Shown here: one piece after another, positions 1 through 64,000 of the stretch
How positions within the stretch are numbered: position 1 is the first letter of the stretch
How the letters are laid out: every line of letters starts with the position of its first letter
Virus record (IMG/VR): IMGVR_UViG_3300010163_000008
Span: 1-64,000 of that record
Length of the DNA: 64,000 nucleotides
Origin: a virus
Taxonomy: Duplodnaviria > Heunggongvirae > Uroviricota > Caudoviricetes
Direction: 5' to 3' (one strand)
Position numbers and translations under genes: made by a program
The notes under the pieces: generated by a model
What the model was told of the DNA's origin: nothing
Seen by the model: the letters and a program-made list of their open reading frames with translations, nothing else
Database searches by the model: none

Positions 1-7
1 TGACGTA

Positions 8-259
8 GTGGACAAGGATGTTAATATAGAGAATGAAGTTGTGAGTAATGATATTGTATGTCAAGTATACAAGTATATTGAAGATAACGTGAAGGATTGG
101 AAAAAGAGGGAAATTTGCAGGAGATATATAGATAGCATTGTTAATGGCGATAAGTGGAAGGGAGCAGAGGTGGCTAAGGACTTAGGGATAAGTAAGCAGT
201 GGGTAAGTGCGGTGGTAAATGGATTGATTGATGAATTAAAGGGTGTGATAAAATGCTAG
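8..259 (+). CDS. hypothetical early protein, C-terminal HTH-like segment; reading frame is open to window start so 5' end may be truncated
   Basis: ORF track; GTG start at 8 with open frame upstream; C-terminal KDLGISKQWVSAVVNGL resembles a helix-turn-helix. Confidence 0.3.
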   Translation: MDKDVNIENEVVSNDIVCQVYKYIEDNVKDWKKREICRRYIDSIVNGDKWKGAEVAKDLGISKQWVSAVVNGLIDELKGVIKC

Positions 260-654
260 GAGCAATGATAAAAGCGGTGATAAGCGGAGCTTACATAATA
301 GTAGGTGCTTACTTGATACGTTCTGTAAAGGAAGACCAGAATAGACCGGGAAAGTCTATTAATGACGTACAGCAGAATCACTGTGACGTATGTTCTGGAT
401 GGACATTGATAGCCATGGGCATTATGATGTTGACAGCGATATAAGGAGGACATATGATAGGAGATATGCAGAGAGAGCTTATGAAACGGCATATACAGTT
501 TGCCAAGGGCGATAATTATAAGTCTATGATACACCGTAGCCTGATTAATACTGAGAGAGATGAGATTAAGTATGATATGGTAGATGAGTACTATGATTGT
601 ACTAAGTCAACATCTACAGGTGAAAGATTGGGGTAAGTTTTTATCAAAAAGTAC

Positions 655-683
655 TTGACAAGGATGAGTTTCTGTGGTATAAT
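655..683 (+). promoter_or_regulatory. sigma-A/sigma-70 type promoter (TTGACA-17-TATAAT)
   Basis: ttgaca at 655-660, 17-nt spacer, tataat at 678-683, upstream of the 713 CDS. Confidence 0.6.
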
Positions 684-712
684 AGGTGTACAACAACAAA
701 GGAGATTGACAA

Positions 713-1126
713 ATGATATCTAAGAAAGATATGAAGATGTTGGAGCACGCTAAGGATATTGCAGAGTTGTCTGATTATCCTACATATCACGTTGGTTGCG
801 TTATAGCGTTAAAGAATAAGATACTTAATGCTTCATTTAACACAACCAAAACTCATCCTTTACAAAAGATATATAATATTGAAAGGTTTCAATCAGATAC
901 AACACCACATAGTCTACACGCAGAGATTCATGCCTTAGCTCCGCTGATAGGTGCGGACATTGATTGGAAGAATGTTACTGTATACGTAGCAAGGAAACGA
1001 AAGTGTGATGGTAAAAATGGGCTGGCAATGCCTTGTAAAAGCTGTATGAAAGCTATTAAAGATATAGGCATAAAAAACATAGTATACACTACTGATTTTG
1101 GTGTAGCTCATGAAGTGATTAGTTAA
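713..1126 (+). CDS. cytidine/dCMP deaminase family zinc-dependent deaminase
   Basis: HAEIHAL ... PCKSCMKAI zinc-binding signature (H-A-E and PCxxC) typical of CMP/dCMP deaminases; size 137 aa. Confidence 0.6.
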   Translation: MISKKDMKMLEHAKDIAELSDYPTYHVGCVIALKNKILNASFNTTKTHPLQKIYNIERFQSDTTPHSLHAEIHALAPLIGADIDWKNVTVYVARKRKCDGKNGLAMPCKSCMKAIKDIGIKNIVYTTDFGVAHEVIS

Positions 1127-1256
1127 TCTACATATATAAGGAGATATGATATGTTTCATAAGTTTGTGATGAATACAATATATATAGTATTTGTGTTAGT
1201 AATCTGCTACTTAACCTTTTATGGTTTACCCGTTTGATTGAAAGGGGAGTAACATA

Positions 1257-1562
1257 ATGGACATAAGGGTAGAGTTATCTGTAGTATTGGAGGACATTAA
1301 GTGTAGAGATTTAGTAAGTATCAATGATGAGGTACATAACATTCTTGATGATACTTGTAGCATAAGTCATGTATCGCTAGAAGAATTTACAGTTAAATCC
1401 AATGATAAAGGGACGGAGTGTGTATTCGTTTTTATAATGAGCAGTAGCGAAGCTGAATGCTTGGCAGATAATGCAGTATCAGATTTACTATGTCGTTTTA
1501 TAGATGATATGTGTAATGTTCATAACTTAAAACCAGTACAGTTTGAATGGCGCAGAGTCTAA
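1257..1562 (+). CDS. hypothetical protein
   Basis: ORF with RBS-like ggggag upstream. Confidence 0.3.
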   Translation: MDIRVELSVVLEDIKCRDLVSINDEVHNILDDTCSISHVSLEEFTVKSNDKGTECVFVFIMSSSEAECLADNAVSDLLCRFIDDMCNVHNLKPVQFEWRRV

Positions 1563-1588
1563 AGTAATTACAACAAGGAGGACATTCA

Positions 1589-2956
1589 ATGTTTGAGCGG
1601 GAAAGAAATATATTAAAAAGTGCATTGGGTGCGAGATATGAAATCTTAAAACAATACGATATTATAATAGCTGGTGGTGCTATTACTTCTGTATTCACTA
1701 ACAGACCCATTAATGACTTTGATATGTACTTTAGGGATGCAGAGACTGTGAAACGATTTTATATTACTGAGGTTATCAATTGTCACAACTTTGTCCCACA
1801 ATATCTTACTCATAGAGCTGTGACAATGATGTCACCTAATGCAGATGGTGTGTATCAAATGGTGTGTTGTGGGTTGTATGAAACGCCAGAAGATGCATTT
1901 AAGAATTTTGATTTTACGCTTAATATGGGTGCGTATGATTTCAAGACTGAGGAATTTGTTTTGCATCCTGAGTTCTTGTTGCATAACGCGCAGCGTATGA
2001 TAAGTATAAACAAAGATACAAAATATCCGATAGCTTCCTTGGTACGTGTACATAAATACTTAGCGCGTGGCTATCAAATGATACCTACTGAATGGTTCAA
2101 GATGGCAATTATGTTACATCAGTATAACATAGATTCTTGGGATATGTTTGAGGATGGTCTTTCGGGGCTGTATGGTGAAGAAGTTCATATTGCCAATCAA
2201 GATGATAATACTCCATTCAGTTGGGAAGAGGCTATGAAACGTATATGTAAATTACAAGAAACAGAGTTGCCAAACAATAGAGTAAATTCTGCTGATTTTG
2301 TGGGAGCATCTTGTTATGAGCAATTGAGGATGATAATGTCCAACTTTGATTATCAAGTCAACTGCATTAGGTTAGCTAGTAGCCGTAATATGCATTTTGC
2401 GCTAAATAGGTATGATATTCTACAAGATGAAGATGGGAGAATCTTCTTACAAGATATTAATGGTAATTATGATGGATTAAATATCACAGACGCGCCAGAA
2501 GAAACATACCCTATTCATGTTTTCAAGGTGGTACGTAAAACTGAACGTGGAGAATATGTTAGCCTTCCCCATGGTAGCATTAGGTTTACACCCGGAGAAA
2601 TACTCAATACTGAAAGGTATAGTGATTATTTAGCGGTATTTGATGTATGTAACTTGAATACGGGGGCTGTTTCAGAAACAGGTAGGTCAAGAAATGTTAT
2701 CCTGCATATGTTAATAAATTCACCAGATTGGTTTGCATATCAGCGGTCTAGTAGACCACCTGCTATATTAATAAAGAAAGCGCTAATCGTAGGTGAGATA
2801 TCCTTGAATGAGTTTAGGGTGATATTTAAACATGAAGCCCTAGACGAATCAGAATCAGAAGAGAATGATAATTTTGATTTAATATTAAATACTCCATTGA
2901 CTGTTCATCACACAACACACTTTACACCAGAAAATTTAACGGCGTGGGAGGCTTGA
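1589..2956 (+). CDS. hypothetical protein, possible pol-beta-type nucleotidyltransferase fold at N-terminus
   Basis: IIAGGAITSVFTNRPINDFDMYF fits the G[GS]-x(9-14)-Dh[DE]h minimal NTase motif; rest unrecognised. Confidence 0.3.
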   Translation: MFERERNILKSALGARYEILKQYDIIIAGGAITSVFTNRPINDFDMYFRDAETVKRFYITEVINCHNFVPQYLTHRAVTMMSPNADGVYQMVCCGLYETPEDAFKNFDFTLNMGAYDFKTEEFVLHPEFLLHNAQRMISINKDTKYPIASLVRVHKYLARGYQMIPTEWFKMAIMLHQYNIDSWDMFEDGLSGLYGEEVHIANQDDNTPFSWEEAMKRICKLQETELPNNRVNSADFVGASCYEQLRMIMSNFDYQVNCIRLASSRNMHFALNRYDILQDEDGRIFLQDINGNYDGLNITDAPEETYPIHVFKVVRKTERGEYVSLPHGSIRFTPGEILNTERYSDYLAVFDVCNLNTGAVSETGRSRNVILHMLINSPDWFAYQRSSRPPAILIKKALIVGEISLNEFRVIFKHEALDESESEENDNFDLILNTPLTVHHTTHFTPENLTAWEA

Positions 2957-2957
2957 A

Positions 2958-3257
2958 ATGGTAATAACAGAATGCCCGGTTTGTGGCGGTGAAATGTATA
3001 AATTGAAAAGAGGCGGTCATGATTACTTTATTTGTTGCAGACCATCATGTACTTGTACGTATGACGAAATAGGAGGATATTATATTCCTTCTACTGCCTT
3101 ACCCAATGTTAGTCAGCTTTTGAGCATTGACTTTATTAATAGTAATCTCCATGCTGACTTTCGTCCGCTGACAGCTTTGGAAGCGTACAAGATTATTGAA
3201 GAATGTGGAGACATAGCAAGCGAAATCTACAATGCAGAAGACAACGTGCCGTTTTAA
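2958..3257 (+). CDS. hypothetical zinc-ribbon protein
   Basis: CPVCGG ... CCRPSCTC cysteine pairs. Confidence 0.3.
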   Translation: MVITECPVCGGEMYKLKRGGHDYFICCRPSCTCTYDEIGGYYIPSTALPNVSQLLSIDFINSNLHADFRPLTALEAYKIIEECGDIASEIYNAEDNVPF

Positions 3258-3275
3258 CAGAAAGGAGAAATTAAT

Positions 3276-3695
3276 ATGATAGCCATATATACTTCTTACT
3301 TTGGGAATATGAAAAAATTACCGCCTGACGAAATAATACCAGTGTCTATTGCTGGTAAGTCTCCCGACTGGTTTACTGGTTATAAGTATAAACCCTTAGT
3401 TTCACAATACGATTGGTGGAGTCAGTGGAAGAATCATCCCGATAGGGATGGAGTGGAGGGTAGGCAGTTCTATATAGAATCTTATTATAACAATGTACTT
3501 ACAAAGCTTGACCCATTTAAAGTTTATTTTGATTTGATAGATATTTCAAGGCAAGATTTTGATGGAGGATATAAGGATATTGCTCTTGTATGTTATGAAA
3601 AACCGGAACAATTTTGTCATAGGCATATCGTAGGGCGCTGGTTATATCACTACTTAGGGGACTACTTCTTAGGAGAGTGGGGGACTAAAGATTGA
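3276..3695 (+). CDS. hypothetical protein
   Basis: ORF with aggaga RBS. Confidence 0.3.
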   Translation: MIAIYTSYFGNMKKLPPDEIIPVSIAGKSPDWFTGYKYKPLVSQYDWWSQWKNHPDRDGVEGRQFYIESYYNNVLTKLDPFKVYFDLIDISRQDFDGGYKDIALVCYEKPEQFCHRHIVGRWLYHYLGDYFLGEWGTKD

Positions 3696-4006
3696 CTATA
3701 AGGTATAATGTAATGATTTGCCCATTCAAATTGTGGGGACGTACTATACAGAATCCCTTAACCATTATACGTGAACGTATGTTTGAAGGTGTATCAATCA
3801 CACACTATAGCAGTACTATAGGTCATGTCATAGGTAATAGTGTTAGAGTAGGTTCAGACGGATTTTATGCAGACATAGGTATAGTGAATTATTATGGAAA
3901 TACAAAATTTGAATTTAAGGATATAAATTGGAATGGTTTTACGTGCAACGAAAATAAATTGGTGATAGAATCTATATTGCGGATAATAATGAGGGAAAGG
4001 ACATAG
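3692..4006 (+). CDS. hypothetical protein
   Basis: ORF overlapping previous stop by 4 nt. Confidence 0.25.
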   Translation: MTIRYNVMICPFKLWGRTIQNPLTIIRERMFEGVSITHYSSTIGHVIGNSVRVGSDGFYADIGIVNYYGNTKFEFKDINWNGFTCNENKLVIESILRIIMRERT

Positions 4007-4184
4007 TAGGAGGTATATATGGCTTGTTTGAATGTGGTAGACCACTGAGAGAAAATAAGTGACTGTCAACAATTTTATATGACATAATAATAACGACTGT
4101 TGTACAAAATGGAAACCAGTCGTTATTATTATTTAAATGCGTTTGGCATATAAATCCTTAACGAAACTTTTTGTAAAAATTCAC

Positions 4185-4213
4185 TTGACGAAATGAAAAA
4201 ATGTGCGTATAAT
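4185..4213 (+). promoter_or_regulatory. sigma-A type promoter (TTGACG-17-TATAAT)
   Basis: ttgacg 4185-4190, 17-nt spacer, tataat 4208-4213; precedes the nrdH-nrdD block. Confidence 0.55.
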
Positions 4214-4257
4214 ATAGGTAGAAGGAAAAATAATTTTAAACACAAAAATATAAAGGA

Positions 4258-4482
4258 GTGCGATTAAAATTGTATAGGATTATTGGTTCTAAAGGTTGTA
4301 CTCGTTGTGAAATGATAAAAAACCTTTTTGATTCTAAAGGTATTAAATATCAGTACGACCTAATTAATGAAACGCCTGATAGGGATATAATCTTACAGCT
4401 AGCAAGTGCGCATAAGATTACTAGCTATCCTATCGTACTAGATGAAAGTAATTCTATAGTAACTGATTTCAGCAAAATCTAA
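4258..4482 (+). CDS. nrdH: NrdH-like glutaredoxin/thioredoxin-fold redoxin
   Basis: CTRC (CxxC) active site near N-terminus, small size, immediately upstream of ribonucleotide reductase gene. Confidence 0.6.
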   Translation: MRLKLYRIIGSKGCTRCEMIKNLFDSKGIKYQYDLINETPDRDIILQLASAHKITSYPIVLDESNSIVTDFSKI

Positions 4483-4498
4483 CAGGAGTTGATAGCAT

Positions 4499-7399
4499 AT
4501 GCCTTATTTTAAAACTTCATATGAACAAGAGTTTGATGACCTATATATGTACCTTAAATCTAAATATCCTAAAGAAGTATGGAATCAAGAGGGCATTGGG
4601 GAACAAACTGATTTAGGTAAGTTCAGTAAAAAATTTTTTGAAACAGAAATTACAACTACCGCTGACGTGTCTGTAGACGCTAATAGTAATGTGGATGATA
4701 TGACGGTAGTAGCTTATGAGAATGAGCTTGCAAAACCTTCCACACGTCTTAATTCTCTTTATCTACTATGGAAATATGCTCGTAAGTTATATGATACTAA
4801 AGTAGCAAATGATATTGTAGAACGTGAGCTTGCGGGTGATTATTACATCAATGATATGTCAAATGTACAAAAACCTTACTCCTATGATGGAGATACACTG
4901 ATTTGTGTTAAGTGTGAAGGTAAAATTCAGTACATGACAATGAGAGAACTATTTGAAAAATATCAAAGTAGAGTAATAAAGTTAGAGGATAGAGAACAAA
5001 TTAATCTACGAGACGTAGAAATATCAGTAATGGATTCTGGTAAGTTTGTTAGTCTATTGTACTCTATACGCCATAAGACAAATAAGTATATGGTTTGTAT
5101 AGAAACAGGAGATGGACGTTTTTTGTATGTCACCTCTGACCATCCTGTAATTCTTGCAGATGGCACTGAGGTTGAAGCTAGACATATTAAAGTTGGCGAT
5201 ACATTAGCTACAGGGTATACAGGATTCGAGTTTGATACTAAATCTGTAGATAAGGTGATTTACTCATTAATCAATGCTTGTAGTACAGGCGCAGATACAG
5301 AAGCGCTTTGTAGTTTACTTGTTCCAATCTACGACAAGCTTCTTAAGGCTGTAACTACAGTAGTTGGTGAAGGTGAAGAAGAAGTTGTACTAGACCTTGA
5401 TGTTGCATCATATAAGTTTGCACAACAGATTTGTGAGGCATTTAATATATGTGGGGTAAGTTGCGGTATTTATGTAAATAATGCAGGTGACGGATATAAT
5501 GTAAAAGCTACATTTAATACCCCTGTTGATAATAAAGTTAAAGCTATAAACACTCGTGTTTGTACAGATGAGTTTGTATATGATATTACAACATCTACAG
5601 GAACGTTTTATAGCAATGGTTTGAAATGCCATAACTGTTATAACTTTAGTACATATGATGTAATGACCAAAGGACTTCCTTTTGTTAATAAGATTGCTTC
5701 ACGTCCACCTAAACATCTATCTTCATTCTGTGGGCAAATGGTTCACTTTACAAGCTATGCAAGCAATCAGGTTATGGGTGCTGTAGGGCTTGCAGATTTG
5801 CTAATAGTAATGAGCTATTATGTAAAGAAAGAACTTGATACGTTACCTACTAATCCTGATTATGTATGGACATTCGTTAAGCAAGAGTTGCAGAATCTTA
5901 TCTACTCAATGAATCAGCCGTTTAGGGGTGGTCTACAGAGTGGTTTCTATAACGTGAGTGTGTATGATAGTTACTTCCTTGACACACTAATTCCTGATTA
6001 TATCTTTCCTGATGGAACTACACCAGATAAGGCATTGGTACAGAAGATACAAGATATTTTCCTCGACCTTATGAATGAGACGATGAGGATATCGCCAATT
6101 ACATTCCCTGTAACAACTGCTAACTTCTGTATTGATGAAGATAATAATATACTTGATAAAGACTTCCTTGAGTATATTGCAAAGAAGAATCAGGAATGGT
6201 GCTTCATAAACATCTACGCAGGAAATACAGCAACACTAAGCTCATGCTGCTTTGAAGGCAGTCAGCCTGCTATCATTCGTGTTAATGGTACAGTACATTA
6301 TATGCCTCTCAAAGAAATATTTGATATGGTAGACGATAGTGATATGGAAACACTATACGATGGTAGATGGGTTAAAGCACGTCATACACAAGCGTCTACA
6401 AAAAGTAATCTGTATAAGATTACATTAGTGAATGGTAAAACAATGACTGTAACAAAAGACCACCTTCACCCAACAATAAATGGTGTTTTGCCTTCTTCTG
6501 AATTAACTACAGATGATTATATTGAGGTAAATACTAAATCAGTTGAGGGGACACAAAGCAATGGCGTTAAATTGGATTATGAGTCGGGTTATAATCTCGC
6601 AACTTGTGTAGCAAAGAATTTGAACTATTGCTTGATGGATAAATATACTGTGAAGGATAGTAATGGGCAGCGTTGTTTTGCTCCTTCTTGTCTCAATGAA
6701 AGCATTATTTTTAGAAGCGCTATTGTAGATGTTATTAATCAGTCTGGTAATGATAAACGTAAATATGTTCGTACATATTCTAAACAATATGTAGAATCTA
6801 TTGAGATGTTACTTACTTCACTAGGTAGAATATCCTTTATTGAAAAAGATGGTGAAGAGTATGTCATAACATGGGACAAGACTGATTATGACGGTGAGAT
6901 TCGCAAGTGCGACAACAAAACCTATATTAAAATCCAGTCTATAGAGCAAGTAGAGAACAACGAAAAAATGTTTGTGTATTGCTTTGAGATGGACGATAAA
7001 GATAAACCATACTTTGTATTGCCCAACGGTATTGTGACGCACAATTGCCGTCTACGTTCAAATAAAGACAACATGTACCTTGGTTATTCAAATAGCTTTG
7101 GTTCTGGTGGCACACAGATTGGTAGTTTTGGCGTAGTTACTGTAAATCTTCCTCGTATAGCTATTAAGGCTAAAGGCAACTATGACAAGTTTATGGAGCT
7201 ACTTGATGATACTGTAGAACTTGCTATTAAGATTAACCACGTAAAACGCTATATACTTAAGAAACGAATTGATTGCGGAGCATTACCACTGTATACACAT
7301 GGTTTTATGAATCTACAAAAACAATACGCAACGGTGAACCGTATCACTCGCCGTCATATTACTTTACCATCTCGTCAATGGGGTCACAAGTGTGGCTAA
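4499..7399 (+). CDS. nrdD: anaerobic (class III) ribonucleoside-triphosphate reductase NrdD, exon 1, containing two in-frame inteins; true 5' exon probably ends near 7391
   Basis: Flanking sequence continues as NrdD in the ORF at 8014-8490 (glycyl radical RVVGF and CPVCG zinc ribbon). Two Hint-domain insertions each show block B TxxH (SDHPV, KDHLH) and a terminal HN followed by Cys (CHN|C, THN|CRLRS). Confidence 0.75.
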   Translation: MPYFKTSYEQEFDDLYMYLKSKYPKEVWNQEGIGEQTDLGKFSKKFFETEITTTADVSVDANSNVDDMTVVAYENELAKPSTRLNSLYLLWKYARKLYDTKVANDIVERELAGDYYINDMSNVQKPYSYDGDTLICVKCEGKIQYMTMRELFEKYQSRVIKLEDREQINLRDVEISVMDSGKFVSLLYSIRHKTNKYMVCIETGDGRFLYVTSDHPVILADGTEVEARHIKVGDTLATGYTGFEFDTKSVDKVIYSLINACSTGADTEALCSLLVPIYDKLLKAVTTVVGEGEEEVVLDLDVASYKFAQQICEAFNICGVSCGIYVNNAGDGYNVKATFNTPVDNKVKAINTRVCTDEFVYDITTSTGTFYSNGLKCHNCYNFSTYDVMTKGLPFVNKIASRPPKHLSSFCGQMVHFTSYASNQVMGAVGLADLLIVMSYYVKKELDTLPTNPDYVWTFVKQELQNLIYSMNQPFRGGLQSGFYNVSVYDSYFLDTLIPDYIFPDGTTPDKALVQKIQDIFLDLMNETMRISPITFPVTTANFCIDEDNNILDKDFLEYIAKKNQEWCFINIYAGNTATLSSCCFEGSQPAIIRVNGTVHYMPLKEIFDMVDDSDMETLYDGRWVKARHTQASTKSNLYKITLVNGKTMTVTKDHLHPTINGVLPSSELTTDDYIEVNTKSVEGTQSNGVKLDYESGYNLATCVAKNLNYCLMDKYTVKDSNGQRCFAPSCLNESIIFRSAIVDVINQSGNDKRKYVRTYSKQYVESIEMLLTSLGRISFIEKDGEEYVITWDKTDYDGEIRKCDNKTYIKIQSIEQVENNEKMFVYCFEMDDKDKPYFVLPNGIVTHNCRLRSNKDNMYLGYSNSFGSGGTQIGSFGVVTVNLPRIAIKAKGNYDKFMELLDDTVELAIKINHVKRYILKKRIDCGALPLYTHGFMNLQKQYATVNRITRRHITLPSRQWGHKCG
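4880..5635 (+). mobile_element. intein 1 in NrdD (approx; N-terminal boundary at SYDGDTLI or CVKCEG)
   Basis: block A-like S/C-x-x-x-D-T-L-I, block B VTSDHPV, C-terminal FYSNGLKCHN then +1 Cys; about 245 aa with a central ~130 aa insert. Confidence 0.55.
6248..7045 (+). mobile_element. intein 2 in NrdD (approx)
   Basis: begins at the second Cys of TATLSSCC, block B VTKDHLHPT, ends IVTHN followed by CRLRS extein; about 266 aa with a central insert that may be a degenerate homing endonuclease. Confidence 0.55.
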
Positions 7400-8013
7400 C
7401 GGGGAAGGCTAAGTTATCTAAATAATATGCTAATCCCGTGGGAAGGGGTCTAATAAGGCTCAACCTGTATCGACTAGTTACGTTGAGTAACGTAGGGCTA
7501 TTATTGACACATAGCTCGAAAAGGTAATAGTATCATTAAAGATGATATTAAGAGATAGTCAGTACCATGAGAAATCATAGGTTTCCCTTACAACATAGGG
7601 GTGTTAACGGTATCAAAGAATGTATTGACTTCATGGGAATGTCAATACTCAATAAGGACGGGCAGGACTTCTGTAAGAAGGTTTTACAGGCAATTAATAA
7701 AAATAACGACAAAGCGGATGCCAAATATAAGTACGCACACAACCTAGAGCAAACGCCTAGACAGTTGGGCAATAGTGACATAAACCTATAAATCACTATT
7801 CAAAATCCCTTTTAATTGACTTGGAGTGCCAGAGATGGCTAACAGGGCGCAAGTTTAAATACAGCGTGAACGACTAAATAAAGGGACTTCATTAGGTAAA
7901 TAATATGAAGGTGCGATAGTCTGACCTCGTGATATAATCTAAAAATGAAACACGAGAGGGAATGTCGAAGAACTTCCCCGCCAATATAATATGTTGGTCA
8001 TATAAGTAACAGA
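7392..8013 (+). ncRNA. group I self-splicing intron interrupting nrdD (boundaries approximate: 5' splice after U7391; 3' end at G7996 or G8014)
   Basis: NrdD coding sequence resumes in frame at about 8000; in-frame TAA right after exon 1 (7397-7399); group I core-like elements gaacgactaaa (about 7876) and gatagtctgacc (about 7916) resembling the conserved R/S (P7) sequences; T4 nrdD is known to carry a group I intron. Confidence 0.55.
7567..7791 (+). CDS. small ORF inside the nrdD intron (74 aa), no recognisable homing-endonuclease motif
   Basis: ORF track only. Confidence 0.15.
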   Translation: MRNHRFPLQHRGVNGIKECIDFMGMSILNKDGQDFCKKVLQAINKNNDKADAKYKYAHNLEQTPRQLGNSDINL

Positions 8014-8490
8014 GTGAGCGAAAACAGTGCGATTAAACTTGCAACTAAAGATAAGTTGCTTAAATATCAGGACACTTATGAACTATATTCAAATCAATTC
8101 ATACCACTTATTACAGAAGCAGACCTATTAGACCGTCTACGTCTACAAGGAATGTTTGATTCTGAGTTTAGTGGTGGTAGTATTCTACACTGCAACGTAG
8201 ATTCACCTGTAGAAGATTATCACGATATCATGAGAATGATTGAGTGTGCAGTTAAGATGGGTGTTGTGTATCACGCGATTAACTATAATCTACAAAAGTG
8301 TGAAGATGGTCATATGAGTGTAGGTAGGCATGAGGTATGTCCTGTATGCGGTAAGCCAATCACTGATAACTATATCAGGGTTGTGGGCTTTATCGTGAAT
8401 GTGAAGAACTTTCACAAGGTACGTAGGGACGTAGATTATGCTAACAGACAGTTCTATGAAGGTTCTGACGTAGGTAAACTTAAACAGTAA
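8014..8490 (+). CDS. nrdD: NrdD exon 2: C-terminal glycyl-radical domain and zinc ribbon
   Basis: HEVCPVCG zinc ribbon and IRVVGFIVN glycyl radical motif (RVxGY/F); frame is open from 7990 so exon may start at 7997. Confidence 0.75.
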   Translation: MSENSAIKLATKDKLLKYQDTYELYSNQFIPLITEADLLDRLRLQGMFDSEFSGGSILHCNVDSPVEDYHDIMRMIECAVKMGVVYHAINYNLQKCEDGHMSVGRHEVCPVCGKPITDNYIRVVGFIVNVKNFHKVRRDVDYANRQFYEGSDVGKLKQ

Positions 8491-8550
8491 TATGAATTAG
8501 GGGTTGGCGCAAGTCAGCCCCTACATATACTTATAACGGAGGTAATTAAA

Positions 8551-8898
8551 ATGGCAATTAGAATTAATACTACTGAGATTTTAGCTAATCTTTTAGGTAG
8601 TGATAATATGTTTCCCGGTGCTCGTATTTCAGACCATATATTAAAGAAATTTGAATATAACCTTGATTTCTTAATTCCCGGTCATATCTATTATGAAGAT
8701 GACGACAAAGAGAGGGAAAAAGCAGTCAATAAGTTCGATTTCTGTTGTAGATGGATAGATTGTGATGGCGAAAAGGTAATACAGGTTACGACTACTGATA
8801 GCAAACCAAACCGCAACTATTACAATGACAGGTTGGCAAAATTTGTAGGGGAGATACTTCCTAAATTTGCTGATGATTTCATAGAAAAATATCTGTAA
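8551..8898 (+). CDS. hypothetical protein
   Basis: ORF with ggaggt RBS. Confidence 0.3.
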   Translation: MAIRINTTEILANLLGSDNMFPGARISDHILKKFEYNLDFLIPGHIYYEDDDKEREKAVNKFDFCCRWIDCDGEKVIQVTTTDSKPNRNYYNDRLAKFVGEILPKFADDFIEKYL

Positions 8899-8916
8899 AA
8901 ACTTTTCCAAAACCCC

Positions 8917-8958
8917 TTGACAAACTTGCCTGATTGTGGTATAATGATATCACAATCA
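8917..8958 (+). promoter_or_regulatory. sigma-A type promoter with 28-bp imperfect palindrome (putative operator) spanning the -10
   Basis: ttgaca 8917-8922, 17 nt, tataat 8940-8945; tgattgtggtataatgatatcacaatca (8931-8958) has tgattgtg/cacaatca inverted arms. Confidence 0.55.
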
Positions 8959-8974
8959 GAAAGGAGGTAGTACA

Positions 8975-9745
8975 ATGTCACGATATAAGATTGGAGCAAC
9001 AGATGGAGGGGACGCAGGACTTGATTTATCTTGGGTTTATAGGCTGAATGATGTAGATGGAGCAGTCGTTATTACTAAAAATATTACTCCATTATTTCAA
9101 GAAGCAGTCTTAGCAAATAAAGATAAGCTCATTGTTCATGCAACAATAACAGGTTTTGGTGGAACAAAGATAGAACCTAACGTACCCAAGGTGGATGATA
9201 ATTTTGATGCTCTTGCTACATTAATCAGCAATGGGTTTCCACAAGCTAAAATAACTATCCGTATCGACCCTATTATACCAACACCAAAAGGAATACAAAG
9301 AGCGTTCAGCATATTTAAAAAAGGCATTGACAATGGGTTCTCAAGGTTTAGAGTAAGTATTATTGATATGTACCCACACGTTAGAGAGCGTTTTAAAGCC
9401 GCAGGCTTACCGTTACCGTATGGCGATGAGGGATTTTCTCCAAGCACAGAACAAATTAAGGCTGTAGATGATATGTTAACGGCTGTACTTACATACTGTA
9501 AAACAAAAAGTAATACGCCTAGAATTGAGTGTTGTGCCGAGCCAAAGTTAAAAAATGCGATTCAGTGTGGATGTATCGGTGGATTTGATTTAATGCTTTT
9601 AGGGCTTAATCCGTATGAGAGTAACGATGTTGGGTATCAGCGTAAACATTGTATGTGTTATTCTGGTAAGACAGAGTTGTTAAAATCTAAAATTCCATGT
9701 TCTCATGGTTGTATATATTGCTTTTGGAAAGGAGTAACAAAATGA
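8975..9745 (+). CDS. hypothetical protein with C-terminal cysteine cluster (CMCYSG ... CSHGCIYC)
   Basis: ORF; Cys-rich C-terminus suggests metal or Fe-S binding. Confidence 0.3.
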   Translation: MSRYKIGATDGGDAGLDLSWVYRLNDVDGAVVITKNITPLFQEAVLANKDKLIVHATITGFGGTKIEPNVPKVDDNFDALATLISNGFPQAKITIRIDPIIPTPKGIQRAFSIFKKGIDNGFSRFRVSIIDMYPHVRERFKAAGLPLPYGDEGFSPSTEQIKAVDDMLTAVLTYCKTKSNTPRIECCAEPKLKNAIQCGCIGGFDLMLLGLNPYESNDVGYQRKHCMCYSGKTELLKSKIPCSHGCIYCFWKGVTK

Positions 9746-10011
9746 TTATGGTGCAATATGACAATTTGTATGAAAAAGGTGACGTTGTAATCTTTGAGAA
9801 GAACGAAAGGCTCATGGTAGGCATTGTTACTGGATATTATGTAGATACTTCTGCCGGAGATTCAATCTGGTACAACATTGCTGTCAATAAAGAGTTTACA
9901 TATACTTATCTGAATGGTGGAGATGTTGCAGAGTTTAATATTCTTTGCAAGTTACAAGACGCAGATTCGGTAGATAAGGTTAATAATTTTATCATAGGTG
10001 AACAAGGATGA
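9697..10011 (+). CDS. hypothetical protein
   Basis: ORF. Confidence 0.25.
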   Translation: MFSWLYILLLERSNKMIMVQYDNLYEKGDVVIFEKNERLMVGIVTGYYVDTSAGDSIWYNIAVNKEFTYTYLNGGDVAEFNILCKLQDADSVDKVNNFIIGEQG

Positions 10012-10195
10012 AAAGATGATACAATCTACAAAATCAAGAAAATATATTCGTAAATGCGGTGTATGCGGTGTACGATATGAACAATCAGAAATGCAAAGGA
10101 ATAAAGATTCACCAAACGGTTGGATTTGTCAAGATTGTATTGTAGATAATAACCCAGAGCAATATTATGATTGGGGGTTATACCCAAACTTTTAA
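9998..10195 (+). CDS. hypothetical zinc-ribbon protein
   Basis: CGVCGV ... CQDC. Confidence 0.3.
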   Translation: MNKDEKMIQSTKSRKYIRKCGVCGVRYEQSEMQRNKDSPNGWICQDCIVDNNPEQYYDWGLYPNF

Positions 10196-10208
10196 GGGGA
10201 GATACATA

Positions 10209-10571
10209 ATGTTTCGTGTTATTATTGCTGGTGGAAGAGATTTTGATAACTATGACCTTTTAAAATCTACAATGGATAAGTTACTCTCAAACAAAGCCAC
10301 GAATGATATTTGTATTGTTTGTGGTAAAGCTAAAGGTGCTGATACATTGGGTGAGTATTATGCTAAAGAGCGCGGTTATCAAATCGACTATTATCCAGCT
10401 AAATGGGATAAGTACGGTACATCGGCAGGGTACTTGCGTAACTGTGAAATGGCGCGTGAATCAGATGCTTTAGTTGCTTTTTGGGACGGCATGAGCAAGG
10501 GTACAAAACACATGATAGACGTGGCAAGGAGATACCATCTACAAGTAAGAGTCAAGAGGTATATAAAATGA
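10209..10571 (+). CDS. SLOG-family protein (DUF2493-like)
   Basis: MFRVIIAGGRDF ... IVCGKAKGADTLGE ... ALVAFWDGMSKGT pattern typical of DUF2493/SLOG Rossmann-like phage proteins; ATG at 10209 after RBS. Confidence 0.4.
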   Translation: MFRVIIAGGRDFDNYDLLKSTMDKLLSNKATNDICIVCGKAKGADTLGEYYAKERGYQIDYYPAKWDKYGTSAGYLRNCEMARESDALVAFWDGMSKGTKHMIDVARRYHLQVRVKRYIK

Positions 10572-10669
10572 GTGGTTTAGAATTGGGAGTTGCTTTTCTT
10601 ATTTGCTTTGGTATGATAGGCATAATCATATGGTTAATGATTACAACTCGATGACAAAGGAGAAATTAT

Positions 10670-10996
10670 ATGACATTCTACATAAGCGGTGATGAAGTTG
10701 TTGCTTGTGCTTTAGTGCTCAAGATGAGAGGGGAACATACTAACATTGTTTCATTGGAAGAAGCACGTTCGATAGCACAAACAATGAGGAATAATTTTAT
10801 TAAACATAAGGTTGATGCGATTGTGACGGATTACCAACTGGAACACGCAGTATATAATAATCCCGGATGGTTTGAGTTTATAAATATTGGTTCAACTCCG
10901 TGTATTAAGTGCAAAGACAACAGAACAGCAAATGAACTAGAAGGTAGATTTTTATGCTATGTGCCCATTAGCTTATTACATTATGCTATGGAGTGA
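10670..10996 (+). CDS. hypothetical protein
   Basis: ORF. Confidence 0.25.
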   Translation: MTFYISGDEVVACALVLKMRGEHTNIVSLEEARSIAQTMRNNFIKHKVDAIVTDYQLEHAVYNNPGWFEFINIGSTPCIKCKDNRTANELEGRFLCYVPISLLHYAME

Positions 10997-11334
10997 TTGA
11001 TATGACATGTTTTAAAATGTTAACTGAATCTCTTTTGGCTACATTAGCATATGTAGCACCAGAAACATACTTTACAGAGCGAGACATTTGCAATTACTAT
11101 TTGTACCTATTGGGGAATATGCCTGTATACATTCCTACTAACCTGAGTGTAGAAATGATTGAATATACTGTTGAGGAATATCCAGACGTGTTTAAGATTA
11201 AACATGAAGGTGATTCAATCGCGATTAGTGGAGATACCACTGATTGTCTAAACTATTTTCTTAGGTGCAGTAATGAAATGCAACAATTAATTTTACGCCT
11301 AACAGAAAGATGGATAAAGGAGAATAAACGATGA
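10993..11334 (+). CDS. hypothetical protein
   Basis: ORF. Confidence 0.25.
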   Translation: MIDMTCFKMLTESLLATLAYVAPETYFTERDICNYYLYLLGNMPVYIPTNLSVEMIEYTVEEYPDVFKIKHEGDSIAISGDTTDCLNYFLRCSNEMQQLILRLTERWIKENKR

Positions 11335-11732
11335 AGATTGGCTTTCTTACATATCCGCATTGTCCAGAGTGTGGATGTGGTAATTGGAAAAATGAGCAAT
11401 GCGAATTTGCTCACATGTGCTACAGAGAAACGATAATCGACAAAAATGCGTATATTATGCTGGAAGGTATACCGTCTGAATGGGTTGAGCCTGATAAGCT
11501 CAAATATCCACCAGAACCAATGCAGATTATCAATCTTGACTCTGACTTTTTAAAAGAAGTGCATTCGATTTTTCAAGACTGTGGATATGGCGAGATAGCT
11601 TGTAAAGAGCTTGGGTTCGTACTTGCCAATTACTTTATGGACGCATTGGTAGAAGCTCATAAGAAGATGAGTCTTGATACCTTTACGCATATAGATAGCA
11701 TCGAAGCTACTCAAACATCACAAAGGAGATAA
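11331..11732 (+). CDS. hypothetical protein with N-terminal Cys pairs
   Basis: CPECGCGNW ... C. Confidence 0.25.
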   Translation: MKIGFLTYPHCPECGCGNWKNEQCEFAHMCYRETIIDKNAYIMLEGIPSEWVEPDKLKYPPEPMQIINLDSDFLKEVHSIFQDCGYGEIACKELGFVLANYFMDALVEAHKKMSLDTFTHIDSIEATQTSQRR

Positions 11733-11734
11733 TC

Positions 11735-12049
11735 ATGACTAAAACATTTCCTATGGCATATATTGAAGAAAGGGTTAGGGATTTAACTAACGTTGAGTAT
11801 TCTAGCGCAGTTGAAGATGATGATGGCGTTATTGAATATATCATTATCTTTTCTGATGTAGATGGTAGGTTCTACAAAATGCAATATAAAATTGACCTTA
11901 CCGGAAAGAAATACCCTAACCCTTGGCGCACATTAGAAGAAATGACATGTGTTGAAGTATATAAAGAAGAACACATTAAATATCGTCTTGACCAAAAGTT
12001 TGACAAATATTGGGAATATAGACAAGAGGATTGGAGGGAAAAATCTTGA
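11735..12049 (+). CDS. hypothetical protein, paralog of 13360-13635
   Basis: shared SDVDGRFY/QDVDGKYW, PW and CxEV segments with the 13360 ORF. Confidence 0.3.
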   Translation: MTKTFPMAYIEERVRDLTNVEYSSAVEDDDGVIEYIIIFSDVDGRFYKMQYKIDLTGKKYPNPWRTLEEMTCVEVYKEEHIKYRLDQKFDKYWEYRQEDWREKS

Positions 12050-12507
12050 ATATATTAGGTACACAGTATACACTGAACAATCATGCGTTTGAAATATATA
12101 TAGCTGGTTGTTCTGGTAAACCACATTGTTATGGTTGTCATAATCCTGAGTCATGGGACTTTAGTGCGGGGCATGTAGATAATGAGTTTTTCCGAATAGC
12201 CATTGCTGAGAAAATAGAAGCCTTTGACCCTATGATTGATAACATCATGATTTTTGGTGGCGAACCTAATGACCAAAAACTTGATGAGTTGGAAGACTTC
12301 TTGAAGTATTTGAAACGATTCAACAAGCCTATTTGGTTATTCACACGCTATGGCATTGAAGAAGTGCCAGCATTTGAAAAAACATTATGTGACTATATTA
12401 AATGCGGTGCGTATTTAGCTAATATGGTTACTGATGATAACATACAATATGGCATTAGACTAGCCACATCGAACCAGAAAATCTACAAGAAGGGAATTGA
12501 TTACTAA
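12031..12507 (+). CDS. nrdG: anaerobic ribonucleotide reductase activating protein NrdG (radical SAM)
   Basis: IAGCSGKPHCYGCHNPESW Cys triad in NrdG-like spacing, about 155 aa, in same early region as nrdD. Confidence 0.55.
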   Translation: MEGKILNILGTQYTLNNHAFEIYIAGCSGKPHCYGCHNPESWDFSAGHVDNEFFRIAIAEKIEAFDPMIDNIMIFGGEPNDQKLDELEDFLKYLKRFNKPIWLFTRYGIEEVPAFEKTLCDYIKCGAYLANMVTDDNIQYGIRLATSNQKIYKKGIDY

Positions 12508-12698
12508 TGATTTGCAAACTAAATCCTAATAAACAAGTGGTTGATAAGATTAAACAAGCAATAAAGGATAACGATGGTTATTGCCCTTGTGTAATTGCAA
12601 GAACACCGGAAACACTCTGTATGTGCAAAGACTTCATTGAAAATGTCAAAGTGGGTGATAAGTGTAAGTGCGGTTTGTATATTAAGACTGGCGAATAA
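12507..12698 (+). CDS. small Cys-rich protein, ferredoxin-thioredoxin-reductase catalytic-subunit-like
   Basis: CPC ... CMC and CKC motifs (YCPCVIARTPETLCMCKDF, KCKCGLY). Confidence 0.3.
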   Translation: MICKLNPNKQVVDKIKQAIKDNDGYCPCVIARTPETLCMCKDFIENVKVGDKCKCGLYIKTGE

Positions 12699-12818
12699 GG
12701 AGGATGTTATGTCAACAGAAGATTGGAAAGACCGTGGAGAAGAAATAATGGGTGCATTAAGACATAATGTAATGCTAACAGAAAAGAATGACAAAAAAGA
12801 AAGAAAGGAAGGTTCAGA

Positions 12819-13379
12819 TTGCTAGTCAATGCTTACTTACATGAAGACGCAATTAAGAAAGAGTTTTATAAAGTCTGGTATGACCCTAAATATCAATACT
12901 ATTCTGGTTGTGGTTGTTTTGGGGAATTTAGTTTAGCGCATAACAATGATGGGAATTACAATGAACATTGTTTTGCCTCTATTAGTAAAAGTGGCGAGCT
13001 ATTAGGTGTTATATCTTATCATGTAGATAGGATGGTGCGCAGTACTCGTAGTTTTGGTGCTATTTGCTTCAAAGATTGTTCTGTAGAATTTGCTAAAGAT
13101 TTGATTCAAGCTGTAGATGATATCTTTTGCAAGTTTGGAATGAATCGCATGGAATTTTGTGTTATTAGAGGTAATCCTGTTGAAGACGCATATGATAGAT
13201 TAGTTGACCGCGCTGGTGGACGTATTTTATGTGTGCGTCATGAAACGGCTGTTAATTTACAAGGGGATTTATGTGATGATAAAATGTATGAAATAATGGC
13301 TGTAGACTATTTTACAACAAAGTTAGCACGAGAAATAAGGAAAAAGGAGCACAGAAATCATGACAAAGAAGTTCAGTAA
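12819..13379 (+). CDS. hypothetical protein
   Basis: ORF. Confidence 0.25.
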   Translation: MLVNAYLHEDAIKKEFYKVWYDPKYQYYSGCGCFGEFSLAHNNDGNYNEHCFASISKSGELLGVISYHVDRMVRSTRSFGAICFKDCSVEFAKDLIQAVDDIFCKFGMNRMEFCVIRGNPVEDAYDRLVDRAGGRILCVRHETAVNLQGDLCDDKMYEIMAVDYFTTKLAREIRKKEHRNHDKEVQ

Positions 13380-13635
13380 AGAATATCTTATGGAAGAGCT
13401 TGGTCTGCCGTATAATAGCGTAGAAAAAACCTTGGTTGATTCTGGAAGATGGGCGCTTACATATGAGATTGTCTTCCAAGATGTGGATGGTAAGTATTGG
13501 CAGACCTATTATAACACAGGTGCAACAGAAATGCAGTATGAACCACCATGGGAATACGAGGATGAAGTTGAGTGTACTGAGGTAGAAAAGCGTCAGGTGA
13601 CAGTTGAGAAATGGATGCCGATTGGTGAACCATGA
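13360..13635 (+). CDS. hypothetical protein, paralog of 11735-12049
   Basis: see 11735. Confidence 0.3.
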   Translation: MTKKFSKEYLMEELGLPYNSVEKTLVDSGRWALTYEIVFQDVDGKYWQTYYNTGATEMQYEPPWEYEDEVECTEVEKRQVTVEKWMPIGEP

Positions 13636-14048
13636 GCGACTTAAGTGCGATTTGTCTCATACTATTAATGGTTGCAGGCGGGTTCATAGGATTAGCTTTA
13701 GCACAGATTGCTACTAGTGATTTGTACCTTAATTTCAAAAAGAGAAGTCGTAGAAAGTTATCTACGATTCACCTAAAGAAAAAGCGCGATGAAGAGCTTG
13801 AGAGAACGCTATGGCTTAACCATATGGAATATCGTCTGCAACATGAATACAACGTTGATGTACTCTATGAGGTATACAAGGAACACAACTCTAATCCTAA
13901 TTATGACGAGATAAGCGTGATATTGGTAGACCGTGATACAAATAAAATGGTGTGGAATAAGTTAACGCGATGGTTAGACGTTCCTCCCGTTATCATGGAT
14001 GTTCTTGACCAGTTGGACAAAGGGGACGCATGGAATATGATTTGGTAA
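13632..14048 (+). CDS. hypothetical membrane-anchored protein
   Basis: N-terminal hydrophobic helix ICLILLMVAGGFIGLALAQI. Confidence 0.3.
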   Translation: MSDLSAICLILLMVAGGFIGLALAQIATSDLYLNFKKRSRRKLSTIHLKKKRDEELERTLWLNHMEYRLQHEYNVDVLYEVYKEHNSNPNYDEISVILVDRDTNKMVWNKLTRWLDVPPVIMDVLDQLDKGDAWNMIW

Positions 14049-14066
14049 ATGAAGGGAGAATGATAT

Positions 14067-14324
14067 ATGTTTGATTTACTTCTATTTCCCATGAGCTTTT
14101 GTATTGTACTTGCGTTTTATAAGTACATAGAATGGCAAACCTGTGTTCAAAGAGAAGTATTGCCTGATAAAAACTCTGATGCTAGTGCAAACATCGTAAA
14201 ACTTACTGTCACCAATAACAATTATGATTCACTAAGTGATGCGCTTGATGAACTAAATCGGGGTGAAGCTCAAATTATTTTAGGTGAACCTTTACATGTC
14301 AACATGAGAGACTATATGCAATAA
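14067..14324 (+). CDS. hypothetical protein
   Basis: ORF. Confidence 0.2.
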   Translation: MFDLLLFPMSFCIVLAFYKYIEWQTCVQREVLPDKNSDASANIVKLTVTNNNYDSLSDALDELNRGEAQIILGEPLHVNMRDYMQ

Positions 14325-14345
14325 TATCTATTAGGATGTGATTCG

Positions 14346-15524
14346 GTGATTCATTTAGGTGACATAACAAAAATAAAAGGTGATGCCATTCCTGTTGTAG
14401 ATTGCATAATAAATGGCTCACCTTGTCAAACATTTTCAATAGCTGGCTTGCGTACAGGATTAAATGGTGAAAGTGGGCTATTTTTAGAAGCAGTTAGAGT
14501 TATAAAGGAGATGAGAGAGTGTGACAAAGCAACTGGAAGGGCAAACGGATTTATTCGACCAAGATTCATGGTGTGGGAAAACCCAACAGGGGTCTTTTCA
14601 TGTCACAAAGGAGAAGATTTCAGAACCGTCCTTGAAGAAACAGCAAAAATTGCAGACCCAAATGCCGTTATTCCTCGACCTCCGAAAAACAAATGGACAA
14701 ACGCAGGATGTGTCATGGGAGATGGGTGGAGTATTGCTTGGAGAGTATTCGATGCACAGTTTTGGGGAGTCCCCCAGCGTCGCCGTAGAATCGCACTTGT
14801 CGCAGATTTTGGAGGACAATGTGCCCCAGAAATACTATTTGAGCGCAAAAGCAGTTGCGGGAATATTACGCAGAGCGGAGAAACGCAACAAGCCATTACC
14901 AGAAATACTAAAGCAAGCATTAATCAATCAGTCGAAAACGTAAAGCCATCATTCTGTATTGCTGGTAATATTATAGGCAGAGGGGATAAGGCGGGTGGCA
15001 ATGGTTACGGCTTTCAAGAAGATATATCATATACACTAACGGCTACAGACCATCATGCAGTTTATTGTTATGATGCAAGAGGTAATGGTAATGGTGATAT
15101 ATCATCTACAATAACTGGCGACCATGAAAATAGAATTACTGATTATACTACAGTTGTATGTATGCCATATAATTCATCCGTAAGACGATTAACACCATTA
15201 GAATGTGAAAGATTACAAGGATATCCTGACCAATACACTGATATTGACAGTTGGACAGATAATAGAGGCAGAGTACATAAATGTAGTGATACGGCACGTT
15301 ATAAAGCGTTGGGTAATTCAATAGCGTTGCCGTCATGGACTTGGTTACTTAGTCGTTTATGTAAATACTTAGGTGATAAACCTACAATGGGCAGTTTATT
15401 TGATGGCATAGGTGGCTTCCCATTGATATGGGAACATATTAATGGACAAGGGTCTTGTTTATGGGCTTCTGAAATCGACTCATTTTGTATAGCTGTAACC
15501 AAAAAGCATTTTAAGACAGAATAA
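14346..15524 (+). CDS. DNA (cytosine-5)-methyltransferase, circularly permuted (motifs IV-X first, motifs I-II at C-terminus)
   Basis: GDITKIKGDAIPVVDCIINGSPCQTFSIAG (motif IV), WENPTGV (VI), QRRRRIALVA (VIII), RRLTPLECERLQGYPD (IX), ALGNSIALP (X), then C-terminal SLFDGIGGF (I) and ASEIDSFC...KHF (II); in-frame stop 24 nt upstream of start. Confidence 0.8.
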   Translation: MIHLGDITKIKGDAIPVVDCIINGSPCQTFSIAGLRTGLNGESGLFLEAVRVIKEMRECDKATGRANGFIRPRFMVWENPTGVFSCHKGEDFRTVLEETAKIADPNAVIPRPPKNKWTNAGCVMGDGWSIAWRVFDAQFWGVPQRRRRIALVADFGGQCAPEILFERKSSCGNITQSGETQQAITRNTKASINQSVENVKPSFCIAGNIIGRGDKAGGNGYGFQEDISYTLTATDHHAVYCYDARGNGNGDISSTITGDHENRITDYTTVVCMPYNSSVRRLTPLECERLQGYPDQYTDIDSWTDNRGRVHKCSDTARYKALGNSIALPSWTWLLSRLCKYLGDKPTMGSLFDGIGGFPLIWEHINGQGSCLWASEIDSFCIAVTKKHFKTE

Positions 15525-15551
15525 AAAAATAAAAAAAAATTGAAAAACCTC

Positions 15552-15592
15552 TTGACAAGCTCTTTCATCTGTGATATAATGATATCACAATG
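15552..15592 (+). promoter_or_regulatory. sigma-A type promoter with palindromic operator over -10
   Basis: ttgaca 15552-15557, 17 nt, tataat 15575-15580; tgtgatataatgatatcaca perfect 8-bp inverted arms. Confidence 0.55.
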
Positions 15593-15606
15593 AAGGAGGG
15601 GACAAG

Positions 15607-15843
15607 ATGAAGCACAAAAGAATCGAACTTACCTATACAGATGGATTCAAAAATGGATATGAACAAGCGATAAAAGATTTTAACACACCGAAGTTTCCAA
15701 TCATGGAAAGATATGATAATTCAAAGTGCCCTCGATGTGGAAGATATTTTGACGAGTACGAAACAAACGAGGATAGTGTTATTTGGAGAGCAGTAACATT
15801 AGAACGTTGCCCATGGTGTGGACAGAAGTTAAAATGGAGGTAA
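15607..15843 (+). CDS. hypothetical zinc-ribbon protein
   Basis: CPRCG ... CPWCG. Confidence 0.3.
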   Translation: MKHKRIELTYTDGFKNGYEQAIKDFNTPKFPIMERYDNSKCPRCGRYFDEYETNEDSVIWRAVTLERCPWCGQKLKWR

Positions 15844-15849
15844 TGCAAA

Positions 15850-16035
15850 GTGATAGTAGGTAAACTTATAGTATCGTTCGTAGCAGCGATTATCATATGT
15901 CATACATATGGAGTATACCGAGATTGTGATAATTTCACCATGAGTGAACTTAAAAGATACTTAAAACGTTCAACTATCGGAGATATCGTCATTACAATGT
16001 GCGTCGCATTATTGTTTCTAATGTATTTACTCTGA
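15850..16035 (+). CDS. small membrane protein
   Basis: two hydrophobic helices. Confidence 0.25.
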   Translation: MIVGKLIVSFVAAIIICHTYGVYRDCDNFTMSELKRYLKRSTIGDIVITMCVALLFLMYLL

Positions 16036-16153
16036 TAGTATGGAGGTAATAAATATGACAACTGGTGAAATCCTTGGAGTAACAATGATAGTAGTTACAT
16101 TGTTCGCTATATTGATTTACTTGATAATAACATATTAGGAGGAACAAAAGATA

Positions 16154-16345
16154 ATGACAATGGTGAGTTTTATTACGTTAGTAGCATCAATATATTTGAT
16201 ATACATATTATGTCAACGGCGTAAACGCAAAAACAAGTTAACACGTCAAGAGCAAAAACTATATTCTGGAAAAATAATTGTTTGTGACATAGTTGTTATC
16301 ACCGGTATCATAATGCAAATCGTATTAAGTTGGATGGCTGTATAA
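16154..16345 (+). CDS. small membrane protein
   Basis: two hydrophobic helices. Confidence 0.25.
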   Translation: MTMVSFITLVASIYLIYILCQRRKRKNKLTRQEQKLYSGKIIVCDIVVITGIIMQIVLSWMAV

Positions 16346-16355
16346 GGAGGACATA

Positions 16356-16541
16356 ATGGCAAAGTTAAATGAAGTAATAGAGCTACAATTAAAGAGCATA
16401 GAAAAACTCTCTGAAATTATGAGTAGTGTATTAGATAGGCAACAAGACCTAGATTTACGTTTGCGACAGTTAGAGACTAGATTAAATAAGTCTGACGATA
16501 TGAACCGCAAGGCAATGTTATCTCTTGCGCAATCATCATAA
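16356..16541 (+). CDS. small coiled-coil protein
   Basis: ORF with ggagga RBS. Confidence 0.25.
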   Translation: MAKLNEVIELQLKSIEKLSEIMSSVLDRQQDLDLRLRQLETRLNKSDDMNRKAMLSLAQSS

Positions 16542-16650
16542 AACACACTATGTGTTTCATATAGATATCTTACAAAAGAAAGTGGTGATATCAATGTGAA
16601 TCTACAAAAAGAAAGGAGACAAATTGACAAAAGAGTAAAGGAGTAAGAAT

Positions 16651-17529
16651 ATGTTTTCATTTATTGGTATGTTATTAATCATCGTGGGTATTGTGGAGTT
16701 TGTTGCAACAACGCTTGTAATTAAATCCAAAAAAGGGCTATCGCTCATCGGGCTATTACTTATTGTATTCGGTATATTGCTTTCAATGTTGGTAATCACA
16801 CCAGCAGGACATACGGGTGTTAAAGTGCGGTTAGGCAATGTAAGTACTACGAATCTCTCTAGTGGGCCGCATATTAAACTGCCTCTCGTTGAAAAGATAG
16901 TCAACATGAGCATTCAGACACAACGCCAGGATGTAGATGGTTCAGCGGCAAGCAAAGACCTACAGGACGTTGGTTATAATGTGTCAATCAACTTCAACGT
17001 TATTGATTCTAAAGCACCAACCCTTTACAGGGATGTAGGCGAAGACGCAGTAACAACCATCATTCGCCCAGCAGTACAAGAGTGCGTAAAATCCAATATC
17101 GCTAAGTACACTGCCGAGGAACTTATCACTAAGCGTACAGCAGTTTCATCAGGTATGAAGGACGATATCACTAATAGGTTGATTGCTTATGGTATTAATA
17201 CCAGCGAGATTAACATTATCAATATGACATTCTCCGCTGAATTTAACGCGGCGATTGAAGCAAAGAGTACAGCTTCACAGAAGGCTCTACAAGCTAAAGA
17301 AGACCTAGAGCGTATTAAAGTTGAAGCAGAGCAGAAAGTTGTGCAGGCGCAAGCAGAAGCAAACGCCAACAAGCTCAAAAGCCAATCCATGACAGATGAG
17401 ATTATGATGAACAAATTTATTGAAAAATGGGACGGCAAGTTACCTACTATTATAAGTGGTGACGGGAGTGGTATGATGTTTGACATCAACAGTCTCATGC
17501 AAGCGTCAGCGGCACAGCCTGCTAAATAA
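16651..17529 (+). CDS. SPFH/band-7/prohibitin-family membrane protein
   Basis: N-terminal TM helices, then TGVKVRLGNVSTTNLSSGPHIKLPLVEKIV ... SINFNVID ... and a C-terminal alanine/glutamine-rich coiled coil typical of SPFH proteins. Confidence 0.65.
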   Translation: MFSFIGMLLIIVGIVEFVATTLVIKSKKGLSLIGLLLIVFGILLSMLVITPAGHTGVKVRLGNVSTTNLSSGPHIKLPLVEKIVNMSIQTQRQDVDGSAASKDLQDVGYNVSINFNVIDSKAPTLYRDVGEDAVTTIIRPAVQECVKSNIAKYTAEELITKRTAVSSGMKDDITNRLIAYGINTSEINIINMTFSAEFNAAIEAKSTASQKALQAKEDLERIKVEAEQKVVQAQAEANANKLKSQSMTDEIMMNKFIEKWDGKLPTIISGDGSGMMFDINSLMQASAAQPAK

Positions 17530-17595
17530 GTTTTAGTTGTAGATTGTAAGAGGGGCTTTTGCCCCTCAAGCATCTACATAAGGAGGGAAATGTAA

Positions 17596-17801
17596 TGGTT
17601 GAACCAATTTCATTATTTCCAAATCAATTACCTAAAGAGCCTACAGTAAGTTTAATATTTACAAGCTCATTTGATTGTCCAAACAATGGCATATATAAAG
17701 CGGCGCGTAGGCAGAATTACAGTCGTTATGAAGAAGGGCGCGACCGTTTGCTGTTAATAAAGACAGAGGAAGGTATCGCAGGAGCATTAAAGCGGTTGTA
17801 A
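17596..17801 (+). CDS. hypothetical protein
   Basis: ATG after aggaggg RBS; preceded by hairpin gaggggcttttgcccctc (17550-17567). Confidence 0.25.
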
Positions 17802-17818
17802 GTTAAGAGGTATGTTAA

Positions 17819-18004
17819 ATGTTTAATTTTCGTTCATTATTTTGTGCGCATGAGTATAAACTTATATGTGAAAGCACAACAAGAGTTGATGATGCTACTT
17901 TTAGGAAGTTTTTTCTTACAGATGGTTATACAGAATGGAACGCACCTGTACAATATTATATGTGTAATAAGTGCGGCAAGATAAAAAGAGTAGTCATTAA
18001 ATAA
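17819..18004 (+). CDS. hypothetical zinc-ribbon protein
   Basis: C ... H ... CNKCG. Confidence 0.25.
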   Translation: MFNFRSLFCAHEYKLICESTTRVDDATFRKFFLTDGYTEWNAPVQYYMCNKCGKIKRVVIK

Positions 18005-18126
18005 ATAGTGTTTGGTTCTATCACATAAGAACCTTAATCCTTTATCTAGGAGCGCAGAACGAAAATAAAAGTGTAGTAATACACTTGAAGCTAAGTTTCA
18101 AGCAACGAAATAAGGAGGATTTTTAA

Positions 18127-18804
18127 ATGATTAATCGTAGTTTAAAAAGTGTTATTTCTATGGCAGTAATTGCAACTTTATGTACTGGTGCAGCTGGTGC
18201 GACATCAGCAGATACGAAAACTCTAATGGATAAAAAACTTGAAGATATTGAGCTACATACCGACCTTAAGGGCGCGGCTCATAATATGGCAGAAGAAGCT
18301 CGTAAGTTAAACCAGCCTGATAGTCATATTATCATTTACATGGCTAAGAGACATTGGGAAGTGTTTAATAATAAGCAGTTAGAGTTAATAAAAGAATATA
18401 AGCAACTTGAAGCTCAATATAATCAGGAGTTAGCAGAAGAAGAAGCCGAGCGTAAACGTATTGAGGAAGAACAGCGAAGAGCGGAAGAAGAGCGTAAGCG
18501 TCAAGCCGCTAAAGGTAGATTCTTAGGGAGTTTCCGTATTTCAGCGTACACACCATCACCTTCTGAGAATGGCGGTTATGCAGTGACGGCTACAGGTAGA
18601 CCATTGGCAGGGAATGAGTGGAGTATTTGTGCTGTAGACCCTAGTGTAATCCCTCTAGGTTCTACAATCTACATAGAAGGTGTAGGTAACGTAGTGGCTT
18701 GCGACACAGGTGGTGCAATTAAAGGTAATAGAATTGACTTGCTTGTAGGCTACGGTCAAGCAAACAGTTGGGGAATACAATACAGAAACGTTTACATAAA
18801 GTAA
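18127..18804 (+). CDS. secreted 3D-domain (MltA-like) protein with signal peptide and coiled coil
   Basis: N-terminal signal-like hydrophobic segment, charged coiled coil (EEEAERKRIEEEQRRAEEERKRQ), C-terminal 3D domain (SAYTPSPSENGGYAVTATG ... ACD ... IDLLVG). Confidence 0.65.
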   Translation: MINRSLKSVISMAVIATLCTGAAGATSADTKTLMDKKLEDIELHTDLKGAAHNMAEEARKLNQPDSHIIIYMAKRHWEVFNNKQLELIKEYKQLEAQYNQELAEEEAERKRIEEEQRRAEEERKRQAAKGRFLGSFRISAYTPSPSENGGYAVTATGRPLAGNEWSICAVDPSVIPLGSTIYIEGVGNVVACDTGGAIKGNRIDLLVGYGQANSWGIQYRNVYIK

Positions 18805-18833
18805 AGGTATATGGAATGAATGAGAGGTGTAAG

Positions 18834-29592: not shown

Positions 29593-30129
29593 ATGCAAAA
29601 CTTTTTTCTTATTGTAGGTAAATCTGGTTCTGGCAAAGATACTTTAGTAAATAGTATGACATCTCATGGATTTAATAAACTCATATCATATACTACCAGA
29701 AACAGACGCAAGAATGAGAAGGACGCACATATTTTTGTAACAGATGAACAATTTGACGAGTTACAAGATACTATGGTGGCTTTCACTAACTTCAATGGAC
29801 ATAGATATTGTGCTACACAGAATCAAGTTGAAAATGCTGATATGTTCATTACTGACCCTGATGGTATAGAATATTTTCATGACCATTATGAAGGGGATAA
29901 AAACCCTATTGTTGTTTACATTGATGTTCCATGGTTCAAACGTTTTGCACGTATGATAAAACGTGGAGATAGTATCACACAAGCAGTAAGTAGGATAATC
30001 AATGATTGCAAAGCTTTTTCCTTAATGAATGGATTAAGACTATTTCATGAATATCCTGTGTTTCATATTCATAATGATAGCTTTGCTAAAGCTATAGCGC
30101 AATTATATAATTTAATGGTGCATTATTAA
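29593..30129 (+). CDS. guanylate-kinase-like P-loop (d)NMP kinase
   Basis: LIVGKSGSGKDTL P-loop and SYTTR(N)RR motif typical of guanylate kinases. Confidence 0.5.
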   Translation: MQNFFLIVGKSGSGKDTLVNSMTSHGFNKLISYTTRNRRKNEKDAHIFVTDEQFDELQDTMVAFTNFNGHRYCATQNQVENADMFITDPDGIEYFHDHYEGDKNPIVVYIDVPWFKRFARMIKRGDSITQAVSRIINDCKAFSLMNGLRLFHEYPVFHIHNDSFAKAIAQLYNLMVHY

Positions 30130-30204
30130 TAAGAGGTGATTATATGCAAGGAAATACAAAAGAGATTGAGATTGAAATAAAGATACCAACTAAGAGGTGA
30201 TGTT

Positions 30205-30525
30205 ATGGAGGTGACTATAAATACTAACAAGCTCAAGATTGAATTTGATAAATCTGAGCTTATTAGTATGTTTAAGAATCACGAGGCGAACTATTTGAAC
30301 TACATAAGGCGTGGTAAACGTGAAGCGTTCTTTGAAGCGATTGCTAAAATGCTACAAGACGAAAACTTCTATCCAACCTATCATAGATATGAAGGGATGA
30401 ACCCTCTTGTATCTATGATTAATGAAATTATTGATGAAATGATTGTTGGTGATGAATATGGTATGATAATCGGTGATAAAAGAGAAAGTGGTGATGACCA
30501 AGGTGAAGCTGACACCTCCCCGTAG
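30205..30525 (+). CDS. hypothetical protein
   Basis: ORF. Confidence 0.25.
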   Translation: MEVTINTNKLKIEFDKSELISMFKNHEANYLNYIRRGKREAFFEAIAKMLQDENFYPTYHRYEGMNPLVSMINEIIDEMIVGDEYGMIIGDKRESGDDQGEADTSP

Positions 30526-30699
30526 TTATTAGAAACATACCCTCATAAATAGTCGTAGAAGCCCTGTAGCCCCGTCATACCTGTATCTGATATTTTATAT
30601 TATCGCGTTGCTAAAGTCGTTTTAAACGGCTCTGAGCGGCTTACAGGGGCATGTATGAATATCTAAGAGTAATGATAAACAAAAAAACAGAAAACGGCA

Positions 30700-30737
30700 A
30701 AAAATTAGGGAAGTCTGTGCGCTTCCCTAATTTTTTA
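30700..30737. terminator. bidirectional rho-independent terminator between convergent arms
   Basis: hairpin agggaag-tctgtgcg-cttccct flanked by A-run on 5' side and T-run (30731-30736) on 3' side. Confidence 0.65.
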
Positions 30738-30744
30738 TATTTAT

Positions 30745-32241
30745 TTACCCAATTACAATAACAGTAACAGAACTACTTGCAGGTGCAGTATCAAATGTTA
30801 TTGTGGCTTGTGTTGTACTAGTAAGTGTATAATTGAGCCATAAGTTCCTGCCACTTGAATCTACAGCGGTGATTTGTACATACTTATTACCTATTCCATG
30901 AGTAATAGTAAATGTTTTAGTTGAACCATCACCAATTGTAGTTGTATATTTAATAGGAGCTTTATTAAGCTTAGTTACCTGAGTAGTAGTCATATAACCA
31001 TTAACACTAGTTGTGGCGGCAGGTATACTCAAGGTAGTACCACTAAATGATAATGGTGAGCTAATGGTACGTATGTCCTTCATATTGGTAAGTTTAGTTT
31101 TATCCGTACTTGACATTAGACCATTGGCGCTCGTAGTAGCCGTTGCTGTAGATGCTTTATTATTCCAAGTACTCTTTTCGGTGTCTGTTACAAAACGATG
31201 GCTAGCGTCCTGAGTAATCATTGTAGCAGCGTGTGAGCTTGGGTGTGTATAATTGTTAGCATTTGCCGCAACTCCATCTAGTTTAACTTTATCAGCGGCG
31301 CTCATAAGACCATTATCTTTATCAGTAACTACCGCATATGTAGTATTAGTAGTAGGTGGAGTATAACCAAGTGCATTAGTCACATCCTCCTTGGTTAATT
31401 CACTACGGATAGTGGCAGAGCTTTTATTCTCTACATTACCTAGACCCACTTGTGACTTAGTAACCGAATGAGGATTAGCTGTATCAGAAGTGTGTGCTGT
31501 AAGGTCAGATGCTTTAGCTTTAGTGCCGACAGCTTCATTTAATGCTTCTACTACAGTTTCATTGGTTTTAATAGCTGTAGCAATTTCACCGAGAGTGTCA
31601 AGTGTTTCGGGAGCACTGTTTATTAAATCAGCAATTTTAGTATCAGTATAAGACTTAGCAGAACCTAATGCAGTACTAATATTTGTATCTGATTCTGCTT
31701 TAGTATATGAGCCTACTTGTGCTGCGGTGACAGAGTGAGGGTTTTCTGTATTGTTTTTATGTGTCTTAATATTTAAATCAATGCTATAAACAATACTATT
31801 AGTTACGGGGTTTGTGCTATCTTTGTCTAATACTTCATCAACTATAATCTTATTAGCACCAACGTCAACTCCATCGAGTTTGTCTTTATCCTCTTTACTC
31901 ATTAAACCATTAACCGCTTTTGTAGCAGTATCGGCAGTAGGTGGTGTATACCCAAGTGCAGTAGATATATTTTCTGCCGTTATTTCACTTCTAATTGTTG
32001 CAGATGATTTATCTTCTACATTACCAAGCCCCACTTGCGCTTTAGTTACAGCGTGGGGGTTTGTAGTGCTGTCAGTGTGTGCATTAAAATCAGTAGTATT
32101 GGTTTTTTTATCAAGTGCCGCCTGTTGTGCAGTACTAACTGGTTTATCCATATCAGACGTATTATCTACATTAGGTAAACCAATTTGTTCCTTAGAAACA
32201 TCATCGAGAAATGCAATACGTTTTCTGCTTCCAGTAGCCAT
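30745..32241 (-). CDS. tail fibre protein (paralog family; shares C-terminal about 130 aa with 35399 ORF)
   Basis: internal duplication NPHAVTKAQVGLGNVEDKSSATIRSE; recurring GLMSxxDKxKLDG motif; C-terminus homologous to the C-terminus of the 1341-aa fibre. Confidence 0.55.
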   Translation of the reverse strand: MATGSRKRIAFLDDVSKEQIGLPNVDNTSDMDKPVSTAQQAALDKKTNTTDFNAHTDSTTNPHAVTKAQVGLGNVEDKSSATIRSEITAENISTALGYTPPTADTATKAVNGLMSKEDKDKLDGVDVGANKIIVDEVLDKDSTNPVTNSIVYSIDLNIKTHKNNTENPHSVTAAQVGSYTKAESDTNISTALGSAKSYTDTKIADLINSAPETLDTLGEIATAIKTNETVVEALNEAVGTKAKASDLTAHTSDTANPHSVTKSQVGLGNVENKSSATIRSELTKEDVTNALGYTPPTTNTTYAVVTDKDNGLMSAADKVKLDGVAANANNYTHPSSHAATMITQDASHRFVTDTEKSTWNNKASTATATTSANGLMSSTDKTKLTNMKDIRTISSPLSFSGTTLSIPAATTSVNGYMTTTQVTKLNKAPIKYTTTIGDGSTKTFTITHGIGNKYVQITAVDSSGRNLWLNYTLTSTTQATITFDTAPASSSVTVIVIG

Positions 32242-32244
32242 AAT

Positions 32245-32796
32245 TTACGATACCTCCTGTAAGAATAATTCGCCATTGTCGAGGACTAATTGATATGAAG
32301 TGCCAAGAGCACCATCAGTTAGTGTGGGGACAATAGGTTCTGATAAGTCTGGTGCTTCCACTAGTTCAAGTGCGCCATTCGTTACTGATAATAGATATTT
32401 TTTATTGGTGCTTTCATCTTGTAATACAATACTACCGTCATTGTGGTATGTAGTACTTAACCAATCCTTTTCCTCTTGAGTTAAGTGAATATTTTCATTA
32501 TTAATATGCTCATCCAGATTGGTTTTGTCCGTCTTACTCATTAGACCATCAGTAGCAGTAGTTGCGTTATTTATAGACAATGTTCCATTTCCGTCTACAG
32601 TAGCAGGATATGTTACACCTTTTATATAATTGGCTTCGCCTACGATAGTACGTTTTTCACCATCGTCTAGGAGTATTTGTCCTACGTCTTTTACTACAGA
32701 TAACGCACCGTCTTCTATTGGCGTATTTTGAACGTTAGATAAATCACCTCGTTGCAACTTAATATTTGCCATATGTTTCACCTTTCTTATTCGCAT
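32245..32796 (-). CDS. small fibre-associated structural protein
   Basis: contains DGLMSKTDKTNLD motif shared with fibres. Confidence 0.35.
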   Translation of the reverse strand: MRIRKVKHMANIKLQRGDLSNVQNTPIEDGALSVVKDVGQILLDDGEKRTIVGEANYIKGVTYPATVDGNGTLSINNATTATDGLMSKTDKTNLDEHINNENIHLTQEEKDWLSTTYHNDGSIVLQDESTNKKYLLSVTNGALELVEAPDLSEPIVPTLTDGALGTSYQLVLDNGELFLQEVS

Positions 32797-32922
32797 TATT
32801 CACATAATAAGGTAGTATTATCTACATAATAACACTTTATTATGTAAATACTACTCATAATAAATGTGTAAAACAAGATAATTAAAATAAGGGGAGGGTA
32901 ATCCCTCCCCATTATTCATTAA

Positions 32923-34395
32923 TTAAAGTTCAACCCATGCAAGATTAATAGCTGCTTTCTTATCAGTAATGGCAACGTCAGTACCATTGAAGGAGATAGT
33001 TTCAATTACGTTTGCTTGAGCGCCAGTTTCTACGCCATCAATCTTAGAGAAAGTCTCTTTAGAGATGATACCGTCATGAGTATCATCAGCAGTAGCAATA
33101 GAAAGAACGCCTGTATCGCTAACAGAAAGAGCACCTTCTACAGATTTAACAACGTTTACTTCCGCACCTTCTGCAATACCATCGAGCTTAGTTTTATCCT
33201 CGGCAGACATTGTACCAGCGGCGGTAGTGGAAGCTGCACCAATTGTGAGCTTGCCATCACCATCTACAGCAAGAGCACCGTCAACGGCTTTGATATAGTT
33301 TACTTCTGCACCAGCGGCAATACCGTCAAGTTTGGTCTTGTCAGCGGCAGACATAGCACCAGCAGTACCAGCTACAGTAGCGCCACCTTCACCAGTGGTA
33401 TCAGCAGTAGCAGTAGCTAGAGCAATCTTATTGTCAGTAACAGAAAGACCATTCTTAGCGTCTACATTAACACTGATTTCATTTGTGTCGCTAACAGTGA
33501 TAGCAGTACCAGCAGTGTAAACGTCTACAAGGTCAGTAACATTAAGGTAGATGTGGGATTCATTACCAGTACCATCTACGCTATTGATAACAAAATCAAT
33601 ATACTTCTGACCAGCAGTGAAACCAGCAGGAGTGCCGTCAGCCGCGCAAGTGTTAATGGTTGCGGACTTTACAAGATAGTCCTTCGGAATGTTGATTTTA
33701 TCGCCTACAGCAGTATCATCTTTGTAAAGCTGATATGTAGCGATAAAGCCATCTTCCGCTGTAGTTTCTTTCTTAACAGTATATTCAGCGGCAGTAGGAA
33801 TAGTAACGATTAGACCATTTTCATCTAGCTTAAGAGCATTGCCTTCTGTAGTGCTAATAGTAACACCAACAGTAGGCTCTGTAGCAGTGCCACCAACAGT
33901 AACAGACTTGTCAGCGGCAGTAACACTAGCTACCTTAGAATCAGCAAGAGCCTTTACACCGTATACAGTAGCCTTATCAGAAGTGTCAGCCTCTTCACCA
34001 AGTACCTTAGCGGCTTCGCCAGCAGCGTCAAAATCTTCTACAGCCTTAAAAGCAGCAGTACCAAGACCAGCAACAGCTACCTCTGTACCATTGACTTTGA
34101 GAGTACCATTGGTTTCACCAGTCTCAATAGTAGACTGAGCGTTAACCTGAGTCCATTTAGTTCCATCGCTGATAGCAAGGATATTAGAACCAGTTACATA
34201 ATAGAATTTATTAGCAATGGCGCTAGCAACAGCAGGAAGAGAATCTACGTGGATAACTTCTGCAATCTCGATACGGGAATCGCTATTGTCAAGGAATAGC
34301 TGTTTAGAGTCAGTTGCAAAGAGTAGCTGACCGTTGGCTACGGTTCTAGCGTTTACCTTATCAAGAGTACCACATAGAAAAGTAATGTTAGCCAT
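32923..34395 (-). CDS. tail fibre protein (N-terminus homologous to 35399 ORF)
   Basis: N-terminal LLFATDSKQLFLD ... KFYYV ... ILAI.DG.KW.Q.NAQ shared with the 1341-aa fibre; several AADKTKLDGIAxGAEVN repeats. Confidence 0.55.
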   Translation of the reverse strand: MANITFLCGTLDKVNARTVANGQLLFATDSKQLFLDNSDSRIEIAEVIHVDSLPAVASAIANKFYYVTGSNILAISDGTKWTQVNAQSTIETGETNGTLKVNGTEVAVAGLGTAAFKAVEDFDAAGEAAKVLGEEADTSDKATVYGVKALADSKVASVTAADKSVTVGGTATEPTVGVTISTTEGNALKLDENGLIVTIPTAAEYTVKKETTAEDGFIATYQLYKDDTAVGDKINIPKDYLVKSATINTCAADGTPAGFTAGQKYIDFVINSVDGTGNESHIYLNVTDLVDVYTAGTAITVSDTNEISVNVDAKNGLSVTDNKIALATATADTTGEGGATVAGTAGAMSAADKTKLDGIAAGAEVNYIKAVDGALAVDGDGKLTIGAASTTAAGTMSAEDKTKLDGIAEGAEVNVVKSVEGALSVSDTGVLSIATADDTHDGIISKETFSKIDGVETGAQANVIETISFNGTDVAITDKKAAINLAWVEL

Positions 34396-34437
34396 AATTT
34401 TACCTCCAAGTAATTATATATAATAACAAAATTATTA

Positions 34438-35388
34438 TTAACTATGTTTAATTTTTGCTAGTTTATTAGTTGAATCATAATCAACTATATAACCAGCTTG
34501 AACGAAATCGCGTAATCTTATATAATTTTCACCTTTATACATGATTGAGGTAACTGTATACCTCTTATCATCTATTGATATTTCCTTTGTAGATAAAGTA
34601 TATTCTTTAGCATTTGTATTGGTAGGCGTTGACGGTTGAGGCGCAGGTTTTATATCTTCTACAAGATAATCGCCAGATACATAACCGCTTAACCCATCTA
34701 CATAAACCTTATACCAACCACTATTCTTACTGTAGATATATACTTTTGTGCCATTTCCAAGAGTAGTAATTACTCCGCAAGAAGTGTTTGGTTGAGTACG
34801 TAGATTTACACAAGTAGTACATTTAATATGACCTGTAGACATTTTACTTATATCTACATTAGTACTTATAGTGTTAGTAGTTAGTTTCGCTTTAAAGTTA
34901 TTCCAATTAGCGTTGTTATTCCCTGTAAAACCACCGGGACAAGATTTTGAGGTAACATCCCAATGGCGAATAACCCTACTAGCTGGAATATTGTATTTAT
35001 TCATAAGAGTTTTTGTTAGCTCAATCGCATTATTAACAGTGCCTTGCCTAATATTACCGTTTTTATCATTGAGACACATTTCAATACCAATACTATTACT
35101 ATTGGTGCACTTCTGATAAAAGGAAGCCCCGCCACTACCTTGTAGACCTCCACCACAATGCCAAGCTGTATCAGTGTCCTTTACAGATTGCCATACATTA
35201 GATTCATCTACAAAGTAGTGAGCAGAAGCGTTTAGTCCACCTTCACGAGCAAAATAGTCTGCATTATTCTTTGCCGTGTCTCCGCGATTGGCTGTGTAAT
35301 GAATAACAATATATTGAATAGATGCTAAACGTCCAGCACGATAGTTACGTGAATTGCATTGCTTAAAATTAATATTCATCACAACCAC
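34438..35388 (-). CDS. endolysin: N-acetylmuramoyl-L-alanine amidase (Amidase_2/PGRP) + SH3-like + C-terminal wall-binding module
   Basis: YIVIHYTAN ... AHYFVD ... WHCGG amidase_2 motifs; C-terminal KEYTLSTKEISIDDKRYTVTSIMYKGENYIRLRDF shared with the 44721 lysin. Confidence 0.75.
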   Translation of the reverse strand: MVVMNINFKQCNSRNYRAGRLASIQYIVIHYTANRGDTAKNNADYFAREGGLNASAHYFVDESNVWQSVKDTDTAWHCGGGLQGSGGASFYQKCTNSNSIGIEMCLNDKNGNIRQGTVNNAIELTKTLMNKYNIPASRVIRHWDVTSKSCPGGFTGNNNANWNNFKAKLTTNTISTNVDISKMSTGHIKCTTCVNLRTQPNTSCGVITTLGNGTKVYIYSKNSGWYKVYVDGLSGYVSGDYLVEDIKPAPQPSTPTNTNAKEYTLSTKEISIDDKRYTVTSIMYKGENYIRLRDFVQAGYIVDYDSTNKLAKIKHS

Positions 35389-35398
35389 CTTATTTATA

Positions 35399-38300
35399 TT
35401 AACCGATTATAACAACAGTGATAGAGTTATATGCTGGTGCACTATTGAATGTAATTTGTACCTGAGTGGAGTTGAGTATTTTATAGTTGAGCCATACTCC
35501 TTCACCCAAGTTATTAAATGCACTAACCATAACATGAGGTTGATTAAGATTATGAGTAAGTGTAAAAGTTGTAGTAGAACCATTACCTATAGTTGTAGAA
35601 TACTTTTGCACTTTGCTACTAGCTAAATTATCAAGCGCTTTCTTATCAGCAGCGCTCATAGCACCAGCGGCAGATTGAGTAGCTAACGTCATTCCAAGTG
35701 AATGGTCTGCATTAACAGCAAGTCCATTGCCGGGTGTATATAAAAAGCTAAGTTCATTGTTAGTGCCTAATGATAAACACTCTTGCTTAACACTAAATGG
35801 AATGGAGGCTTGTTTATTATTAATAGGTATTGTTTTACCAGCGAATGATATATTCTCAAGTACATTAACCTGAGCACCAGCGGCTATGCCATCTAACTTT
35901 GTAGCTTGAGTAGAAGTCATGTAGCCGTTAGCGCTTGAAGTTGCCGCAGGCATACTTAGTGTATTACCACTAAATGAAAGCGGAGCACTTACTGTATAAA
36001 TTGGCTTTAAGTTGTCAATTTTAGTCTTGTCTCCGCTACTCATTGCGCCACTTTCAGTCTGAGACGCAAGAGCTAAACCTAAATGCCCAGAAGCATTCAT
36101 GCTTAAACCATTGCCGGGAACGTACTGGAATGAAATCTCATTATTATCACCTAGTGCTAAACCATTAGAATTGACACTAAGCGGTATAGTAGCTTTCTTT
36201 CCAGATATTTCAGCATTAGTATTACCCACTTGAATGCTCTCAATTATATTAACTTGTGCGCCTGCTTCAATGCCTTCAAGTTTTTTAGCATAAGCGGCTG
36301 TCATATAACCGTCTGTGCCATGTTCAGACGTGCCCTCTGACGCAGGCATAGTCAACACTTTGTTCTCTGTAAGTTTAACAGCACCAGTAGCAATGTCGGG
36401 GGCATATGCTTTATCTATATCAGTAAGAGATGCATCTTTGTCTGACAGAATTTGGAAAGGATGAGCGATAGCGTTAATATCCATCTGCCCCATAATCTTA
36501 GTCTTATCAGCACCGCTTAATGCACCATTAGTAGCTGCTTGCCCTTCTTTAGTAGGTTTAGCTAAGGATAACGCGAACTGCCCATCAGCATTATATTCAA
36601 TGCCATTACCGGGTACAAGCTTAAGCCCTATCTCGTTATTATCTCCGAGAGATAAGCCTTGATTACTAACACTAAAGGTTAAATCAATATTCTTATCTGG
36701 GTCAATAGTACCAGCTACGCCATTCAAAGAAGCGCTTTCAATAATGTTAACTTGAGAGCCATCCTCAATCTTAGCAAGTTTGTCCTTTTCGGAATATGTA
36801 ATAGCACCGTTACGATTTTTGGTTACATCAGCAACTTGCAATGCGAATTGCCCTTCTGAGTTGTACTCAATACCGTTACCGGGAACTAATTTTAGACTAA
36901 TCTCGTTATTATCACCAATTGCAAGACCCTGCTTATTAACAGTGAGAGGAATATCTACAGTCTTAGTTTCGGCGTTTAATGGAGCTTCTACACCATTAAG
37001 AGTAATATGTTCAATGTCGTTGACTTGAGAGCCATCTTCAATACCATCTAATTTAGTTTTATCAGCCATTGACATAGCGCCATTACGTGTAGTTGGAGTA
37101 ACTAGCTGTAAACCAAATTGTCCATTAGCATTATACTCAAGCCCATTGCCGGGTACTAATTTAAGACCAATTTCATTATCCTCACCAAGTGATAATCCTT
37201 GATTGTTTACACTAAATGTAAGATTTGCATTTTTATTTTCGTCAATAGTGCAAGCTACTCCATTTAATGAAGTACTTTCAATGATGTTGACTTGTGCAGT
37301 TGCTTCTATGTTATTTAATTTGTCTTTCTCGCTAAATGTAAATGCACCATTACGTTTCTTATCTACATCGGCAGTTTGTAAAGTAAACTGCCCCTGAGCA
37401 TTATATTCAATACCATTACCGGGAACTAACTTTAATCCTATTTCATTGTTATCACCAAGAGATAAGCCTTGATTATTTACGCTAAAAGTTAGATTAGCGT
37501 TTTTATTTTCATCTATAGTACAAGGAACTCCATTAAGAGAGGTGCTTTCGATGATATTAACTTGTGACCCTTCTTCAATGGTATCTAATTTAGCTTTATC
37601 ACTAAACGTCATAGCACCGTGGGTCTTTTTAGTAGCATTAACAATCTGCATACCAAATTGCCCAGAGGCGTTATATTCGATACCGTTGCCCGGTACAAGT
37701 TTAAGCCCTATCTCATTATCGTCACCTAAAGAAAGACCTCTATCATTAACACTGAATATTAAATTAACATTTTTATTTTCGTCAATGACACCTGCAACGC
37801 CATTAAGTGAAGCACCTTCAACAATATTAACTTGTGAGCCGCCTTCAATAGCATCAACTTTAGCTTTATCTTCTGCACTCATAGCACCGTTAGAAGTTGG
37901 AGTGGCTAAATCAAGAGCAATATTGCCCATATCATCAAAGTGAATACCATTTTCCTCTTTAAGAAGGATAGTAACATTGTTTTCATCAATGCTAATACCA
38001 TCACCGGGCATGGGTAATTCACAATATATATGAATTTCATTAGACGTTTGTAGATAGTTCTGTACAGTAATGTCAAGATAGGGTTTGCCTTTCTCAATTC
38101 TACCAACTCTACCATTACCAATAGCGAATACTACATTAGAAATAACGTAGTCGTCTGGTATATTAATTGGGTCGCCAAGAGCCACATTATCTTCATAAAG
38201 AACATATGTAGCTGAATAACCTAGATTAGGTAGGCGTTGTTTGAGTAAGGTGTACTCCTTATTGACTTGTGCTCCGGTTTCAATACCGTCTAGCTTTTTC

Positions 38301-39424
38301 TTATCTACAGCAAGCATAGCACCATTGGCTTCTTGCGTTACCTCGTTCATGACTAGCTTGTCATTTTTAAAATCAAAGCCGTTTCCCGGTTCTATATTAA
38401 TGCTAACGATGTTGTTGTAGTCAATATTGATGCCGTCACCAGCTTCATAAACATCTACTAAATCATTAACATTAAGATAGACGTGTGACTCATTACCATC
38501 TTCATTTGCAGAATTGATAACAAAATCAATATATTGGTCGCCTGTCTCAAATCCGGGAGGATTATTCCTCTTCTTGCAAATTTTAAGTTCAGCATACTTG
38601 ACCAGATAATCTTTTGGTATGTTAATTTGTTCACCAACAGGATTACCGTCCTTATATAGTGAATAACTTGCTACTGAATCGTCAGCGGCTTCTGTTAACT
38701 TCTGAATAGTGTACTGTCCTGTTGAAGCTATAACATCGTTAAGACTATCAGATAGTTCACTAATCTTTTGGTCAACAGTATTGTTCACATTAGTAATTTC
38801 AGTTTTGATTGTCTTATTTACTTCTGTGACTGTATTATCAATAGTAGTGTTTAATGTAGATACGCTACTATCTATTTTCGTATTTAATGTAGATACACTA
38901 TCGTCTATCTTAGTATCGAGCCTTGAAATATCTGTATCATGTTTAACGGTAATATCTTTTACAGCTTTATCTACACGGTTTCTAACACCTAGGATAGTAT
39001 GTGCGTCTACGCTATCATCTGTACTGCCAATCATTGCACCAGCCGCACCAGCAGGGTCAAATTCATCCTTAGAAGCATAAGCGGCAGTCCCTAGTCCGTT
39101 AACTGGAATATCAATACCAGATACAGATATAGTACCGGGTACACTACCAGTAGTAATCTTTTGCTGTGCATTAATCTGTACCCACTTATATCCATCGTAA
39201 ATAGCAAGGATATTATCTCCATCTACATAATAAAGTTTGTTGACAATAACACTATCTGTTGGAAGGCTATCTACAACAAGAATATCTGTAATCTGAATAC
39301 GATTGTAACCTTGGTCTACGAATAGCTGTCTTGAATCAGTTGCGTATAATATCTGTCCATCTTTTATCGCTTCTGCCGCAATCTTATATGCTGGGCCACG
39401 AGTAAATGATACATTAGTTGCCAT
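35399..39424 (-). CDS. large tail fibre/spike protein (1341 aa) with about 8 tandem repeats of about 88 aa
   Basis: N-terminus paralogous to 32923 ORF; repeats IIESxSLNGV..TIDENKN.NLTFSVNNQGLSLGDNNEIGLKLVPGNGIEYNA.GQF ... GA.T.S.KDKL..IE.GSQVN; C-terminus paralogous to 30745 ORF. Confidence 0.6.
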   Translation of the reverse strand: MATNVSFTRGPAYKIAAEAIKDGQILYATDSRQLFVDQGYNRIQITDILVVDSLPTDSVIVNKLYYVDGDNILAIYDGYKWVQINAQQKITTGSVPGTISVSGIDIPVNGLGTAAYASKDEFDPAGAAGAMIGSTDDSVDAHTILGVRNRVDKAVKDITVKHDTDISRLDTKIDDSVSTLNTKIDSSVSTLNTTIDNTVTEVNKTIKTEITNVNNTVDQKISELSDSLNDVIASTGQYTIQKLTEAADDSVASYSLYKDGNPVGEQINIPKDYLVKYAELKICKKRNNPPGFETGDQYIDFVINSANEDGNESHVYLNVNDLVDVYEAGDGINIDYNNIVSINIEPGNGFDFKNDKLVMNEVTQEANGAMLAVDKKKLDGIETGAQVNKEYTLLKQRLPNLGYSATYVLYEDNVALGDPINIPDDYVISNVVFAIGNGRVGRIEKGKPYLDITVQNYLQTSNEIHIYCELPMPGDGISIDENNVTILLKEENGIHFDDMGNIALDLATPTSNGAMSAEDKAKVDAIEGGSQVNIVEGASLNGVAGVIDENKNVNLIFSVNDRGLSLGDDNEIGLKLVPGNGIEYNASGQFGMQIVNATKKTHGAMTFSDKAKLDTIEEGSQVNIIESTSLNGVPCTIDENKNANLTFSVNNQGLSLGDNNEIGLKLVPGNGIEYNAQGQFTLQTADVDKKRNGAFTFSEKDKLNNIEATAQVNIIESTSLNGVACTIDENKNANLTFSVNNQGLSLGEDNEIGLKLVPGNGLEYNANGQFGLQLVTPTTRNGAMSMADKTKLDGIEDGSQVNDIEHITLNGVEAPLNAETKTVDIPLTVNKQGLAIGDNNEISLKLVPGNGIEYNSEGQFALQVADVTKNRNGAITYSEKDKLAKIEDGSQVNIIESASLNGVAGTIDPDKNIDLTFSVSNQGLSLGDNNEIGLKLVPGNGIEYNADGQFALSLAKPTKEGQAATNGALSGADKTKIMGQMDINAIAHPFQILSDKDASLTDIDKAYAPDIATGAVKLTENKVLTMPASEGTSEHGTDGYMTAAYAKKLEGIEAGAQVNIIESIQVGNTNAEISGKKATIPLSVNSNGLALGDNNEISFQYVPGNGLSMNASGHLGLALASQTESGAMSSGDKTKIDNLKPIYTVSAPLSFSGNTLSMPAATSSANGYMTSTQATKLDGIAAGAQVNVLENISFAGKTIPINNKQASIPFSVKQECLSLGTNNELSFLYTPGNGLAVNADHSLGMTLATQSAAGAMSAADKKALDNLASSKVQKYSTTIGNGSTTTFTLTHNLNQPHVMVSAFNNLGEGVWLNYKILNSTQVQITFNSAPAYNSITVVIIG

Positions 39425-39516
39425 ATGCTCATCTCACCTTCTTATAACAGATATATAAAAATATAATGAGAGAGTAGACATACTACTCTCTCATTATTTT
39501 ATGTTATTGCTTTAAA

Positions 39517-40848
39517 TTAAAGAGTTTTCCAAGAAAGAGCTTCATCAATAGCGTCTTGGATGTTAGCATCGGTTTCTTCCTTCGTATAAGCATTAATAGC
39601 TTCAGGAGTAACAGTTACATCGGCAGAGCCATCATATTTCTGCGCGCCGATAGTAAGAGTATGAGGCATTTTAGCAACAGAGATAGTACCATCTACAATA
39701 GTAATGGTGCTACCGTCAACCTTAACAGCGCCGGGCTTTGCGTCAGAAGCAGTTGGGAGTGATTCGCCAGTAGCAATACCATCAATGGCGGCTTTATCAG
39801 CAGGAGTCATTAGACCAGCCTTAGTGCTATCAGCCGCACCAATTATAATATTACTAACTACAGGAGTACCAAAACCAGATTCGCCCTTAGTAGCAGTCTT
39901 AACGCTAAGAGTAATACCAGAAGCGTCTTCTGAAATCTTACCCACTTCTGTTACCATAGTGGTAGGCATAGTGGTAACGACAGTAGAGATAGGAGCAAGT
40001 TCATCCTTAGTTACATAGTTCGTAAGGTCAAGATTACCACCCTGATATTCATTCCACTGCGTACCGTCATAGATATAAGTCTTGTGTTCCTCTGTTACTT
40101 GATAAATATCACCGGTAGAAGGATTCTCAATGTTTTCAAGGTCAGTCTTAGTAGCAACATCGCCCTTGTACTGCATGGTACTATTAACAAGTGCGTCTAC
40201 TTCTGACTTGGTATAAGTATCAGACTTGTCTGCTTTACCAGTCTTGAGTGCGGCTACTTCTGTAGAAAGGTCGTCTACAGTAGGCTTAAGCTCGTTGACA
40301 GTGTTAGTAATGTTCTCAACATTAGTAACGATTTCAGCGGCTTTCTCTTCGGTAAGAGAAGGTGTGAAGAACTCAACGGTATTTACGCCGTTAACGGTTT
40401 TAACGCGAATCTGCTGACCAGTAGTAGCGGCTTTAATACCTTTGATTTCAAGCTTATTATCAGTAGTCTTGTCGATGGAAGCATCGTCTACACCAACATT
40501 AGCCTCGGAGTTAGCAATAGCTTCCTGTACAACATTCTGTACTGCACCAACATTAGGAATAGCAGTAGCGGCTGTTTCATCGTCTACAGTAGAAACAGTG
40601 GGATATACAACAGTAGTCCAGTTAGCACCGTCAAATACCTTAGCTTCGCCTGTAGGAAGTACATAAAGGATGTTCTGTCCAGCTACATCATTAGCAGGGA
40701 GCGTATTGACTGCAACACAACCAGTAGCTACACGAGTAGAACCGCGATAAAGTTCGCCATTAGTTAAGAAATATAGACCATTGGGGTCTTTTGCGGCGGC
40801 TGTATAAGCCTTTTTGTCACCAAAGTAAAGTTCAATTCTTGCTGCCAT
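39517..40848 (-). CDS. tail fibre-like protein
   Basis: Thr/Val-rich beta-structure-like sequence, KAGLMTPADKAAIDGIATGE motif shared with other fibres. Confidence 0.45.
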   Translation of the reverse strand: MAARIELYFGDKKAYTAAAKDPNGLYFLTNGELYRGSTRVATGCVAVNTLPANDVAGQNILYVLPTGEAKVFDGANWTTVVYPTVSTVDDETAATAIPNVGAVQNVVQEAIANSEANVGVDDASIDKTTDNKLEIKGIKAATTGQQIRVKTVNGVNTVEFFTPSLTEEKAAEIVTNVENITNTVNELKPTVDDLSTEVAALKTGKADKSDTYTKSEVDALVNSTMQYKGDVATKTDLENIENPSTGDIYQVTEEHKTYIYDGTQWNEYQGGNLDLTNYVTKDELAPISTVVTTMPTTMVTEVGKISEDASGITLSVKTATKGESGFGTPVVSNIIIGAADSTKAGLMTPADKAAIDGIATGESLPTASDAKPGAVKVDGSTITIVDGTISVAKMPHTLTIGAQKYDGSADVTVTPEAINAYTKEETDANIQDAIDEALSWKTL

Positions 40849-40873
40849 AAATTATCAATCCTTTCAAATAAAA

Positions 40874-41257
40874 TTATTTAATAGGCTTCCATTCCAAAAA
40901 CCCTTCGGCACTAGGAGCACTTAAGGTTGGTTTAACAGTTGAACCACTCTGTGTAGAACCTACTGTATAAATAGTATATTTATCTCCGTCCTTCACAGAT
41001 ATCGGCTCTCCATAAGGAACAGTTTTTCTATCCGCTAACCAAGCGTTAGCTAATTGTAAATTATCAAATTTTCTAATGTTACCTGCTACTTTAACCTGTT
41101 GCCCCTTATCATCAATAATAACAAGTGAACCATAAGAAGTACCGGGTTCAGTGACAAGAACCATATCGCCAGTATCAATTCTGCCTTGTTTAAGAGCAGT
41201 AGCTATACGCGATTCATCAGTTGTATAGGCAACCTGAAAATCCATAATGTAAGTCAC
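40874..41257 (-). CDS. hypothetical structural protein
   Basis: ORF in structural operon. Confidence 0.25.
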   Translation of the reverse strand: MTYIMDFQVAYTTDESRIATALKQGRIDTGDMVLVTEPGTSYGSLVIIDDKGQQVKVAGNIRKFDNLQLANAWLADRKTVPYGEPISVKDGDKYTIYTVGSTQSGSTVKPTLSAPSAEGFLEWKPIK

Positions 41258-41269
41258 CTCCTAGTTTCG

Positions 41270-42604
41270 TTAGTTTCCGATGTTTATGGCTATCTTAATA
41301 GGCGTACCAACAGGTTTCCCATGGGATAGCAACTCTATTTGATTATTCTCATTAACTTGAATATCGTCAGCTTTAACTTCATCTAGTGTGCCAACTCTAG
41401 TATCAAGTTCTTGTTGTGCTTCTTTAAGACCATTAATATCATCGTTGATTTTGTCTATATTAGTTGCCATATCTTTCACTGTGTCCATATCAGATGATAG
41501 ACCATCAATAACGTCTTTAATATTGCCAACGTCTGTAATAATACCGCCTACAGTATTTGTTAAGTTACTCATATCAGCATCAATACTATCAATCCTAGCG
41601 TCAAGAGTTTCTACATCAGTAGTCAAGTCATTAACTCTATCGTTAGTATCAGTAACTTCTGTAATTAGACTATCTACATTAGACTTAATGCCACCTATTA
41701 TAGCGTCTTGAGTAGCTATATCATCTACAACTTCATCAATTCTAGCTGATTGATTATCTAATTCAGCTTCTAATTCTGATTGTTTAGTTTCCTGTGTAGC
41801 TACAGTATTATTCAAGACACCGATATTAGTTTCTAATTCGTTGAGTTTGTTTTCTTGTGTAGATATATTAGACTCTATCGTCTCGATTCTTGATTGTTGA
41901 ATTGAAATATTTTCTTGAAGTTGTCTTATAGTCTCTGCGTCTTGTACTACTTCAGATTCATCCATACGAGCACCTAAATCATCTACTTCCTTTTGTAGTT
42001 CGCCTAGTTCTCTATTTAATGCGTCAACTACGTCTTTCTGCTCTTGTAATAGAGCACTAGCAGTATCTTTGTCCATTTTATTGTTATCCAACTCTATGCA
42101 AATTTGTTCTAAAGTATCCACTCTTGAAGTTAAATCAGTTATTTGTTTAGCAGTTTCCTCTTGTAGATTTTGAATTTCATTCAGACGTTCATCTAAATCG
42201 CCTTCACCATTCTGGCCATATGTTACATCAATACATTCAACAACATCAAAATAACTCTGTGAAGTTTTTAATATTACTGATTCTTCATTTTTTAGTAGAG
42301 TTAACCAAAATATAACTCTACCAGCGAAATGAGTAAATATAGTTGTTATAGTGAAGTGATATAATGAGAAGTTATCGTAATCGTCTTCGTCTTTATTTAG
42401 TAATGTATAACCAGAAACACCATTAGGTAATAAATAGTCTAATCGAACAAGCGCTTCTGAAATGTCACTATTATTATATTCTTTGGGAATAAAGAAGTCG
42501 ATTGTATCACCGTTATTTTCTCCTTGATAAATCGGCTTACTTTTCGTCACTAAGAGCGACTTGTCCTTGCACATTTTTATTATATACATTCGCTCCAACC
42601 CCAC
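41270..42604 (-). CDS. structural protein with very long coiled coil (fibre/needle-like)
   Basis: about 300 aa of heptad-like acidic repeats (ELxxxLxxL ... ). Confidence 0.35.
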   Translation of the reverse strand: MGLERMYIIKMCKDKSLLVTKSKPIYQGENNGDTIDFFIPKEYNNSDISEALVRLDYLLPNGVSGYTLLNKDEDDYDNFSLYHFTITTIFTHFAGRVIFWLTLLKNEESVILKTSQSYFDVVECIDVTYGQNGEGDLDERLNEIQNLQEETAKQITDLTSRVDTLEQICIELDNNKMDKDTASALLQEQKDVVDALNRELGELQKEVDDLGARMDESEVVQDAETIRQLQENISIQQSRIETIESNISTQENKLNELETNIGVLNNTVATQETKQSELEAELDNQSARIDEVVDDIATQDAIIGGIKSNVDSLITEVTDTNDRVNDLTTDVETLDARIDSIDADMSNLTNTVGGIITDVGNIKDVIDGLSSDMDTVKDMATNIDKINDDINGLKEAQQELDTRVGTLDEVKADDIQVNENNQIELLSHGKPVGTPIKIAINIGN

Positions 42605-42923
42605 CTGATGTTAGGCTAGTTACGCCTAAGATTTTCATTAAGTTTGTAGTTGCTTTACCAACATATAATACTACTGCTGCATTCATTATTAAGTCTGGTG
42701 TAACACCTATTTCACTAAGATTAGTATTGTCAAAACAGAACGCTAGTCCAATGAATGATATGGCAATAATACCAGCTTTAGCAACACCCGTTAAGAATGT
42801 CTTTTTGTTAAAGCAACACTCATCTAAATTAATATTATAATATGTACCTAATAGAAGGTTTACAAGCATAGCTACTGCAAGAGCAGCTAACGGTTTAAGT
42901 ATGAGTTGTAACATGAAGTTCAC
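42537..42923 (-). CDS. holin-like membrane protein
   Basis: three hydrophobic helices, charged C-terminus, adjacent to another membrane protein in late operon. Confidence 0.45.
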   Translation of the reverse strand: MNFMLQLILKPLAALAVAMLVNLLLGTYYNINLDECCFNKKTFLTGVAKAGIIAISFIGLAFCFDNTNLSEIGVTPDLIMNAAVVLYVGKATTNLMKILGVTSLTSGGVGANVYNKNVQGQVALSDEK

Positions 42924-42925
42924 CT

Positions 42926-43399
42926 CTAATCTTTTTCTTTTGAGTATACTTGCGGCATATGTTCTTTATGAGTAAACAAGGTATAATGTGGCATATAATC
43001 TCCAAATATTAAACATCGCAAGTAATCGTCTATAATAATAGCCAATATAGCAACTACAATCCATAGTAAAAAGAATTGAGGACATATTTGTCCCATAATA
43101 TTGAAGGGCATATTAGAATAATCCCACACTCCCCAACCTAGTTTGATATTGATAATATAACCACAAATAAACTCTAATGCTGTTATATCAACAGCACCAA
43201 TTAGACCTTGCCTCAACAAGCCCATATTCCAAGGAATAACTTCATTTATCATACCTATACTAATAAATAGTATTGCTCCAAGCAGTACCATTGTCCAGTG
43301 GCTTCTACCTCTGAATAAGACTTCTAGCGTACAGTATGTACTACCACCAAACCAAAATAAGAGTAGATTCTTACTTAGCAGGTTTAGTGACTGCTTCAT
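42926..43399 (-). CDS. four-helix membrane protein (lysis-associated, function unknown)
   Basis: four hydrophobic segments. Confidence 0.35.
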   Translation of the reverse strand: MKQSLNLLSKNLLLFWFGGSTYCTLEVLFRGRSHWTMVLLGAILFISIGMINEVIPWNMGLLRQGLIGAVDITALEFICGYIINIKLGWGVWDYSNMPFNIMGQICPQFFLLWIVVAILAIIIDDYLRCLIFGDYMPHYTLFTHKEHMPQVYSKEKD

Positions 43400-43910
43400 T
43401 ATAATCTACCGTAATACCTAGTGCTTCTTCAATAGTGGTAGCATTACGAATAGCAACTTCTTTAGATTGCTGATAAGATACCATTGGTTCTACATAAGCT
43501 GCAATAGAAAGGGCTAGTGCAGTAATTTCCTCAAAGGTAAATTCTACACATTCATCACCTGTAGTATTCCATTTAAGCGTTTTAGGAACACCAGCGGCTA
43601 CTGAAAGCTGATATGTAGCAATAGCATTGGCAAGTAGAGATTGCTTTTCAAATGTAACAGAATAAGTCTTATTATTAGTAGCATCTACATAAGGATTATT
43701 AGCTAGGAACGATTCAAGGAGAGCTTTACTCTTTAGTATTTGTGCAGTCTTAACACCTTCAAGAGCTTTAGTCTCATCTTTGATAAGTTCAACATATTGT
43801 TCAACAGTGATAAAACCCTTAATAAGTGCATTACCTAGTTGTTCATCTGTACAAATACCATTTTCTCTTAATACAGAGATATTATTATAAAAATTTACTG
43901 CTGTAGGCAT
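43371..43910 (-). CDS. hypothetical protein
   Basis: ORF. Confidence 0.25.
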   Translation of the reverse strand: MPTAVNFYNNISVLRENGICTDEQLGNALIKGFITVEQYVELIKDETKALEGVKTAQILKSKALLESFLANNPYVDATNNKTYSVTFEKQSLLANAIATYQLSVAAGVPKTLKWNTTGDECVEFTFEEITALALSIAAYVEPMVSYQQSKEVAIRNATTIEEALGITVDYNEAVTKPAK

Positions 43911-43956
43911 AAAACAAACACACTCCTTTTATTCAAAAAATCATTAAAAAACACTT

Positions 43957-43985
43957 GACAAAAATTTATCATCATGTTATACTTA
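43957..43985 (+). promoter_or_regulatory. sigma-A type promoter for the recombinase gene
   Basis: ttgaca 43957-43962, 17 nt, tatact 43980-43985. Confidence 0.5.
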
Positions 43986-44019
43986 TAACATAATTTAATA
44001 CGAAAGGGGTCGCAAAATA

Positions 44020-44670
44020 ATGACACAAACGGAAGTTCGTCAGAAGAAGATTTATGGTTATTGCCGTGTATCTACAAAGGAACAAAACCTCGACCGACAA
44101 CTTATCGCAATGAAAGCAGAAAACATCCCTGAAAGTAATATCTACTGCGACAAACAATCTGGTAAAGACTTTGAACGTAAGAACTTTAAAAAGTTAGTAC
44201 GAAAGTTAAAATCAGGCGACACCTTAGTAATTATGTCAATAGACCGATTAGGAAGAGACTATGATGCTATAGGACAAATGTGGCGGCATTTAGTACTTGA
44301 AAAGAATGTATGTATCAAAGTACTTGATATGCCTATACTTACTACTACAGATAATAGCCTTATTAATCGTCTGTTGTCGGATATCATTTTGCAACTGCTT
44401 GCTTATGTTGCTCAAACCGAAAGAGAGAACTTACTTAAAAGACAAGCTCAAGGCATTGAAGCTGCTCGTGCAAGAGGTGTACAATTCGGTAGACCTAAGA
44501 TTGAAGTCTGTGATGATTTTAAGCAAATCGTCATTGATTACAAAATGCGCAAATATACATTAAAAGAAGCGGTTGCGAAATCCGGTATGTCCCAAAGAAC
44601 ATTTTATAGACGTTCTAATGAACTTTGGGCTGAGATAGGTTCAGAATATGAATCGTGTGAGGGGGTTTAA
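44020..44670 (+). CDS. small serine recombinase of the resolvase/invertase (Hin/Gin/Cin/Min) family
   Basis: YGYCRVSTKEQNLDRQ catalytic-Ser motif, DTLVIMSIDRLGRD, C-terminal HTH (GMSQRTFYRR); 216 aa. Confidence 0.8.
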   Translation: MTQTEVRQKKIYGYCRVSTKEQNLDRQLIAMKAENIPESNIYCDKQSGKDFERKNFKKLVRKLKSGDTLVIMSIDRLGRDYDAIGQMWRHLVLEKNVCIKVLDMPILTTTDNSLINRLLSDIILQLLAYVAQTERENLLKRQAQGIEAARARGVQFGRPKIEVCDDFKQIVIDYKMRKYTLKEAVAKSGMSQRTFYRRSNELWAEIGSEYESCEGV

Positions 44671-44687
44671 CCCCCTCTTTTTTTATA
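44660..44687. terminator. rho-independent terminator (hairpin gagggggtttaaccccctc + T-run)
   Basis: overlaps recombinase stop codon; A/T runs on both sides, may serve the convergent lysin gene too. Confidence 0.55.
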
Positions 44688-44720
44688 TACAATAATTATT
44701 TTATAATTACCAACGTGATA

Positions 44721-45707
44721 TCAAGGATGGTTAATCATAGCTAAATTCTCTTTAGCATTATAATCTACGGTGTAACCTGCTTGAAAAAAATCACGTAGTC
44801 TTATATAATTCTCACCTTGATACATAATTGTCGTAACTGTATAATCTTTATTATCTATAGATATAATCTTGGTAGTTAAAGTAAACTCTTTATCATTGGT
44901 TGTTGAAGGTACATCTACCTTGGGCGCTACTTCCGTTGTAACTCTTTCGATATACTGTAGGCTCACCCAACCTTTACCAGTATAGCCCCAACCGTTGTCT
45001 TCCTTAGTTATATGAACCTTTTCCCCATTGTTATAAACTAAGACTATACTACCACTCACAGGATATTCACGACAATTAAGTGCGCTAGCTGTAACCTTAC
45101 CTTCGTAGTCTATTGCTTTTGTTGTAGATTGTACTACGTTTGTATCTCCTACTAAATCCCATCTTGGTCTACCATAACCCTGTATGCTCGGATAAGTAAG
45201 AGCATATGATTTATCTCTTACAGCACCACCATTAGCCACAACGCCTGCCGCACTAGAAGTGTTACCTTCTATCGTATATACTCTACCACCCTCAACCTTA
45301 ACTACAAGCCCTGTATGTGTCATATTAGACTGACTTGTACCAAAGAATATCTGGTCGCCCGGTTGTGGATTACCTGTGTAGAACCGTCCCATACTCTTAT
45401 AATATCCTGCTGAATATGTACAACCTGCACCAGCAGACTCTTTTGGTTGCCCCGTCAGCTTCATTGCTACCTCAAGACCAAAGGTCTTATAGAAACACCA
45501 GTCAACAAACACATCACACCAGGCCAGTCCTTGCTTTGCACCATTGTAAAGACTTGTTCTATCTAAATCTCTAGCATACTTAGTATAATTATTATAGCCT
45601 GCATTAGCCGTTTTATCGTCTAGTTGACTATTCGTTCTCTTTTCAAGATAACCGATTTCATTCTTAGCTGTTTGGATTAATTTTTCTATTGCTGTCATTT
45701 GTATCAC
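44721..45707 (-). CDS. endolysin: CHAP/NlpC-P60 peptidase + SH3-like + wall-binding module shared with 34438 lysin
   Basis: Cys (GLAWCDVFVDW) and His (NMTHTGLVV) CHAP residues; C-terminal KEFTLTTKIISIDNKDYTVTTIMYQGENYIRLRDF identical in pattern to the amidase lysin C-terminus. Confidence 0.7.
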   Translation of the reverse strand: MIQMTAIEKLIQTAKNEIGYLEKRTNSQLDDKTANAGYNNYTKYARDLDRTSLYNGAKQGLAWCDVFVDWCFYKTFGLEVAMKLTGQPKESAGAGCTYSAGYYKSMGRFYTGNPQPGDQIFFGTSQSNMTHTGLVVKVEGGRVYTIEGNTSSAAGVVANGGAVRDKSYALTYPSIQGYGRPRWDLVGDTNVVQSTTKAIDYEGKVTASALNCREYPVSGSIVLVYNNGEKVHITKEDNGWGYTGKGWVSLQYIERVTTEVAPKVDVPSTTNDKEFTLTTKIISIDNKDYTVTTIMYQGENYIRLRDFFQAGYTVDYNAKENLAMINHP

Positions 45708-45789
45708 TCCTTTCTTATGTAGATAATATATTTTGCCGTACTCTAATATTCAGAGTGTTGTGCAAGAGACTGTATTTTCTATTGCAACG

Positions 45790-46296
45790 CCCAAAATATT
45801 ACAATTTGGGAAGCTAATTATACATAATAATACTCTATATTTTGGTAATTCTAGTAATGTTCCAACCAAAGTATCTTCTGATACAGTACCCTCTCACACT
45901 CATTCAGCAAATAACATAACCAGTGGTGTACTTCCAATAGAAAGAGGTGGAACAGGCTATTCTTCTTTATCCTCATTGAAAAGCGCACTTGGTATTACAA
46001 ACAGTTGTACAATAGTAACAGGTAGCTTCACAACTAATTCTAGTTATTCAATGGGCACTAACATAACATTGGGATTTCAACCTAAGTTATTGATTACGAT
46101 AGCAGATAAGTACGCAGATACTGTTGATAATAGAAATATTGCATTAATTGATAATGGACAAGCCATCATAGGATTCTATTGGCTGAATAATAGTGGTAGT
46201 TTAAATTTAGCTACTACAAAACTTACTTCAACAGGAATAGGTAAATATAGTAATCTACTTCCAAGTACTACTTATTATTATGTAGCATTTAGTTAA
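45790..46296 (+). other. silent tail-fibre C-terminal cassette 1 (junction block + variable tip)
   Basis: begins cccaaaatattacaatttggg...ctatattttggtaattc (encodes LQFGKLIIHNNTLYFGNSSNVP), no start/RBS, ends ...YYYVAFS*. Confidence 0.65.
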
Positions 46297-46377
46297 GATA
46301 TTATATAATAAATTGCACTTACAATACCTCATAACTAGTTTGTCGCATTGCAATGTTTTGGCTCATAAATTGCAACG

Positions 46378-47037
46378 CCCAAAATATTACAATCAGGTAA
46401 GATAATTATATGGAATAATACCCTATACTTTGGTAATTCTAGCAATGTTCCTACTAAAGTTTCGTCTGACGCAGTACCTTCTCATACTCATTCAGCTAGC
46501 GATATAACTAGCGGAACGCTCCCTATCACTAGAGGTGGTACGGGTAATACTACTGGATTAGCCGCAAGTGCTACAAAGTTAGCAACTGCTCGAACTATAC
46601 GAGTAAACTTAGGTTCTACAAGTAGTGTTAGCTTTGATGGCACAGCGAATATTACCCCCGGTATAACTGGCACACTCTCTGCTTCATATGGGGGGACAGG
46701 TTGTACTTCTTTGTCTTCATTAAAGAGTGCGTTAGGAATTACAGATGGTTGTACAATTACTACAGGCACTTTTACTACTACTTCTGGGGGTAGTAGTGGT
46801 AAAGTAACTCTAGGTTTTCGACCTAAGCTTCTTATTGCTGTATGTAATCAAGATGGCAACAATCAAAACGGTAAGATTTTTTTATCTATTGATATTGGTA
46901 ATACTATTGTAGGTATAAGATGGGTAAACGATTATGCTGGTGCATCTTGCGGGTCATCAGTACTTACTTCTACAGGGTTTAATAGTATAAATTATTTGTG
47001 GACTAATGAAACCTATTCTTACCTTGTATTAAGTTAA
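46378..47037 (+). other. silent tail-fibre cassette 2
   Basis: same junction block (QSGKIIIWNNTLYFGNSSNVP), open frame to 47037, ends ...YLVLS*. Confidence 0.65.
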
Positions 47038-47112
47038 TAGTATCAGATTGCATTCACAACCTTACATAATTAATTTGCCGCATTGCAACGTCTTGGTCTG
47101 TAGATTGTATCG

Positions 47113-47757
47113 CCCAAAATATTACAATTCGGAAAGGTTATTGTGTGGAATAACCAACTTTATTTTGGCAATTCAAGTAACATACCCACTAAAGTATCTT
47201 CTGATACAGTGCCTGCACATTATCACTCAGCAAGTGATATAACCAGTGGTATATTATCTACTAGTCGGGGTGGGACAGGCAATGCTAATGGATTAGCTAC
47301 TAGTGCCACCAAATTGGCGACTGCTAGGAATATAAGGGTTAATTTGGATAGTACTAGCTATGGAAGCTTCGATGGGACTGCGGACGTAGCTCCCGGAATT
47401 ACTGGAACGTTATCTGCTAGTCATGGCGGTACAGGTTATACATCACTATCTTCACTTAAAAGTGCTTTAGGTATCTCAAGTAGTGGACAATGGACATATG
47501 GAACATTTACATGGTCAAAATCAACTGCCAAGACAGTCACTTTAGGCTATAGACCGGGATTAGTATTCTTAGTAATGGATAGAATATATCCTTGGGTTAT
47601 CATCTCTAATTATGGACAATGCAGTTATTTTTACACGTTATCTAGTAGCACACCAAATATAGGAGGAAGTGATATAACTAGCACAGGATTCACCTTAGAT
47701 GCCAATAGTAGTCTAATCTCAACGACATATGTAGACTATGTAGCCTTTGAAAGTTAA
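47113..47757 (+). other. silent tail-fibre cassette 3
   Basis: junction block (FGKVIVWNNQLYFGNSSNIP), ends ...YVAFES*. Confidence 0.65.
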
Positions 47758-47840
47758 TCACAATTTAAGAATATTTGCACTCATTTTATCCCGTATGATT
47801 AGTTTGTCACATTGCAATATCATAACTCACAAAAATCATA

Positions 47841-48594
47841 ACCTAAAATATTACAATTCGGTAAGTTAATTATTTACAACAACCAACTATATTTTGGCAA
47901 TAGTAGCAACCAACCAGTGACCGTCTCACCTACAAGCATATCAGCAAGCAACATTACTTCCGGTACATTTTCTACCGACAGATTGCCTACTGTCCCTATT
48001 GCAAAAGGCGGGACTGGTGCTACTGTTGCGTCTACGGCATTAAGCAATCTCGGTGGATTTTCTAGCGCCGGAGGTACTATTTCTGGTGCTGTAAATATCT
48101 CAGGCAAACTTGATGTACAAAATAATGCTATGCACATTGGGTCAGGAAGTAATGGGGCAAAGTTGAACTTTGGCGACGGTGATTATGTTTATTTATATGA
48201 AAGTACCGACGACCATCTATATATAAAAGCTGATAAAGGATTACACTTACAGTGTGGTTCAAATAGCAGTTATGATATTACTGTTCAACATGGAAGTGAC
48301 CCTGCTATATCACTACTTGGTGGTGGAGGCAGTAGTAAAATGGCTACTGGTAGTTTTTATTATAGTGGTTCAACTCAATCTGTAAATGTTGGGTTTCAAC
48401 CAGTATTAGTTATATTTACAGGCGCTGGGCAGTCTCTCTTAATAGGCATATTAAACAATGACGAAATACGAGCATGTAAAAATGGCAGTTGGCAAACCGC
48501 GTCAGTAGATACATATACAAGTAGTACTGGATTTAAAATAACATCAGGGGCTGTATCTGGCACTCAAACTATAAAGTATGCTGCTTTTGGCTAA
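47841..48594 (+). other. silent tail-fibre cassette 4
   Basis: junction block (FGKLIIYNNQLYFGNSSNQP), ends ...KYAAFG*. Confidence 0.65.
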
Positions 48595-48630
48595 TAGAAA
48601 TTGCATTCACGGTTGCCCTTCTTGCGTATA

Positions 48631-49298
48631 CCAATATCTTACAACATGGCAAAGTAATTATATGGAACAATAACCTGTATTTTGGCAACAGTAGCAATAT
48701 CCCACAATCTATTTCTGTAGATTTATCTTCTTATGCTACTACTAGCTATGTAAGTAATAATTATGCCGCTAAGTCTCATACACATTCTGATTATGCCACA
48801 AAGAACAATCCCACTTTGACAGGAACTATACACTTAAATAGCACTGATATAAGGTTAGGTGCAAATAGTAGTAGTTCAAATGTTAAAGTCAAATTCGGAG
48901 ATGGTGAATATATCTATATAAATGAAGATGTAGACGACCATCTTGTATTTTATTCTAAAAAAGGTATAGACTTTACCAGTCAAAGTAACTCTGGTACTTT
49001 TACCTTCAATGGTAATGCTATAGGCGGCGCTTCTGTACAAGTAGTAACTGGATATGGACGAGCCGCGCAGAGCGGAGGTATTAATTTAGGATTCAAACCT
49101 AAAGTAGTTGTTCTTGCAACTGCTAATAACAATGAAACAAATGTTATTGGTGGCATATTATCTCAAGGATATTCTGTGTTATTCGGAATGGATAATAGGG
49201 TTAGCCAAGGTACTAGTAATGTTAATTCTAGTGGATTTACTGTTTATGGTAGGGCTAGTGATTCAAATAGTTATTATTATTATGTAGCATTCTCATAA
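48631..49298 (+). other. silent tail-fibre cassette 5
   Basis: junction block cttacaacatggcaaagtaattatatggaacaa (LQHGKVIIWNNNLYFGNSSNIP), ends ...YYYVAFS*. Confidence 0.65.
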
Positions 49299-49351
49299 TT
49301 GAGCAATCACTTCTGACAAGTTGCAACATTGCAAGATTGTAAAGTCCTTTC

Positions 49352-50019
49352 CCATAATCTTACAACATGGCAAACTCATAATATGGAATAACACTCTATA
49401 TTTTGGCAATTCCTCTAATATCCCAACACAAGTTACACAAGATTTATCCACTTATGCTACCACTACATGGGTTAATAATAATTTTGCGGCTACAAGTCAT
49501 ACTCATTCTACATATGCGCCTAAAGATAGCCCTACACTAACAGGTAATATTCATCTAAATAGTGCATCAATACGATTAGGCGCAAATAGTTCTAATTCTT
49601 TATGTAAAATAAATATAGGAGATGGGGATTATATTCATTTTTACGAATACGAAGATGATAAATTAGAAATTAAAGGTAGCACAATTAATATGGCTACTTC
49701 TAATTTTTTAATTAATGGTACAGCTTTAGGTAGCGACAAGCAAGCAGTCAGTGGAACTATAACTAGTACAGGTTCAACCATGACAGTTAATGTAGGCTTT
49801 CAACCAACGTTGGCATTCGTTGTATGCCGTGGTGGAGCTTCGGGAAGATTGGGCTGGATAATTTATGAATCAGGTAGTACATATTGTACCTATTTAAAGA
49901 CTTCCTTGTCTCAAGGTCTTTCCAGTACGTCTGCGTCAGGTCGTCCGTCTAATGGTTTTTATATACCACAAAATTCTTTTGATGATGGTTGGCCATTGTA
50001 TTATACAGCTTTTAAATAA
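49352..50019 (+). other. silent tail-fibre cassette 6
   Basis: junction block (LQHGKLIIWNNTLYFGNSSNIP), ends ...YYTAFK*. Confidence 0.65.
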
Positions 50020-50067
50020 ACAATCTTAATTTATCAAGTTGCAATATTATAGCGTATAAAACCCATC

Positions 50068-50737
50068 TCCCAAAATATTACAACATGGCAAAATCATAAT
50101 TTGGAATAATACGCTGTACTTTGGCAATTCCAGTAATCAACCTAAAGCTATATCTGTAGATTTATCCAGCTATGCAACAACAACATGGGTAAATAATAAT
50201 TTTGCTACCACTAGTCACACTCATTCAACCTACGCGCCTATAAACAATCCTACACTAACAGGCACTATCCATCTTAATAGCGCATCTATACGATTAGGAG
50301 CTAATAGTTCTAACTCTGCTTGTAAAGTTAATATAGGCGACGGCGATTATATTCATTTATATGAGTATGAGGATGATAAGCTAGAGATTAAGGGAAGTAC
50401 TATTAATATGGCTACTTCTAATTTTTTGGTTAATGGGTCTTCATTAAGTAGCGGTGGCAAGATAGTTACTGGAACTGCTTCTGGTTCTACAATAAGAAGC
50501 CCCGGTATTAATGTAGGTTTTCAACCAACAATTGTTATTTTAATGGCTAAAACAGAAGCTACAAATAATAACACATTTTGTATGGTCTTTAATGATTACA
50601 CTGTCTTAATGTTTAGTAACTCAACCCCTGTACCTTCATTTACAAACACTGGGACAAATTTTATAACAAGCACTGGATTTAAAGTATCTAGCTGGTTACA
50701 GTCTAGCTATAATTGGAGTTATGTTGCTTTCGGTTAA
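50068..50737 (+). other. silent tail-fibre cassette 7
   Basis: junction block (LQHGKIIIWNNTLYFGNSSNQP), ends ...SYVAFG*. Confidence 0.65.
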
Positions 50738-50778
50738 TATGAGGTTGTGAACACACGATTAATCTCATCATTCATTAT

Positions 50779-51932
50779 CCAAAGTCTTACCTTTTGGCAA
50801 GTTGCTCACCTATCAGAACGCACTGTATATGGGCAACTCATCTAATCTTCCCCAAGCTGTTGGTGGAGGTGGTAAAAAGTATGCTAGTGTTGTGATAGGA
50901 ACTTCCACAGCTGGATGGAAAAAGGAAGATTGTGATTACCTTTGTGATGGAACAAACGACCAAGAAGAGTTTAATACTGCCATATCAACCTTTGATAAAA
51001 CGATTGGTGGCTCTATATTTGTACTGCCGGGGACTTATAATATAACTGCTAGGATAACTAACAGACCGGGTAATGAATGGGATAATGCACCTGTAGAAAT
51101 ATATGGGACTCCTCAGACTATATTAAAACGTTATTTTAATGACGTTAACCAGTATCAAGACAATGGACTTATAAGATTAACTACTGCTAGCATAACCTCA
51201 TATTGTAGTGTCCATGACTTATGTATAGATGGTAATAACGGCACTTACAATAGTGCCTATAATAGAGCCATAAACATATCATATAATGGGTGGGTATATA
51301 ATACTTATATATTTAATACTGCTAAGGGAATAAATGCAGGACAATATGGAGCAGTTTATGGTAATGTATTGGAAGATGTTACACAAGAAGGCATACAAGC
51401 TGGTCCATTAACCAGCGTTATAGGGAATACCTTTAATGCTAATGGCGCGAATGCATACGGTGCTGACAGTTTTGGCATTTATAGTCCAAGATTCGCAGTC
51501 GTAATAGGAAATACAATCAGTGCAGAATATAAAACAGGCATTCTTGTTGAGGATGCCGCGGTATGCATTGGTAATCATGTAGACAGGTTTGGTCAATATG
51601 GTATTAAAATTACTATTGCCAACAGTAGTCTTGTAGCAGGTAATATTGTAGATACTTGTGGCGAAACTGATAAAGAAGCTAATACATATCAGTGTTATAT
51701 AGATGGAACAAATACGACTTATAAAAACGATGGAAATCTAATTATTGGGAATGTTTTTAATCAAAGCAAAAGATATAATAGCGATACGGTTTCATATCCA
51801 AATAATGCATATTCTATTTATATAACATCTGGAGCTACTAACAATCTCATTGCGTGCAACAACATTTATGGTAAAAACTATACAAACCAGGGTGGCTCCA
51901 CTAATACCTTTTATAATAATAAATATAACTAA
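50779..51932 (+). other. silent tail-fibre cassette 8, long, beta-helix (pectate-lyase-like) depolymerase-type tip
   Basis: divergent junction (LPFGKLLTYQNALYMGNSSNLP), then repetitive G-N-x-h-x-x beta-helix-like coils (IGNTFNANGANAYGADSFGIYSPRFAVVIGNTISAEY ... IGNHVDRFGQYGIKITIANSSLVAGNIVD). Confidence 0.6.
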
Positions 51933-51944
51933 GGAGGTATAATA

Positions 51945-52316
51945 ATGCAATATCTTTTTAGAATGTATGGTAATGAAATACAGGTTATTCGATATATGAC
52001 AACCCATACAGAGATTGAATATATATATAATGAAGAAACACATATGCGTGAACCTCATGAATATGAAGCAAAATATTATTTTACCACATTAGAACAAGCT
52101 CAAAAGGACGGCGAGCCTATAAAACTCGACTATGAACCTTTTGAATGGCTCGATGGTATTTTAACAAAAGATACTGAAAATACCTATGCAGAAGCTATAA
52201 AAATTTATGAAATGGGTGAAGAAGCGTATAAAAAATCACTTTTACAAGAAAATGCTCAAACAAATGAGCAGTTGTATTCTGACGTATCTCAATGTATATT
52301 GAGTATGATTAGCTAA
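51945..52316 (+). CDS. putative tail-fibre assembly chaperone for cassette 8
   Basis: small acidic ORF immediately 3' of cassette 8 with aggagg RBS; arrangement mirrors Mu Sv-U. Confidence 0.35.
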   Translation: MQYLFRMYGNEIQVIRYMTTHTEIEYIYNEETHMREPHEYEAKYYFTTLEQAQKDGEPIKLDYEPFEWLDGILTKDTENTYAEAIKIYEMGEEAYKKSLLQENAQTNEQLYSDVSQCILSMIS

Positions 52317-52608
52317 TTTGAGATAATATGAGATTGTCTGTAACCGTTGGTTCGTAAACAAATGGTTCGGGAGGTGGAATAAGGTCAGGACGTGGAGTTA
52401 CTTTAGTGATGGTAACTCCATCTTCTGCAAATTCTACATCAAGATAAGGAGCATTATCTATAATATCACGTTCAAATTCTGGTGGTACTGGAACCCATTC
52501 TGTGGTAGTACCATCTTCTAGCGTTTCATTTTCATTCCAAACTGTTGGATATACACGATGGGATTGACTTTCAGCCCATTTATGATTCTTTTCAAAAATT
52601 GCACTCAT
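52309..52608 (-). CDS. putative tail-fibre assembly chaperone for cassette 9
   Basis: small ORF 3' of the - strand cassette, aaggaggg RBS before ATG at 52608; its stop overlaps the + strand chaperone stop in palindrome attagctaat. Confidence 0.3.
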   Translation of the reverse strand: MSAIFEKNHKWAESQSHRVYPTVWNENETLEDGTTTEWVPVPPEFERDIIDNAPYLDVEFAEDGVTITKVTPRPDLIPPPEPFVYEPTVTDNLILSQIS

Positions 52609-52669
52609 AATTATGCAAACCCTCCTTAAATTTATCATTATAATAATTATAAAAATACATGGCAAACTA

Positions 52670-53199
52670 TTAAGGTCTAAATGCTATATAATAATAAGAT
52701 TGTCCAGTTTTTACCAACTGTAACCCATTAAGATTAAATCCGCTAGAAGTAATCTTCTTAGATGAAGTCCCCACAGGGTCGCCAATTCCAACTGTTGCGC
52801 CGCGTGTAAGTATTAATGAGTTTCTACATGGCGAATCGTCCATCAAAGAAATAGCACCAATTAATACTAACACTGGTTGAAATCCTAATGATACATTAGC
52901 TTGACCACTGAATGTCCCAGTAACATATATATAATCAGATATATTACTAGAAGTTAGATATTCACTATGAGTATGATTAATAGACGCATAATTACTATGT
53001 GTATGAGAAGCAGTAGCGTATACTCCATTATGATTATGCGTAGTTAAAGCATAATTATTCAACTTAGTCGTCAAGGCAGAAGTCGTTACATAATTGCTTA
53101 AATCTACATTTGGGGCAACAGTAGTTGGTGTATTGCTGGAATTTCCGAAGTAGAGTTGATTATTGTAAATAATTAACTTGCCATACTGTAAAATATTAG
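52670..53199 (-). other. silent tail-fibre cassette 9 (- orientation)
   Basis: junction block on - strand (LQYGKLIIYNNQLYFGNSSNTP) begins directly after the stop of the expressed fibre gene; ends ...YYYIAFRP*. Confidence 0.6.
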
Positions 53200-53229
53200 T
53201 AAATGCAAGTCTGCAAGTATATTGCTTAT

Positions 53230-54129
53230 TTATTCGAATGCGGCGTACACCACAGAAATAGTTCCTCCACCTGTATAGCAACCTGATGCTAAATAGAAAC
53301 CATTGGTTCCTGTAGCAGCACTATACGAAGCAATATTACCGCCCATCATTAATGCTTCAGTACCATTTTTTGTTATGGTATTAATAGCGGCATTACCAGA
53401 TGAGTACGATTGAGCAATAACAAATGTTGGTGTGAAATCTAAACTGACCCATCTATTAGACGACAATTTGCTTAAGCTCAATGACCCTGTAGTAAAGTTT
53501 TTACTGCTACCGCCTATAGCTTTACCATTAATGGTGACATCACCGCTACTCTTTAGATTTATGCCACCAGAGGCATAGATTTCAAGATGGTCGTCAGAAC
53601 TTTCAGTAAAATGTACTCTATCACCATCACCTATCTTAATAACAGAGAAGGATGATGTAGATGTAGTACCGAGTCTAATATCAGCATTGTTTAGATGTAC
53701 TGCTCCATTGACCGTCAGAGCACCTGTAATCGTTCCTCCGCTGGTGGGTAGTGCCCCTATATTACTACAGGCACTAGACGCGCTTGTAGCCCCTGTACCG
53801 CCTCTAGCAAGGGATAATGTACCGCTGGTGATATCAGAAGCGGAATGAGTATGAGACGGAACAGTAGTAGGGGTGACAGTTGTAGGCACATTTGAAGAAT
53901 TGCCAAAATATAATTGATTGTTCCATATTATGAGTTTGCCATGTTGTAAGGTTGTTGGCAAGGCTGCTGCTGTGCAAGTTTCGGGTAGCTTGGCTTGCAA
54001 AATCGTTTGCAAATTGTTCATTTTTCCGTTGAGGTCGCTTGCAACTTGGGCGCTTGATTCGCCATTCACAATGTCTAATTTATAAGTGCCGCCACTAGTA
54101 ATATCAATGCTAGTTGTAAAAGCTGCCAT
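53230..54129 (-). CDS. expressed tail fibre gene: constant N-terminal part + currently fused variable tip
   Basis: ATG 54127-54129 with RBS; constant region then TLQHGKLIIWNNQLYFGNSSNVP junction (about 53900-53962) identical in pattern to all cassettes; ends ...VVYAAFE*. Confidence 0.7.
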   Translation of the reverse strand: MAAFTTSIDITSGGTYKLDIVNGESSAQVASDLNGKMNNLQTILQAKLPETCTAAALPTTLQHGKLIIWNNQLYFGNSSNVPTTVTPTTVPSHTHSASDITSGTLSLARGGTGATSASSACSNIGALPTSGGTITGALTVNGAVHLNNADIRLGTTSTSSFSVIKIGDGDRVHFTESSDDHLEIYASGGINLKSSGDVTINGKAIGGSSKNFTTGSLSLSKLSSNRWVSLDFTPTFVIAQSYSSGNAAINTITKNGTEALMMGGNIASYSAATGTNGFYLASGCYTGGGTISVVYAAFE

Positions 54130-54212
54130 TAGAACATCAATCCTTTCTTAGAAAATTAATGGAGCCATACATAATATAGCATGGCTCATCGTATATATTC
54201 AATATTAACATT

Positions 54213-55046
54213 TTAAGCACGTAACATTTGGTCATGTTCTGCCAACAAATCTATAATTGACTTTGAGAATGAAGCACCACCAAATACCTTAGTGCCCTTC
54301 GCAAGTTGAGGTTGTACAACATCGTACAATTCTTGTACATCTAACTCTAGTACGGTTAAATCAGGTAGACTATCTAATACATCAGACAATTGTGATATTT
54401 GACTTTCCAAACTACTCAATCTTGATTTAATACTATTTAATTGAGATGTGACAGAAGAGTCGATAGTATTTTGTAATTCATTCATAGAATTATTTGTTTC
54501 GGTGCGTAAATTACTTATCGCTGTTGTGTTCCCTTCTATCTTTGTATTTAGTTCGGTAATATCGCCATCTATGCGGTCTACGTTTCTTAGTACCTCTTGC
54601 CTTAGTTCGTTTAATTCAGAGTTAAGACCTGTCATGAAAACATTTGGGAAACCCATAACTGCTATAACAAATCCTCCGGTTGGACTAATACCACCTGTTG
54701 TTAAAATAAGTACTCCTTGCCCAACTACAGGATTATATCCAGAATAGTTAGGGAATGTCATTACTTTTGAAGTGTTACATACAACCTGCATGATTTTCCC
54801 GTTACTATCTACTTTGGTAGCTTCTACATCTTGTGGGAATACTGCTTTTACTGCATTGTTTTCAGTGTGCCCATAACATACCATAGTATAAATACGAGGA
54901 AGATTAATACAGTTGTCTATTTTTTTTTGCGCAATATCTTGTATTAAATTATGTAATGCAACTAGTTCACTAGCTCTTTGGTCTGCTATAGGCACATCGG
55001 GCTGTTGCATTAAATTATCATACGCTACTGTTCTTTGTTCTGGCAT
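54213..55046 (-). CDS. tail/baseplate-associated structural protein with coiled coil
   Basis: position between tail genes and fibre gene; C-terminal heptad region. Confidence 0.3.
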   Translation of the reverse strand: MPEQRTVAYDNLMQQPDVPIADQRASELVALHNLIQDIAQKKIDNCINLPRIYTMVCYGHTENNAVKAVFPQDVEATKVDSNGKIMQVVCNTSKVMTFPNYSGYNPVVGQGVLILTTGGISPTGGFVIAVMGFPNVFMTGLNSELNELRQEVLRNVDRIDGDITELNTKIEGNTTAISNLRTETNNSMNELQNTIDSSVTSQLNSIKSRLSSLESQISQLSDVLDSLPDLTVLELDVQELYDVVQPQLAKGTKVFGGASFSKSIIDLLAEHDQMLRA

Positions 55047-55058
55047 TAATATCCCTCC

Positions 55059-56276
55059 TTACGTACTGCTTGTAGAACCTTCACGAAGTTCATAGTATGG
55101 TAAATCACTAACATTACTTGCCGTAATCGACATGGTACTTGAAGCGTCTAATGGTAAAGTAATAGATTGTATGATAAATCTCTCTCTCGTATAACCAAAA
55201 TATTCATCTTCAATAGTTATGATTTTATTTACATCTAAATGAGGCAGTAATGAACACTCAAACGTAATCGCAGATTGTAATATAGACTTCTGATTAAGCA
55301 AATATTCTGCATAGTCTTTAGCATTTTCTTCTGAACCTAGATTTGAAGATTCTTCATAATATGCCTTTCTTCCTATATTCTCTATTGATGTAGATGAAAT
55401 AGGATTATGATTTTCTGCTGTATAGCTATAGATATCAGTATCATTTGAATTACTGCTACTCACTGTAACACAATTAATTACTTCTGCTGGGGATAATGTA
55501 AGTACAGGATTTATATATTCAGCAGTCTTGTCTGTAAAATCCCACAATGAATCTTGTGTAGAATAAGATAAGTCTAAAGTACCATTGTCGTATCGTAAAT
55601 GACCATCAGTATCATAATAAGTGTCCGCGCCCATAATGTTTCCTACTTCTATAAAAATTTCAGAAGCATAAGTGCTAGGAGATTTATCAATCTCATATGG
55701 ACATTTCCATGAGAGTAATTCATTATCTACAATAGGTGTAGACCTATCCATTATATTAGCATTTCCCATATCAGCCCATAATGTTTGTTCAATAATCTCC
55801 ACTATAGATGTGCCTTCTGGTATGACATGGGTATAACTATATTGGTTGTACCCTGTCTCTGCACCTAAAAATCCGTATTTGTCTACACCATTAAGCGTTA
55901 CTGTCTTTTGTGTTCTATCTATACTAGGGTCAAGCATACAAAATACACCTTGTGAAAACCAATATACATCATCGGTATATATATCCTTTAACCCTACAAA
56001 TAACTTAAATCTCCTATTTATCCATATTAAACCATCTATCTTAGGAATGAATATACCATCATTATCTATAAGAGTAAAAGTACAAGTGCGTCTAACTCCT
56101 TGCTGATAGTTGATAGATATCGAACCAGCATTATCAGCAGTAATATAGTCGGTAATATCTAATATTACATTTTCATAATGGTCTAATAATTCTATACGAT
56201 ACATAGGATAAATCTCAGGTCTTGACGCAATTTCTCTATATTTAGAGTCTGCTACATTCATGTATTCAACAGCCAA
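55059..56276 (-). CDS. phage tail/baseplate structural protein
   Basis: position downstream of tape measure and large tail protein. Confidence 0.3.
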   Translation of the reverse strand: MAVEYMNVADSKYREIASRPEIYPMYRIELLDHYENVILDITDYITADNAGSISINYQQGVRRTCTFTLIDNDGIFIPKIDGLIWINRRFKLFVGLKDIYTDDVYWFSQGVFCMLDPSIDRTQKTVTLNGVDKYGFLGAETGYNQYSYTHVIPEGTSIVEIIEQTLWADMGNANIMDRSTPIVDNELLSWKCPYEIDKSPSTYASEIFIEVGNIMGADTYYDTDGHLRYDNGTLDLSYSTQDSLWDFTDKTAEYINPVLTLSPAEVINCVTVSSSNSNDTDIYSYTAENHNPISSTSIENIGRKAYYEESSNLGSEENAKDYAEYLLNQKSILQSAITFECSLLPHLDVNKIITIEDEYFGYTRERFIIQSITLPLDASSTMSITASNVSDLPYYELREGSTSST

Positions 56277-56290
56277 AACCTATCACCCCT

Positions 56291-58927
56291 TTACTCCTTT
56301 AAATACACAGCACAATTATCTACAGAACCGACTTCCGTAAATGTAAACTCGATAGTAGTAGGTGATGTTTGTGAAAATATTTCAATTGTTGCATTGTTAC
56401 TATCAATCTGTGCTCTCCATATGTGTCCTTTAATATCACGAATAACTACTTCTTTACCACTAGCCACTAATTTATTCCATTCAATTAACTTATCGGCAGG
56501 TTCCCAATATATATCAGAATTAATTCTGTATGGTGAGTACACAGGGAACCTATCTATAATAGCCTGTCTATTATAGATATCATTGTTTGACATATTAGCT
56601 AAATAAGCAGTAAGCCCACCAGTAATATAATTACGCTTTTGTATAGTAAATCGCGGATATTGCGCAACACTTTCTAATTTATTCTTTAATATATTCTGTG
56701 TCAAATCTTGCCCTTCTGCATTAAGACCAAATTTCCATATACTCCCCTTATCTACATAATAAATATCTTTTTCATTAGGGTCTGGTTCATAAGTGGCGAT
56801 TGTCCATTCATCAAACCTAACCATAAGTTCTTTAGTCTCTATTGAAACACCATATTCTTGCGTAGATATAGGTATAATCTCCCATTTGTAGATATTGTCA
56901 TTTGTGACCATAAAGTCTTCAATATATTTAACACCTAAGTCTATAATACCAACTCTGTGTTTAATTCCTTCCCCAATCTTTTCTCGATAAACAAGATAGC
57001 CATTCAGGTCTTCTGCAACACCTTCTAAGTTCGTAGATAAAAGTGACCCATTAGTAAATGGTGTAAATATTCTAGTATTTGGAAATGATTTATATTTAGG
57101 CACAAAGTTATCATCGTGTAACCATTCAAGTATCTTTTCTTCTTTAACTTCATCTTCCACTAATATGTTGTAATCGTAAAATACATCAGCGTACAGTCTT
57201 AAACAATGATACGCAGCGTCTCCTATATCTACATCAATAATAGGATAATCCTTTTTAGCACCCACTGCATATAGATACGCCTTCTTAGGTGTTAATGCCA
57301 ATTTAAATGTGTCACCCAAATTGCCACTATCATTCATTATAAAGAATTGTTCTTCTGTATTAAATGTATCAAGATATACTCCGGGGTCATTACTATCAGC
57401 TTCCCATATCCAACCTTTCTCCGGGTCATTAACGTAATTCATTGTGCCGGGCCACACATATTCATATAAATCAAAATCATCAGGATTGCGCGTAGGTTGA
57501 AAACATGGTTTTTCACCTTGTTTAGTACAAAAATATTTATATTTTACTATATCATAACCATCTTTAATTAAGTGTAACATAAAATCTTTTATGCCTGTAG
57601 GTTTACTCTCTGCGTCTGTTTCTGCGTCAACAGATACATAATAAGCGTCTCTAAGTATATCATTAACAGGGTCAAACAGCAATGATATAATAGGGCCTAC
57701 TTTTTCAACACTCATATAAAATTTAGAAAATAAAGTAAACTTATTTAAATTAAGGTCTGCTTTAACAAACTTAGTATAATCTATAGTGCCTTTCTTAATA
57801 TGAAGTATACCTTTGTCTGTACCTAAAAATTCATATTCACAATCAGGGCTTAATGTAGGACGTGAAAACTCAATATCTTGCACGTCTATTCTTGCAGCAT
57901 TATGGTCTGGGTTCCATGATAGCGAAACAATATCATCACCCATTAATGGTCTATCATAATATACTTTAAAAGCTAAACCATCGTCATTTCCAGCGTTTTG
58001 TCCTTCTTGTGTTACTACATTTAAGTATAATTCATATTTCTCATTAGCTACAAAACCGTCAAAATGAAACTCAAGCCTAGAATTATATGTATTATCAGTT
58101 TGTGTAATTAATTCCCTTTCTCTTCCTAAAATACGATATAATTGCCAATAATGATACTTGATAGGTACACCTTCGTGTTGTTCATACATTCCTACAAAGT
58201 CTGCTAATCTATATCGTAATCTACCCTCTGAATCTAAATCTGTTTCTTCGTTTTTAAATCTTACAGCAACTTGAGGTGTAGTTCTAGCTCTAAAATAGAA
58301 TCCATTGATTGTAGCTGAACCAGCAGTATATATAGAATAAGGTTGTCCTTCTTGTGGAATAGAGTTAAATGAATCTTCTACAATAACCTTCATTTCCGTA
58401 TCGTCACGTTCTACATCTTGAGTAGTACCACCATTGACTTTACAAATAGATATTATACGTCTTTTATCATTACCTATAATTAAATAACATTCTGTGTTGT
58501 TATTAAACCACAAGTGCATATCATTTTGTAGAATAATCTCTGTGTTGGTATTTGTTTTTTGTACTCTGCCTGATTTAACAAACATAGTAGGCTCGTCTTC
58601 GTATTGTACGACCTTCCACAAATATTCAGTGCCATTCTTAAGTGATTTACTCGCACGTTTATTTGGCTTCGCTAATTCTTCATCCCATGCAATCCTAACC
58701 ATATCGTCACCGTAGACTATTTTAGGATTACCGTCAGTATCTTGGAAGGTATATGGTAATTCAATCGCACCAGCGTCCATATCATTTATGTCCCATATAA
58801 ATATATTACAATGTGTCATATAGTTTCCATGAAATTGCCATTCAAAATATAATGGGTGTCTATCATCTGCATTTATAACATCTACAGTAGTATTGTTTGG
58901 ATAAGCATTTATTGGCTGATATATCAC
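56291..58927 (-). CDS. large tail tip / distal tail protein (878 aa)
   Basis: immediately downstream of tape-measure gene, size class of Tal/hub proteins. Confidence 0.35.
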   Translation of the reverse strand: MIYQPINAYPNNTTVDVINADDRHPLYFEWQFHGNYMTHCNIFIWDINDMDAGAIELPYTFQDTDGNPKIVYGDDMVRIAWDEELAKPNKRASKSLKNGTEYLWKVVQYEDEPTMFVKSGRVQKTNTNTEIILQNDMHLWFNNNTECYLIIGNDKRRIISICKVNGGTTQDVERDDTEMKVIVEDSFNSIPQEGQPYSIYTAGSATINGFYFRARTTPQVAVRFKNEETDLDSEGRLRYRLADFVGMYEQHEGVPIKYHYWQLYRILGRERELITQTDNTYNSRLEFHFDGFVANEKYELYLNVVTQEGQNAGNDDGLAFKVYYDRPLMGDDIVSLSWNPDHNAARIDVQDIEFSRPTLSPDCEYEFLGTDKGILHIKKGTIDYTKFVKADLNLNKFTLFSKFYMSVEKVGPIISLLFDPVNDILRDAYYVSVDAETDAESKPTGIKDFMLHLIKDGYDIVKYKYFCTKQGEKPCFQPTRNPDDFDLYEYVWPGTMNYVNDPEKGWIWEADSNDPGVYLDTFNTEEQFFIMNDSGNLGDTFKLALTPKKAYLYAVGAKKDYPIIDVDIGDAAYHCLRLYADVFYDYNILVEDEVKEEKILEWLHDDNFVPKYKSFPNTRIFTPFTNGSLLSTNLEGVAEDLNGYLVYREKIGEGIKHRVGIIDLGVKYIEDFMVTNDNIYKWEIIPISTQEYGVSIETKELMVRFDEWTIATYEPDPNEKDIYYVDKGSIWKFGLNAEGQDLTQNILKNKLESVAQYPRFTIQKRNYITGGLTAYLANMSNNDIYNRQAIIDRFPVYSPYRINSDIYWEPADKLIEWNKLVASGKEVVIRDIKGHIWRAQIDSNNATIEIFSQTSPTTIEFTFTEVGSVDNCAVYLKE

Positions 58928-58971
58928 TAACCAACACCTCCTTTATAATAAAGAAGGAGTAGTCATAAAGA

Positions 58972-61900
58972 CTACCCCTTTCTATTAAGTGATACAGTCT
59001 TAAGTCTACGTACAAAATCATTAGGTTGTTGTACGGATGGTAGATTAACAGTAGATATGTTAATAACAGTACCTTCGTCATGAACCTTGTTATCCATACC
59101 TCTAATTACGCCATTCATTTTATTATAAAGTGCATTTGTATTTTCTGCTAAAGCATAGTCTGGATTATACGTGTGAATCATACTCCACAATTTCTTTGCG
59201 TCTTCTGCATTAAATACGACCTCTGAATGACGGTCGGAACCGTGAACCTCCGCGTCACCTGTATAATCTACAACACCGCCATTAGCATATTTAGATTTAG
59301 GAACGCTGTAGGTTGAACCGTCAGAACGTGTTATAATTGTATAACCACTTGAGCCATATGTTTGATTACGATTAGCAGTTAAACTACTACTTGAGCTACT
59401 AGTTGTCTTACTAGAACTGCTACTTGAGCTACTGGTCTTTTTACTAGAACTACCACTAAGAAACGACCCTATAGCACCGACTAAGCCACCTACTACTGTA
59501 CCAATAGCACTACCACCAGTTACAGCAGAGCCTACTTTAGCTCCTGTAGATATAGCAGAACTACTACTAGATTTCTTAGAGCTACTAGAGCTACTACTAG
59601 TCTTTGAGCTAGATGAGCTAGATGAAGAAGATGAACTGGTTCTACCATAGTACCAGTCACTTGTGTCTGAACCGGGAGGGGCATAACTAGCCCTATTATC
59701 CCATTTTTCACTTTGATAAGTCCCGTCACTATTTACACCTGTAATTACATATGAACCGCCATGGGTTGTAACTATATCTCCTTTATGTAATCCGGGTTGC
59801 GCATGACCATTTGATTGAACTTGTACTACTCTATGTGGGCCAGTATATTTATCAGAACTATTAGAATTATTGTTGGAAGATGTAGAAGTTGCAGGTTTAC
59901 CATAAGTACCAGTATTATAATTATAATTCTTACCAGTCTCATAGTCACTTTTTGCCATTTCTTGTGCCTTCTTGACCATTTCAACGGCTCTGTTAGCTTG
60001 TGCTTCTACATTGTCTAATGCACGAGTAAGAGCTTCTTCCCAAGCATCAATATTAGTTAATTCAATTTCTTTTATAGACTCCGCTGTAGATACATAACTA
60101 TCTCTAAGCTGTCCTAGATATCCTGTTGCATTTTGTATGGTAAGGTTGAGATTATCTTCCATGTCTTTATGGATGATAGCTTGTACCTCTTTAGCATATG
60201 TAGTATCAGCGGCTAGTTGCCCATAAGCCTTTTTGCCTTCTGTTACACCTAGCCATGCAGCAGCATTCATTCTATTAATATGGTCTTCATATTGTTTAGA
60301 TACTTGACTTAATTTTTGAATATAGTCATTATATGATTCTATTTTTTTATTGTTAGCTTCAATTTCTTTTTTCCAAGCATCAATTTGCTGTTGTTTGTAG
60401 AAGTCCTCAAGCGCTTTCTTAGCATCTTCATATGCTTCCTTCGAATCATCAAGTGCGTCATTAGCATCTTCTATAGCTTCTTTATCAGCTTCCCATACCC
60501 AACCACGTTCGGCATAAAAGACACGTTTAACTTTATTCTTTTTAGTTTTCTCTAGTGCTTCTTTCTTTTTCTCTAAATCTAAAGTTGCTTCTTCAAGTTT
60601 CTTCTTTAATTCTTGCTCCTTGAGCATTTCATCTTCTTTGTCCATTTCTTCTTCAAGCAAATCTATCTTTTCTTGTATTAAATCATTTTGTTCTTCTAAA
60701 TCATCAATCATGTCTTGCGTAAAGCTCTGTAATCCTGCAATGATGCTTTCTTGATGAGTTTGAATTGCCTGTTGCTCTTCAAGAGCGGCTTGTTTCATTT
60801 TCTCTGCTTCTTGTCGTATAGTATTGGCTATACTCCTTGCTTGGTCTTCGAGTTGTTGAATCCTATCTTTATTAGCATCTGCGTTTTCTGCTGCTAATCT
60901 ATCAATCTCGTACATAATACTAATATATTGTGTTTTATATGCTGTTAGTATCTTTCTCTCTGTCTCTAATCTCTCTTTATTTGTTGCATTAACGCGCTTC
61001 ACATAATCATCAAGAGTTTCGCCTAATCCACCTTGCTCAAGCTCAATCCTGTCATATTTGTCATTAAGCTCATCTATCGAACGAGAGATTTCATTCATTT
61101 GATTGTCAAAAGCCTGATTATATAAATCTTCTATTTGGTCGGCATAACCCCAAATCTCTTCTGCCAACTCCATCATTTCATCACTAGTTTCAGTAAACCC
61201 TTGTTTACGTAAATATTGTGCTTTAGCCTCAGCTAGATTTTGCATAGCCATTAACTCAAGTATTTGAGTGCCTTCTGATTTTCCTTCACGTTCTGCTTCA
61301 GTTATTGTATGTTGGTGACGCTTTAATTGGTTTTGATACATTTTCTCATAGAGAGCTTCCATTGCTTCTAAGTTACTAACCTGCTCGTCCATAAGACTTT
61401 GTATTTGCTCACTTTCTTCTGTATATCCACGTCTTTTCAGTGCCATTATACGATTGTTTACTTCTTCTTGCATTTCAGCGTACCTTTGTAATTGTGCTTG
61501 TTCCGTACCTGACTTAGTTGCAAGCATATCTATTTCATGCTGTCTGTCAGTCATGAAGTTGTCATGAATAGAAGCCTCTATATCGCGTTGTTGTTCTTCA
61601 TAATCCCACCAGTCATTTTGTAACTGACGAATAGCTTCACTTTCATCAGAATATCCTTCAGCACGTAATTCTTCGGCACGTTGATGAGCTTTTTGTTTCA
61701 TTTCTTCTAATATCGCCATTTGACGATATTCTGTATTTTCATGATGAGATATTTGGTCAATTTCATGCTGTTTATTATCTATATAGAAATCATATAATTC
61801 TTCTTTTATATCTAAGATATCAGCTTGGTCGTCCCACCATTTATCAGAATCTTCCATGGATTTTTCAGTATCTTTGCCGTTGTTCCCTGCTCTCTGTTTT

Positions 61901-63996
61901 TCTGCATCAATATGTAATAATCCTTGATGCTCTTTTAATTTTGCTATCTTTTGGGCGGCTACTGATTCCATATTACTGCCTTTTCGAGCTTGAACATCAA
62001 GTTTAGACATTAATACTTCTACAGACATTCCAGCTTCATCAGCGGCTTTTTGTACTTGTTTTAACGCTTGAGCTACTAAACCAAACTCGCCAGACATTTC
62101 CATAGCCCTAGCAGTCTTATCTGCTTGTGAACCTATATCTACAAGAATATTCTGAATTTTCTTGCCGTCTACTTCTAAGCCTTGACGGTCTAGGTCGAGC
62201 AATACATCAGCAGTCCAACCTTCACCTGCATTACTGATAAGTTGATTTATGTATTTATTTACTGTGGATTTAGAAAGTACTTCTGCTCCATTGTCAGTTT
62301 GTAGAATAGCCGTATAAGATATTTCTACATCATTATACATATCAGAAGCACCTAGGGCTTGAGATGTAGTACCTTTTATAGCATTTAAATCTTTACCCCA
62401 TGATAAGAGTGCGTCTTTGTATTGTGCTATAGTTTCGTCTGTCCATTCCAATACTTTTGCTGAATTAAGATTTACGTTTCCATAGATAGTTTGATTTAAA
62501 TTCGCCCCTAGATTAGTAGCTTCATCTACAAGTTTAGTGTAATTATTGTAAATATCTTTATATTTATTATATAGTTCAGTGCCTGTTCTATCTACTCTTT
62601 CTTTCTGTTGGTCAAGAAGATTGATTTGATGCTCCATACGGGTTTCGTAATCATCCATCATTTCTTCTTCTATATCTTCAATATCTTTTTGTAATTTCCA
62701 CCACTCTTCTGCGGCGGCACGACTATCATCCGTTTCCGCTCCGTCAGCCCTTGCACGAGATTCTTCTGCTATTTTATGTTGAAGAGCTTGTTGTTTCTTG
62801 ATTATCCCTATTCTTTCTTCATAACTAGCATTATGATATTCAGCCATGGTAAGTTCATGTTCAAGTAAATCTACTTGTTTCTCAAGAGCTTCCTTCTGCA
62901 TATCAAAGACTTTCTCTTGCATCTCCCAGTCTTTATCTCGATATTGACCTATATCTTTATAATATTGTTTCCATATTTCTTCATATTTTTTTGCATATTC
63001 TTCTTGTGTAATTTCTTCCATTGCAAGTCGATGTTCTAAGACTTTTAATGCTTCCTCTGCGGCTGGATTGGTCGTTTCTTCCTTTGTAGAACTACTATCA
63101 GTCTTATTAGATGTAGAGCTATTAGACGAACGATTGCTACTTGAATTACTTCCACTGCTACTACGACTGCTTGAACTTCCACTACTCTTTGAGCTACTAG
63201 AACTAGAGCTTTTGCCCCCAGAAGAACTAGAAGAGTCGCTTCCAGTTTGTTGAGCATAATAATCGGTTGTTTTAATCTTAGTATGTATCGGTTTTAAACC
63301 ATTACTATGTTGTTCAATTTTACCTTTTGTAATCATATCTGTAACATTATGAGGAACAATAGTATCTCCGGGTTTAACATGAATTAATTCAGGGCCATTC
63401 ATGCCAACCATACTTTGTTGACCGTCTTTATCTATCTTAAGCTCTGGCCCTTCTTCGCCTACCATAGCGTTGATGTACTCTGACGCTCTCATTGGTGTGG
63501 TCATACCGTCTGATTTACGTTTACCTACAGCATAACCGGGAATAAAACCTGTTGCTCCACCACCTTTAGTGACTGTCACTGAACCACTTGATACAGCGGC
63601 GGGCTTATTCTTTTCCACATAGCTAACGGTAATAGTAATATTTTTGCTTTGTAGAGTGTCAATCGTAGAACGTAAGTTTACAACTTTACCATTAGAATCA
63701 TCAGCGGCAGTACCAATATTAGATAAGGATAATTGACAAGCGGCAGTACTACAACCGTTAATAGTATTTATAGCTTCTTGAATACTATTAACAACAGTCG
63801 TTTTTGTAGTTTCTGCTGTTGTTCCTACTGCTTTTAAGTTAGCTTGTAATCCATCGGTATTAAATGCTACTTCTTCCATAGATATCTGCATACCAGATAC
63901 AGAGTTTTCTATTTGAGTTTTTAATTCTGCACTAAAGTCTTTAACTTGAACATTATCTCCAAATTCAAAAGTGATGCTTTCATCACCATTGTTCAT
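58972..63996 (-). CDS. tail tape-measure protein (>=1674 aa; frame open beyond window end, probably 5'-truncated)
   Basis: very long, coiled-coil rich, Ser-rich low-complexity tracts, followed by tail tip genes. Confidence 0.6.
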   Translation of the reverse strand: MNNGDESITFEFGDNVQVKDFSAELKTQIENSVSGMQISMEEVAFNTDGLQANLKAVGTTAETTKTTVVNSIQEAINTINGCSTAACQLSLSNIGTAADDSNGKVVNLRSTIDTLQSKNITITVSYVEKNKPAAVSSGSVTVTKGGGATGFIPGYAVGKRKSDGMTTPMRASEYINAMVGEEGPELKIDKDGQQSMVGMNGPELIHVKPGDTIVPHNVTDMITKGKIEQHSNGLKPIHTKIKTTDYYAQQTGSDSSSSSGGKSSSSSSSKSSGSSSSRSSSGSNSSSNRSSNSSTSNKTDSSSTKEETTNPAAEEALKVLEHRLAMEEITQEEYAKKYEEIWKQYYKDIGQYRDKDWEMQEKVFDMQKEALEKQVDLLEHELTMAEYHNASYEERIGIIKKQQALQHKIAEESRARADGAETDDSRAAAEEWWKLQKDIEDIEEEMMDDYETRMEHQINLLDQQKERVDRTGTELYNKYKDIYNNYTKLVDEATNLGANLNQTIYGNVNLNSAKVLEWTDETIAQYKDALLSWGKDLNAIKGTTSQALGASDMYNDVEISYTAILQTDNGAEVLSKSTVNKYINQLISNAGEGWTADVLLDLDRQGLEVDGKKIQNILVDIGSQADKTARAMEMSGEFGLVAQALKQVQKAADEAGMSVEVLMSKLDVQARKGSNMESVAAQKIAKLKEHQGLLHIDAEKQRAGNNGKDTEKSMEDSDKWWDDQADILDIKEELYDFYIDNKQHEIDQISHHENTEYRQMAILEEMKQKAHQRAEELRAEGYSDESEAIRQLQNDWWDYEEQQRDIEASIHDNFMTDRQHEIDMLATKSGTEQAQLQRYAEMQEEVNNRIMALKRRGYTEESEQIQSLMDEQVSNLEAMEALYEKMYQNQLKRHQHTITEAEREGKSEGTQILELMAMQNLAEAKAQYLRKQGFTETSDEMMELAEEIWGYADQIEDLYNQAFDNQMNEISRSIDELNDKYDRIELEQGGLGETLDDYVKRVNATNKERLETERKILTAYKTQYISIMYEIDRLAAENADANKDRIQQLEDQARSIANTIRQEAEKMKQAALEEQQAIQTHQESIIAGLQSFTQDMIDDLEEQNDLIQEKIDLLEEEMDKEDEMLKEQELKKKLEEATLDLEKKKEALEKTKKNKVKRVFYAERGWVWEADKEAIEDANDALDDSKEAYEDAKKALEDFYKQQQIDAWKKEIEANNKKIESYNDYIQKLSQVSKQYEDHINRMNAAAWLGVTEGKKAYGQLAADTTYAKEVQAIIHKDMEDNLNLTIQNATGYLGQLRDSYVSTAESIKEIELTNIDAWEEALTRALDNVEAQANRAVEMVKKAQEMAKSDYETGKNYNYNTGTYGKPATSTSSNNNSNSSDKYTGPHRVVQVQSNGHAQPGLHKGDIVTTHGGSYVITGVNSDGTYQSEKWDNRASYAPPGSDTSDWYYGRTSSSSSSSSSSSKTSSSSSSSKKSSSSSAISTGAKVGSAVTGGSAIGTVVGGLVGAIGSFLSGSSSKKTSSSSSSSSKTTSSSSSSLTANRNQTYGSSGYTIITRSDGSTYSVPKSKYANGGVVDYTGDAEVHGSDRHSEVVFNAEDAKKLWSMIHTYNPDYALAENTNALYNKMNGVIRGMDNKVHDEGTVINISTVNLPSVQQPNDFVRRLKTVSLNRKG

Positions 63997-64000
63997 AGCG

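Follow-up and report, generated by a model that had tools for sequence, protein, structure and literature searches.

Phage ribonucleotide reductase genes that have been invaded several times by mobile elements are already described. Group I introns and inteins occur together in one reductase gene in Brochothrix phage A9 (nrdE), Bacillus phage SPbeta (nrdE) and Lactococcus phage 949 (nrdD); A9 nrdE holds three introns and an intein-encoded endonuclease, also four elements in all, and 949 nrdD holds an intron and intein remnants (PMC3653736). In gut 'Jug' jumbo and crAss-like phages, 95 of 104 genomes were found to have a broken-up nrdD (up to four pieces), with small ORF-less group I introns (mean about 206 nt) and Intein_splicing domains, and RNA reads support the splicing (PMC12880540). 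How does the phage analysed here compare with them? The window, a stretch of 64,000 nt from a Caudoviricetes record, contains an nrdD (class III anaerobic ribonucleotide reductase) which, judging from its sequence, is very probably one functional gene with four self-splicing elements, namely two ORF-less group I introns and two class-1 inteins. It is a dense but familiar type of mobile-element accumulation in a phage reductase gene. Note that A9 and SPbeta carry their elements in another reductase class (class Ib nrdE), that insertion sites and element lineages differ from those of A9, SPbeta and 949, and that all four elements here are without endonucleases. The phage is also distinct from the Jug phages, with a source contig of about 117 kb and a DnaE-type polymerase, and no near DNA match to this contig was found in the phage collection.

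An earlier note on this DNA had proposed that nrdD was invaded three times, by two inteins and a single group I intron. The core idea of inteins together with group I intron sequence was upheld by Hint/intein and group I model matches. The two reading frames it named are both present on the + strand, a 966-aa ORF at 4499-7399 and a C-terminal ORF at 8014-8490, and both match Pfam NRDD. But the gap of roughly 600 nt from 7399 to 8014 is non-coding only in part, not throughout as had been thought. ORF 7567-7791 corresponds to NRDD profile positions 360-414, i.e. the piece absent between the two frames, and the profile is covered contiguously over the three pieces (up to 414, then 416-561). There are therefore two introns flanking a 53-codon exon, and four invasions rather than three. 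The features are listed below, with a slash marking a junction.

4258..4482, +, small glutaredoxin-like ORF immediately before nrdD (weak Pfam Glutaredoxin match, 19.9 bits, below cut-off)
4499..4879, +, nrdD exon 1, extein segment 1 (precursor aa 1-127, end ...NVQKPY; aligned to uninterrupted homologues)
4880..5635, +, intein 1 (252 aa; Ser1, block B TSDH, C-terminal HN, +1 Cys)
5636..6247, +, nrdD exon 1, extein segment 2 (precursor aa 380-583, CYNFST...TATLSSC; best Pfam NRDD stretch; gap-free alignment)
6248..7045, +, intein 2 (266 aa; Cys1, block B TKDH, C-terminal HN, +1 Cys)
7046..7335, +, nrdD exon 1, extein segment 3 (CRLRSN...KQYATV, final codon split gt/g; homologue alignment)
7336..7598, +, group I intron 1 (263 nt, no ORF; terminal G is G7598)
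Helices of intron 1: P1 7331-7337/7348-7354; P3 7357-7362/7524-7529; two extra hairpins 7367-7397; P4-P6 7399-7466; P7 7471-7476/7556-7562; P7.1 7477-7491; P7.2 7495-7517; P8 7530-7548; P9 7565-7581
7599..7758, +, nrdD exon 2 (160 nt, G VNGIKECIDFMGM...AHNLEQTP; Pfam NRDD 360-414, 30.6 bits)
7759..8016, +, group I intron 2 (258 nt, no ORF; terminal G is G8016)
Helices of intron 2: P1 7755-7760/7765-7770; P2 7771-7800; P3 7806-7812/7880-7886; P4 7820-7823/7843-7846; P5 7828-7839; P6 7847-7867; P7 7871-7876/7917-7923; P8 7887-7910; P9 helices about 7926-7999
8017..8490, +, nrdD exon 3 (SENSAIKLA... to stop; Pfam NRDD 416-561, 86.5 bits; homologue alignment)
12031..12507, +, NrdG-like activase (radical SAM, 4Fe-4S), partner of NrdD (Pfam Fer4_12 44.6 bits and weak Radical_SAM)

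A gap-free NrdD needs the frame-restoring splice sites U7335/G7336, G7598/G7599, U7758/A7759 and G8016/A8017; U7391 with G7996 or G8014, as proposed before, are the wrong sites. When exons 4499-7335, 7599-7758 and 8017-8490 were joined and both inteins removed, a NrdD of 638 aa was obtained, which shows no gap at any of the four junctions against uninterrupted homologues (n=10, 629-639 aa, 58-76% identity) and has all its catalytic motifs intact in that alignment. The first ORF simply overruns 64 nt into intron 1 until a stop codon. Exon 2 is by itself gap-free against the homologues and includes the invariant residues G429, G432, E435, H475, E478, Q479 and P481, while exon 3 encodes the glycyl-radical motif RVVGF as well as the cysteines of the zinc ribbon. 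All four elements are located within the most conserved NrdD motifs. Anatomy, homology, covariation, reading-frame restoration and purifying selection are all demonstrated at this locus.

Are the two gaps group I introns? A search of the region with the Rfam group I model (RF00028) gave a match at intron 1 of 33 bits (E 1.7e-6), which falls short of the gathering score (50). In the Rfam alignment U7335 pairs with G7350 in P1, so the P1 U·G falls exactly at the 5' splice site deduced from the protein, and a 5-bp P10 is readable from the sequence. Compared with L001, a contig of 83% nt identity with the same four elements in nrdD, intron 1 has 13 compensatory double changes. Across 10 sequences, 99.2% of cells in its 3' domain are paired versus 29-37% with partners slid, and P7.1, P7.2 and P9 covary. 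The P7.1/P7.2 layout is in common with group IA introns; two hairpins stand between the 5' strand of P3 and P4, and this is not the most usual arrangement for a group I intron. The nrdD (sunY) of T4 had been cited as precedent, and with the same host gene family and the same ribozyme class it is a fair analogy. However, the T4 gene has one intron and no intein; its intron is about 1 kb long, encodes the GIY-YIG endonuclease I-TevII, and lies near T4 residue 173 (about 205-217 here), while the ORF-less introns of the present gene lie at residues 428/429 (intron 1) and 481/482 (intron 2). The Rfam score of the T4 intron is 105 bits, against 33 bits for intron 1 and no match for intron 2.

For intron 2, the minimum-free-energy fold yields P1, P2, P3, P4-P6 and P8, and the intron is a member of a family of phage introns that covary and share a P3/P7 pseudoknot. 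A model of its core, R1, scores 133 bits at intron 2 and has matches at 93 sites from 75 sources; it also recognises, though weakly, the core of the T4 nrdD intron (28 bits, E 4e-4). Two separate catalytic cores are present (Rfam 7326-7581, R1 7794-7926). The full P1-P9 fold of the family covaries in 77 distinct sequences, with 94.9% of cells paired versus 32-42% when slid and double changes in 29 of 33 pairs, in an alignment that was fitted to the model and with P7 strands fixed by the search pattern. Two P7-like elements noticed earlier, gaacgactaaa and gatagtctgacc, turned out to be two strands of one P7 helix. P1 and P10 are short (5-6 bp and about 3 bp), and in P1 the internal guide sequence covaries with the exon, ACGCCU/GGGC here versus ACCCCU/GGGGG in L166. 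The last is one of two metagenomic phage contigs, L166 and L167 (ERR3179189, ERR3179284), whose NrdD is 72% identical to the present one. They have a homologous intron (R1 121 bits) at the identical codon boundary, EQTP/SENS, and it ends in the conserved ...GUAACAGAGU(U)G as intron 2 does, but the 3' part of theirs holds an ORF of about 200 aa for an HNH_3 endonuclease, and their nrdD allele has neither intron 1 nor the inteins.

Both insertions in the first ORF are Hint-type as the earlier note had read them, each scoring on its own above the Pfam Intein_splicing gathering score of 35.8 bits (44.0 for intein 1 and 37.4 for intein 2). The ends KCHN/C and VTHN/C and the TxxH block B (TSDH, TKDH) were correctly recognised, and so was the start of intein 2 at LSSC/C. 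For intein 1 two starts had been offered. The one at Ser128 of SYDGDTLI stands and CVKCEG does not, as the P0105 homologue, inserted at this site too, likewise begins PY/SY.... This P0105 intein has 361 aa at the same PY/C site and is 39% identical over the N-terminal region, and intein 1 also matches the Pab PolC intein in PDB (E 1.8e-6); its site is occupied in L034 too. Intein 2, whose +1 Cys aligns with T4 NrdD Cys290, is allelic with inteins of 345-348 aa and 156-158 aa at the same SSC/CRL site in 9 homologues, with 25-35% identity to the longer ones. Homologous Hint domains are found at PY/C and SSC/CRL in the metagenomic homologues P0105, P0002, P0007 and others, and the NrdD intein of Clostridium phage c-st also has a homologous one. 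In full-length relatives the two LAGLIDADG motifs are still present, with Pfam LAGLIDADG_3 in P0007 and P0023. In contrast, intein 1 lacks about 109 aa relative to the P0105 intein, block C included, its LAGLIDADG endonuclease region being deleted or degenerate, and intein 2 lacks about 80 aa with its LAGLIDADG motifs degenerate.

We infer that RNA splicing and protein splicing actually occur at nrdD, and the following scenario might be given. The locus would be transcribed into a single pre-mRNA in which introns 1 and 2 each fold as a group I ribozyme. Free guanosine would attack after U7335 or U7758, each held by the P1 U·G pair, and the freed exon would then attack after the terminal G (G7598 or G8016). 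Ligation of the three exons would give a reading frame of 3471 nt. From the 1156-aa precursor, intein 1 (Ser128...Asn379) and intein 2 (Cys584...Asn849) would be excised by standard protein splicing onto the +1 residues Cys380 and Cys850, and the 638-aa NrdD would presumably be activated by the NrdG-like protein of 12031-12507.

There is a further question of concern, whether the gene is still functional. It might be a decaying pseudogene, in which the interruptions are inactivating insertions and no functional NrdD is expressed. No working homing endonuclease is present in any of the four elements and both introns are below the Rfam gathering score, as such decay would have it. However, the gene is still under strong selection: against L001, the exteins give dN/dS values of 0.003-0.03, with dS at about 0.5-1.1 (0.003, 0.010 and 0.017 for extein segments 1 to 3, 0.027 for exon 3), the values for exon 2 and the inteins are 0.14, 0.06 and 0.13 (dS across parts about 0.5-1.3), and no frameshift or stop codon occurs in the 1156 codons of either lineage. 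The intact catalytic motifs, the conserved intein splicing residues, the compensatory changes that maintain the intron helices and the kept NrdG-like partner gene also argue against decay, which is thus very improbable. L001 is the only other locus with the complete four-element arrangement. Homing endonucleases appear to be lost from all four elements, so that these have the look of late-stage remnants left by earlier homing and since inherited vertically.

Another explanation, less probable still, is a split gene without RNA splicing, whose three pieces are translated separately and assembled as subunits. Functional split reductase genes are documented, such as Aeromonas phage Aeh1 nrdA, which is split by mobE (PMC3653736), and here in-frame ORFs do exist from ATG 7567 and GTG 8014. 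But neither start has a Shine-Dalgarno sequence before it, unlike the real genes within the window, which have AGGAG-type ribosome-binding sites, and unlike the start at 4499 (caggag). Moreover, the gaps contain conserved covarying ribozyme folds with the U·G pair and the terminal G exactly at the frame-restoring positions, and a 53-aa fragment from the middle of the barrel is implausible as an independent subunit. Least probable of all is the reading in which one group I intron covers about 600 nt, with U7391 and G7996 or G8014 as its splice sites, and any internal ORF is intron-encoded or meaningless, for although the P7 strands are real and the bases at these three positions are indeed U, G and G, that ORF is NrdD with residues invariant in homologues and exon 2 is under purifying selection, the catalytic cores are two, and U7391-to-G8014 splicing would drop 53 conserved residues and keep 19 non-homologous ones.

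An equivalent of the NrdG-like gene, a 153-aa Fer4_12 gene, is located downstream of nrdD in L001 and L166, and the order of glutaredoxin-like ORF and nrdD is also found in L166.

On the plus strand, nrdD is called as two large open reading frames, one of 966 aa (4499-7399) and one of 158 aa (8014-8490), both present as the earlier note stated. In Pfam the first matches NRDD and Intein_splicing, and the second matches positions 416-561 of the NRDD profile. What lies between them? Some 600 nt there had been taken for non-coding sequence. This is wrong, for an inner frame at 7567-7791 matches NRDD positions 360-414 (Pfam), exactly the stretch that is absent between the two large frames. Since this frame supplies the missing piece, the gap is made of two interruptions around a real exon and not of one intron. 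Thus the earlier picture of an nrdD with two inteins and a group I intron stands for the inteins, while the single intron has to be replaced by two, with a middle exon that had been missed. The gene is laid out as follows.

4499-7335, plus strand: exon 1, holding both inteins
4880-5635, plus strand: intein 1
6248-7045, plus strand: intein 2
7336-7598, plus strand: intron 1
7599-7758, plus strand: exon 2 (160 nt)
7759-8016, plus strand: intron 2
8017-8490, plus strand: exon 3

The three exons join into a frame of 3471 nt (1156 aa), and when residues 128-379 and 584-849 are taken out a protein of 638 aa is left. A search of a large protein collection gave many uninterrupted homologues of 629-639 aa, with identity up to 76% and coverage of 98-100%. 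In an alignment with ten of these uninterrupted homologues (58-76% identity), there are zero gaps at all four junctions, and every junction falls inside an invariant or nearly invariant NrdD block. Judged from the sequence, the true product is one 638-aa enzyme, which would be made by RNA splicing and protein splicing. Pfam NRDD matches on all three pieces place it among class III NrdD proteins. For comparison, T4 NrdD was rebuilt from the annotated T4 record; it reproduces the residue numbers C79, C290 and G580, which we take to be the established ones. C332 of the mature protein aligns with T4 C290, and the zinc-ribbon residues C589 and C592 and the glycyl-radical residues R602-V604-G605-F606 are invariant in the homologue alignment.

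Junctions of the reconstructed NrdD in the alignment with uninterrupted homologues
Intein 1: NVQKPY/CYNFST, gap-free
Intein 2: TLSSC/CRLRSN, gap-free
Intron 1: QYATV/GVNGIKE, gap-free
Intron 2: NLEQTP/SENSAIKLA, gap-free, and the same in most aligned homologues

The neighbourhood includes a glutaredoxin-like frame immediately 5' of nrdD and an NrdG-like frame at 12031-12507 (Fer4_12/radical-SAM), and a Pfam search around nrdD found no free-standing genes for endonucleases. The stretch from nrdD to the NrdG-like gene encodes a DUF1848 protein (8975-9745, 72 bits) and a YAcAr/SLOG-family protein (10167-10571, 60 bits). A related locus, L166, differs in that an HNH_3 gene alone separates the two.

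Both Hint-type insertions claimed for the first frame are borne out. Each intein alone exceeds the gathering score of 35.8 for Intein_splicing (PF14890), with 44.0 bits for intein 1 and 37.4 bits for intein 2. The residues of class 1 inteins (Cys/Ser at position 1, TxxH, His-Asn and a +1 nucleophile) are complete in both. In the numbering of the 1156-aa frame, intein 1 starts at S128 (SYDGDTLI), has TSDH as block B, and ends in H378-N379 before C380; intein 2 starts at C584, has TKDH as block B, and ends in H848-N849 before C850. Their excision restores conserved host motifs, P126-Y127-C128 and T327-S336, which are invariant in the homologues. The sites are also used elsewhere: inteins are found at SSC/CRL in nine homologues among those listed, as well as in a further locus (L179), and at PY/C in the homologue P0105 and the locus L034. 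A third site of this NrdD clade is occupied in the homologue P0106 (residues about 228-547, GIQ/C...GN/SGFYN), corresponding to mature residues 228/229 here.

Both inteins are homologous to, but shorter than, the same-site inteins of relatives. Intein 2 has 266 aa, against 345-348 aa in full-length relatives; a segment of 59 aa is gone after the first LAGLIDADG motif, whose GDGS is replaced, and the second motif departs from the consensus of those relatives. Intein 1, at 252 aa, falls short of the 361 aa in P0105 and has no block C at all. Accordingly, the LAGLIDADG pair (blocks C and E) is intact in neither intein, and neither matches an endonuclease family in Pfam at E up to 1.

Intron 1 matches the Rfam group I model RF00028 (Intron_gpI) over its full length at 7326-7581 in a local scan, with 33 bits (E 1.7e-6) against a gathering score of 50. 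Rfam scans of the whole window returned nothing, whether at the gathering score or with E allowed up to 0.01, and so missed it. By the Rfam alignment and pair table, P1 holds a U7335·G7350 pair, and U7335 is precisely the base on which the exon must end according to the protein alignment. The intron closes with G7598, after which lies the sole 3' site that restores the frame. A P10 of 5 bp can be read from the sequence, in which the first exon 2 bases GGGUG face the part of the guide strand immediately 5' to the G of P1. G7581, where the Rfam alignment ends, was rejected as the 3' splice site, for it shifts the frame, and the P10 supports G7598. The splice sites proposed earlier, U7391 with G7996 or G8014, likewise differ from those set by the protein alignment and the frame.

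The elements of intron 1 run in the order P7, P7.1, P7.2, P3', P8, P7', as in group IA introns. Is the fold conserved? A second contig with all four elements, L001, carries a version of intron 1 that is 70% identical, compared with 83% nucleotide identity over the whole gene; every helix is kept there, with 13 compensatory double changes in P3, P4, P6a, P7.1, P7.2, P8 and P9. The P7 strands were found in eight more loci in a search of viral contigs. The 3' domain was tested with ten sequences, Enterococcus phage EF1 among them, aligned by plain MAFFT. In P7, P7.1, P7.2 and P9 the share of paired cells is 99.2%, and sliding the helix partners lowers it to 29-37%; 15 of 24 pairs change on both sides, although P7 itself is invariant and thus uninformative for covariation. 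P3 has its covarying 5' strand at 7357-7362, parted from P4 by two hairpins at 7367-7397. The Rfam alignment had instead built P3 from the strand just 5' of P4 and marked it non-canonical; this was discarded, since that strand is a local hairpin covarying in L001 and in L159, another locus, and the P3' partner is 7357-7362. The two hairpins (CCAU/AUGG and GGUCAC/GUGGCU) are conserved in L001 and L159, where they show compensatory changes, and stand at an uncommon site for a group I peripheral insertion. As PMC3873408 speaks of an optional P3.1 element, we took them as such an insertion. A distant search with intron 1 gave partial matches only, in unannotated gaps of three Enterococcus phages, and a long pattern drawn from its P5 had no match in IMG/VR.

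A group I fold is better supported in intron 2 than in intron 1, even though intron 2 has no match to RF00028 at E up to 10 (286 nt searched); Rfam on this intron alone gave only noise (DUF3800-XI and HOTTIP_2). The minimum-free-energy fold contains P1 (U7758·G), P2, P3, P4-P6, P8 and three P9 hairpins. The two P7-like motifs pointed out in the earlier note do pair, forming P7 of this intron and crossing P3 as a pseudoknot; P7.1 and P7.2 are absent. The terminal G is G8016, and the junction restores the reading frame. In viral contigs, 73 loci fit a pattern made of the two P7 strands, and a covariance model of the P3-P8 core (R1) found 93 sites in 75 sources, with 133 bits in the window. Over 77 distinct sequences, in an alignment that is model-fitted and with P7 set by the search pattern, 94.9% of cells are paired, a share that falls to 32-42% with the partners slid; both sides vary in 29 of 33 pairs. 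R1 also matches the core of the T4 nrdD intron, weakly (28 bits). In Rfam at the gathering score, the eight R1-positive loci that were tested besides the window have no match; the T4 nrdD intron scores 105 bits.

The most telling result on intron 2 comes from L166 and its companion L167, whose NrdD is 72% identical. There, an R1 intron (121 bits) sits at the identical EQTP/SENS boundary; it shares the 3' end of intron 2 and carries an HNH_3 frame in the 3' part. Intron 2 of the window is an ORF-less version of this element. Next to the splice site, a synonymous exon difference (ACG/ACC) is matched by the guide strand, which is GGGC here and GGGGG in L166. Neither intron of the window holds a frame of 40 aa or more inside its own boundaries. 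In L166 a second HNH_3 gene lies between nrdD and the NrdG-like gene (4976-6716), and L167 carries at 1-676 a fragment of a DnaE-type polymerase with Hint/Intein_splicing matches. Among the IMG/VR loci of this large family (L084-L155), several have three copies within about 1-1.5 kb (L101, L085/L154, L113, L148 and L112). When the whole nrdD region was compared with the phage collection for near-identical DNA, a single match came back: 47 nt at 7842-7888, from P4' to P8 of the intron 2 core, agree at 98% identity with MT835539.1, a phage contig without annotation that comes from human faeces. L082, a giant-virus contig, gave a match of 19 nt that has no further similarity around it and was set aside as chance.

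Might the pieces be translated separately instead? Window genes have clear AGGAG or GGAGG sites upstream, and neither ATG 7567 nor GTG 8014 has one, which argues against separately translated fragments. The comparison of the window with L001 shows zero stops or frameshifts in either lineage. The dS is about 0.5-1.3 across segments and about 1 for most.

dN/dS of nrdD segments, window versus L001
Four large extein segments: 0.003-0.03
Exon 2: 0.14
Intein 1: 0.06
Intein 2: 0.13

From these comparisons, the splicing competence of the four elements would be kept by selection on the host gene. A metagenome scan with the mature NrdD protein returned 20 loci only, none with introns at these sites, and an exact look-up of the product of the first frame (P0046) gave no record.

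How does this gene compare with known systems? The T4 nrdD gene has one intron with I-TevII, its core at nt 503-734 of the gene and the I-TevII frame at 774-1550. The T4 intron thus sits close to T4 residue 173, which corresponds to about residue 205-217 of the protein here, and over 200 residues separate it from each intron site of the window. A survey of phage reductases found nrdD to be the most often split reductase gene (PMC3653736). It lists three introns and an intein in nrdE of Brochothrix phage A9, an intron and an intein in nrdE of SPbeta, an intron and an intein remnant in nrdD of Lactococcus phage 949, and an intein in nrdD of Clostridium phage c-st (PMC3653736). Of 104 genomes of gut "Jug" jumbo phages, 95 carry nrdD in fragments, four at most; small group I introns occur there together with intein domains, and metatranscriptome reads support splicing at part of the sites (PMC12880540). 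With such multiply invaded reductases on record, the present nrdD is a new instance of a known phenomenon, and the understanding of reductase genes as a hot spot for these elements is unchanged. The four elements, all without endonucleases, look like vertically inherited remnants of past homing. They offer a compact example of the late homing cycle, in which elements stripped of their endonucleases occupy, within a single essential gene, the four motifs of highest conservation.

Is there more to them than passengers? In both inteins the +1 nucleophile is a cysteine that aligns with active-site cysteines of T4 NrdD: that of intein 1 (mature C128) lies beside T4 Cys79/80, and that of intein 2 (mature C332) aligns with Cys290, in the context Cys(-1)-Cys(1)...Cys(+1). 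Such nucleophiles, together with four endonuclease-less elements kept across two lineages at that dS, make redox gating of protein splicing conceivable; if it were true, maturation of the reductase, which is sensitive to oxygen, would require reducing, anaerobic conditions. On another reading, both introns and a probable intron in dnaE would stand for group I lineages of phages to which standard models are systematically blind. We regard these readings as improbable, and take the elements mainly as remnants of past homing.

There are also consequences for annotation. Gene callers report a 966-aa "intein-containing NrdD fragment" and a 158-aa fragment, and they miss the middle exon of 53 codons. 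The Rfam gathering score misses both introns and the whole phage intron family of at least 93 sites in IMG/VR loci, so the intron loads of phage metagenomes are probably undercounted.

The DnaE-type polymerase of the window is split into a frame at 25489-26937 (DNA_pol3_alpha positions 4-103, Pfam) and a frame at 27226-29367 (positions 104-259), the second without a Shine-Dalgarno site. The gap of 288 nt (about 26938-27225) has a group I match in Rfam at 26917-27216 (24.7 bits, E 2.8e-4). A third group I intron without a frame of its own probably fills this gap; it differs in type (P7 CGAGUA/UACUCU), and its junction is approximate. In an IMG/VR contig of 334,687 nt (L083), a family-B DNA polymerase at 3316-7725 contains an intron of the intron 2 type (R1 112 bits, 6251-6397), and its upstream frame appears to run into intein-like sequence after ...PIVGDS/FTADTPLF. 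By its sequence, this polymerase gene seems to combine an intron with an intein, as nrdD does.

Follow-up and report, generated by a model that had tools for sequence, protein, structure and literature searches.

That DNA methyltransferases can be circularly permuted is textbook knowledge. In the eukaryotic enzyme DRM2, for example, the break lies between motifs V and VI and the order becomes VI-X, then I-V. According to a survey of 2018, natural permuted C5-cytosine enzymes break only in the variable region (PMC5944983). These natural permutations comprise M.BssHII, M.Alw26I, M2.Eco31I, M.Esp3I and M2.BsaI (zeta class, 'type H', class F), and in the M.BssHII group the break places IX-X before I-VIII (PMC5944983). 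Among 21 engineered designs, laboratory constructs made from CG-specific Mollicutes enzymes, the most active were those opened between motifs II and III, and cp62M.MpeI was about as active as the wild type (PMC5944983). Two systems are also relevant for the way in which a C5 enzyme can be divided between reading frames or polypeptides. The gene of M.EcoHK31I contains a second ORF in another frame, the product of which is a required subunit (PMC2836561), while M.AquI is split into α and β within the variable region (PMC3404938). In a search of open-access full text and preprints we found neither a natural II|III permutant nor a gene overlapping a phage C5 methyltransferase, M.EcoHK31I being the one exception.

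The window analysed here is a stretch of 64,000 nt of viral DNA (Caudoviricetes), and all features described below lie on its plus strand. The ORF at 14346-15524 (392 aa, GTG start, TAA stop at 15522-15524) is, judged by its motifs and profile matches, an intact C5-cytosine DNA methyltransferase. It matches PF00145 in three stretches (Pfam, 2.2e-35, 123 bits against a cut-off of 22) and scores 129 bits with TIGR00675, where the cut-off is 100.65. All catalytic and cofactor elements are present, namely the Cys of motif IV, the Glu of motif VI, the Arg cluster of Q.R.R, F.G.GG, the acidic residue of motif II and motifs IX and X. Read from the sequence and from alignments, the motif order is III-IV-VI-VIII-TRD-IX-X-I-II (TRD, target-recognition domain), an order well past chance expectation. 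The chain begins with motif III (GDIT, residues 5-8, 14358-14369), its new N-terminus, which aligns to residues 59-62 of M.HhaI. Motif IV follows (GSPCQTFS, residues 24-31, 14415-14438) with the catalytic Cys27, P26 and C27 being invariant in alignment A2, and then come motif VI (ENPTGV, residues 78-83, 14577-14594), with E78 and N79 invariant, and motif VIII (QRRRRIALVA, residues 144-153, 14775-14804). A poorly conserved linker of predicted disorder (GGQCAPEILFERKSS..., residues 156-199, 14811-14942) leads into the variable target-recognition region (residues 200-278, 14943-15179, alignment A1). This region consists of two modules, CIAGNIIGRGDKAGGNGYGFQEDISYTLTATDHHAV and YDARGNGNGDISSTITGDHENRITDYT, both of which are reused in differing combinations among the homologues. 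Motif IX (VRRLTPLECERLQGYPD, residues 279-295, 15180-15230) and motif X (GNSIALP, residues 323-329, 15312-15332) come next. Only then, just downstream of Met348 (15387-15389), do we find motif I with its AdoMet-binding loop (SLFDGIGGF, residues 350-358, 15393-15419) and motif II (WASEID, residues 373-378, 15462-15479). T347 and M348 are invariant in the eight-sequence alignment A1. Upstream, an in-frame TAA stands eight codons before the start (14322-14324) and doubles as the stop of the preceding ORF (14067-14324). Downstream, a σ70 consensus promoter matching at 12 of 12 positions (TTGACA, 17 nt, TG-TATAAT; 15552-15580) begins 28 nt past the stop codon and opens the next transcription unit, indicating that 15524 is the true end of the methyltransferase ORF.

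The displaced blocks can be matched explicitly to M.HhaI by phmmer, with query residues 350-389 corresponding to HhaI 16-53 (motifs I-II), 5-57 to 59-112 (motifs III-IV), 129-215 to 146-237 and 276-310 to 268-291. The same permuted layout is found in all of the 120 best database homologues, PCQ standing close to residue 26 and F.G.GG 40-50 residues before the end of the chain; these proteins, which come from many studies, also share their start (M.HLGDITKI) and their end (...AVTK.F). When viral loci were chosen by the enzyme alone, 43 out of 56 were permuted, and cultured isolates (Acutalibacter sp. 1XD8-36 and 1XD8-33, Intestinibacillus massiliensis) have the same arrangement. It is common to hundreds of independent sequences, gut-phage relatives included. 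At the site that matches the breakpoint, canonical relatives carry ...VTTKR.P.(M/V)KH(L/Y)GD..., a junction of the type ...VTKK.F/P.MKHLGD.... We conclude that this is almost certainly a genuine natural circular permutation of breakpoint class B (II|III), in which the chain opens at motif III and closes after motif II. An earlier note on this DNA had reached the same view from the order of motifs IV, VI, VIII, variable region, IX, X, I and II, from an ORF start made of the residues that follow motif II in canonical enzymes and from the upstream in-frame stop, and had argued against a truncation; each of these points stood, and the constancy across the family with all motifs kept adds to them and speaks against mis-joined ORFs as well.

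What the earlier note did not mention is that the few known permuted m5C methyltransferases, to which it proposed an alignment, differ in topology. In the M.BssHII group the break falls in the variable region; in the window enzyme the chain opens with the IV-VIII block, and motifs I-II alone are displaced. As IV-VIII precede IX-X, the zeta-class or type H definition does not apply, and the window enzyme thus represents a distinct natural class and not another M.BssHII. It resembles plant DRM2 in that motif X runs straight into motif I, and query residues 294-361 align to DRM2 across this junction (phmmer), but with motif IV (PCQ) at residue 26, before motif VI, it is not of the DRM type. Its topology is that of the engineered II|III permutants, with the N-terminus between II and III and motifs I-II after X; unlike these, it is natural, belongs to another subfamily and has many natural relatives.

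In the AlphaFold2 model of the enzyme (pTM 0.70) the large domain is predicted to be intact. It has an M.HhaI-like fold, the top Foldseek matches being M.HhaI itself (E 6.6e-10, probability 1.0), and the C-terminal β1-αA-β2-αB unit (residues 348-388) sits inside it with pLDDT values of 81-91, including >80 for the motif I loop. The relocated I-II unit would in this way pack beside motifs III and IV and restore a normal Rossmann-like domain. The small domain is poorly modelled, with pLDDT values of about 30 in the target-recognition region; in the linker the values are 25-35 from residue 167 on.

A second ORF, which did not figure in the earlier note, is read in the +1 frame and is contained completely within the methyltransferase gene. 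It spans 14521-14943 (140 aa), opens with GTG, closes with a TAA at 14941-14943 and covers motifs VI-VIII together with the linker behind them. Ten nucleotides upstream of its GTG there is a Shine–Dalgarno-like AAGGAG (14505-14510) that coincides with the Lys54-Glu55 codons of the enzyme's conserved IKEMR motif. AAGGAG occurs at this site in 47 of 89 distinct loci, against a prediction of ~16% based on how Lys and Glu are encoded in the rest of these genes, and the nested start codon lies 13-22 nt past the Lys codon in 84 of them. The +1 frame is free of stops in 86 out of 86 loci, although an average of 4.3 stops, and 7.4 in the case of the window, would be expected after synonymous reshuffling (median P(open) 0.003). 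In an enzyme-selected sample the median open run was 147 codons in the +1 frame against 40 in the +2 frame. The synonymous codon diversity of the main frame is 0.63 and 0.61 on the two sides of the overlap and drops to 0.40 within it (p=3.8e-9), and along the overlap the two frames exchange places in conservation: for main-frame residues 165-188, conservation is 0.87 and 0.76 in the alternative frame versus 0.58 and 0.42 in the main frame, with main-frame synonymous diversity down to 0.09-0.12. Alternative-frame alignments score 7-15 SD above a synonymous-shuffle null, and for Vibrio phage CP-T1 the alternative-frame score (169) exceeds that of the main frame (141). By these measures of codon and residue conservation the +1 frame is under purifying selection and its start signals are conserved, and it very probably encodes a protein.

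The nested ORF is also widespread. By tblastn, 151 phage records gave matches, with E values reaching 6e-25, and every match lay in the +1 frame relative to a C5 methyltransferase gene; protein and representative searches returned 939 and 4654 homologues, respectively. It is open in all relatives examined, whether permuted or canonical, among them P1-like, Vibrio, Mycobacterium and Caulobacter phages. Streptococcus phage Javan105, Ruminococcus phage NatCom_28274, the P1-like Dmt, CP-T1 gp12 and gp127 of Mycobacterium phage Omega belong to the same subfamily and all have a nested +1 ORF over VI-VIII, but their motifs I-II are N-terminal, in the normal order. The putative dual-coding clade consists of phage and prophage enzymes from Firmicutes, Proteobacteria and Actinobacteria hosts and includes the coliphage P1-like Dmt.

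The two overlapping products are predicted to share the DNA in a complementary manner. The N-terminal ~80 residues of the nested protein appear disordered and overlap the structured motifs VI-VIII of the enzyme, while the DNA of the enzyme's disordered linker, read in the other frame, corresponds to a folded, basic (RRAEKRNK) and helical C-terminal domain (residues 81-134, FGESPSVAVESHLSQILEDNVPQKYYLSAKAVAGILRRAEKRNKPLPEILKQAL, 14761-14922) with residues invariant in alignment A3. In the AlphaFold2 model of a relative, P0333, the equivalent of the C-terminal domain forms short helices with pLDDT values of 76-95 and the N-terminal region has a pLDDT of ~43. The N-terminal peptide, MTKQLEGQTDLFDQDSW, includes a QTDLF sequence (nested residues 8-12, 14542-14556), a QxxLF-type candidate clamp motif in a region of predicted disorder. 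QTDLF fits the bacterial sliding-clamp consensus, which is QL[S/D]LF or, more loosely, QxxLF (PMC12309361). A strict version, Q[LVIMAT][SD][LIM]F at a fixed distance from a W.GK anchor, is present in 110 of 220 homologues and did not occur once in 59,209 methyltransferase residues. The last position is Phe in only about half of the dereplicated sequences, and QxxLF is absent from the P1-like, CP-T1 and BL94 versions of the nested ORF. The phage has its own Pol III α gene.

What might such a protein do? In the scheme that we propose, the 140-aa protein would be translated independently from the Shine–Dalgarno sequence built from the enzyme's IKEMR Lys-Glu codons. Through its C-terminal domain this protein would dock onto the methyltransferase's small domain, and QxxLF at its N-terminus would, in this lineage, link the enzyme to the sliding clamp of the replisome. 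A role as accessory methyltransferase subunit is plausible, if somewhat short of likely, and we suggest more tentatively that the nested protein may bind the sliding clamp. The extension to the entire clade, with an accessory subunit docking on or completing the small domain, a QxxLF clamp tether in many lineages and the window enzyme as the first natural II|III topology to be described, is to be regarded as similarly tentative. Taken as a single account that blends the permuted enzyme, the coding nested frame and the functions proposed for it, our reading is on balance probable.

M.EcoHK31I offers a precedent for a nested methyltransferase subunit, its second ORF likewise lying wholly within the methyltransferase gene in another frame. 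The two differ in that the β subunit of M.EcoHK31I supplies the motif IX that α lacks, whereas in the window motif IX has stayed in the enzyme and is missing from the nested product. This precedent speaks against an unlikely alternative, namely that the nested protein has a methylation-independent job as a DNA-binding regulator, anti-defence or host-takeover factor and was overprinted to save space. Overprinting is common in phages, a small, helical and basic domain would suit such a role, and the clamp-binding-like motif could equally target host replication. Nor did we detect similarity to methyltransferase parts in PDB or Pfam: the nested-ORF profile gave a chance-level match in PDB (E 0.33), and in Pfam the window's nested ORF gave none, with chance-level values (E 0.019 and 0.046) for 2 of 73 members. 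The sole match of the nested ORF was phrog_16143, itself made of the same nested ORFs. However, the ORF was never found outside the methyltransferase genes of this one clade, its nesting was kept through the permutation and across phyla, and in some relatives it is fused in frame to TRD-IX-X, all of which argues for a function linked to the enzyme. A weak collinear similarity of the nested product to the segment that follows motif VIII in E. coli Dcm (BLASTP E 0.007; hhalign E 0.14, not significant) is a lead and not evidence. The E. coli dcm-vsr pair also has a cytosine methyltransferase gene overlapping a functionally linked gene, but those two genes are annotated as sharing no more than 20 nt, at the 3′ end, and the window's nested ORF lacks a Vsr match as it does any other in Pfam.

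The relatives with an in-frame fusion deserve attention because they suggest another way in which the +1 frame could be maintained. In five loci (L027, L033, L049, L070, L165) and in proteins such as P0333 and P0366, the same ORF runs on into TRD-IX-X-I-II as one polypeptide. Some relatives thus consist of two polypeptides, ...-VIII and alt-TRD-IX-X, resembling M.AquI; the two ORFs of these split relatives overlap by ~140 codons, and the window gene, unlike M.AquI, encodes a single chain. Selection might then act intermittently, through switching between fused genes and split forms in which the alternative frame heads the TRD-IX-X polypeptide, with the +1 ORF not giving a separate protein in single-chain genes. 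We consider this quite improbable. Besides the five loci there are many split database proteins, and several junctions fall in slippage-prone G-rich runs such as GGGGGGG, but the window junction has no homopolymer. The ORF is moreover intact in essentially every fused gene of Firmicutes, Proteobacteria and Actinobacteria phages, where its own start codon and Shine–Dalgarno sequence are kept and stop codons end it consistently 13-46 residues after the domain. The fused alt-TRD forms amount to 5 of 121 scorable loci and stand beside 14 other disruptions of the same interval; being rare and in such company, some may be decaying genes. Expressed differently, they make up 5 of 19 disruptions between VIII and IX, which is above the expectation for a short junction and, given the small numbers and the relatedness of some loci, only suggestive of an enrichment there. 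In the model of the P0333 alt-TRD-IX-X-I-II polypeptide (AlphaFold2, pTM 0.34) only the alternative C-terminal domain is confident, and the model does not bear on the proposed docking to the small domain. We rejected programmed -1 frameshifting, by which ribosomes would leave the nested ORF for the enzyme frame downstream, with an X_XXY_YYZ heptamer in only 2 of 118 tails; the tails of these 118 loci differ in length and sequence. A single +1 shift that would put motif VIII and LSQILE..KYYLS in one chain is impossible because the same nucleotides encode both. A separate protein kept in the fused genes remains our preferred reading.

The permuted enzyme is probably catalytically active and, as an orphan phage enzyme, would presumably methylate the phage DNA and so allow escape from host restriction. 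Engineered enzymes of the same topology are fully active (PMC5944983), all catalytic and cofactor motifs are kept and the TIGR00675 score is above the cut-off. These points make it improbable that the protein is in practice no m5C methyltransferase, either because it is inactive alone or because it puts another group on C5. The idea draws on odd residues at near-invariant sites (ENP for ENV, PCQTFS for PCQDLS, Asn23 for Gly), on the poorly modelled TRD and on phage C5-methyltransferase homologues with other chemistry, such as the reported CmoX carboxymethyltransferase (PMC12783734).

Although only one metagenome contig underlies the window and the exact protein (P0001) was seen once, on a contig of 116,952 bp, we can practically discount both a pseudogene and an artefact of assembly or sequencing, for instance a missed frameshift joining two methyltransferase genes, because the same permutation recurs in the 120 best homologues and the 43 enzyme-selected viral loci, order, start and end are constant up to the cultured isolates, the motifs are intact, a consensus promoter follows the stop codon, and synonymous diversity of 0.61-0.63 outside the overlap combined with conserved residues indicates purifying selection on the enzyme.

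The permuted gene most likely arose by tandem duplication and end-to-start fusion. The ancestor would have been a canonical relative like the enzyme of Streptococcus phage Javan105 or the coliphage P1 Dmt, of which two tandem copies would have fused in frame, end to start, before both outer ends were lost. In this scheme the old initiator Met would persist as Met348, and an internal Met or Val before HLGD would have turned into the new start. Met348 does line up with the initiator-Met region of canonical relatives (M..LTLGSLFDG), and on this alignment it looks like a fossil of the end-to-start fusion. Among ~165 loci and 390 proteins there was no tandem-duplication intermediate, which would carry motif I at each of its two ends. 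In a neighbour-joining tree of the III-VIII core the permuted genes are mostly together, with two canonical genes inside and one permuted gene outside; this tree is too weak to claim a single origin of the permutation.

With the natural II|III family, evolution has reached the same cut site that engineers found best tolerated, and its members offer ready scaffolds from which split or targeted methyltransferases could be built. With the nested ORF, a deeply conserved case of gene overlap comes to light in an enzyme family that has been studied very closely, and P1-like phages with their dmt gene provide a tractable E. coli system in which it can be tested directly. Should the nested product be a subunit or a clamp adaptor, this would change the view of how orphan phage methyltransferases work and are regulated. 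DNMT1 provides an analogy, in that it is tethered to PCNA by a PIP box, which couples a cytosine methyltransferase to the replication clamp. A clamp-tethered phage enzyme would be the bacterial-virus counterpart of this coupling, by analogy only, as the motif in the window is of the bacterial QxxLF type, putative, and located on a separate nested product. Current gene callers either skip the nested ORF or break the enzyme gene in order to call it (L003, L005, WP_243029725.1, phrog_16143), so that many gut-phage methyltransferases are mis-annotated.

The ORF at 14346-15524 (+) encodes 392 amino acids from a GTG start, and its motifs can be read directly in the translation. GDIT of motif III (residues 5-8) is followed by GSPCQTFS (24-31), ENPTGV (78-83), QRRRRIALVA (144-153), VRRLTPLECERLQGYPD (279-295) and GNSIALP (323-329), and only then by SLFDGIGGF (350-358) and WASEID (373-378), the order described in the earlier note. 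The in-frame stop that it reported 8 codons upstream is the TAA at 14322-14324, which terminates the preceding ORF. Pfam PF00145 matches the enzyme in three stretches (2.2e-35) and the TIGR00675 match exceeds the curated cut-off. To map the permutation, the enzyme was compared by phmmer with solved structures: residues 350-389 correspond to M.HhaI 16-53 (motifs I-II), 5-57 to 59-112, 129-215 to 146-237 and 276-310 to 268-291. This places the break between motifs II and III, as had been proposed, with GDIT opening the chain.

This arrangement is a genuine permutation and not a truncation. A search of 5.8 billion proteins yielded thousands of relatives, and all 120 of the 120 best matches carry PCQ at about residue 26 and an F.G.GG loop that precedes the C-terminus by 40-50 residues; the best homologues open with M.HLGDITKI and close with ...WASEIEEFPIAVTK.F. 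In a viral sample of 80 contigs, retrieved by the enzyme alone without reference to the nested ORF discussed below, the order was permuted in 43 of 56 scorable genes, and cultured isolates show it too (Acutalibacter spp., Intestinibacillus massiliensis). A promoter that matches the sigma-70 consensus perfectly and has an extended -10 element (15552-15580) begins 28 nt 3′ of the enzyme stop; the gene therefore truly ends at 15524. Both the original observation and its interpretation as a permuted methyltransferase hold. In canonical relatives, with motifs I-II at the N-terminus (Streptococcus phage Javan105, Ruminococcus phage NatCom_28274), the junction ...VTTKR.P.(M/V)KH(L/Y)GD... corresponds to the C-terminus and N-terminus of the window enzyme joined together. 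Met348, immediately N-terminal to motif I, is invariant in an alignment of eight sequences and aligns with the canonical initiator region, which fits tandem copies fused end-to-start and later trimmed; no fusion intermediate of tandem enzyme copies was found.

The structure prediction called for in the earlier note was run with AlphaFold2 and 50 permuted homologues (pTM 0.70). The large domain is confident and includes the C-terminal strand-helix-strand-helix unit (residues 348-388, pLDDT 81-91), while the catalytic loop and residues 167-279, comprising the linker and target-recognition region, remain at pLDDT ~30. The top Foldseek matches in the PDB are M.HhaI (E 6.6e-10), M.MpeI and Dcm-like enzymes. 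Plant DRM2 has the X-to-I junction in common with the window enzyme by phmmer, and its break lies at a different site. The 27 natural C5 enzymes that a REBASE search turned up with motif X before motif I are all permuted within the variable region, e.g. M.BssHII, M.Alw26I and M2.Eco31I (Slaska-Kiss et al. 2018, PMC5944983), and the zeta-like class is the only one listed for permuted C5 enzymes in a 2025 topology classification. Searches of the open-access literature turned up no natural II|III permutant, and the enzyme is a natural representative of a large topological class of C5 methyltransferases that is apparently undescribed.

More surprising than the permutation is a conserved gene nested entirely within that of the enzyme. 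It occupies the +1 frame at 14521-14943 (140 aa, GTG start) and covers motifs VI-VIII and the following linker. A tblastn search with this ORF matched 151 phage records (E down to 6e-25), and every match inspected lay in frame +1 of a gene for a C5 methyltransferase, canonical or permuted; the cases were Javan105, NatCom_28274, P1-like coliphage RCS47 (dmt), Vibrio phage CP-T1 gp12, Mycobacterium phage Omega gp127 and Caulobacter phage BL94. Two protein searches returned 939 and 4654 homologues, and those scanned had no meaningful Pfam match. The family is labelled 'DNA methyltransferase' in PHROGs (phrog_16143), and one member stands in RefSeq as a hypothetical protein (WP_243029725.1). The metagenome gene caller often breaks an intact permuted gene into the nested ORF and a 3′ fragment, as at loci L003 (4001-5187) and L005 (4001-5316). 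This treatment by gene caller, RefSeq and PHROGs is a systematic annotation error across the clade.

When synonymous codons are resampled with the enzyme sequence held fixed, 4.3 stops are expected in the +1 frame across the overlap (7.4 for the window), yet none of 86 loci has one, the median probability of staying open being 0.003. The median open length in the viral sample is 147 codons in the +1 frame against 40 in the +2 frame, and nine more loci missed by the motif VIII pattern have an open +1 frame of 140-183 codons. Synonymous codon diversity, measured at conserved residues of 53 permuted genes after dereplication, is lower in the overlap (0.40) than in the two flanks (0.63 and 0.61; Mann-Whitney p=3.8e-9). 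It drops to 0.09-0.12 at enzyme residues 165-188, where conservation is higher in the nested frame (0.87 and 0.76) than in the enzyme frame (0.58 and 0.42). When the window is aligned with six distant phages in the alternative frame, the scores exceed a synonymous-shuffle null by 7-15 SD, and the CP-T1 score is higher than that of the enzyme frame for the same DNA. The first nested start codon (67 ATG, 18 GTG, 4 TTG) lies 13-22 nt past the Lys codon of the conserved enzyme motif IKEMR in 84 of 89 distinct loci, and the Lys-Glu codons are AAGGAG in 47 of the 89 against ~16% expected. Jointly, these observations are hard to explain without translation of the nested frame, and on this comparative evidence its coding nature is well supported.

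What might the nested product do? Its N-terminal ~88 residues, which overlap the structured motifs VI-VIII of the enzyme, are predicted to be disordered (pLDDT about 43), whereas the C-terminal ~50 form short helices (pLDDT 76-95; consensus ESP..ES.LSQILE...P.KYYLS.KAC.GILRRA.KRGK.LP..L..AL) and share their DNA with the poorly conserved, low-confidence enzyme linker. Order and disorder are thus predicted to be complementary between the two frames. With no -1 slippery site to carry ribosomes from the nested ORF into the enzyme frame downstream, its expected product in the window is a free 140-aa protein. In some relatives it continues through TRD-IX-X(-I-II) in one polypeptide and the enzyme frame ends shortly past motif VIII (e.g. 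loci L027, L033, L049, L070, L165; proteins such as P0333, P0366, P0252), resembling the split enzyme M.AquI with a 140-codon overlap added. The fused L027 protein shows weak collinearity with E. coli Dcm from just past motif VIII (BLASTP E 0.007), its TRD-IX-X block reaching E 2e-6. Since such fusions are uncommon, with 5 cases in 121 scorable loci, and the same interval is disrupted otherwise in 14 more, we take them as suggestive, not decisive. A direct precedent is M.EcoHK31I, whose beta chain is likewise coded wholly in another frame within the alpha gene and is required for activity, but this chain has motif IX, which the window nested ORF lacks (PMC2836561).

A conserved N-terminal motif, Qx[S/D][L/I]F (QTDLF in the window, QLDLF in Omega), keeps a constant position in 110 of the 220 nested homologues; elsewhere it occurs once in the remainder of these proteins and never in 59,209 enzyme residues. 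It matches the sliding-clamp-binding consensus QL[S/D]LF or QxxLF (PMC12309361), and it is absent from the P1-like, CP-T1 and BL94 versions. A clamp-based replisome is plausible, given that Pol III alpha is encoded by the phage itself. We infer that the nested product is a putative accessory subunit, possibly a clamp adaptor.

The variable region (14943-15179; homologues P0003-P0120) is an assembly of recurring modules, including C[IL]QGN.IDR.D.AGCNGKGW..D.SYTLNT.DRHAV, YDARGNG.G....T.TGDH.NR.TDYT and IRSGCEGGGKGALVQ..S.TL...DQT, whose number and order vary among homologues to give proteins of 339 to 664 aa, similar to the multispecific Bacillus-phage methyltransferases. With two modules, the window enzyme may recognise more than one target. 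In RCS47 dmt (NC_042128.1, about 1105-2160; L006) an intein interrupts the catalytic motif exactly at PC|Q (GGTP-C...VVHN-CQAFS) and matches Pfam Hint_2, LAGLIDADG_3 and Intein_splicing. In Faecalibacterium phage FP_Toutatis gp14/gp15 (L010) and L144-L149, the reading frame shifts at a run of G between motifs VI and VII (..IPRP.GGG..), which fuses the enzyme N-terminal part with the nested-ORF C-terminal domain and leaves motifs VII-VIII without an annotated product; the shift could reflect slippage, phase variation or a pseudogene. The methyltransferase of cluster J mycobacteriophages is fragmented, by an in-frame stop between gp127 and gp128 in Omega (L008) and by HNH endonuclease genes in Thibault (L172), and the nested segment is still detectable in both.

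GC content is about 36% in the window, a phage genome with genes for a primase-helicase, an NrdD-like reductase, tail-fibre proteins and a DnaE-type polymerase. Near the methyltransferase gene we noticed no restriction enzyme, and it therefore appears to be an orphan. Directly past it, the promoter, a strong ribosome-binding site and a 78-aa ORF (15607-15843) with two CxxC pairs and weak zinc-ribbon matches open a new transcription unit (15552-15843). The DNA polymerase III alpha lies in two ORFs, 25489-26937 and 27226-29367 (+), split exactly inside Pfam PF07733 (profile positions 4-103 / 104-259). The gap (26938-27225, about 289 nt) matches the group I intron model RF00028 in full length at 26917-27216, with 24.7 bits (E 4.8e-4), under the gathering score; a self-splicing intron likely interrupts the gene. 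Coding strand and GC skew both flip at about 29400-30700, with large ORFs on the + strand as far as 29367 and on the - strand from 30745 onward, which marks the border of divergent modules in the phage genome.

Follow-up and report, generated by a model that had tools for sequence, protein, structure and literature searches.

The window that we analysed, 64,000 nucleotides long, comes from a 117 kb phage contig with genes for a DNA polymerase, a primase-helicase and an anaerobic ribonucleotide reductase of its own. Behind the baseplate and tail genes (phrog_1887 at 1e-35, DUF5048) lies a minus-strand gene, at 53230–54129, that from its sequence most likely encodes the distal tail fibre or receptor-binding protein; homologues of its shaft bear PF12789, PF07484, PF13884 and PF11962. 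The gene reads as the first-pass annotation described it, with a junction block (...ALPTTLQHGKLIIWNNQLYFGNSSNVP) between a constant head and a variable tip. The head (53950–54129, minus strand) begins with ATG at 54129, runs for 60 codons before a TTAC motif (MAAFTTSIDITSGG...ALPTT) and is the sole fibre segment with an ATG start; a weak AGGA lies 11 nt upstream and three TTGCA motifs fall inside the segment. The tip that is currently expressed (site 10 and tip 10, 53230–53949, minus strand) consists of the block, a shaft with the modules HTHSASDITSG...RGGTG and GDGD..DDHLEI, and a C-terminal domain modelled by AlphaFold as a beta-sandwich of ~90 aa (pLDDT 77–92, residues about 210–299). Foldseek yielded no solved structure with significant similarity (best E = 0.04). 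The head family comprises 17 representative clusters at E ≤ 1e-10, in which the fused tips give proteins of 114–506 aa. The exact head protein of the window's phage was found on a single contig, and the phage group that carries this ten-tip array is barely sampled.

The same block opens nine further reading frames. All ten blocks that had been listed are present, eight on the plus strand, with TTAC starting at 45799, 46387, 47122, 47851, 48639, 49360, 50078 and 50787, and two on the minus strand, reading from 53191 to 53145 and from 53949 to 53903. A degenerate 47-nt pattern of the block matched nine times in the window against 0.00 expected (100 shuffles); the tenth block, site 8 at 50787 (TTACCTTTTGGCAAG), is a diverged copy that encodes LPFGKLLTYQNALYMGNSSN. 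Elsewhere in the 64 kb the protein motif of the block is absent. Each site has the head or a non-coding spacer on its left and TTAC, the LQxGK...LYFGNSSN block and a tip on its right, and the ten sites extend across 8.2 kb. On the plus strand, sites and silent tips 1 to 7 occupy 45799–46296 (TTAC at 45799–45802), 46387–47037, 47122–47757, 47851–48594, 48639–49298, 49360–50019 (with inverted repeat I1) and 50078–50737, followed by site 8 and tip 8 at 50787–51932; site 9 and tip 9 (52670–53191) lie on the minus strand, oriented like the expressed gene. The block of site 6 is closest to the expressed copy (82% identical over 83 nt), and exact repeats shared between sites reach about 13 nt at most. 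Spacers from a stop codon to the next block measure 37–84 nt by coordinates, where 40–90 nt had been given before, and the left flank of site 1, from about 45727, forms the fixed outer boundary of the array.

None of the nine silent frames has a usable start codon, as had been proposed. In five of them, including tips 2, 3 and 4, no ATG, GTG or TTG occurs in frame from the closest preceding stop codon up to the block; three others offer TTG or GTG alone, with no Shine–Dalgarno sequence, and the frame at 48648 has a longer open stretch with no start listed. Stops often close these frames 4–12 codons upstream (9 codons before the GK codons in tip 2, 6 codons upstream in tip 4), and at 6 of 46 sites across all loci a stop lies two codons upstream of the TTA. 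A conserved C-terminal ending had been ascribed to every frame. The ending, ...(S/T)xGF...Y(V/A)AF, is present in tips 1, 3–7, 9 and 10, is degenerate in tip 2 (...YSYLVLS) and is missing from tip 8, which ends ...FYNNKYN. Judging by its sequence, tip 8 (376 aa) is a larger domain of a different class; it matched nothing in Pfam, NCBIfam or PHROG, its single-sequence AlphaFold model reached a pLDDT of 31, and in a related phage, L002, the tip in this position is 440 aa long with a Peptidase_G2 domain. Past tip 8 lies a small plus-strand open reading frame (51945–52316, 123 aa, ending ...ILSMIS) that its position makes a candidate tip-specific assembly factor. Another lies past tip 9 on the minus strand (52309–52665, ending ...LILSQIS), with a likely start at the ATG at 52608 that gives 99 aa and with orthologues in L002 (14477–14776), L004 (12129–12446) and L021 (11965–12246). 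The two converge and overlap by 8 nt within the palindrome ATTAGCTAAT.

Conservation of the block at the DNA level is concentrated at its 5′ edge. Among 46 unique sites from all loci the TTAC is invariant and the site leucine is always encoded by TTA, whereas an equally conserved leucine nine codons past the GK glycine uses CTA (14), CTG (8), TTA (8), CTT (4), TTG (4) and CTC (3), and synonymous positions in the glycine, lysine, asparagine and tyrosine codons vary freely. The DNA-constrained element is thus this edge rather than the entire block, and the codon pattern speaks against the reading, considered in the first-pass annotation, that the blocks reflect protein-level conservation only. 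The untranslated left flanks also contain a conserved A-rich stretch at −15 to −12 (within cCcAAaA, −18 to −12) and a conserved TGCA at −25 to −22. TTGCA motifs are repeated in these flanks (8.5-fold enriched) and could, by analogy with res sites, serve as accessory binding sites.

At the edge of the array, on the plus strand, is a gene for a small serine recombinase of 216 aa (44020–44670; PF00239 at 1e-27, weak HTH_28 match), in which a catalytic domain (YGYCRVSTKEQ, ...SIDRLGRD) at the N-terminus is followed by a helix-turn-helix at the C-terminus. Gene, size and serine class were as annotated, but membership of the Hin/Gin family could not be demonstrated. The protein matches PHROG 125, 'DNA invertase', at 2e-48; among solved structures, Sin/Bin3 (2r0q) scored best (6e-27, 98 bits), followed by gamma-delta resolvase (4e-22, 82 bits), against 54–55 bits for Gin (6e-14 for 4m6f, 1.4e-13 for 3uj3). 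By sequence, Gin is more distant from the enzyme than are Sin/Bin3 and gamma-delta resolvase, and the branch of the family used here is not that of the Mu and p15B switches. We found no 26-bp site resembling hix, gix or mix within the window, and a clear 26–30-bp dyad crossover site could not be defined. The promoter that the gene was said to own is there as a consensus match (43955–43983, plus strand; TTGACA-17-TG-TATACT, 11 of 12 positions), but matches of this class are at background across the region (50 found, 48.9 expected). A strong terminator hairpin (44659–44677) lies at the end of the gene. An endolysin gene with CHAP and SH3 domains (44721–45707, minus strand; PF05257 at 9e-10, PF08239) separates the recombinase gene from the array, lies outside the invertible region and has this place in L001–L003 as well; its domains point to a host of the Gram-positive type.

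Related phages keep this layout, with a head, 8–15 sites of both orientations and a recombinase that is 69–91% identical. Their arrays contain 9 sites in L002, at least 4 in L001, 15 in L004 and at least 8 each in L011 and L021, and recombinase orthologues sit at the array edge in L002 (91% identical), L001 (90%), L004 (82%) and L011 (69%). In L002 another tip is attached to the head, and the counterpart of tip 10, the one expressed in the window, is silent there (14813–15487) and in L005 (from 7738); a homologue of tip 2 lies at 8572–8926 of L002 (83% nucleotide identity). In P0004/L005 the head is joined to the homologue of the window's silent tip 3, and the tips that follow share the head's orientation, unlike those of the window. 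L011, from a more distant clade, has as its conserved site a 14-bp palindrome, TTGCC-N4-GGCAA, with its centre off the mapped interval.

Comparison of sister phages that are 95–100% identical to each other revealed left and right flanks re-paired precisely at TTTAC. At site 4 of L001 the left flank is that of the L002 site at 10799, with one private change (G at −11), the right flank is identical to that of the L002 site at 12350, and the switch point falls inside CAAAA-N-TTTACAA; deletion between direct sites could equally explain this junction. In L018 the head-fused tip of L002 (100% identity over 97 nt from TTTAC) follows a silent left flank, and the tip of L018 itself differs from any in L002. 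Whichever codon precedes GK (H, F, W, Y or S), it moves with its tip in every case, and exchange therefore occurs 5′ of that codon. Exchange is not spread over the whole block of 60–75 bp; it is confined to ~7 to at most 13 nt at the 5′ edge, where the invariant TTAC lies. A second view of the same point came from NCBI assemblies of the L002-type phage from six samples. All ten array-internal contig ends (the 3′ ends of L001 and L003 and both ends of L014, L016, L017 and L018) coincide with TTTAC or are exactly 97 nt away, as expected of branches in an assembly graph. Exact repeats between sites, at most ~13 nt long, are too short to break an assembly at k ~97. L014 is exactly one segment between two inverted sites, beginning with TTTAC and ending with GTAA. 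The sister phages are ~85% identical to the window, and the breaks could in part reflect co-existing strains with fixed arrangements instead of ongoing switching.

We consider it highly likely, from sequence comparison, that the array is a multiple-inversion, shufflon-type host-range switch of the distal tail fibre or receptor-binding protein. The core of the annotation, one expressed head, nine silent tips, a serine recombinase and inversion, is borne out by the anatomy of the locus, the re-paired flanks of relatives and the contig ends, and the neighbouring recombinase very probably swaps the ten tips onto the one head. Presumably the catalyst of tip exchange, it would pair two oppositely oriented sites and cut at a dinucleotide presumably within or beside the invariant TTAC; right flanks would be exchanged and the DNA between them flipped, with inversion presumably dominating over deletion. 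The head would gain a new tip and the former tip would be parked behind a spacer. Because each inversion flips internal sites, any of the ten tips, even the one in direct orientation, could reach the head, and because the remaining tips lack a start codon, only the head-fused tip would be translated. A small beta-sandwich framework at the C-terminus, with loops that vary, would be common to nine tips and one would carry a larger, different domain, so the switch should alter the cell-surface receptor that the virion binds. The tips presumably bind receptors and change host range, and switching presumably extends to the window's own phage.

The silent frames might instead be fixed remnants of paralogous tips, shuffled by slow homologous recombination between the 60–70-nt blocks, with the recombinase serving elsewhere in multimer resolution or integration. 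The resemblance of the enzyme to resolvases would fit, as would the arrangements of L002 and L005, which are not a single inversion away from the window's and differ from it both in the orientation and in the set of their cassettes; no isoforms of the phage in the window turned up. Yet the exchange points fall in one interval of at most 13 nt beside the DNA-constrained element, the L002-type contig ends are locked to TTTAC although exact repeats reach only ~13 nt, and the linkage of recombinase and array is kept down to 69% identity across different site sequences. We regard fixed remnants as improbable.

Many start-less cassettes beside a single expression site also recall pilin or VlsE antigenic variation, in which donor cassettes would be copied in by non-reciprocal gene conversion while the array stays fixed, and the L001 junction, taken alone, could have arisen by conversion or by deletion. 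This is less probable still: whole multi-tip stretches are reversed relative to the head in L005, L014 is a discrete segment between inverted sites, and the head-fused tip of L002 is found again at another place, after a silent flank, a sign of reciprocal exchange. Serine recombinases perform reciprocal, conservative exchange, and a dedicated one is conserved at the array. That several or all tips are expressed simultaneously from internal promoters and non-canonical starts, the block being simply a protein motif, seems least probable, even though mechanical ORF calling assigns TTG or GTG starts to some cassettes and public gene callers annotate several as genes. Ahead of the block, an in-frame start is missing from most silent frames and a Shine–Dalgarno match from all of them; headless tips would lack the 60-residue N-terminal segment conserved in the 17 clusters, promoter-like matches do not exceed background, and DNA-level conservation extends to both TTAC and the left flanks, which are not translated.

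The principle of such a switch is already known from phage Mu and plasmid p15B; new here are the much larger size and the other enzyme branch. The annotation had likened the locus to Mu Gin, P1 Cin and p15B Min on a larger scale, and the design and the larger size stand, while the enzyme kinship is not demonstrable. Min of p15B uses a serine invertase and mix sites, with 6 crossover sites in about 3.5 kb, compared with 10 sites in 8.2 kb here and 15 in L004. Both systems have a constant 5′ segment and several start-less variable 3′ segments, with tips permuted, here presumably, by successive inversions; in Min these segments lie in both orientations next to a small serine recombinase (PMC6109161). 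The present array differs in a recombinase whose scores against Sin and resolvases exceed its score against Gin, in the absence of mix-like sites and in its large phage with replication genes of its own; the host is probably Gram-positive and anaerobic, a setting in which one would not expect the enteric Fis enhancer mechanism. The R64/IncI shufflon, with the tyrosine recombinase Rci and 7 sfx sites, varies the PilV tips of a conjugative pilus. It likewise picks one of several adhesin-tip C-terminal segments by multiple inversions, but for a pilus and with a tyrosine enzyme instead of a phage fibre and a serine recombinase. Closer in setting is the Rin shufflon of Bifidobacterium prophages, small temperate siphophages with 5 variable genes, 11-bp rix sites and a tyrosine recombinase (PMC6109161). 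Rin is also a phage-borne, multi-cassette shufflon of a receptor-binding protein, in Gram-positive gut bacteria, with the constant N-terminal gene at one end, the recombinase at the other and short asymmetric sites upstream of the variable genes; its recombinase is of the tyrosine class, unlike the serine enzyme here (PMC6109161). Sin/Bin3 and the gamma-delta/Tn3 resolvases, the closest solved relatives, have the same build of catalytic domain plus helix-turn-helix, but Sin and gamma-delta resolve direct repeats via accessory sites, whereas here we infer inversion among many sites inside coding DNA. The Mu G and P1 C segments are two-state switches of temperate enterobacterial phages, with two sites, a Hin/Gin-family recombinase and a Fis-dependent enhancer. 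As with these segments, the C-terminal part of a tail fibre would be swapped by inversion, although with many sites and a recombinase that resembles resolvases more than Gin. The convergent arrangement of tip 8 and its small open reading frame with the small open reading frame and tip 9 resembles the Sv-U / U′-S′v layout of the Mu G segment.

The array is organized around ten copies of a junction block, each of which opens an alternative 3' segment (tip) of a fibre gene. A fuzzy search of the window with the 54-nt core of the first-pass annotation found nine copies, and a degenerate 47-nt block pattern recovered the same nine with 0 mismatches; 100 shuffles that preserved dinucleotide composition gave an expectation of 0.00. 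A tenth copy, at 50787, is diverged yet in frame (TTACCTTTTGGCAAG..., encoding LPFGKLLTYQNALYMGNSSN). A protein-level motif scan of the 64 kb returned exactly ten places and none besides. Eight sites are on the plus strand (TTAC starting at 45799, 46387, 47122, 47851, 48639, 49360, 50078 and 50787) and two, including that of the expressed tip, are on the minus strand (53191 and 53949). This agrees with the earlier proposal of one expressed tip and nine further frames behind the same block, eight of these on the strand opposite the fibre gene and one on the same strand. Site 53949 sits within a 299-codon gene (53230-54129, minus strand), 60 codons past its ATG. This ATG, in the constant 5' segment or head (53950-54129), is the only one of the array, and its reading frame runs unbroken into tip 10. 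All other frames are closed off by a stop located 6-46 codons before the Gly-Lys (GK) codons of the block. The silent frames do lack starts, as had been claimed: no in-frame ATG, GTG or TTG precedes the block in five of the nine, three have a TTG or GTG alone, unaccompanied by a Shine-Dalgarno match, and the ninth is open over a longer stretch for which no start was listed. Because these frames are closed upstream and have no usable start, only the tip fused to the head would be translated in the model that we propose. Spacers from each tip stop to the following block measure 37-84 nt. The locus has the build of a shufflon, with one start-bearing 5' segment fused in frame to one variable 3' segment, at least three sites in both orientations that each precede a start-less 3' segment, and a site-specific recombinase encoded beside the array (a PF00239 gene 1.1 kb from site 1).

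The conserved C-terminal ending described for all cassettes is present in eight of the ten tips, which share the framework ...GFxPxLV...(S/T)xGF...Y(V/A)AF; it is degenerate in tip 2, and tip 8 (376 aa) is unrelated past the block. Tip 8 and a Peptidase_G2 tip at the equivalent position of L002, the main sister array, represent a different, larger class. A single-sequence AlphaFold model of tip 8 reached a pLDDT of 31, and a Pfam search at E <= 5 yielded no useful match to tip 8 or to two small ORFs of the array. The expressed gene qualifies as a tail fibre by its location in a baseplate/tail module, its fibre-type repeats and its distal globular domain. It is the last gene of this minus-strand module, downstream of its neighbour, a phrog_1887 tail protein with DUF5048 (55059-56276), and of ORFs of 878 and 1674 aa. 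The shaft modules HxHSASDITSG..RGGTG and GDGDY..DDHLEI are shared with proteins bearing tail-fibre Pfam domains, and the former repeats are common to homologues carrying PF12789, PF07484 or PF13884. An AlphaFold model of the expressed fibre, built on an alignment of 20 tips, had a mean pLDDT of 70, with the last 90 or so residues (pLDDT 77-92) predicted to form a compact beta-sandwich. Foldseek comparison of this model with the PDB gave nothing at E <= 0.001; the best match was SPbeta protein YomS (E = 0.04, not significant), followed by jelly-roll capsid proteins, and a BFVD search gave weak matches to uncharacterised virion and fibre proteins. From position and analogy, we infer that the tips bind receptors and that changing them would change host range.

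The two small ORFs lie downstream of tip 8 (51945-52316, plus strand) and tip 9 (52309-52665, minus strand). They are convergent and overlap by 8 nt in a perfect palindrome, ATTAGCTAAT. Each terminates in ...ILS(M/Q)IS-stop, a likeness at the protein level, because the Ser and Leu codons differ. A tail-to-tail pair is also present in the related locus L004 (12129-12446 and 12439-12681), and one copy is found in L002 and in L021, a more distant locus. Each small ORF would be co-transcribed with its own upstream tip when that tip is at the head. In this they mirror U and U' of the Mu G segment, which makes them candidates that may act as tip-specific assembly factors.

On the far side of the array are a CHAP-SH3 endolysin (44721-45707, minus strand), the recombinase gene (44020-44670, plus strand) and, beyond it, a DUF4376 protein and small membrane proteins. 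Elsewhere in the window there are genes for a family-A-like DNA polymerase in split form, a primase-helicase, an anaerobic ribonucleotide reductase and more fibre-like proteins. GC content is 36% in the array and likewise in the window, and the exact fibre protein is recorded once, in a 116,952-bp JGI contig. The large contig, replication genes, anaerobic ribonucleotide reductase and CHAP-SH3 lysin indicate that the carrier is a large phage of an anaerobic habitat with a Gram-positive-type lysin; its host is probably not enterobacterial. We note that the polymerase consists of two ORFs (25489-26937 and 27226-29367) that match the N- and C-terminal halves of phrog_405 and are separated by a 290-nt gap; an intron, the remnant of an intein or a genuinely split gene could be the cause. 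Past the lysis genes, the minus strand encodes three or more additional fibre-like proteins that match tail-fibre and collar PHROGs (498 aa, 30745-32241; 490 aa, 32923-34395; 1341 aa, 35399-39424), and the virion probably also bears other, non-switchable fibres.

No close relative was found in GenBank phages, IMG/VR or GTDB representative genomes. Megablast of the locus against 50,697 GenBank phages gave zero matches, and IMG/VR scans with an exact head 28-mer, the neighbouring protein and the degenerate block pattern gave none; no copy of the array appeared among 185,579 representative genomes or IMG/VR. A GTDB scan with the block pattern produced one chance match, in a Bacteroidales MAG where the array is absent, and neither a prophage copy nor a host assignment. 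The matches listed in a metagenome scan with the head alignment were distant human-gut relatives (54-61% identical), the window's own contig not being among them, and no head-sharing isoforms came up in a search with the L002 head protein. A small clade of relatives is present in large collections of proteins and contigs. Three loci from NCBI metagenome assemblies (L001, L002 and L003; about 85% nucleotide identity to the window) have the same gene order: DUF4376 protein, recombinase, lysin, plus-strand tips, small ORF, tip, head gene and baseplate. L002 covers the complete array, with 9 sites. An 8.4-kb Logan contig (L005), also at about 85%, has 7 sites, and L004, from ENA, at about 70% and with a recombinase of 82% amino acid identity, has 15, counting the head, 7 direct and 7 inverted. 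An 80-kb human-gut contig, L011 (head 55% and recombinase 69% identical at the amino acid level), has at least 8 tips in both orientations, and its junction encodes LP(N/D)GK on a 14-bp near-palindrome, TTGCCTAAYGGCAA; L021, from Logan, has a similar array of at least 8 tips. An exhaustive HMMER search with the 80-residue head yielded only 17 representative clusters at E <= 1e-10, in which one head is fused to differing tips to give proteins of 114-506 aa. This small number, with the array layout shared among relatives, argues that the architecture is a conserved trait of a rare phage clade.

The junction is constrained as DNA. Across 46 unique sites, with positions counted from the G of GK, the Leu codon at -9 to -7 is TTA in all 46, and the next base is C in 45. 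The block therefore reflects more than the protein-level conservation that the first-pass annotation had named as a possible refutation: TTA is fixed while an equally conserved Leu, nine codons past the GK glycine, uses six codons. The Gly, Lys, Asn and Tyr codons of the block vary freely. Upstream, conservation extends to an A-rich stretch at -15 to -12 (within cCcAAaA, -18 to -12) and to TGCA at -25 to -22, both in DNA that is untranslated in silent cassettes. The conserved element overall reads cCcAAaA-NN-TTAC-(A/C)A-NNN-GGnAA. In the 80 nt left of sites, TTGCA/TGCAA is 8.5-fold enriched (1.85 versus 0.22 per 80 nt), and these motifs would be candidate accessory sites. Examples lie in window left flanks 46324-46386 and 53950-54040 and in L001, L002 and L005. 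Three TTGCA copies fall inside the head coding sequence, in which the window and L002 agree at 100% over a 44-nt stretch, the background being 85-89%. TTGC occurs 17 nt upstream of TTAC in the window clade and in L004, where it is part of the Y-V/I-A codons of the preceding tip; TTGCA/TTGC may be an accessory or half-site element.

Four lines of sequence evidence indicate that tips do move between positions in these phages. The L002 head carries a tip like the window's tips 5 and 6, and the homologue of the window's expressed tip (84% nucleotide identity) is a silent direct-orientation cassette in L002 (14813-15487); the two stretches of homology overlap at 53890-53959 only, which is the block itself. 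L005/P0004 joins the head to a homologue of silent tip 3, and tips like 4, 6, 5 and 10 come next in the orientation of the head, unlike window tips 3-6, which are inverted relative to it. We rejected a single inversion of the window arrangement as the origin of L005, since neither its tip order (3, 4, 6, x, 5, 10) nor the way tip 10 is oriented fits. L001 and L002 are 97% identical. As far as ...ATCATTCAAAA, L001 site 4 follows the left flank of L002 site 10799, bar one private change (G at -11); from TTTACAATCCGG on, it is identical to L002 site 12350 on the right side. In L018, a contig that shares its sample of origin with L014, a left flank of the spacer type precedes the tip fused to the head in L002; from TTTAC on, 97 nt are 100% identical. 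The codon directly before GK (H, F, W, Y or S) is invariably kept with its tip. The L001 and L018 junctions and this travelling codon place the exchange between -10 and -4, inside TTTACAA, where TT, TA and AC alone are invariant dinucleotides.

Other positions for the crossover fared less well. The dyad TTAC(A/C)-N4-GGnAA is perfectly palindromic in L004 and L011 and has its centre at -3/-2. We rejected this centre because the dinucleotide there differs between sites that demonstrably swapped partners and because the codon at that place stays with the tip; the TG-type tip of L002 is found behind the head and behind a silent flank. A core at -11/-10 was discarded since its bases vary between sites. 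Centres at -8.5, -7.5, -11 and -2.5 are each partly symmetric, and no convincing 26-30-bp dyad, as in a classical dyad-symmetric crossover site, could be defined from the sites.

Contig ends report on the same junctions. For the L002-type phage in NCBI assemblies, all ten contig ends within the array are locked to a site. L014 (3175 nt) starts with TTTACAATGG at the head site and ends with ...GGTAA at inverted site 13049, and is precisely one invertible segment. L017 starts at the TTTAC of site 10049, and L003, L016 and L017 have a common end, ...CCAAAACTTTAC, at site 12350. The start of L016 lies exactly 97 nt upstream of the C in the TTAC of site 10049, the ends of L001 and L018 are exactly 97 nt past the T preceding TTAC, and the start of L018 is 97 nt ahead of position -3 in its first site. 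Collapse of repeats cannot account for these ends, since the sites have exact repeats of no more than about 13 nt in common. They are as expected from a de Bruijn graph of k about 97 with in- and out-branches at the sites, which implies that several left flanks join one right flank in the reads, and vice versa. Mixed strains, each with a fixed arrangement of its own, would produce the same assembly graph. The pattern is absent in L015 and L019, from a sixth sample. Contig breaks occur at TTTAC-type sites only; there are none at an L002 cassette with TTAC at about 9301, at mutated site 11532 or at the ATTAC-type sites 8598 and 15514, which hints at compatibility classes among sites. The cassette (about 9244-9960, with a 123-aa ORF) has a block that protein motif scans missed, and site 11532 reads TATTAAGTTTTGG in place of TTAC....

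The 216-aa serine recombinase reported at the array edge was borne out. It matches PF00239 at 1e-27 (residues 11-154, RVST motif included) and PHROG 125 'DNA invertase' at 2e-48, and carries the catalytic motifs YGYCRVSTKEQ, DKQSGK and SIDRLGRD. Its build is that of a small serine recombinase, with an N-terminal catalytic domain bearing the active-site Ser and a C-terminal helix-turn-helix, the HTH_28 match being weak (residues 167-197). A good promoter-like site and a strong terminator accompany the gene. Orthologues adjoin the arrays of L001, L002, L004 and L011, and this linkage persists even where the site sequence differs. Its assignment to the Hin/Gin family found no support. Among solved structures, Sin/Bin3 (2r0q) ranked first at 98 bits (6e-27), gamma-delta and Tn3 resolvases second at 78-82 bits (1zr2 at 4e-22) and Gin third at 54-55 bits. 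Identity to one Gin sequence is 32%, an approximate value, and the NCBIfam Mpi invertase model scored 43, far under its cutoff of 272. No hix/gix-type 26-bp site (TTnTCnAAAACC-NN-GGTTTTnGAnAA) occurs in the window when as many as 3 mismatches are allowed. The catalytic domain and E-helix are most like Sin/Bin3 or the Tn3 family, and by sequence the enzyme is a small serine recombinase closer to Sin/resolvase than to Hin/Gin. No res-like site pair was identified, and a tyrosine-type shufflon does not fit, the sole recombinase at the locus being of the serine family.

An inversion switch very probably explains the array, in the window's phage by inference. The adjacent recombinase would pair two inverted sites and act by conservative site-specific recombination, with strand exchange at a 2-bp core within the invariant TTAC. 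Each event would exchange right flanks and flip the intervening DNA. Successive events would reshuffle left-right pairings, so that any tip could reach the head, including direct-orientation tip 9. We also put forward, tentatively and leaning against it as a whole, a joint reading in which a Sin/resolvase-like small serine recombinase was co-opted as a multiplex DNA invertase, independent of the enteric Fis-enhancer mechanism and with very short invariant-TTAC sites (a 14-bp palindrome in the sister clade), to serve the largest known phage receptor-binding-protein shufflon (10-15 tips, mixed tip classes) in a clade of large, possibly strictly lytic phages whose hosts are anaerobic and of Gram-positive type. 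Were the phage lytic, its switching would fall in lytic replication, not lysogeny.

By function the array is like Min of p15B and Rin, and it extends the two-state Gin and Cin switches. The first-pass annotation had it far larger than those of Mu, P1 and p15B, and the scale bears this out: there are 10 sites here and 15, with fifteen tips, in L004, against two states in Mu and 6 sites in Min. The Rin shufflon has 5 variable genes (PMC6109161). The array also differs in its serine, Sin/resolvase-like recombinase, where other systems use Hin/Gin-like enzymes or the tyrosine recombinases Rci and Rin; in a short, TTAC-centred site without hix/gix similarity; in its carrier, a large phage that has replication genes of its own; and in mixing tip classes. 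Min and Rin, of a bifidophage, are phage shufflons with the same type of function (PMC6109161), and programmed inversion of prophage tail fibres is already recognised as a class (PMC9881135). A 2026 paper still presented its putative inversions, in gut viral genomes assembled from metagenomes, as a first report (PMC13501310), and the papers retrieved suggest that such inversions are barely explored (PMC13501310, PMC9881135). Among the papers retrieved by full-text search, none described a system like the present array.

If active, the array would give one genome ten receptor-binding tips (fifteen in the relative), sampled by DNA flipping, a built-in host-range library well past those of Mu, Rin and Min. 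The tips would offer a natural modular set of head-compatible parts for engineering host range against uncultured anaerobes, and the recombinase/site pair, for which Fis dependence is unlikely, could serve multiplex inversion tools, as short sites tolerate coding sequence. The locus raises the question of how a resolvase-like serine recombinase would favour inversion over deletion among many sites, eight of them direct. Assembly breakpoints in public metagenomes can expose active shufflons at base-pair resolution.

The relatives provided further observations. The L011 near-palindromes (10173-10197, 14086-14111, 14660-14685, 17022-17046, 18225-18238 and 18868-18881) encode LPNGK with scant conservation beyond the 14 bp, which suggests that the 69%-identical recombinase uses a much shorter site; its crossover position possibly differs from that of the window clade. 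Between the L011 head gene and tip cassettes lies a 376-aa ORF (12251-13381) with a reverse-transcriptase-like YMDD motif, which may be part of a group II intron, a retron or a diversity-generating element. In L002, an IS605-family OrfB/TnpB (Cas12f-like) gene (18399-19529), absent in the window and L005, sits inside the DUF5048 baseplate gene region and leaves an ORF of 310 aa, against 405 aa for the window orthologue. The CHAP endolysin of L001 (7234-9219) is 661 aa long with Hint/intein domains, and its orthologues (L002, 7509-8486; window, 44721-45707) are 325-328 aa, which indicates that an intein is inserted into the lysin of this one sister phage.

Follow-up and report, generated by a model that had tools for sequence, protein, structure and literature searches.

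The window analysed, a stretch of 64,000 nucleotides from a Caudoviricetes record (IMGVR_UViG_3300010163_000008), carries the gene of a 216-aa small serine recombinase, one expressed tail-fibre gene, and nine C-terminal cassettes that lack start codons. The expressed gene (53230-54129, minus strand) begins with a constant N-terminal part of about 60 codons (53950-54129), which is fused at Leu-Gln to its current variable part. According to the ORF list, this is the sole copy of the ten to begin with a start codon and to carry the constant N-terminus. The same N-terminus is common to 17 representative proteins from a library of 1.8e9 proteins, all of which diverge after L(P/Q/V/H). A junction block of 73 nt is common to all ten copies in the window, and its register is free of gaps in their alignment. 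We number this block from the first C of CCAAAATA, so that TTAC occupies positions 9-12. On the plus strand position 1 falls at 45791, 46379, 47114, 47843, 48631, 49352, 50070 and 50779; the two minus-strand blocks have it at 53199 and 53957.

When the whole window was scanned with a PWM, the ten sites scored 25-32 bits and all else scored 16 bits or less. The expression site, read from the sequence as the 26-bp dyad TTGCCAACAACC-TT-ACAACATGGCAA, occupies 53936-53961 on the minus strand (TTAC 53946-53949, proposed crossover TT 53948-53949). Eight silent sites lie on the plus strand: C1 at 45787-45812 (TTAC 45799-45802, cassette body 45799-46296, 30.6 bits, also placed by the block alignment), C2 at 46375-46400 (TTAC 46387-46390, body 46387-47037, 27.7 bits), C3 at 47110-47135 (TTAC 47122-47125, body 47122-47757, 30.3 bits), C4 at 47839-47864 (TTAC 47851-47854, body 47851-48594, 28.2 bits), C5 at 48627-48652 (TTAC 48639-48642, body 48639-49298, 30.2 bits), C6 at 49348-49373 (TTAC 49360-49363, body 49360-50019, 29.5 bits), C7 at 50066-50091 (TTAC 50078-50081, body 50078-50737, 32.1 bits), and C8 at 50775-50800 (TTAC 50787-50790, with C as the next base, giving Leu-Pro; 25.7 bits). 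In the ORF list, C8 is a long cassette (50787-51932) followed by a small gene of its own (51945-52316). The site of C9 (53178-53203, TTAC 53188-53191, 25.1 bits) is on the minus strand and is direct relative to the expressed copy; its cassette body spans 52670-53191 in the ORF list. The sites occur in both orientations, and they lie within the tail-fibre gene, where its constant N-terminal portion gives way to the alternative C-terminal ones. The strings quoted as dyads in the initial annotation were all recovered, cccaaaatattacaatttggg at 45790-45810, ccataatcttacaacatgg at 49352-49370, ccaaagtcttaccttttgg at 50779-50797, and the expressed-copy string ttgccaacaaccttacaacatggcaa as the reverse complement of 53936-53961.

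The recombinase gene (44020-44670, plus strand) encodes a presumed invertase with the build of the Din type, namely an N-terminal catalytic domain and a C-terminal HTH within about 190-220 aa. Residues 11-154 match Pfam PF00239 (E = 1e-27), and the HTH match at residues 167-197 is weak. The best phmmer matches among PDB sequences were Sin/Bin3 (98 bits), gamma-delta resolvase (82), Tn3 resolvase (78) and Gin (55). By these bit scores a grouping with Hin and Gin over the resolvases was not borne out, and the far higher scores to Sin and gamma-delta than to Gin set this enzyme apart from the Min and Gin systems. Against the NCBIfam Mpi-family model it scored 43 bits, far under the cut-off of 272. 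Orthologues adjoin cassette arrays in the relatives L028 and L029 (91% identity), L032 (82%) and L105; this synteny held in four independent loci, and a serine recombinase stands beside every complete array. The PF00239 protein is the sole recombinase at the locus, as it is in L029, L032 and L105, and no tyrosine recombinase, the hallmark of the R64 and Rin shufflons, was found there. The idea of an invertase-driven cassette system, put forward in the initial annotation, is borne out. The region is probably a Min-like multiple-inversion (shufflon-type) system that varies the receptor-binding end of the phage tail fibre. On this reading of the sequence, the locus is a further example of the already known host-range switch by swapping of tail-fibre tips.

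A site of about 26 bp in the junction block, just 5' of the LYFGNSSN coding stretch and with a TTAC-centred candidate, had been suggested earlier, and it finds support in the conservation of the core. TTAC (Leu TTA and the next C) is present in 10/10 window sites and in 47/48 sites over five loci. Across these five loci all 48 sites write the core Leu as TTA, a codon with a share of only 44% among the other cassette Leu codons, while the second conserved Leu of the block is written with six different codons. Block position 12 is C in 47/48 sites despite a varying encoded residue (Gln, Pro or Ser). The TT is found in 74/74 silent and 6/6 expression sites, and is invariant over about 75 sites of six related phages. 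TTG replaces TTA in 13/13 sites of L105, a concerted genome-wide change at a synonymous position; other core variants are TTAA in L029 and one TTGC in L104. This conservation of TTAC is far beyond what chance would be expected to give. Third-codon-position conservation, named in the initial annotation as a mark of a DNA site, separates two parts of the block: position 11, the last base of TTA, is fully conserved, and from position 18 on there is strict three-base periodicity, as from protein constraint alone. The right arm doubles as coding sequence for the conserved x-Gly-Lys, so its conservation is not attributable to DNA recognition.

Junctions in related phages bear on where the exchange would take place. 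Site 11615 of L028 is chimeric, its left part matching L029 site 10782 exactly and its right part L029 site 12333, with the switch within CAAAAnTTTACAA (positions 2-14). Because the switch sits in the longest identical stretch of both blocks, short-homology recombination would yield the same junction. The constant N-terminus of L031 continues into the cassette type found beside the endolysin in both L102 and L028, with the later cassettes in direct order. Compared with L102, L031 is a whole-array inversion isomer in which homology starts at TTAC, and this arrangement is the product predicted for inversion between the expression site and C1. Together, the L028/L029 chimera and the L031/L102 isomer bracket the presumed exchange to TTACAA. 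The contig L103 begins 1 nt 5' of TTAC. In-frame stops lie 3-8 codons 5' of TTA in C2, C3, C4, C7 and C8 (six codons 5' in C2, C3 and C7, and a TAA three codons 5' in C4), and at block positions 3-5 in 6/15 sites of L032; because of stops 1-6 codons upstream of TTA, the spacers are ruled out for productive fusions. The crossover is most likely within the invariant TTAC, at TT (block positions 9-10). We favour TT over TA or AC because of the symmetry of the expression site and because of two variant, putatively active sites, L029 TTAA and one L104 TTGC.

Alternatively, there might be no site-specific crossover at all, the block being kept as a structural junction of the fibre and the cassettes being swapped by general homologous recombination or gene conversion over the 73 nt. 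The purely protein-type conservation after position 18 fits this reading, as does the position of the L028 switch within the longest identical stretch. The motif PYGKLVIYDGKLYIGN is also present in a neighbouring gene of L104 that is not shuffled, and strains have in addition exchanged C-terminal modules at another conserved motif, SLSSLKSALGI. We nevertheless regard this explanation as improbable, since the synonymous Leu position is invariant inside each genome and switched in concert in L105, position 12 is retained though the amino acid varies, and a dedicated recombinase is conserved beside every complete array. The start-less cassettes in both orientations and the L031 arrangement, which is as expected from inversion, also argue against it.

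Recombination at TT agrees with the symmetry of the expression site, which forms a TTGCCA-N6-TT-N6-TGGCAA dyad in six genomes, with the outer 6+6 bases perfectly complementary in the window copy. Arm matches about TT number 6, 6, 6, 6, 8 and 10 of 12 in the expression sites of these genomes, whereas the genome means for silent sites are 3.1-4.4 of 12 (Mann-Whitney p = 9e-5); the silent copies in the window have 3-7/12, against a chance expectation of about 3.4. A 26-bp layout of two 12-bp arms about an identical 2-bp core is thus seen at the expression sites. The silent sites have chance-level symmetry, with TT identical throughout, and keep the core and the right arm beside an A/T-rich, non-symmetric left arm. 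The short dyad that the initial annotation ascribed to each block is accordingly a true 26-bp dyad in the expressed copy, and in the silent cassettes it dissolves into chance-level complementarity.

In the silent copies the 26-bp site is surpassed in symmetry by a 14-bp palindrome, TTRCC-N4-GGYAA, centred 6 bp rightward, which a crossover at TT leaves unexplained. A crossover at the centre of this element (TTRCM-N4-GGYAA, positions 15-16), with its two 5-bp arms as half-sites, could be imagined. No other axis gives the silent sites as much symmetry (score 0.55 vs 0.45); the palindrome is flawless in L105 (TTGCC-N4-GGCAA, 13/13) and nearly so in L104 and L032, and its Gly codon is fixed as GGC in 26/26 sites. 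We think this very unlikely. The central 4 nt differ between expression and silent sites within one genome (ATCT vs TGAT or TAAC in L105), so that a 2-bp overlap there would mismatch, and the centre reads CA, TT, TC or TA in the window sites. In the L028 chimera, moreover, the bases of the right-hand parent are already present at positions 15-17. Half-sites 9 bp apart also misfit the dimer geometry of small serine recombinases, as taken from resolvase, Hin and Gin complexes. Less credible still, indeed scarcely conceivable, is the inverted pair CCAAAATA...TATTTTGG, its members separated by about 40 nt, which the initial annotation had offered as one candidate for the invertase site and which might also be a structural element of it. 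Both octamers are found in C1 and C3, but the exact pair is confined to these 2/10 blocks, and CCAAAATA is missing from the expressed copy. The other octamer, TATTTTGG, is coding sequence, its Tyr-Phe-Gly codons varying synonymously or by residue (TAC, TTC, TAT, ATG), and the residues between the octamers are cassette-specific in the expressed proteins.

With a crossover at TT, the recombinase encoded at 44020-44670 would recombine the site of the expressed gene with the matching one that heads each silent cassette. The TT would open the Leu codon of the conserved Leu-Gln/Pro, and inversion would join the constant 60-codon N-terminus in frame to a new C-terminal cassette. The expression site would serve as a canonical 12-2-12 dyad, and the silent right arm would move along with its cassette. 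We infer the action of the recombinase here, and the 2-bp position of its crossover, from the anatomy of the locus, the conservation pattern and the comparative junctions. More tentatively, and as a possibility that we would not yet call likely, there may be one master full dyad at the expression locus and many half-sites with an invariant TT(A/G)C core and a cassette-linked right arm alone, and a Sin-like recombinase may prefer the full site, pairing full with half productively and half with half rarely. If so, almost every rearrangement would involve the expressed gene, and the loss of cassettes by deletion would be kept in check without a Fis/enhancer filter. Inverted TTGC pseudo-sites could then be extra weak partners or dead-end 'off' cassettes.

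These pseudo-sites lie in the spacers, where the initial annotation had reported ATTGCAA(Y) motifs in every case; the claim proved too broad. Exact ATTGCAAY is found in the spacers before C1, C2, C3, C4 and C7, and the C6 spacer has GTTGCAAC and ATTGCAAG, but there is none before C5, C8 or C9. Over the window as a whole, the motif shows no enrichment (11 found vs 9.1 expected). TTGCAA is present in the spacers in 8 copies per 511 nt against 0.28 expected (Poisson 7e-10), although the spacers are homologous duplicates and these copies are not independent. As a crossover site ATTGCAA(Y) was rejected, given in-frame stops between motif and block in C2, C3, C4 and C7 and its absence in the more distant relatives L032, L104 and L105, whose recombinases are 82% identical or related. 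The spacer motifs are instead the cores of decayed, oppositely oriented copies of the TTAC site. Four such inverted pseudo-sites were located, all on the minus strand. That in the C2 spacer, CCAAAACATTGCAATGCGACAAAC (46338-46361), contains ATTGCAAT of the initial annotation and has the top non-site PWM score in the window (16.2 bits, the 99.99th percentile being 11.2); its position 1 is 18 nt from that of the real site. The C3 spacer has CCAAGACGTTGCAATGCGGCAAAT (47073-47096, containing ATTGCAAC; 15.1 bits, nhmmer minus-strand match E = 0.07), the C7 spacer has CTATAATATTGCAACTTGATAAAT (50029-50052; 10.9 bits), and upstream of C1 is TCTGAATATTAGAGTACGGCAAAA (45731-45754; 12.5 bits), the equivalent of which in L028 and L029 scores 16.6 bits.

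The pseudo-sites could still be functional recombinase-binding sites, either as alternative crossovers (giving single-cassette inversion or a dead-end 'LQCGKLIM*' stub fusion) or as accessory elements, comparable to site II of Sin or Tn3 res, that organise the synapse. They are the best non-site PWM matches in the 64 kb, are always in opposite orientation at a position-1 spacing of 18 nt in 3/4 (37 nt for the element upstream of C1), keep the TT, and have equivalents in L028, L029, L031, L033 and L102; the recombinase is most like Sin, which uses an accessory site. A function of this kind is doubtful all the same, and we rate it as unlikely. Pseudo-sites are absent before C5, C8 and C9 and from the expression site, and L032, L104 and L105, whose cassettes abut one another, lack them too. 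The columns of the pseudo-sites are conserved at 0.4-1 bit vs 2 bits for TTAC, their cores have diverged to TTGC, TTAG or CTGC, and in-frame stops separate them from the cassettes. An RNA/DNA hairpin between pseudo-site and real site is no stabler than shuffled sequence (z -1.1 to +0.2).

The Sin, beta and Tn3-type resolvases, with their multi-subsite res, include the closest solved relatives of the recombinase. Site-like elements beside the crossover recall the accessory subsites of these systems, but here they are poorly conserved, missing in relatives, and placed before only some of the window cassettes, so that conserved res-type subsites at every partner site were not found. The output also differs, being inversion of coding cassettes and not cointegrate resolution. 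With Min (p15B), Gin (Mu), Cin (P1) and Pin the locus shares a phage-borne small serine recombinase adjoining a tail-fibre gene, and a constant N-terminus joined to alternative C-termini by inversion at sites within the gene. Min has 6 sites, fewer than the 10 in the window and the 13-15 in relatives. As here, Min has several crossover sites and many isomers (PMC6109161), and the expression site shares the 12-2-12 layout of gix and of the 26-bp hix (PMC3798978). Unlike these four systems, the one described here has silent sites that are not dyads and resides in a large uncultivated phage, about 117 kb in length, that has replication genes of its own and an uncultivated, low-G+C host.

The array itself, small tandem start-less receptor-binding cassettes with a repeat 5' of each, is of the type described for Rin of Bifidobacterium prophages (PMC6109161) and for the BV01-like shufflon of Phocaeicola phages (PMC13596623). 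In these arrays too, a constant N-terminal gene lies on one flank and the recombinase on the other. In Rin the enzyme is a tyrosine recombinase and the repeat is asymmetric and 11 bp long (PMC6109161), and the BV01 array comprises three cassettes, with a motif of 10 bp (PMC13596623), whereas here a serine recombinase is paired with a TTAC core inside a conserved coding block. A further likeness is to the shufflon of R64. The sfx sites of R64/IncI plasmids are many, with one conserved arm plus core and a non-conserved other arm, and are hence asymmetric, as the silent sites are here. The enzyme of that shufflon, Rci, belongs to the tyrosine recombinases and acts on the pilV adhesin, unlike the PF00239 protein and the tail fibre of this phage. 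Variation here is by discrete cassettes, and no reverse transcriptase, the hallmark of a diversity-generating retroelement (another means of varying tail fibres), was found among the window ORFs examined. An RVT_1 gene is present in the relative L105.

The locus lies between a CHAP/SH3 endolysin gene (44721-45707, minus strand; ORF listing and Pfam) and a group of tail genes, including the tape-measure gene, that runs on the minus strand from 54213 onward. A gene for a small serine recombinase of 216 aa is found at 44020-44670 on the plus strand (Pfam PF00239, E = 1e-27, plus an HTH). According to the ORF listing, the only complete fibre gene, the expressed copy, occupies 53230-54129 on the minus strand, and the interval between the endolysin and the tail genes holds start-less C-terminal cassettes, C1 to C8 on the plus strand and C9 on the minus strand, together with two small genes (51945-52316, plus strand; 52309-52665, minus strand). 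Each array contains one much longer cassette. In the window this is 50787-51932 (376 aa), followed by its own small gene (51945-52316), possibly a cognate chaperone or depolymerase-type tip; in the related phage contig L029 it is 13109-14431 (440 aa), with a Peptidase_G2 domain. Other genes of the window include NrdD with an intein (4499-7399), a primase, and a DnaE (DNA polymerase III alpha) split into 25489-26937, with the PHP domain and the start of the NTPase domain, and 27226-29367, with the remainder. The putative tape-measure protein (58972-63996, 1674 aa) has several long poly-Ser/Ser-Lys low-complexity tracts. The source contig is about 117 kb, and the genome is therefore that of a large phage, not a small prophage.

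Relatives were sought by homology searches with the expressed fibre and then with the fibre at the L029 expression site, followed by contig look-ups. The recombinases of L028 and L029 are 91% identical to that of the window (L030 is identical to L029), and that of the more distant L032 is 82% identical with the same recognition helix; the fibre searches added L031, L033, L102 and L103, as well as L104 and L105. All of these loci share a constant N-terminus, a junction block and many cassettes, and contigs that extend far enough all have the recombinase at the array's far end. A profile of the window blocks detected 48 full sites across the first five loci, and L104 and L105 have 13 more each. 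Exact-protein matches to the recombinase, the neighbouring tail gene or the expressed fibre, which would mark same-strain isomers, were not found, and neither megablast of the locus against phage GenBank nor the fibre search of IMG/VR gave a match. The IMG/VR recombinase relatives (L001-L027) are about 50% identical, and in a repeat search they had neither fibre blocks nor shufflon-like inverted repeats. The constant-region 17-mer CTACCCGAAACTTGCAC was absent from IMG/VR viral contigs, and its listed matches in metagenome and genome contigs were chance occurrences in unrelated taxa, none with the block. An 80-aa N-terminal query returned nothing from a word-indexed protein search, whereas an exhaustive HMMER search succeeded. 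Mutual identity among the window, L029, L031 and L033 is only 85-90%, too low for nucleotide-level mapping of isomers; the informative strain pairs are L028/L029 and L031/L102 only.

The initial annotation had put forward three candidate recombination elements, and every string that it quoted is present in the window. The observation is partly confirmed and its interpretation partly supported, in that the TTAC element is upheld and the spacer ATTGCAA(Y) motifs and the inverted pair CCAAAATA/TATTTTGG are not. The ten junction blocks of the window align without gaps over 73 nt; with the first C of CCAAAATA as position 1, TTAC occupies positions 9-12 and is invariant in all ten copies. When DNA conservation was compared with protein constraint, as had been proposed, positions 9-12 were fully conserved, including the third position of the Leu codon, and from position 18 onward there was a strict three-base periodicity with free third positions. 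The Leu codon at the core is TTA at 48/48 sites, compared with a TTA share of 44% among the remaining Leu codons of these cassettes, and a second conserved Leu uses six codons. Position 12 is C at 47 of the 48 sites, although the codon that it begins specifies Gln, Pro or Ser. All 13 sites of L105 read TTGC (Leu = TTG), so that here a synonymous position has changed in concert throughout the genome. The inverted octamer pair occurs in its exact form in only two of the ten blocks, and TATTTTGG was rejected as a recombination element, being synonymously variable Tyr-Phe-Gly codons. In L104, a gene directly upstream of the expressed fibre that is not itself shuffled (L104:8668-9945) has the ...PYGKLVIYDGKLYIGN motif with ATAC rather than TTAC. 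It follows that the peptide motif has a general structural role and that recombination sites are marked by its TTAC version only.

Several observations bear on where exchange happens. In-frame stops precede the TTA codon by three codons in C4 (TAA), six in C2, C3 and C7 and eight in C8, and six sites of L032 have TAA at block positions 3-5, so the spacers cannot serve for productive fusions. For at least 135 nt on its left side the L028 site at 11615 is identical to L029 site 10782, and on its right side it is identical to L029 site 12333, with the parental switch within CAAAAnTTTACAA (positions 2-14); this chimera is also compatible with short-homology recombination. In L031 the constant N-terminus is fused to the cassette type that adjoins the endolysin in L102 and L028, and the subsequent cassettes are in direct order, exactly the arrangement predicted if the expression site had recombined with C1 by inversion. 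L031 and L102 resemble each other from TTAC onward, and the eight bases before it differ. The contig L103, from another sample and 98% identical to L029, begins one base 5' of TTAC. Finally, 17 representative expressed isoforms from a library of 1.8e9 proteins have about 60 N-terminal residues in common and diverge after L(P/Q/V/H). Together, these results bracket the likely crossover to the six bases TTACAA. As a serine recombinase requires an identical 2-bp overlap in partner sites and sites of one genome can have either A or C at position 13, the overlap must lie within TTAC.

TT is the sole dinucleotide common to every site examined (74 silent and 6 expression sites), and it is kept in the variant sites with position 11 or 12 changed, namely TTAA in L029 and one TTGC in L104. 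The L029 variant (L029:11515-11538) is an otherwise intact cassette head with TTAA GTT (Leu-Ser) in place of TTAC, and may be an inactivated site or a sign that position 12 is outside the crossover overlap. In all six genomes the expression site forms a 26-bp dyad about TT, TTGCCA-N6-TT-N6-TGGCAA, with 6, 6, 6, 6, 8 and 10 of 12 arm positions matching; that of L105 reads TTGCCAGATAGT-TT-GCCATCTGGCAA. This 12-2-12 layout is like that of the 26-bp hix-type site (PMC3798978). The 74 silent sites have mean arm matches of 3.1-4.4, which is chance level (Mann-Whitney p = 9e-5 against the expression sites, which are homologous rather than independent and whose left arm also encodes Leu-Pro). Given the symmetry of the expression sites about TT and its retention in variant sites, we favour TT as the overlap with about even confidence, the alternatives being TA and AC.

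The silent sites retain the core and an A-rich tract at positions 3-7 as well as the right arm, whose conservation is confounded with coding constraint, and comparison of their left arms with the right-arm weight matrix (PWM) at three candidate centres gave no convincing left half-site. In the proposed site model the expression site would be a full dyad and each silent cassette would carry a half-site. Symmetry in the silent sites is greatest for a 14-bp palindrome, TTRCM-N4-GGYAA, centred on positions 15-16. As a crossover point this centre is excluded by the L028 chimera, and the central bases of the palindrome differ between partner sites. The form TTRCC-N4-GGYAA, which overlaps the core (window block positions 9-22), is perfect in 13/13 L105 sites, for example L105:15258-15271, and all 26 sites of L104 and L105 use GGC as the Gly codon. 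The 26-bp model does not explain this DNA-level constraint on the right arm.

ATTGCAA was said to occur in every spacer, yet it is missing from three of nine (those before C5, C8 and C9), and over the whole window ATTGCAAY is not enriched (11 found, 9.1 expected). Within the spacers, TTGCAA is locally frequent, with 8 copies in 511 nt where 0.28 would be expected, the spacers being duplicates of each other. Both strands of the entire window were scanned with a PWM built from the real sites. These ten sites scored 25-32 bits and the next best matches 16.2, 15.1, 12.5 and 10.9 (99.99th percentile, 11.2), all four in spacers and on the opposite strand. Position 1 of these pseudo-sites and position 1 of the neighbouring real site are 18 nt apart in three cases and 37 nt apart in the fourth, upstream of C1; CCAAAACATTGCAATGCGACAAAC, for instance, may be set beside CCAAAATATTACAATCAGGTAAGA. 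ATTGCAA(Y) is thus the core, drifted from TTAC to TTGC, of a junction-site copy that is inverted and has decayed. L028, L029, L031, L033 and L102 have equivalent elements, which are absent from L032, L104 and L105, where cassettes abut. Their per-column conservation is low, and we read them as probable relics; that they keep a residual accessory or weak-partner role in recombination seems very improbable. RNA folding of spacer plus site gave hairpins no more stable than those of shuffled sequence, leaving a hairpin or terminator role unsupported.

Phages classically hedge their host range through programmed inversion of tail-fibre tips, and the systems studied in detail have 2-6 sites and Fis-dependent enzymes of the Hin/Gin type. 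Judged from sequence, the present loci belong to a family of large, uncultivated, low-G+C phages whose arrays have 10-15 cassettes and would be driven by a serine recombinase of resolvase-like type. Min of p15B, Gin and Cin are closest in function and layout (PMC6109161). The shufflons of Rin, itself a tyrosine recombinase (PMC6109161), and of BV01 (PMC13596623) are parallel systems, and an R64-type shufflon is excluded because the window enzyme is a serine recombinase. The present system departs from the Hin/Gin family on one point of definition, the recombinase being much nearer to Sin (98 bits) and gamma-delta resolvase (82) than to Gin (55); its silent sites, too, are not dyads. No current view is overturned. 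The site model supplies concrete substrates for biochemistry, and such arrays can be annotated in metagenomes by a simple rule, namely start-less fibre cassettes that open with TT(A/G)C and then N5-GGN-AAR. Caution is needed with assemblies, since contigs break at junction sites.

C1 to C3 also share a second conserved module border, GGTGYTSLSSLKSALGI (45946-46041, 46690-46785 and about 47427-47470). Cassette homology between the strains L028, L029 and L102 stops directly after it, so that the C-terminal tip, roughly 100 aa, seems to be swapped as a module of its own. Within the cassette region of L105, which also has a resolvase and the 13 TTGC sites, 12121-13251 encodes a reverse transcriptase (PF00078 RVT_1, 376 aa) that could belong to a DGR, retron or group II intron beside the shufflon. 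The L028 endolysin (7234-9219) carries a Hint/intein insertion and is 661 aa long, compared with 325 aa in L029 (7509-8486). In L029, an IS605-type OrfB/TnpB (Cas12f-like) gene (18399-19529) is inserted beside a baseplate-like gene, and the homologue of window 55059-56276 looks N-terminally shortened.

Follow-up and report, generated by a model that had tools for sequence, protein, structure and literature searches.

Organization of the invertible tail-fibre locus

The stretch of DNA analysed here (hereafter the window) comprises 64,000 nucleotides of a Caudoviricetes record from IMG/VR, and features a tail-fibre locus with ten copies of a 73-nt recombination site. The minus-strand tail module ends in an expressed tail-fibre gene (53230..54129, minus strand), an ATG-started ORF of 299 aa that consists of a constant N-terminus, the expressed site S10 (53885..53957, minus strand) and the body of cassette 10. 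Repeat comparison, the site scan and the open frames place silent cassettes 1-7 at 45790..50737 on the plus strand, each opened by its own plus-strand site (S1-S7, starting at 45791, 46379, 47114, 47843, 48631, 49352 and 50070). A serine DNA invertase of 216 aa is encoded at 44020..44670 on the plus strand (PF00239, 1e-27; phrog_125 'DNA invertase', 2e-48), comprising a resolvase catalytic domain and a C-terminal helix-turn-helix (HTH_28).

A position-weight scan of the 64-kb window recovered exactly ten sites, eight on the plus strand and two on the minus strand; S10 scores 84.4 bits, S9 (53127..53199, minus strand; inverted repeat I3) 81.3 bits and S8 (50779..50851, plus strand) 68.5 bits. 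S9 has the same orientation as the expressed site and is inverted with respect to S1-S8. Each of the ten cassettes has an open frame that runs from its site to its stop, in frame with the constant part. The scan found no site within 50860-53100, and none inside the block formed by cassette 8, ORF123, ORF99 and cassette 9. Since S8 and S9 face each other with no internal site, the block 50779-53199 should therefore invert as a single unit. The two repeat copies that bound the block, the diverged one at 50779 and the minus-strand one at 53127-53199, are thus confirmed as real. A reading made from the sequence alone (the sequence-only reading) had anticipated part of this: the two small ORFs, which it took to be co-inverted with their tips, are indeed separated from their cassettes by no site. 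S8 is the most diverged of the ten sites, a feature that we count against our preferred explanation of the locus.

Direct evidence of inversion comes from a sister phage that is ~80-85% identical to the window; for the locus of the window itself, no isomer was observed. Two sister contigs, L016 and L017 (97-98% identical to one another), are inversion isomers, and their breakpoints fall inside a tetranucleotide, TTAC, that lies at the 5' edge of the 73-nt repeat. The block containing ORF99 is unbroken across these inversions, and the expectation that inversion end-points keep the block together thus holds for the equivalent block of the sister phage. Given that a dyad-symmetry search over the 73-nt repeat returned only weak symmetry (6.4 of 12), we took the crossover position from this L016-L017 comparison. 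At S10 the TTAC core is flanked by TTGCCA-N14-TGGCAA, and the crossover falls inside Leu-Gln codons. In S8 the inferred core occupies 50787-50790, and the right half of the site (TTACCTTTTGGCAAGTT) is identical to that of the Peptidase_G2 site of L016, which is seen recombined in L017. Two other candidates were rejected. Upstream TTGCAA motifs are separated from the cassettes by stop codons, and the mapped breakpoints lie downstream of them; a 17-mer at 52657-52673, considered as a cryptic site between cassette 9 and ORF99, has a low position-weight score, is missing in L003 and leaves TTAC uncovered. L016 carries neither cassette 8 nor ORF123, with a Peptidase_G2 tip in that place, and because both are absent together, cassette 8 and ORF123 are taken to be gained or lost as a pair.

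A β-helix tip and its small partner gene

Cassette 8 occupies 50778..51932 on the plus strand as an open frame of 384 codons from the codon start at 50778 (listed ORF 50802-51932, 376 aa), and is a 3' gene segment with neither promoter nor start. The cassette falls under the Pfam threshold by itself. It has 268 homologues at E<=1e-3, and most of the 120 listed carry PF13229 (Beta_helix) or PF05048 (NosD), with ~33% identity over ~95% of the query; PF12708 (Pectate_lyase_3) also occurs among the homologues. Its profile matches NosD (1e-19), the mannuronan epimerases AlgG/AlgE4 (1e-13 to 1e-10) and CBA120 TSP3. The AlphaFold2 model (pLDDT 78, pTM 0.81) consists of short repeating strands, and is matched by Foldseek with probability 1.00 to Geobacillus virus E2 ORF18, AlgE4, the RbmB lyase and the Sf6, HK620 and CBA120 tailspikes. 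These closest structural matches are a mix of lyases, epimerases and non-enzymatic adhesins. The predicted fold is accordingly that of a right-handed parallel β-helix of tailspike or polysaccharide-lyase type, and the β-helix tip proposed in the sequence-only reading is borne out by homologue domains, profile, model and structural matches alike.

ORF123 (51945..52316, plus strand; 123 aa, pI 4.45) starts 12 nt past the cassette 8 stop and is preceded by a GGAGG ribosome-binding site. Its family comprises ~70 cluster representatives (E<=1e-3), the majority of them small proteins of 110-140 aa. To describe the genomic context of this family, 20 loci were read, namely those of the window, L003, L005, six distinct IMG/VR phages, L022-L024 and eight Clostridia genomes. 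In all 20 the ORF123-family gene directly follows a spike gene, with a gap of a few to 26 nt, and the upstream proteins feature a β-helix and the C-terminal end ...GKNY..G.GNTF.NNKY. This invariant gene order indicates that ORF123 is a dedicated partner of the cassette 8-type tip, as the earlier assignment of the gene to its tip had implied. Moreover, the spike body and the N-terminal half of ORF123 have diverged together in L003 and L005, and the C-terminal helix of ORF123 has stayed nearly identical.

The sequence-only reading had likened both small ORFs to the Mu U/Tfa assembly chaperones, a homology that the searches do not support, since neither matches any named chaperone family by sequence. 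Neither ORF123 nor ORF99 has a Pfam match at E<=0.1, Caudo_TAP (PF02413) included, and Caudo_TAP is matched by none of 48 ORF123-family members; PHROGs and NCBIfam scans of the two ORFs returned nothing named, and the DUF4376 domain (PF14301) is absent from both. A tblastn search of GenBank phages with ORF123, ORF99 and two typical ORF123-family members found nothing, nor did blastn of the region or an IMG/VR scan with the single ORF123 sequence. ORF123 is modeled by AlphaFold2 with a pLDDT of 95.7; the model has no structural match in PDB or BFVD, and no fold likeness to solved Tfa or other fibre chaperones was found.

Longer relatives offer a view of what the domain may do. Two of them end in DUF4376, a domain known from fibre chaperones. 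In a second group the ORF123-like domain is N-terminal: a fibre-like protein of 519 aa continues with YadA_head repeats and Peptidase_S74, and two proteins of 228 and 270 aa have an extra CBM5/12-like C-terminal region, which gives a sub-threshold Pfam match in one of the two and no Pfam match in the other. The two genes of this second group whose loci were read directly follow NNKYN-type spikes. Judged by their domain composition, the 519-aa and CBM5/12-like fusions suit a module for structural docking more than they suit a transient chaperone. For ORF123 itself we infer a putative chaperone or cap role. Tentatively, and with rather less than even confidence, we propose that ORF123 and its relatives make up a class of tailspike-docking proteins that is so far undescribed and has a fold unseen in solved structures. 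Their N-terminal domain would recognise the end ...GKNY..NTF.NNKYN, shared by a large group of β-helix spikes in Clostridia phages, and would cap or chaperone the trimer; the fused forms would graft a second binding module or a fibre onto the spike.

ORF99 and candidate helpers of the common tips

Cassette 9 (52670..53200, minus strand; 176 codons) has an open frame between its site and its stop, shares homology with cassettes 1-7 and 10, and belongs to the common tip type, with the end ...YYYIAFRP. It is followed after a gap of 61 nt by ORF99 (52309..52608, minus strand; ATG at 52608), a small, acidic, proline-rich protein of 99 aa (pI 4.17) with an AGGAGGG ribosome-binding site; both small ORFs are located where they had been placed from the sequence alone (51945-52316, plus strand; 52608-52309, minus strand). 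Across divergent relatives its pN/pS is 0.13-0.28, with mostly synonymous substitutions, indicative of purifying selection, and in P0005 the protein is retained with 57% identity and indels that preserve the frame. The family is tiny; no relatives were found in IMG/VR, metagenome and genome scans, and profile comparison with ORF123 revealed no homology except in the last 9 residues.

The genomic context of ORF99 differs from that of ORF123. ORF99 is found after four different upstream genes: a cassette-9-type tip in the window and L005, a cassette-10-like tip in L016-L020 and a Peptidase_G2 tip in L003 (the copies in both latter settings being ~90% identical), and a single fibre gene in the non-invertible relatives L001 and L021, where the homologue is 57% identical. 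These copies refute the notion that ORF99 is private to cassette 9; it is instead a conserved fibre-module gene of this phage lineage, and our best guess is that it acts as a general fibre accessory protein. The proposed tip specificity of the two co-inverted genes therefore survives in one half, ORF123 being tip-specific in 20 of 20 loci, and fails in the other, ORF99 following several tip types. A promoter-like site, TTGCCA-17-TATAAT (52637..52665, minus strand), lies just upstream of ORF99 and matches at 11 of 12 positions, the best in 50600-54300, where the promoter-like total is not above shuffled expectation; ORF99 may have its own promoter and be transcribed independently.

Cassettes 1-7 are spaced by 37-86 nt, which leaves no room for private ORFs. 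The earlier statement that they lack a private chaperone is thus literally true, but it overlooks a constant gene just outside the segment. This gene (43371..43910, minus strand), located outside the invertible segment, encodes a 179-aa protein with a DUF4376 domain (PF14301, 27 bits against a cut-off of 25), a candidate general tail-fibre chaperone by its domain content. The same domain forms the C-terminal part of two fibre chaperones or 'chaperone caps' of Alteromonas phages that have been studied by experiment, V22 gp27 and A5 gp9 (PMC7289586, PMC10579305). Constant factors, namely the DUF4376 gene and possibly ORF99, most likely serve the common tips (cassettes 1-7, 9 and 10).

The palindrome at the converging gene ends

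ORF123 and ORF99 converge and overlap by 8 nt, each ending in ATT AGC TAA (I-S-stop), as had been described. The 10-nt palindrome read directly from the sequence here (ATTAGCTAAT) is real and perfect as reported, but lies at 52308..52317 rather than 52307-52316, a difference of 1 nt. It is AT-rich and extends no further than 10 nt. Perfect palindromes of this length number 53 in the 64-kb window, against ~89 in mononucleotide shuffles. The palindrome is invariant in L003 and L005, and lost in L016, which has no ORF123 and uses AGT as the serine codon. Neither this loss, the frequency in the window nor the site scan gives any sign of function, and the palindrome is incidental to the tail-to-tail packing of two I-S-stop gene ends with an 8-nt overlap. 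Around it, a core of ~430 bp (52200-52630) is much better conserved among the window, L003 and L005 than its sharply diverging flanks. A weak hairpin at 52253-52270 is terminator-like on both strands.

A model for the block and its alternatives

The reading that we consider probable, with some reserve, is that of an invertase-driven fibre switch with ten cassettes, in which cassette 8 and ORF123 form a partner module, ORF99 is general and the palindrome is a by-product. The block 50779-53199 would be the central part of this serine-invertase switch and would flip as a whole, in the manner of the Mu G segment. One of its arms would be a two-gene module, widespread in Clostridia phages, of a β-helix tip and ORF123 set 12 nt apart; inversion would join cassette 8 to the constant N-terminus and so bring ORF123 next on the same transcript. 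ORF123 would then bind the conserved spike C-terminal end and act as a tip-specific assembly factor or cap, which may remain attached. The other arm would end in ORF99, placed after the last cassette of the co-oriented run.

Under the strict Mu-like alternative, ORF123 and ORF99 would correspond exactly to Mu U and U', as cassette-specific chaperones of tail-fibre assembly that are each required by their own tip alone. Both genes do lie directly downstream of a tip within an indivisible invertible block, ORF123 tracks its tip, and ORF99 stands behind a cassette-9-type tip in the window and L005. We nevertheless regard this as unlikely, because ~90% identical copies of ORF99 follow cassette-10-like tips (L016-L020) and the Peptidase_G2 tip of L003, a tip type already equipped with an intramolecular chaperone domain, and in the non-invertible L001/L021 a homologue with 57% identity stands behind the single fibre gene; cassette 9 moreover shares its type with cassettes 1-7 and 10, none of which has a private gene, and Caudo_TAP/Tfa matches are lacking. 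A more local role, in which the palindrome and the ~430-bp core form a cis-acting DNA or RNA element (a bidirectional terminator, recombination enhancer or cryptic site) and the ORFs are secondary, would account for the conservation of the core relative to its flanks and for the two-strand, terminator-like hairpin. It is highly improbable: the substitutions in ORF99 are mostly synonymous (pN/pS 0.13-0.28), P0005 retains the protein at 57% identity through in-frame indels, the AT-rich palindrome is only 10 nt long, common in the window and lost in L016, nothing site-like scores there, and the mapped crossovers are at TTAC at cassette 5' ends.

The remaining alternative concerns ORF123 itself, as a structural adaptor docked permanently on the distal C-terminal end of the spike, to which the larger relatives would add a receptor-binding module, yielding a branched spike. 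The ORF123-like N-termini of the 519-aa YadA_head/Peptidase_S74 protein and of the 228- and 270-aa CBM5/12-like proteins speak for such an adaptor, as do the position of the longer genes with loci read directly behind NNKYN-type spikes and the conserved spike C-terminal motif, which suits a docking site. Against it, the majority forms (110-140 aa) have no extra module, and the DUF4376 fusions point to chaperone biology; we consider a permanent adaptor possible, if somewhat doubtful. The adaptor and chaperone roles are compatible rather than mutually exclusive: Mu Tfa, as reviewed by North et al. (2019), is reportedly a chaperone that remains bound.

Relationship to known switching systems

The Mu G and P1 C segments are inverted by the serine invertases Gin and Cin, and have the layout Sv-U / U'-S'v. 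The geometry of the G segment, which the sequence-only reading had recognised, is matched here by two tips with small genes in a block between facing sites with no internal site. As in Mu and P1, inversion fuses the constant 5' part of a fibre gene to alternative 3' parts, a serine invertase gene lies nearby, and the block is indivisible, with two convergent arms that each end in a small co-inverted gene. Unlike those segments, the block of the window is embedded in an array of eight further cassettes, its small genes are unrelated to U/Tfa and only one is tip-specific, and its tips are a β-helix spike and a ...YxAF-type tip in a phage of Bacillota.

In the Min system of plasmid-prophage p15B and the Rin shufflon of Bifidobacterium prophages, many crossover sites shuffle the C-termini of receptor-binding proteins (PMC6109161). 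The window likewise has several alternative C-termini behind one constant N-terminus; its invertase is of the serine type like that of Min, whereas Rin is of the tyrosine type. It differs from both in its ten sites, a TTAC crossover in Leu-Gln codons, and one two-gene cassette of spike plus partner. V22 gp27 and A5 gp9 also resemble ORF123 as small genes immediately downstream of a fibre gene; some ORF123 relatives are fused to DUF4376, and the window encodes a separate DUF4376 protein. ORF123, by contrast, has no DUF4376, and its partner is a β-helix spike.

Peptidase_S74 and Peptidase_G2 are intramolecular C-terminal chaperone domains of tailspikes and fibres. With these the locus would share a folding helper that travels with the tip, and the non-standard tip of the sister phages L016 and L003 is a Peptidase_G2 cassette; cassette 8 would instead have its helper as a polypeptide of its own, from a gene 12 nt downstream, and not as a domain that can be cleaved off. 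These data suggest a rule for multi-cassette switches, in which common tips share constant helpers and an unusual tip comes with a helper of its own, which may be a co-inverted gene (as with ORF123) or a domain of the tip protein itself (as with Peptidase_G2).

That a fibre tip and its helper gene can be inverted together has been familiar from Mu and P1 for decades, and the principle is therefore not new. New here is a small protein family strictly coupled to one group of β-helix tailspikes in gut-type Clostridia phages, which is unnamed in Pfam and PHROGs and was not found among the sequenced phage isolates that were searched. If ORF123 does represent a docking class, spike and docking protein would be switched on together, as one option in a ten-way host-range switch. 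Also new are the suggested rule for multi-cassette switches and the crossover point, mapped here for this invertase family. Together these results are of use in annotating receptor-binding modules, in engineering spikes that depend on a partner for folding and in reading host-range switching in metagenomes.

Locus organization

The tail module lies on the minus strand of the window and terminates in a 299-aa fibre gene (54129-53230), beyond which come ten alternative 3′ gene segments, the genes for a CHAP/SH3 endolysin and a 216-aa serine invertase (44020-44670), and a gene for a 179-aa DUF4376-domain protein (43371-43910, minus strand; 27 bits against a cut-off of 25). This last gene is outside the invertible segment, past the endolysin and invertase genes, and its product is a candidate for a constant fibre chaperone. 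A position-weight scan of the 64-kb window detected exactly ten copies of a 73-nt repeat, one at the head of every cassette (the alternative fibre tips), encoding ...LQxGKLIIWNNxLYFGNSSN. Eight are on the plus strand (45791, 46379, 47114, 47843, 48631, 49352, 50070 and the diverged copy at 50779) and two on the minus strand (53127-53199 and 53885-53957). In all ten cassettes the frame is open from repeat to stop and matches that of the constant part.

Ahead of the silent cassettes (e.g. 45733-45790) stand motifs containing TTGCAA, along with stop-codon-bearing, decayed remnants of the constant part. Cassette 1 shares a leader, MPYSNIQSVVQE..ATPKIL, adjoining the endolysin gene, with the cassette-8-like segment of the related locus L005. 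Among cultured phages, the tail protein at 55059-56276 (minus strand) has its nearest relatives in Thomasclavelia phages TR-TP1 and TR-TP2 and Geobacillus virus E3, with amino-acid identity of only ~28%; by this measure the phage lineage is one without a close isolate.

Cassette 8 and ORF123 as a spike module

Cassette 8 (50778-51932, plus strand) alone falls below Pfam thresholds. It has 268 homologues; of the 120 listed, which align at ~33% identity across ~95% of its length, the majority have a Beta_helix or NosD domain and some have Pectate_lyase_3. A 47-sequence profile matches solved NosD at 1e-19, as well as the mannuronan epimerases AlgG and AlgE4 and CBA120 tailspike 3. The AlphaFold2 model consists of stacked short strands (pLDDT 78, pTM 0.81), and its Foldseek matches are Geobacillus virus E2 ORF18, AlgE4, the RbmB lyase and the Sf6, HK620 and CBA120 tailspikes. 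Homology and modeling together indicate that cassette 8 is a β-helix, as the sequence-only reading had proposed.

The ORF123 gene (51945-52316, plus strand) has a GGAGG ribosome-binding site and starts 12 nt downstream of the cassette 8 stop; its product is acidic (pI 4.45). A word-indexed search returned only two relatives, each of 125 aa and ~50% identical, in loci L003 and L005; in both, a cassette-8-like β-helix segment precedes the gene, whose 3′ end overlaps that of a convergent ORF99 copy by 8 nt, as in the window. An exhaustive HMMER search with a three-sequence profile expanded the family to 70 cluster representatives, mostly of 110-140 aa, with the consensus FRMYGRxIxxxRYxVxYT ... 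LDTxxYEWLDGIEVxDVPDTYAEAxKIYEMG ... EQLRADIDFLxxMTGVEL. No Pfam family covers this domain in any member, four members match phrog_18126 (function not known), and the GenBank phage collection searched contained no homologue.

Gene context was compared in 20 loci: the window, L003, L005 and 17 fetched loci, comprising six distinct IMG/VR phages (locus G+C 45-57%), three contigs with fused forms, and eight Clostridia genomes or MAGs (Acutalibacter, Neglectibacter, Ruminiclostridium and unclassified Bacillota). In every one, the ORF123-family gene begins a few to 26 nt past the stop of a large protein whose C-terminal motif, ...GKNY..G.GNTF.NNKY(N/Q/E), is that of cassette 8. Eight of these upstream proteins, tested by blastp, match cassette 8 with E-values of 1e-17 to 1e-38; in three the alignment spans most of cassette 8 at 31-35% identity, and in the rest it is shorter. 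This invariant gene order upholds the pairing suggested earlier and indicates that ORF123 is a dedicated partner of the β-helix tip. Where the spike body diverges within the window's lineage, so does the N-terminal half of ORF123, while the C-terminal helix of ORF123 is nearly identical. Neither cassette 8 nor ORF123 is present in the sister phage L016; the pair is therefore acquired and lost as a single module.

The domain fusions of the family point two ways. Two relatives carry a C-terminal DUF4376 domain, which suggests chaperone biology: fibre chaperones with this domain have been studied experimentally for Alteromonas phages V22 and A5 (PMC7289586, PMC10579305). By contrast, in a 519-aa fibre the ORF123-like domain is N-terminal, followed by YadA_head repeats and a Peptidase_S74 domain, and relatives of 228 and 270 aa join an ORF123-like N-terminus to an extra C-terminal CBM5/12-like region (the sole Pfam match, below threshold); in these three proteins the N-terminus looks like a docking module. 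We infer that the ORF123-like domain binds the conserved spike C-terminus, after which it would either leave, as a chaperone, or stay, as an adaptor or cap.

ORF99 and the overlapping stop codons

ORF99 (52608-52309, minus strand; AGGAGGG ribosome-binding site) is likewise acidic (pI 4.17). Its pN/pS of 0.13-0.28 against divergent relatives, and the frame preserved through indels in P0005, a 57% identical homologue, indicate a real gene. Copies ~90% identical follow a cassette-9-like tip in the window and L005, a cassette-10-like tip in L016-L020, and a Peptidase_G2 tip in L003. Association with three tip types shows that ORF99 is not private to cassette 9, contrary to the initial assignment. 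In the non-invertible relatives L001 and L021, a single fibre gene is followed by P0005 and then by a homologue of the window's DUF4376 protein, two genes after the ORF99-like gene. Between their fibre and ORF99-like genes these relatives also retain the remnant of a cassette (68 aa, ...YTYLTFR), and they have a convergent 59-aa ORF ending in PKPEPEPEP (L001 9672-9878, 10329-10508).

ORF99 and ORF123 have no similarity beyond their last residues, ILS[M/Q]IS, which align with the usual C-terminal motif of the ORF123 family. The peptide (L/C)ILS(M/Q)IS is common to ORF123 (52292-52316) and the ORF99 family (52309-52335; P0005), with differing serine codons (AGT vs TCT); other ORF123-family members end in ...ADIDFLxxMTGVEL or ...LQMALCDMYEAME. 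Within this phage lineage, the ending that both share may serve as a common docking motif.

The two genes overlap by 8 nt, ATT AGC TAA terminating both. The ORF positions first described were correct, and the palindrome, ATTAGCTAAT, is at 52308-52317, 1 nt from where it had been placed. Ten-nt perfect palindromes are common in the window's AT-rich DNA (53, against ~89 in shuffles). The palindrome is unchanged in L003 and L005; in L016, which has no ORF123, ORF99 ends in ATT AGT TAA and the palindrome is absent. It is a product of the tail-to-tail overlap of two genes with the same terminal dipeptide, and nothing pointed to a separate function.

Inversion of the cassettes

Recombination is directly evident in the sister contigs L016 and L017, inversion isomers that are 97-98% identical and at least two inversions apart (L016 8563-8566, 9245-9318 and 11673-11746; L017 1999-2072 and ~2755). 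At both junctions parentage switches inside a shared TTAC (TAC) at repeat positions 9-12, within the Leu-Gln codons TTA CAA, and the sequence 3′ of the crossover, including most of the 73-nt repeat, travels with the cassette. Since the breakpoints lie at the repeat's 5′ edge, most of the repeat is cassette-borne coding sequence rather than crossover site. At the expressed site (53936-53961, minus strand) the TTAC core is flanked by a perfect 6-bp inverted repeat, TTGCCA-N14-TGGCAA, which looks like a 26-bp invertase site; only its right half is well kept in the silent cassettes. The tail module of L016 contains an inserted IS605-family OrfB/TnpB gene (5248-6378; PF01385, PF07282), with a 92-aa gene on one side and the DUF5048 tail gene on the other.

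A position-weight scan found no full or partial recombination site within 50860-53100, so cassette 8, ORF123, ORF99 and cassette 9 would form one invertible unit between the facing sites that open the two cassettes (S8 and S9). In the sister contigs, the ORF99-containing block is intact across the inversions. S8 is probably active, because its right half, TTACCTTTTGGCAAGTT, is identical to that of the L016 Peptidase_G2 site that recombined. From the present state, site orientations predict that cassette 8, with ORF123 next in line, would be expressed after inversion between S10 (opening cassette 10) and S8, and cassette 9, followed by ORF99, after a further inversion at S9.

The proposed likeness to the Mu G segment thus holds for geometry, with one invertible unit between facing sites, and the layout works as do the Mu G and P1 C segments and the multi-site Min (p15B) and Rin systems (PMC6109161, PMC9881135). 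Unlike these, the window differs in its number of cassettes, mixes a two-gene spike module with single-gene tips and has a constant DUF4376 gene outside the segment. Moreover, ORF123 and ORF99, first read as Mu-like fibre-assembly chaperones, are both unrelated to known chaperones.

Transcription signals

The region's best promoter-like match, TTGCCA-17-TATAAT (11/12), is just upstream of ORF99; the region's total of such sites is not above that of shuffles. A 17-mer, ACATGGCAAACTATTAA, at 52657-52673 (plus strand) overlaps its -35 element and matches part of the 73-nt repeat at 15/17 positions; kept in L005 and missing from L003, it is probably a relic. A weak hairpin, TGCTCAAACAAATGAGCA (52253-52270), within the ORF123 coding sequence and ~40 nt past the ORF99 stop, is terminator-like in both strand readings. 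The stretch at 54162-54202 (minus strand), between a 277-aa coiled-coil gene and the fibre gene, contains a promoter-like site and a hairpin of 9 pairs that resembles a terminator in its T-rich tail; the fibre gene may form a transcription unit by itself.
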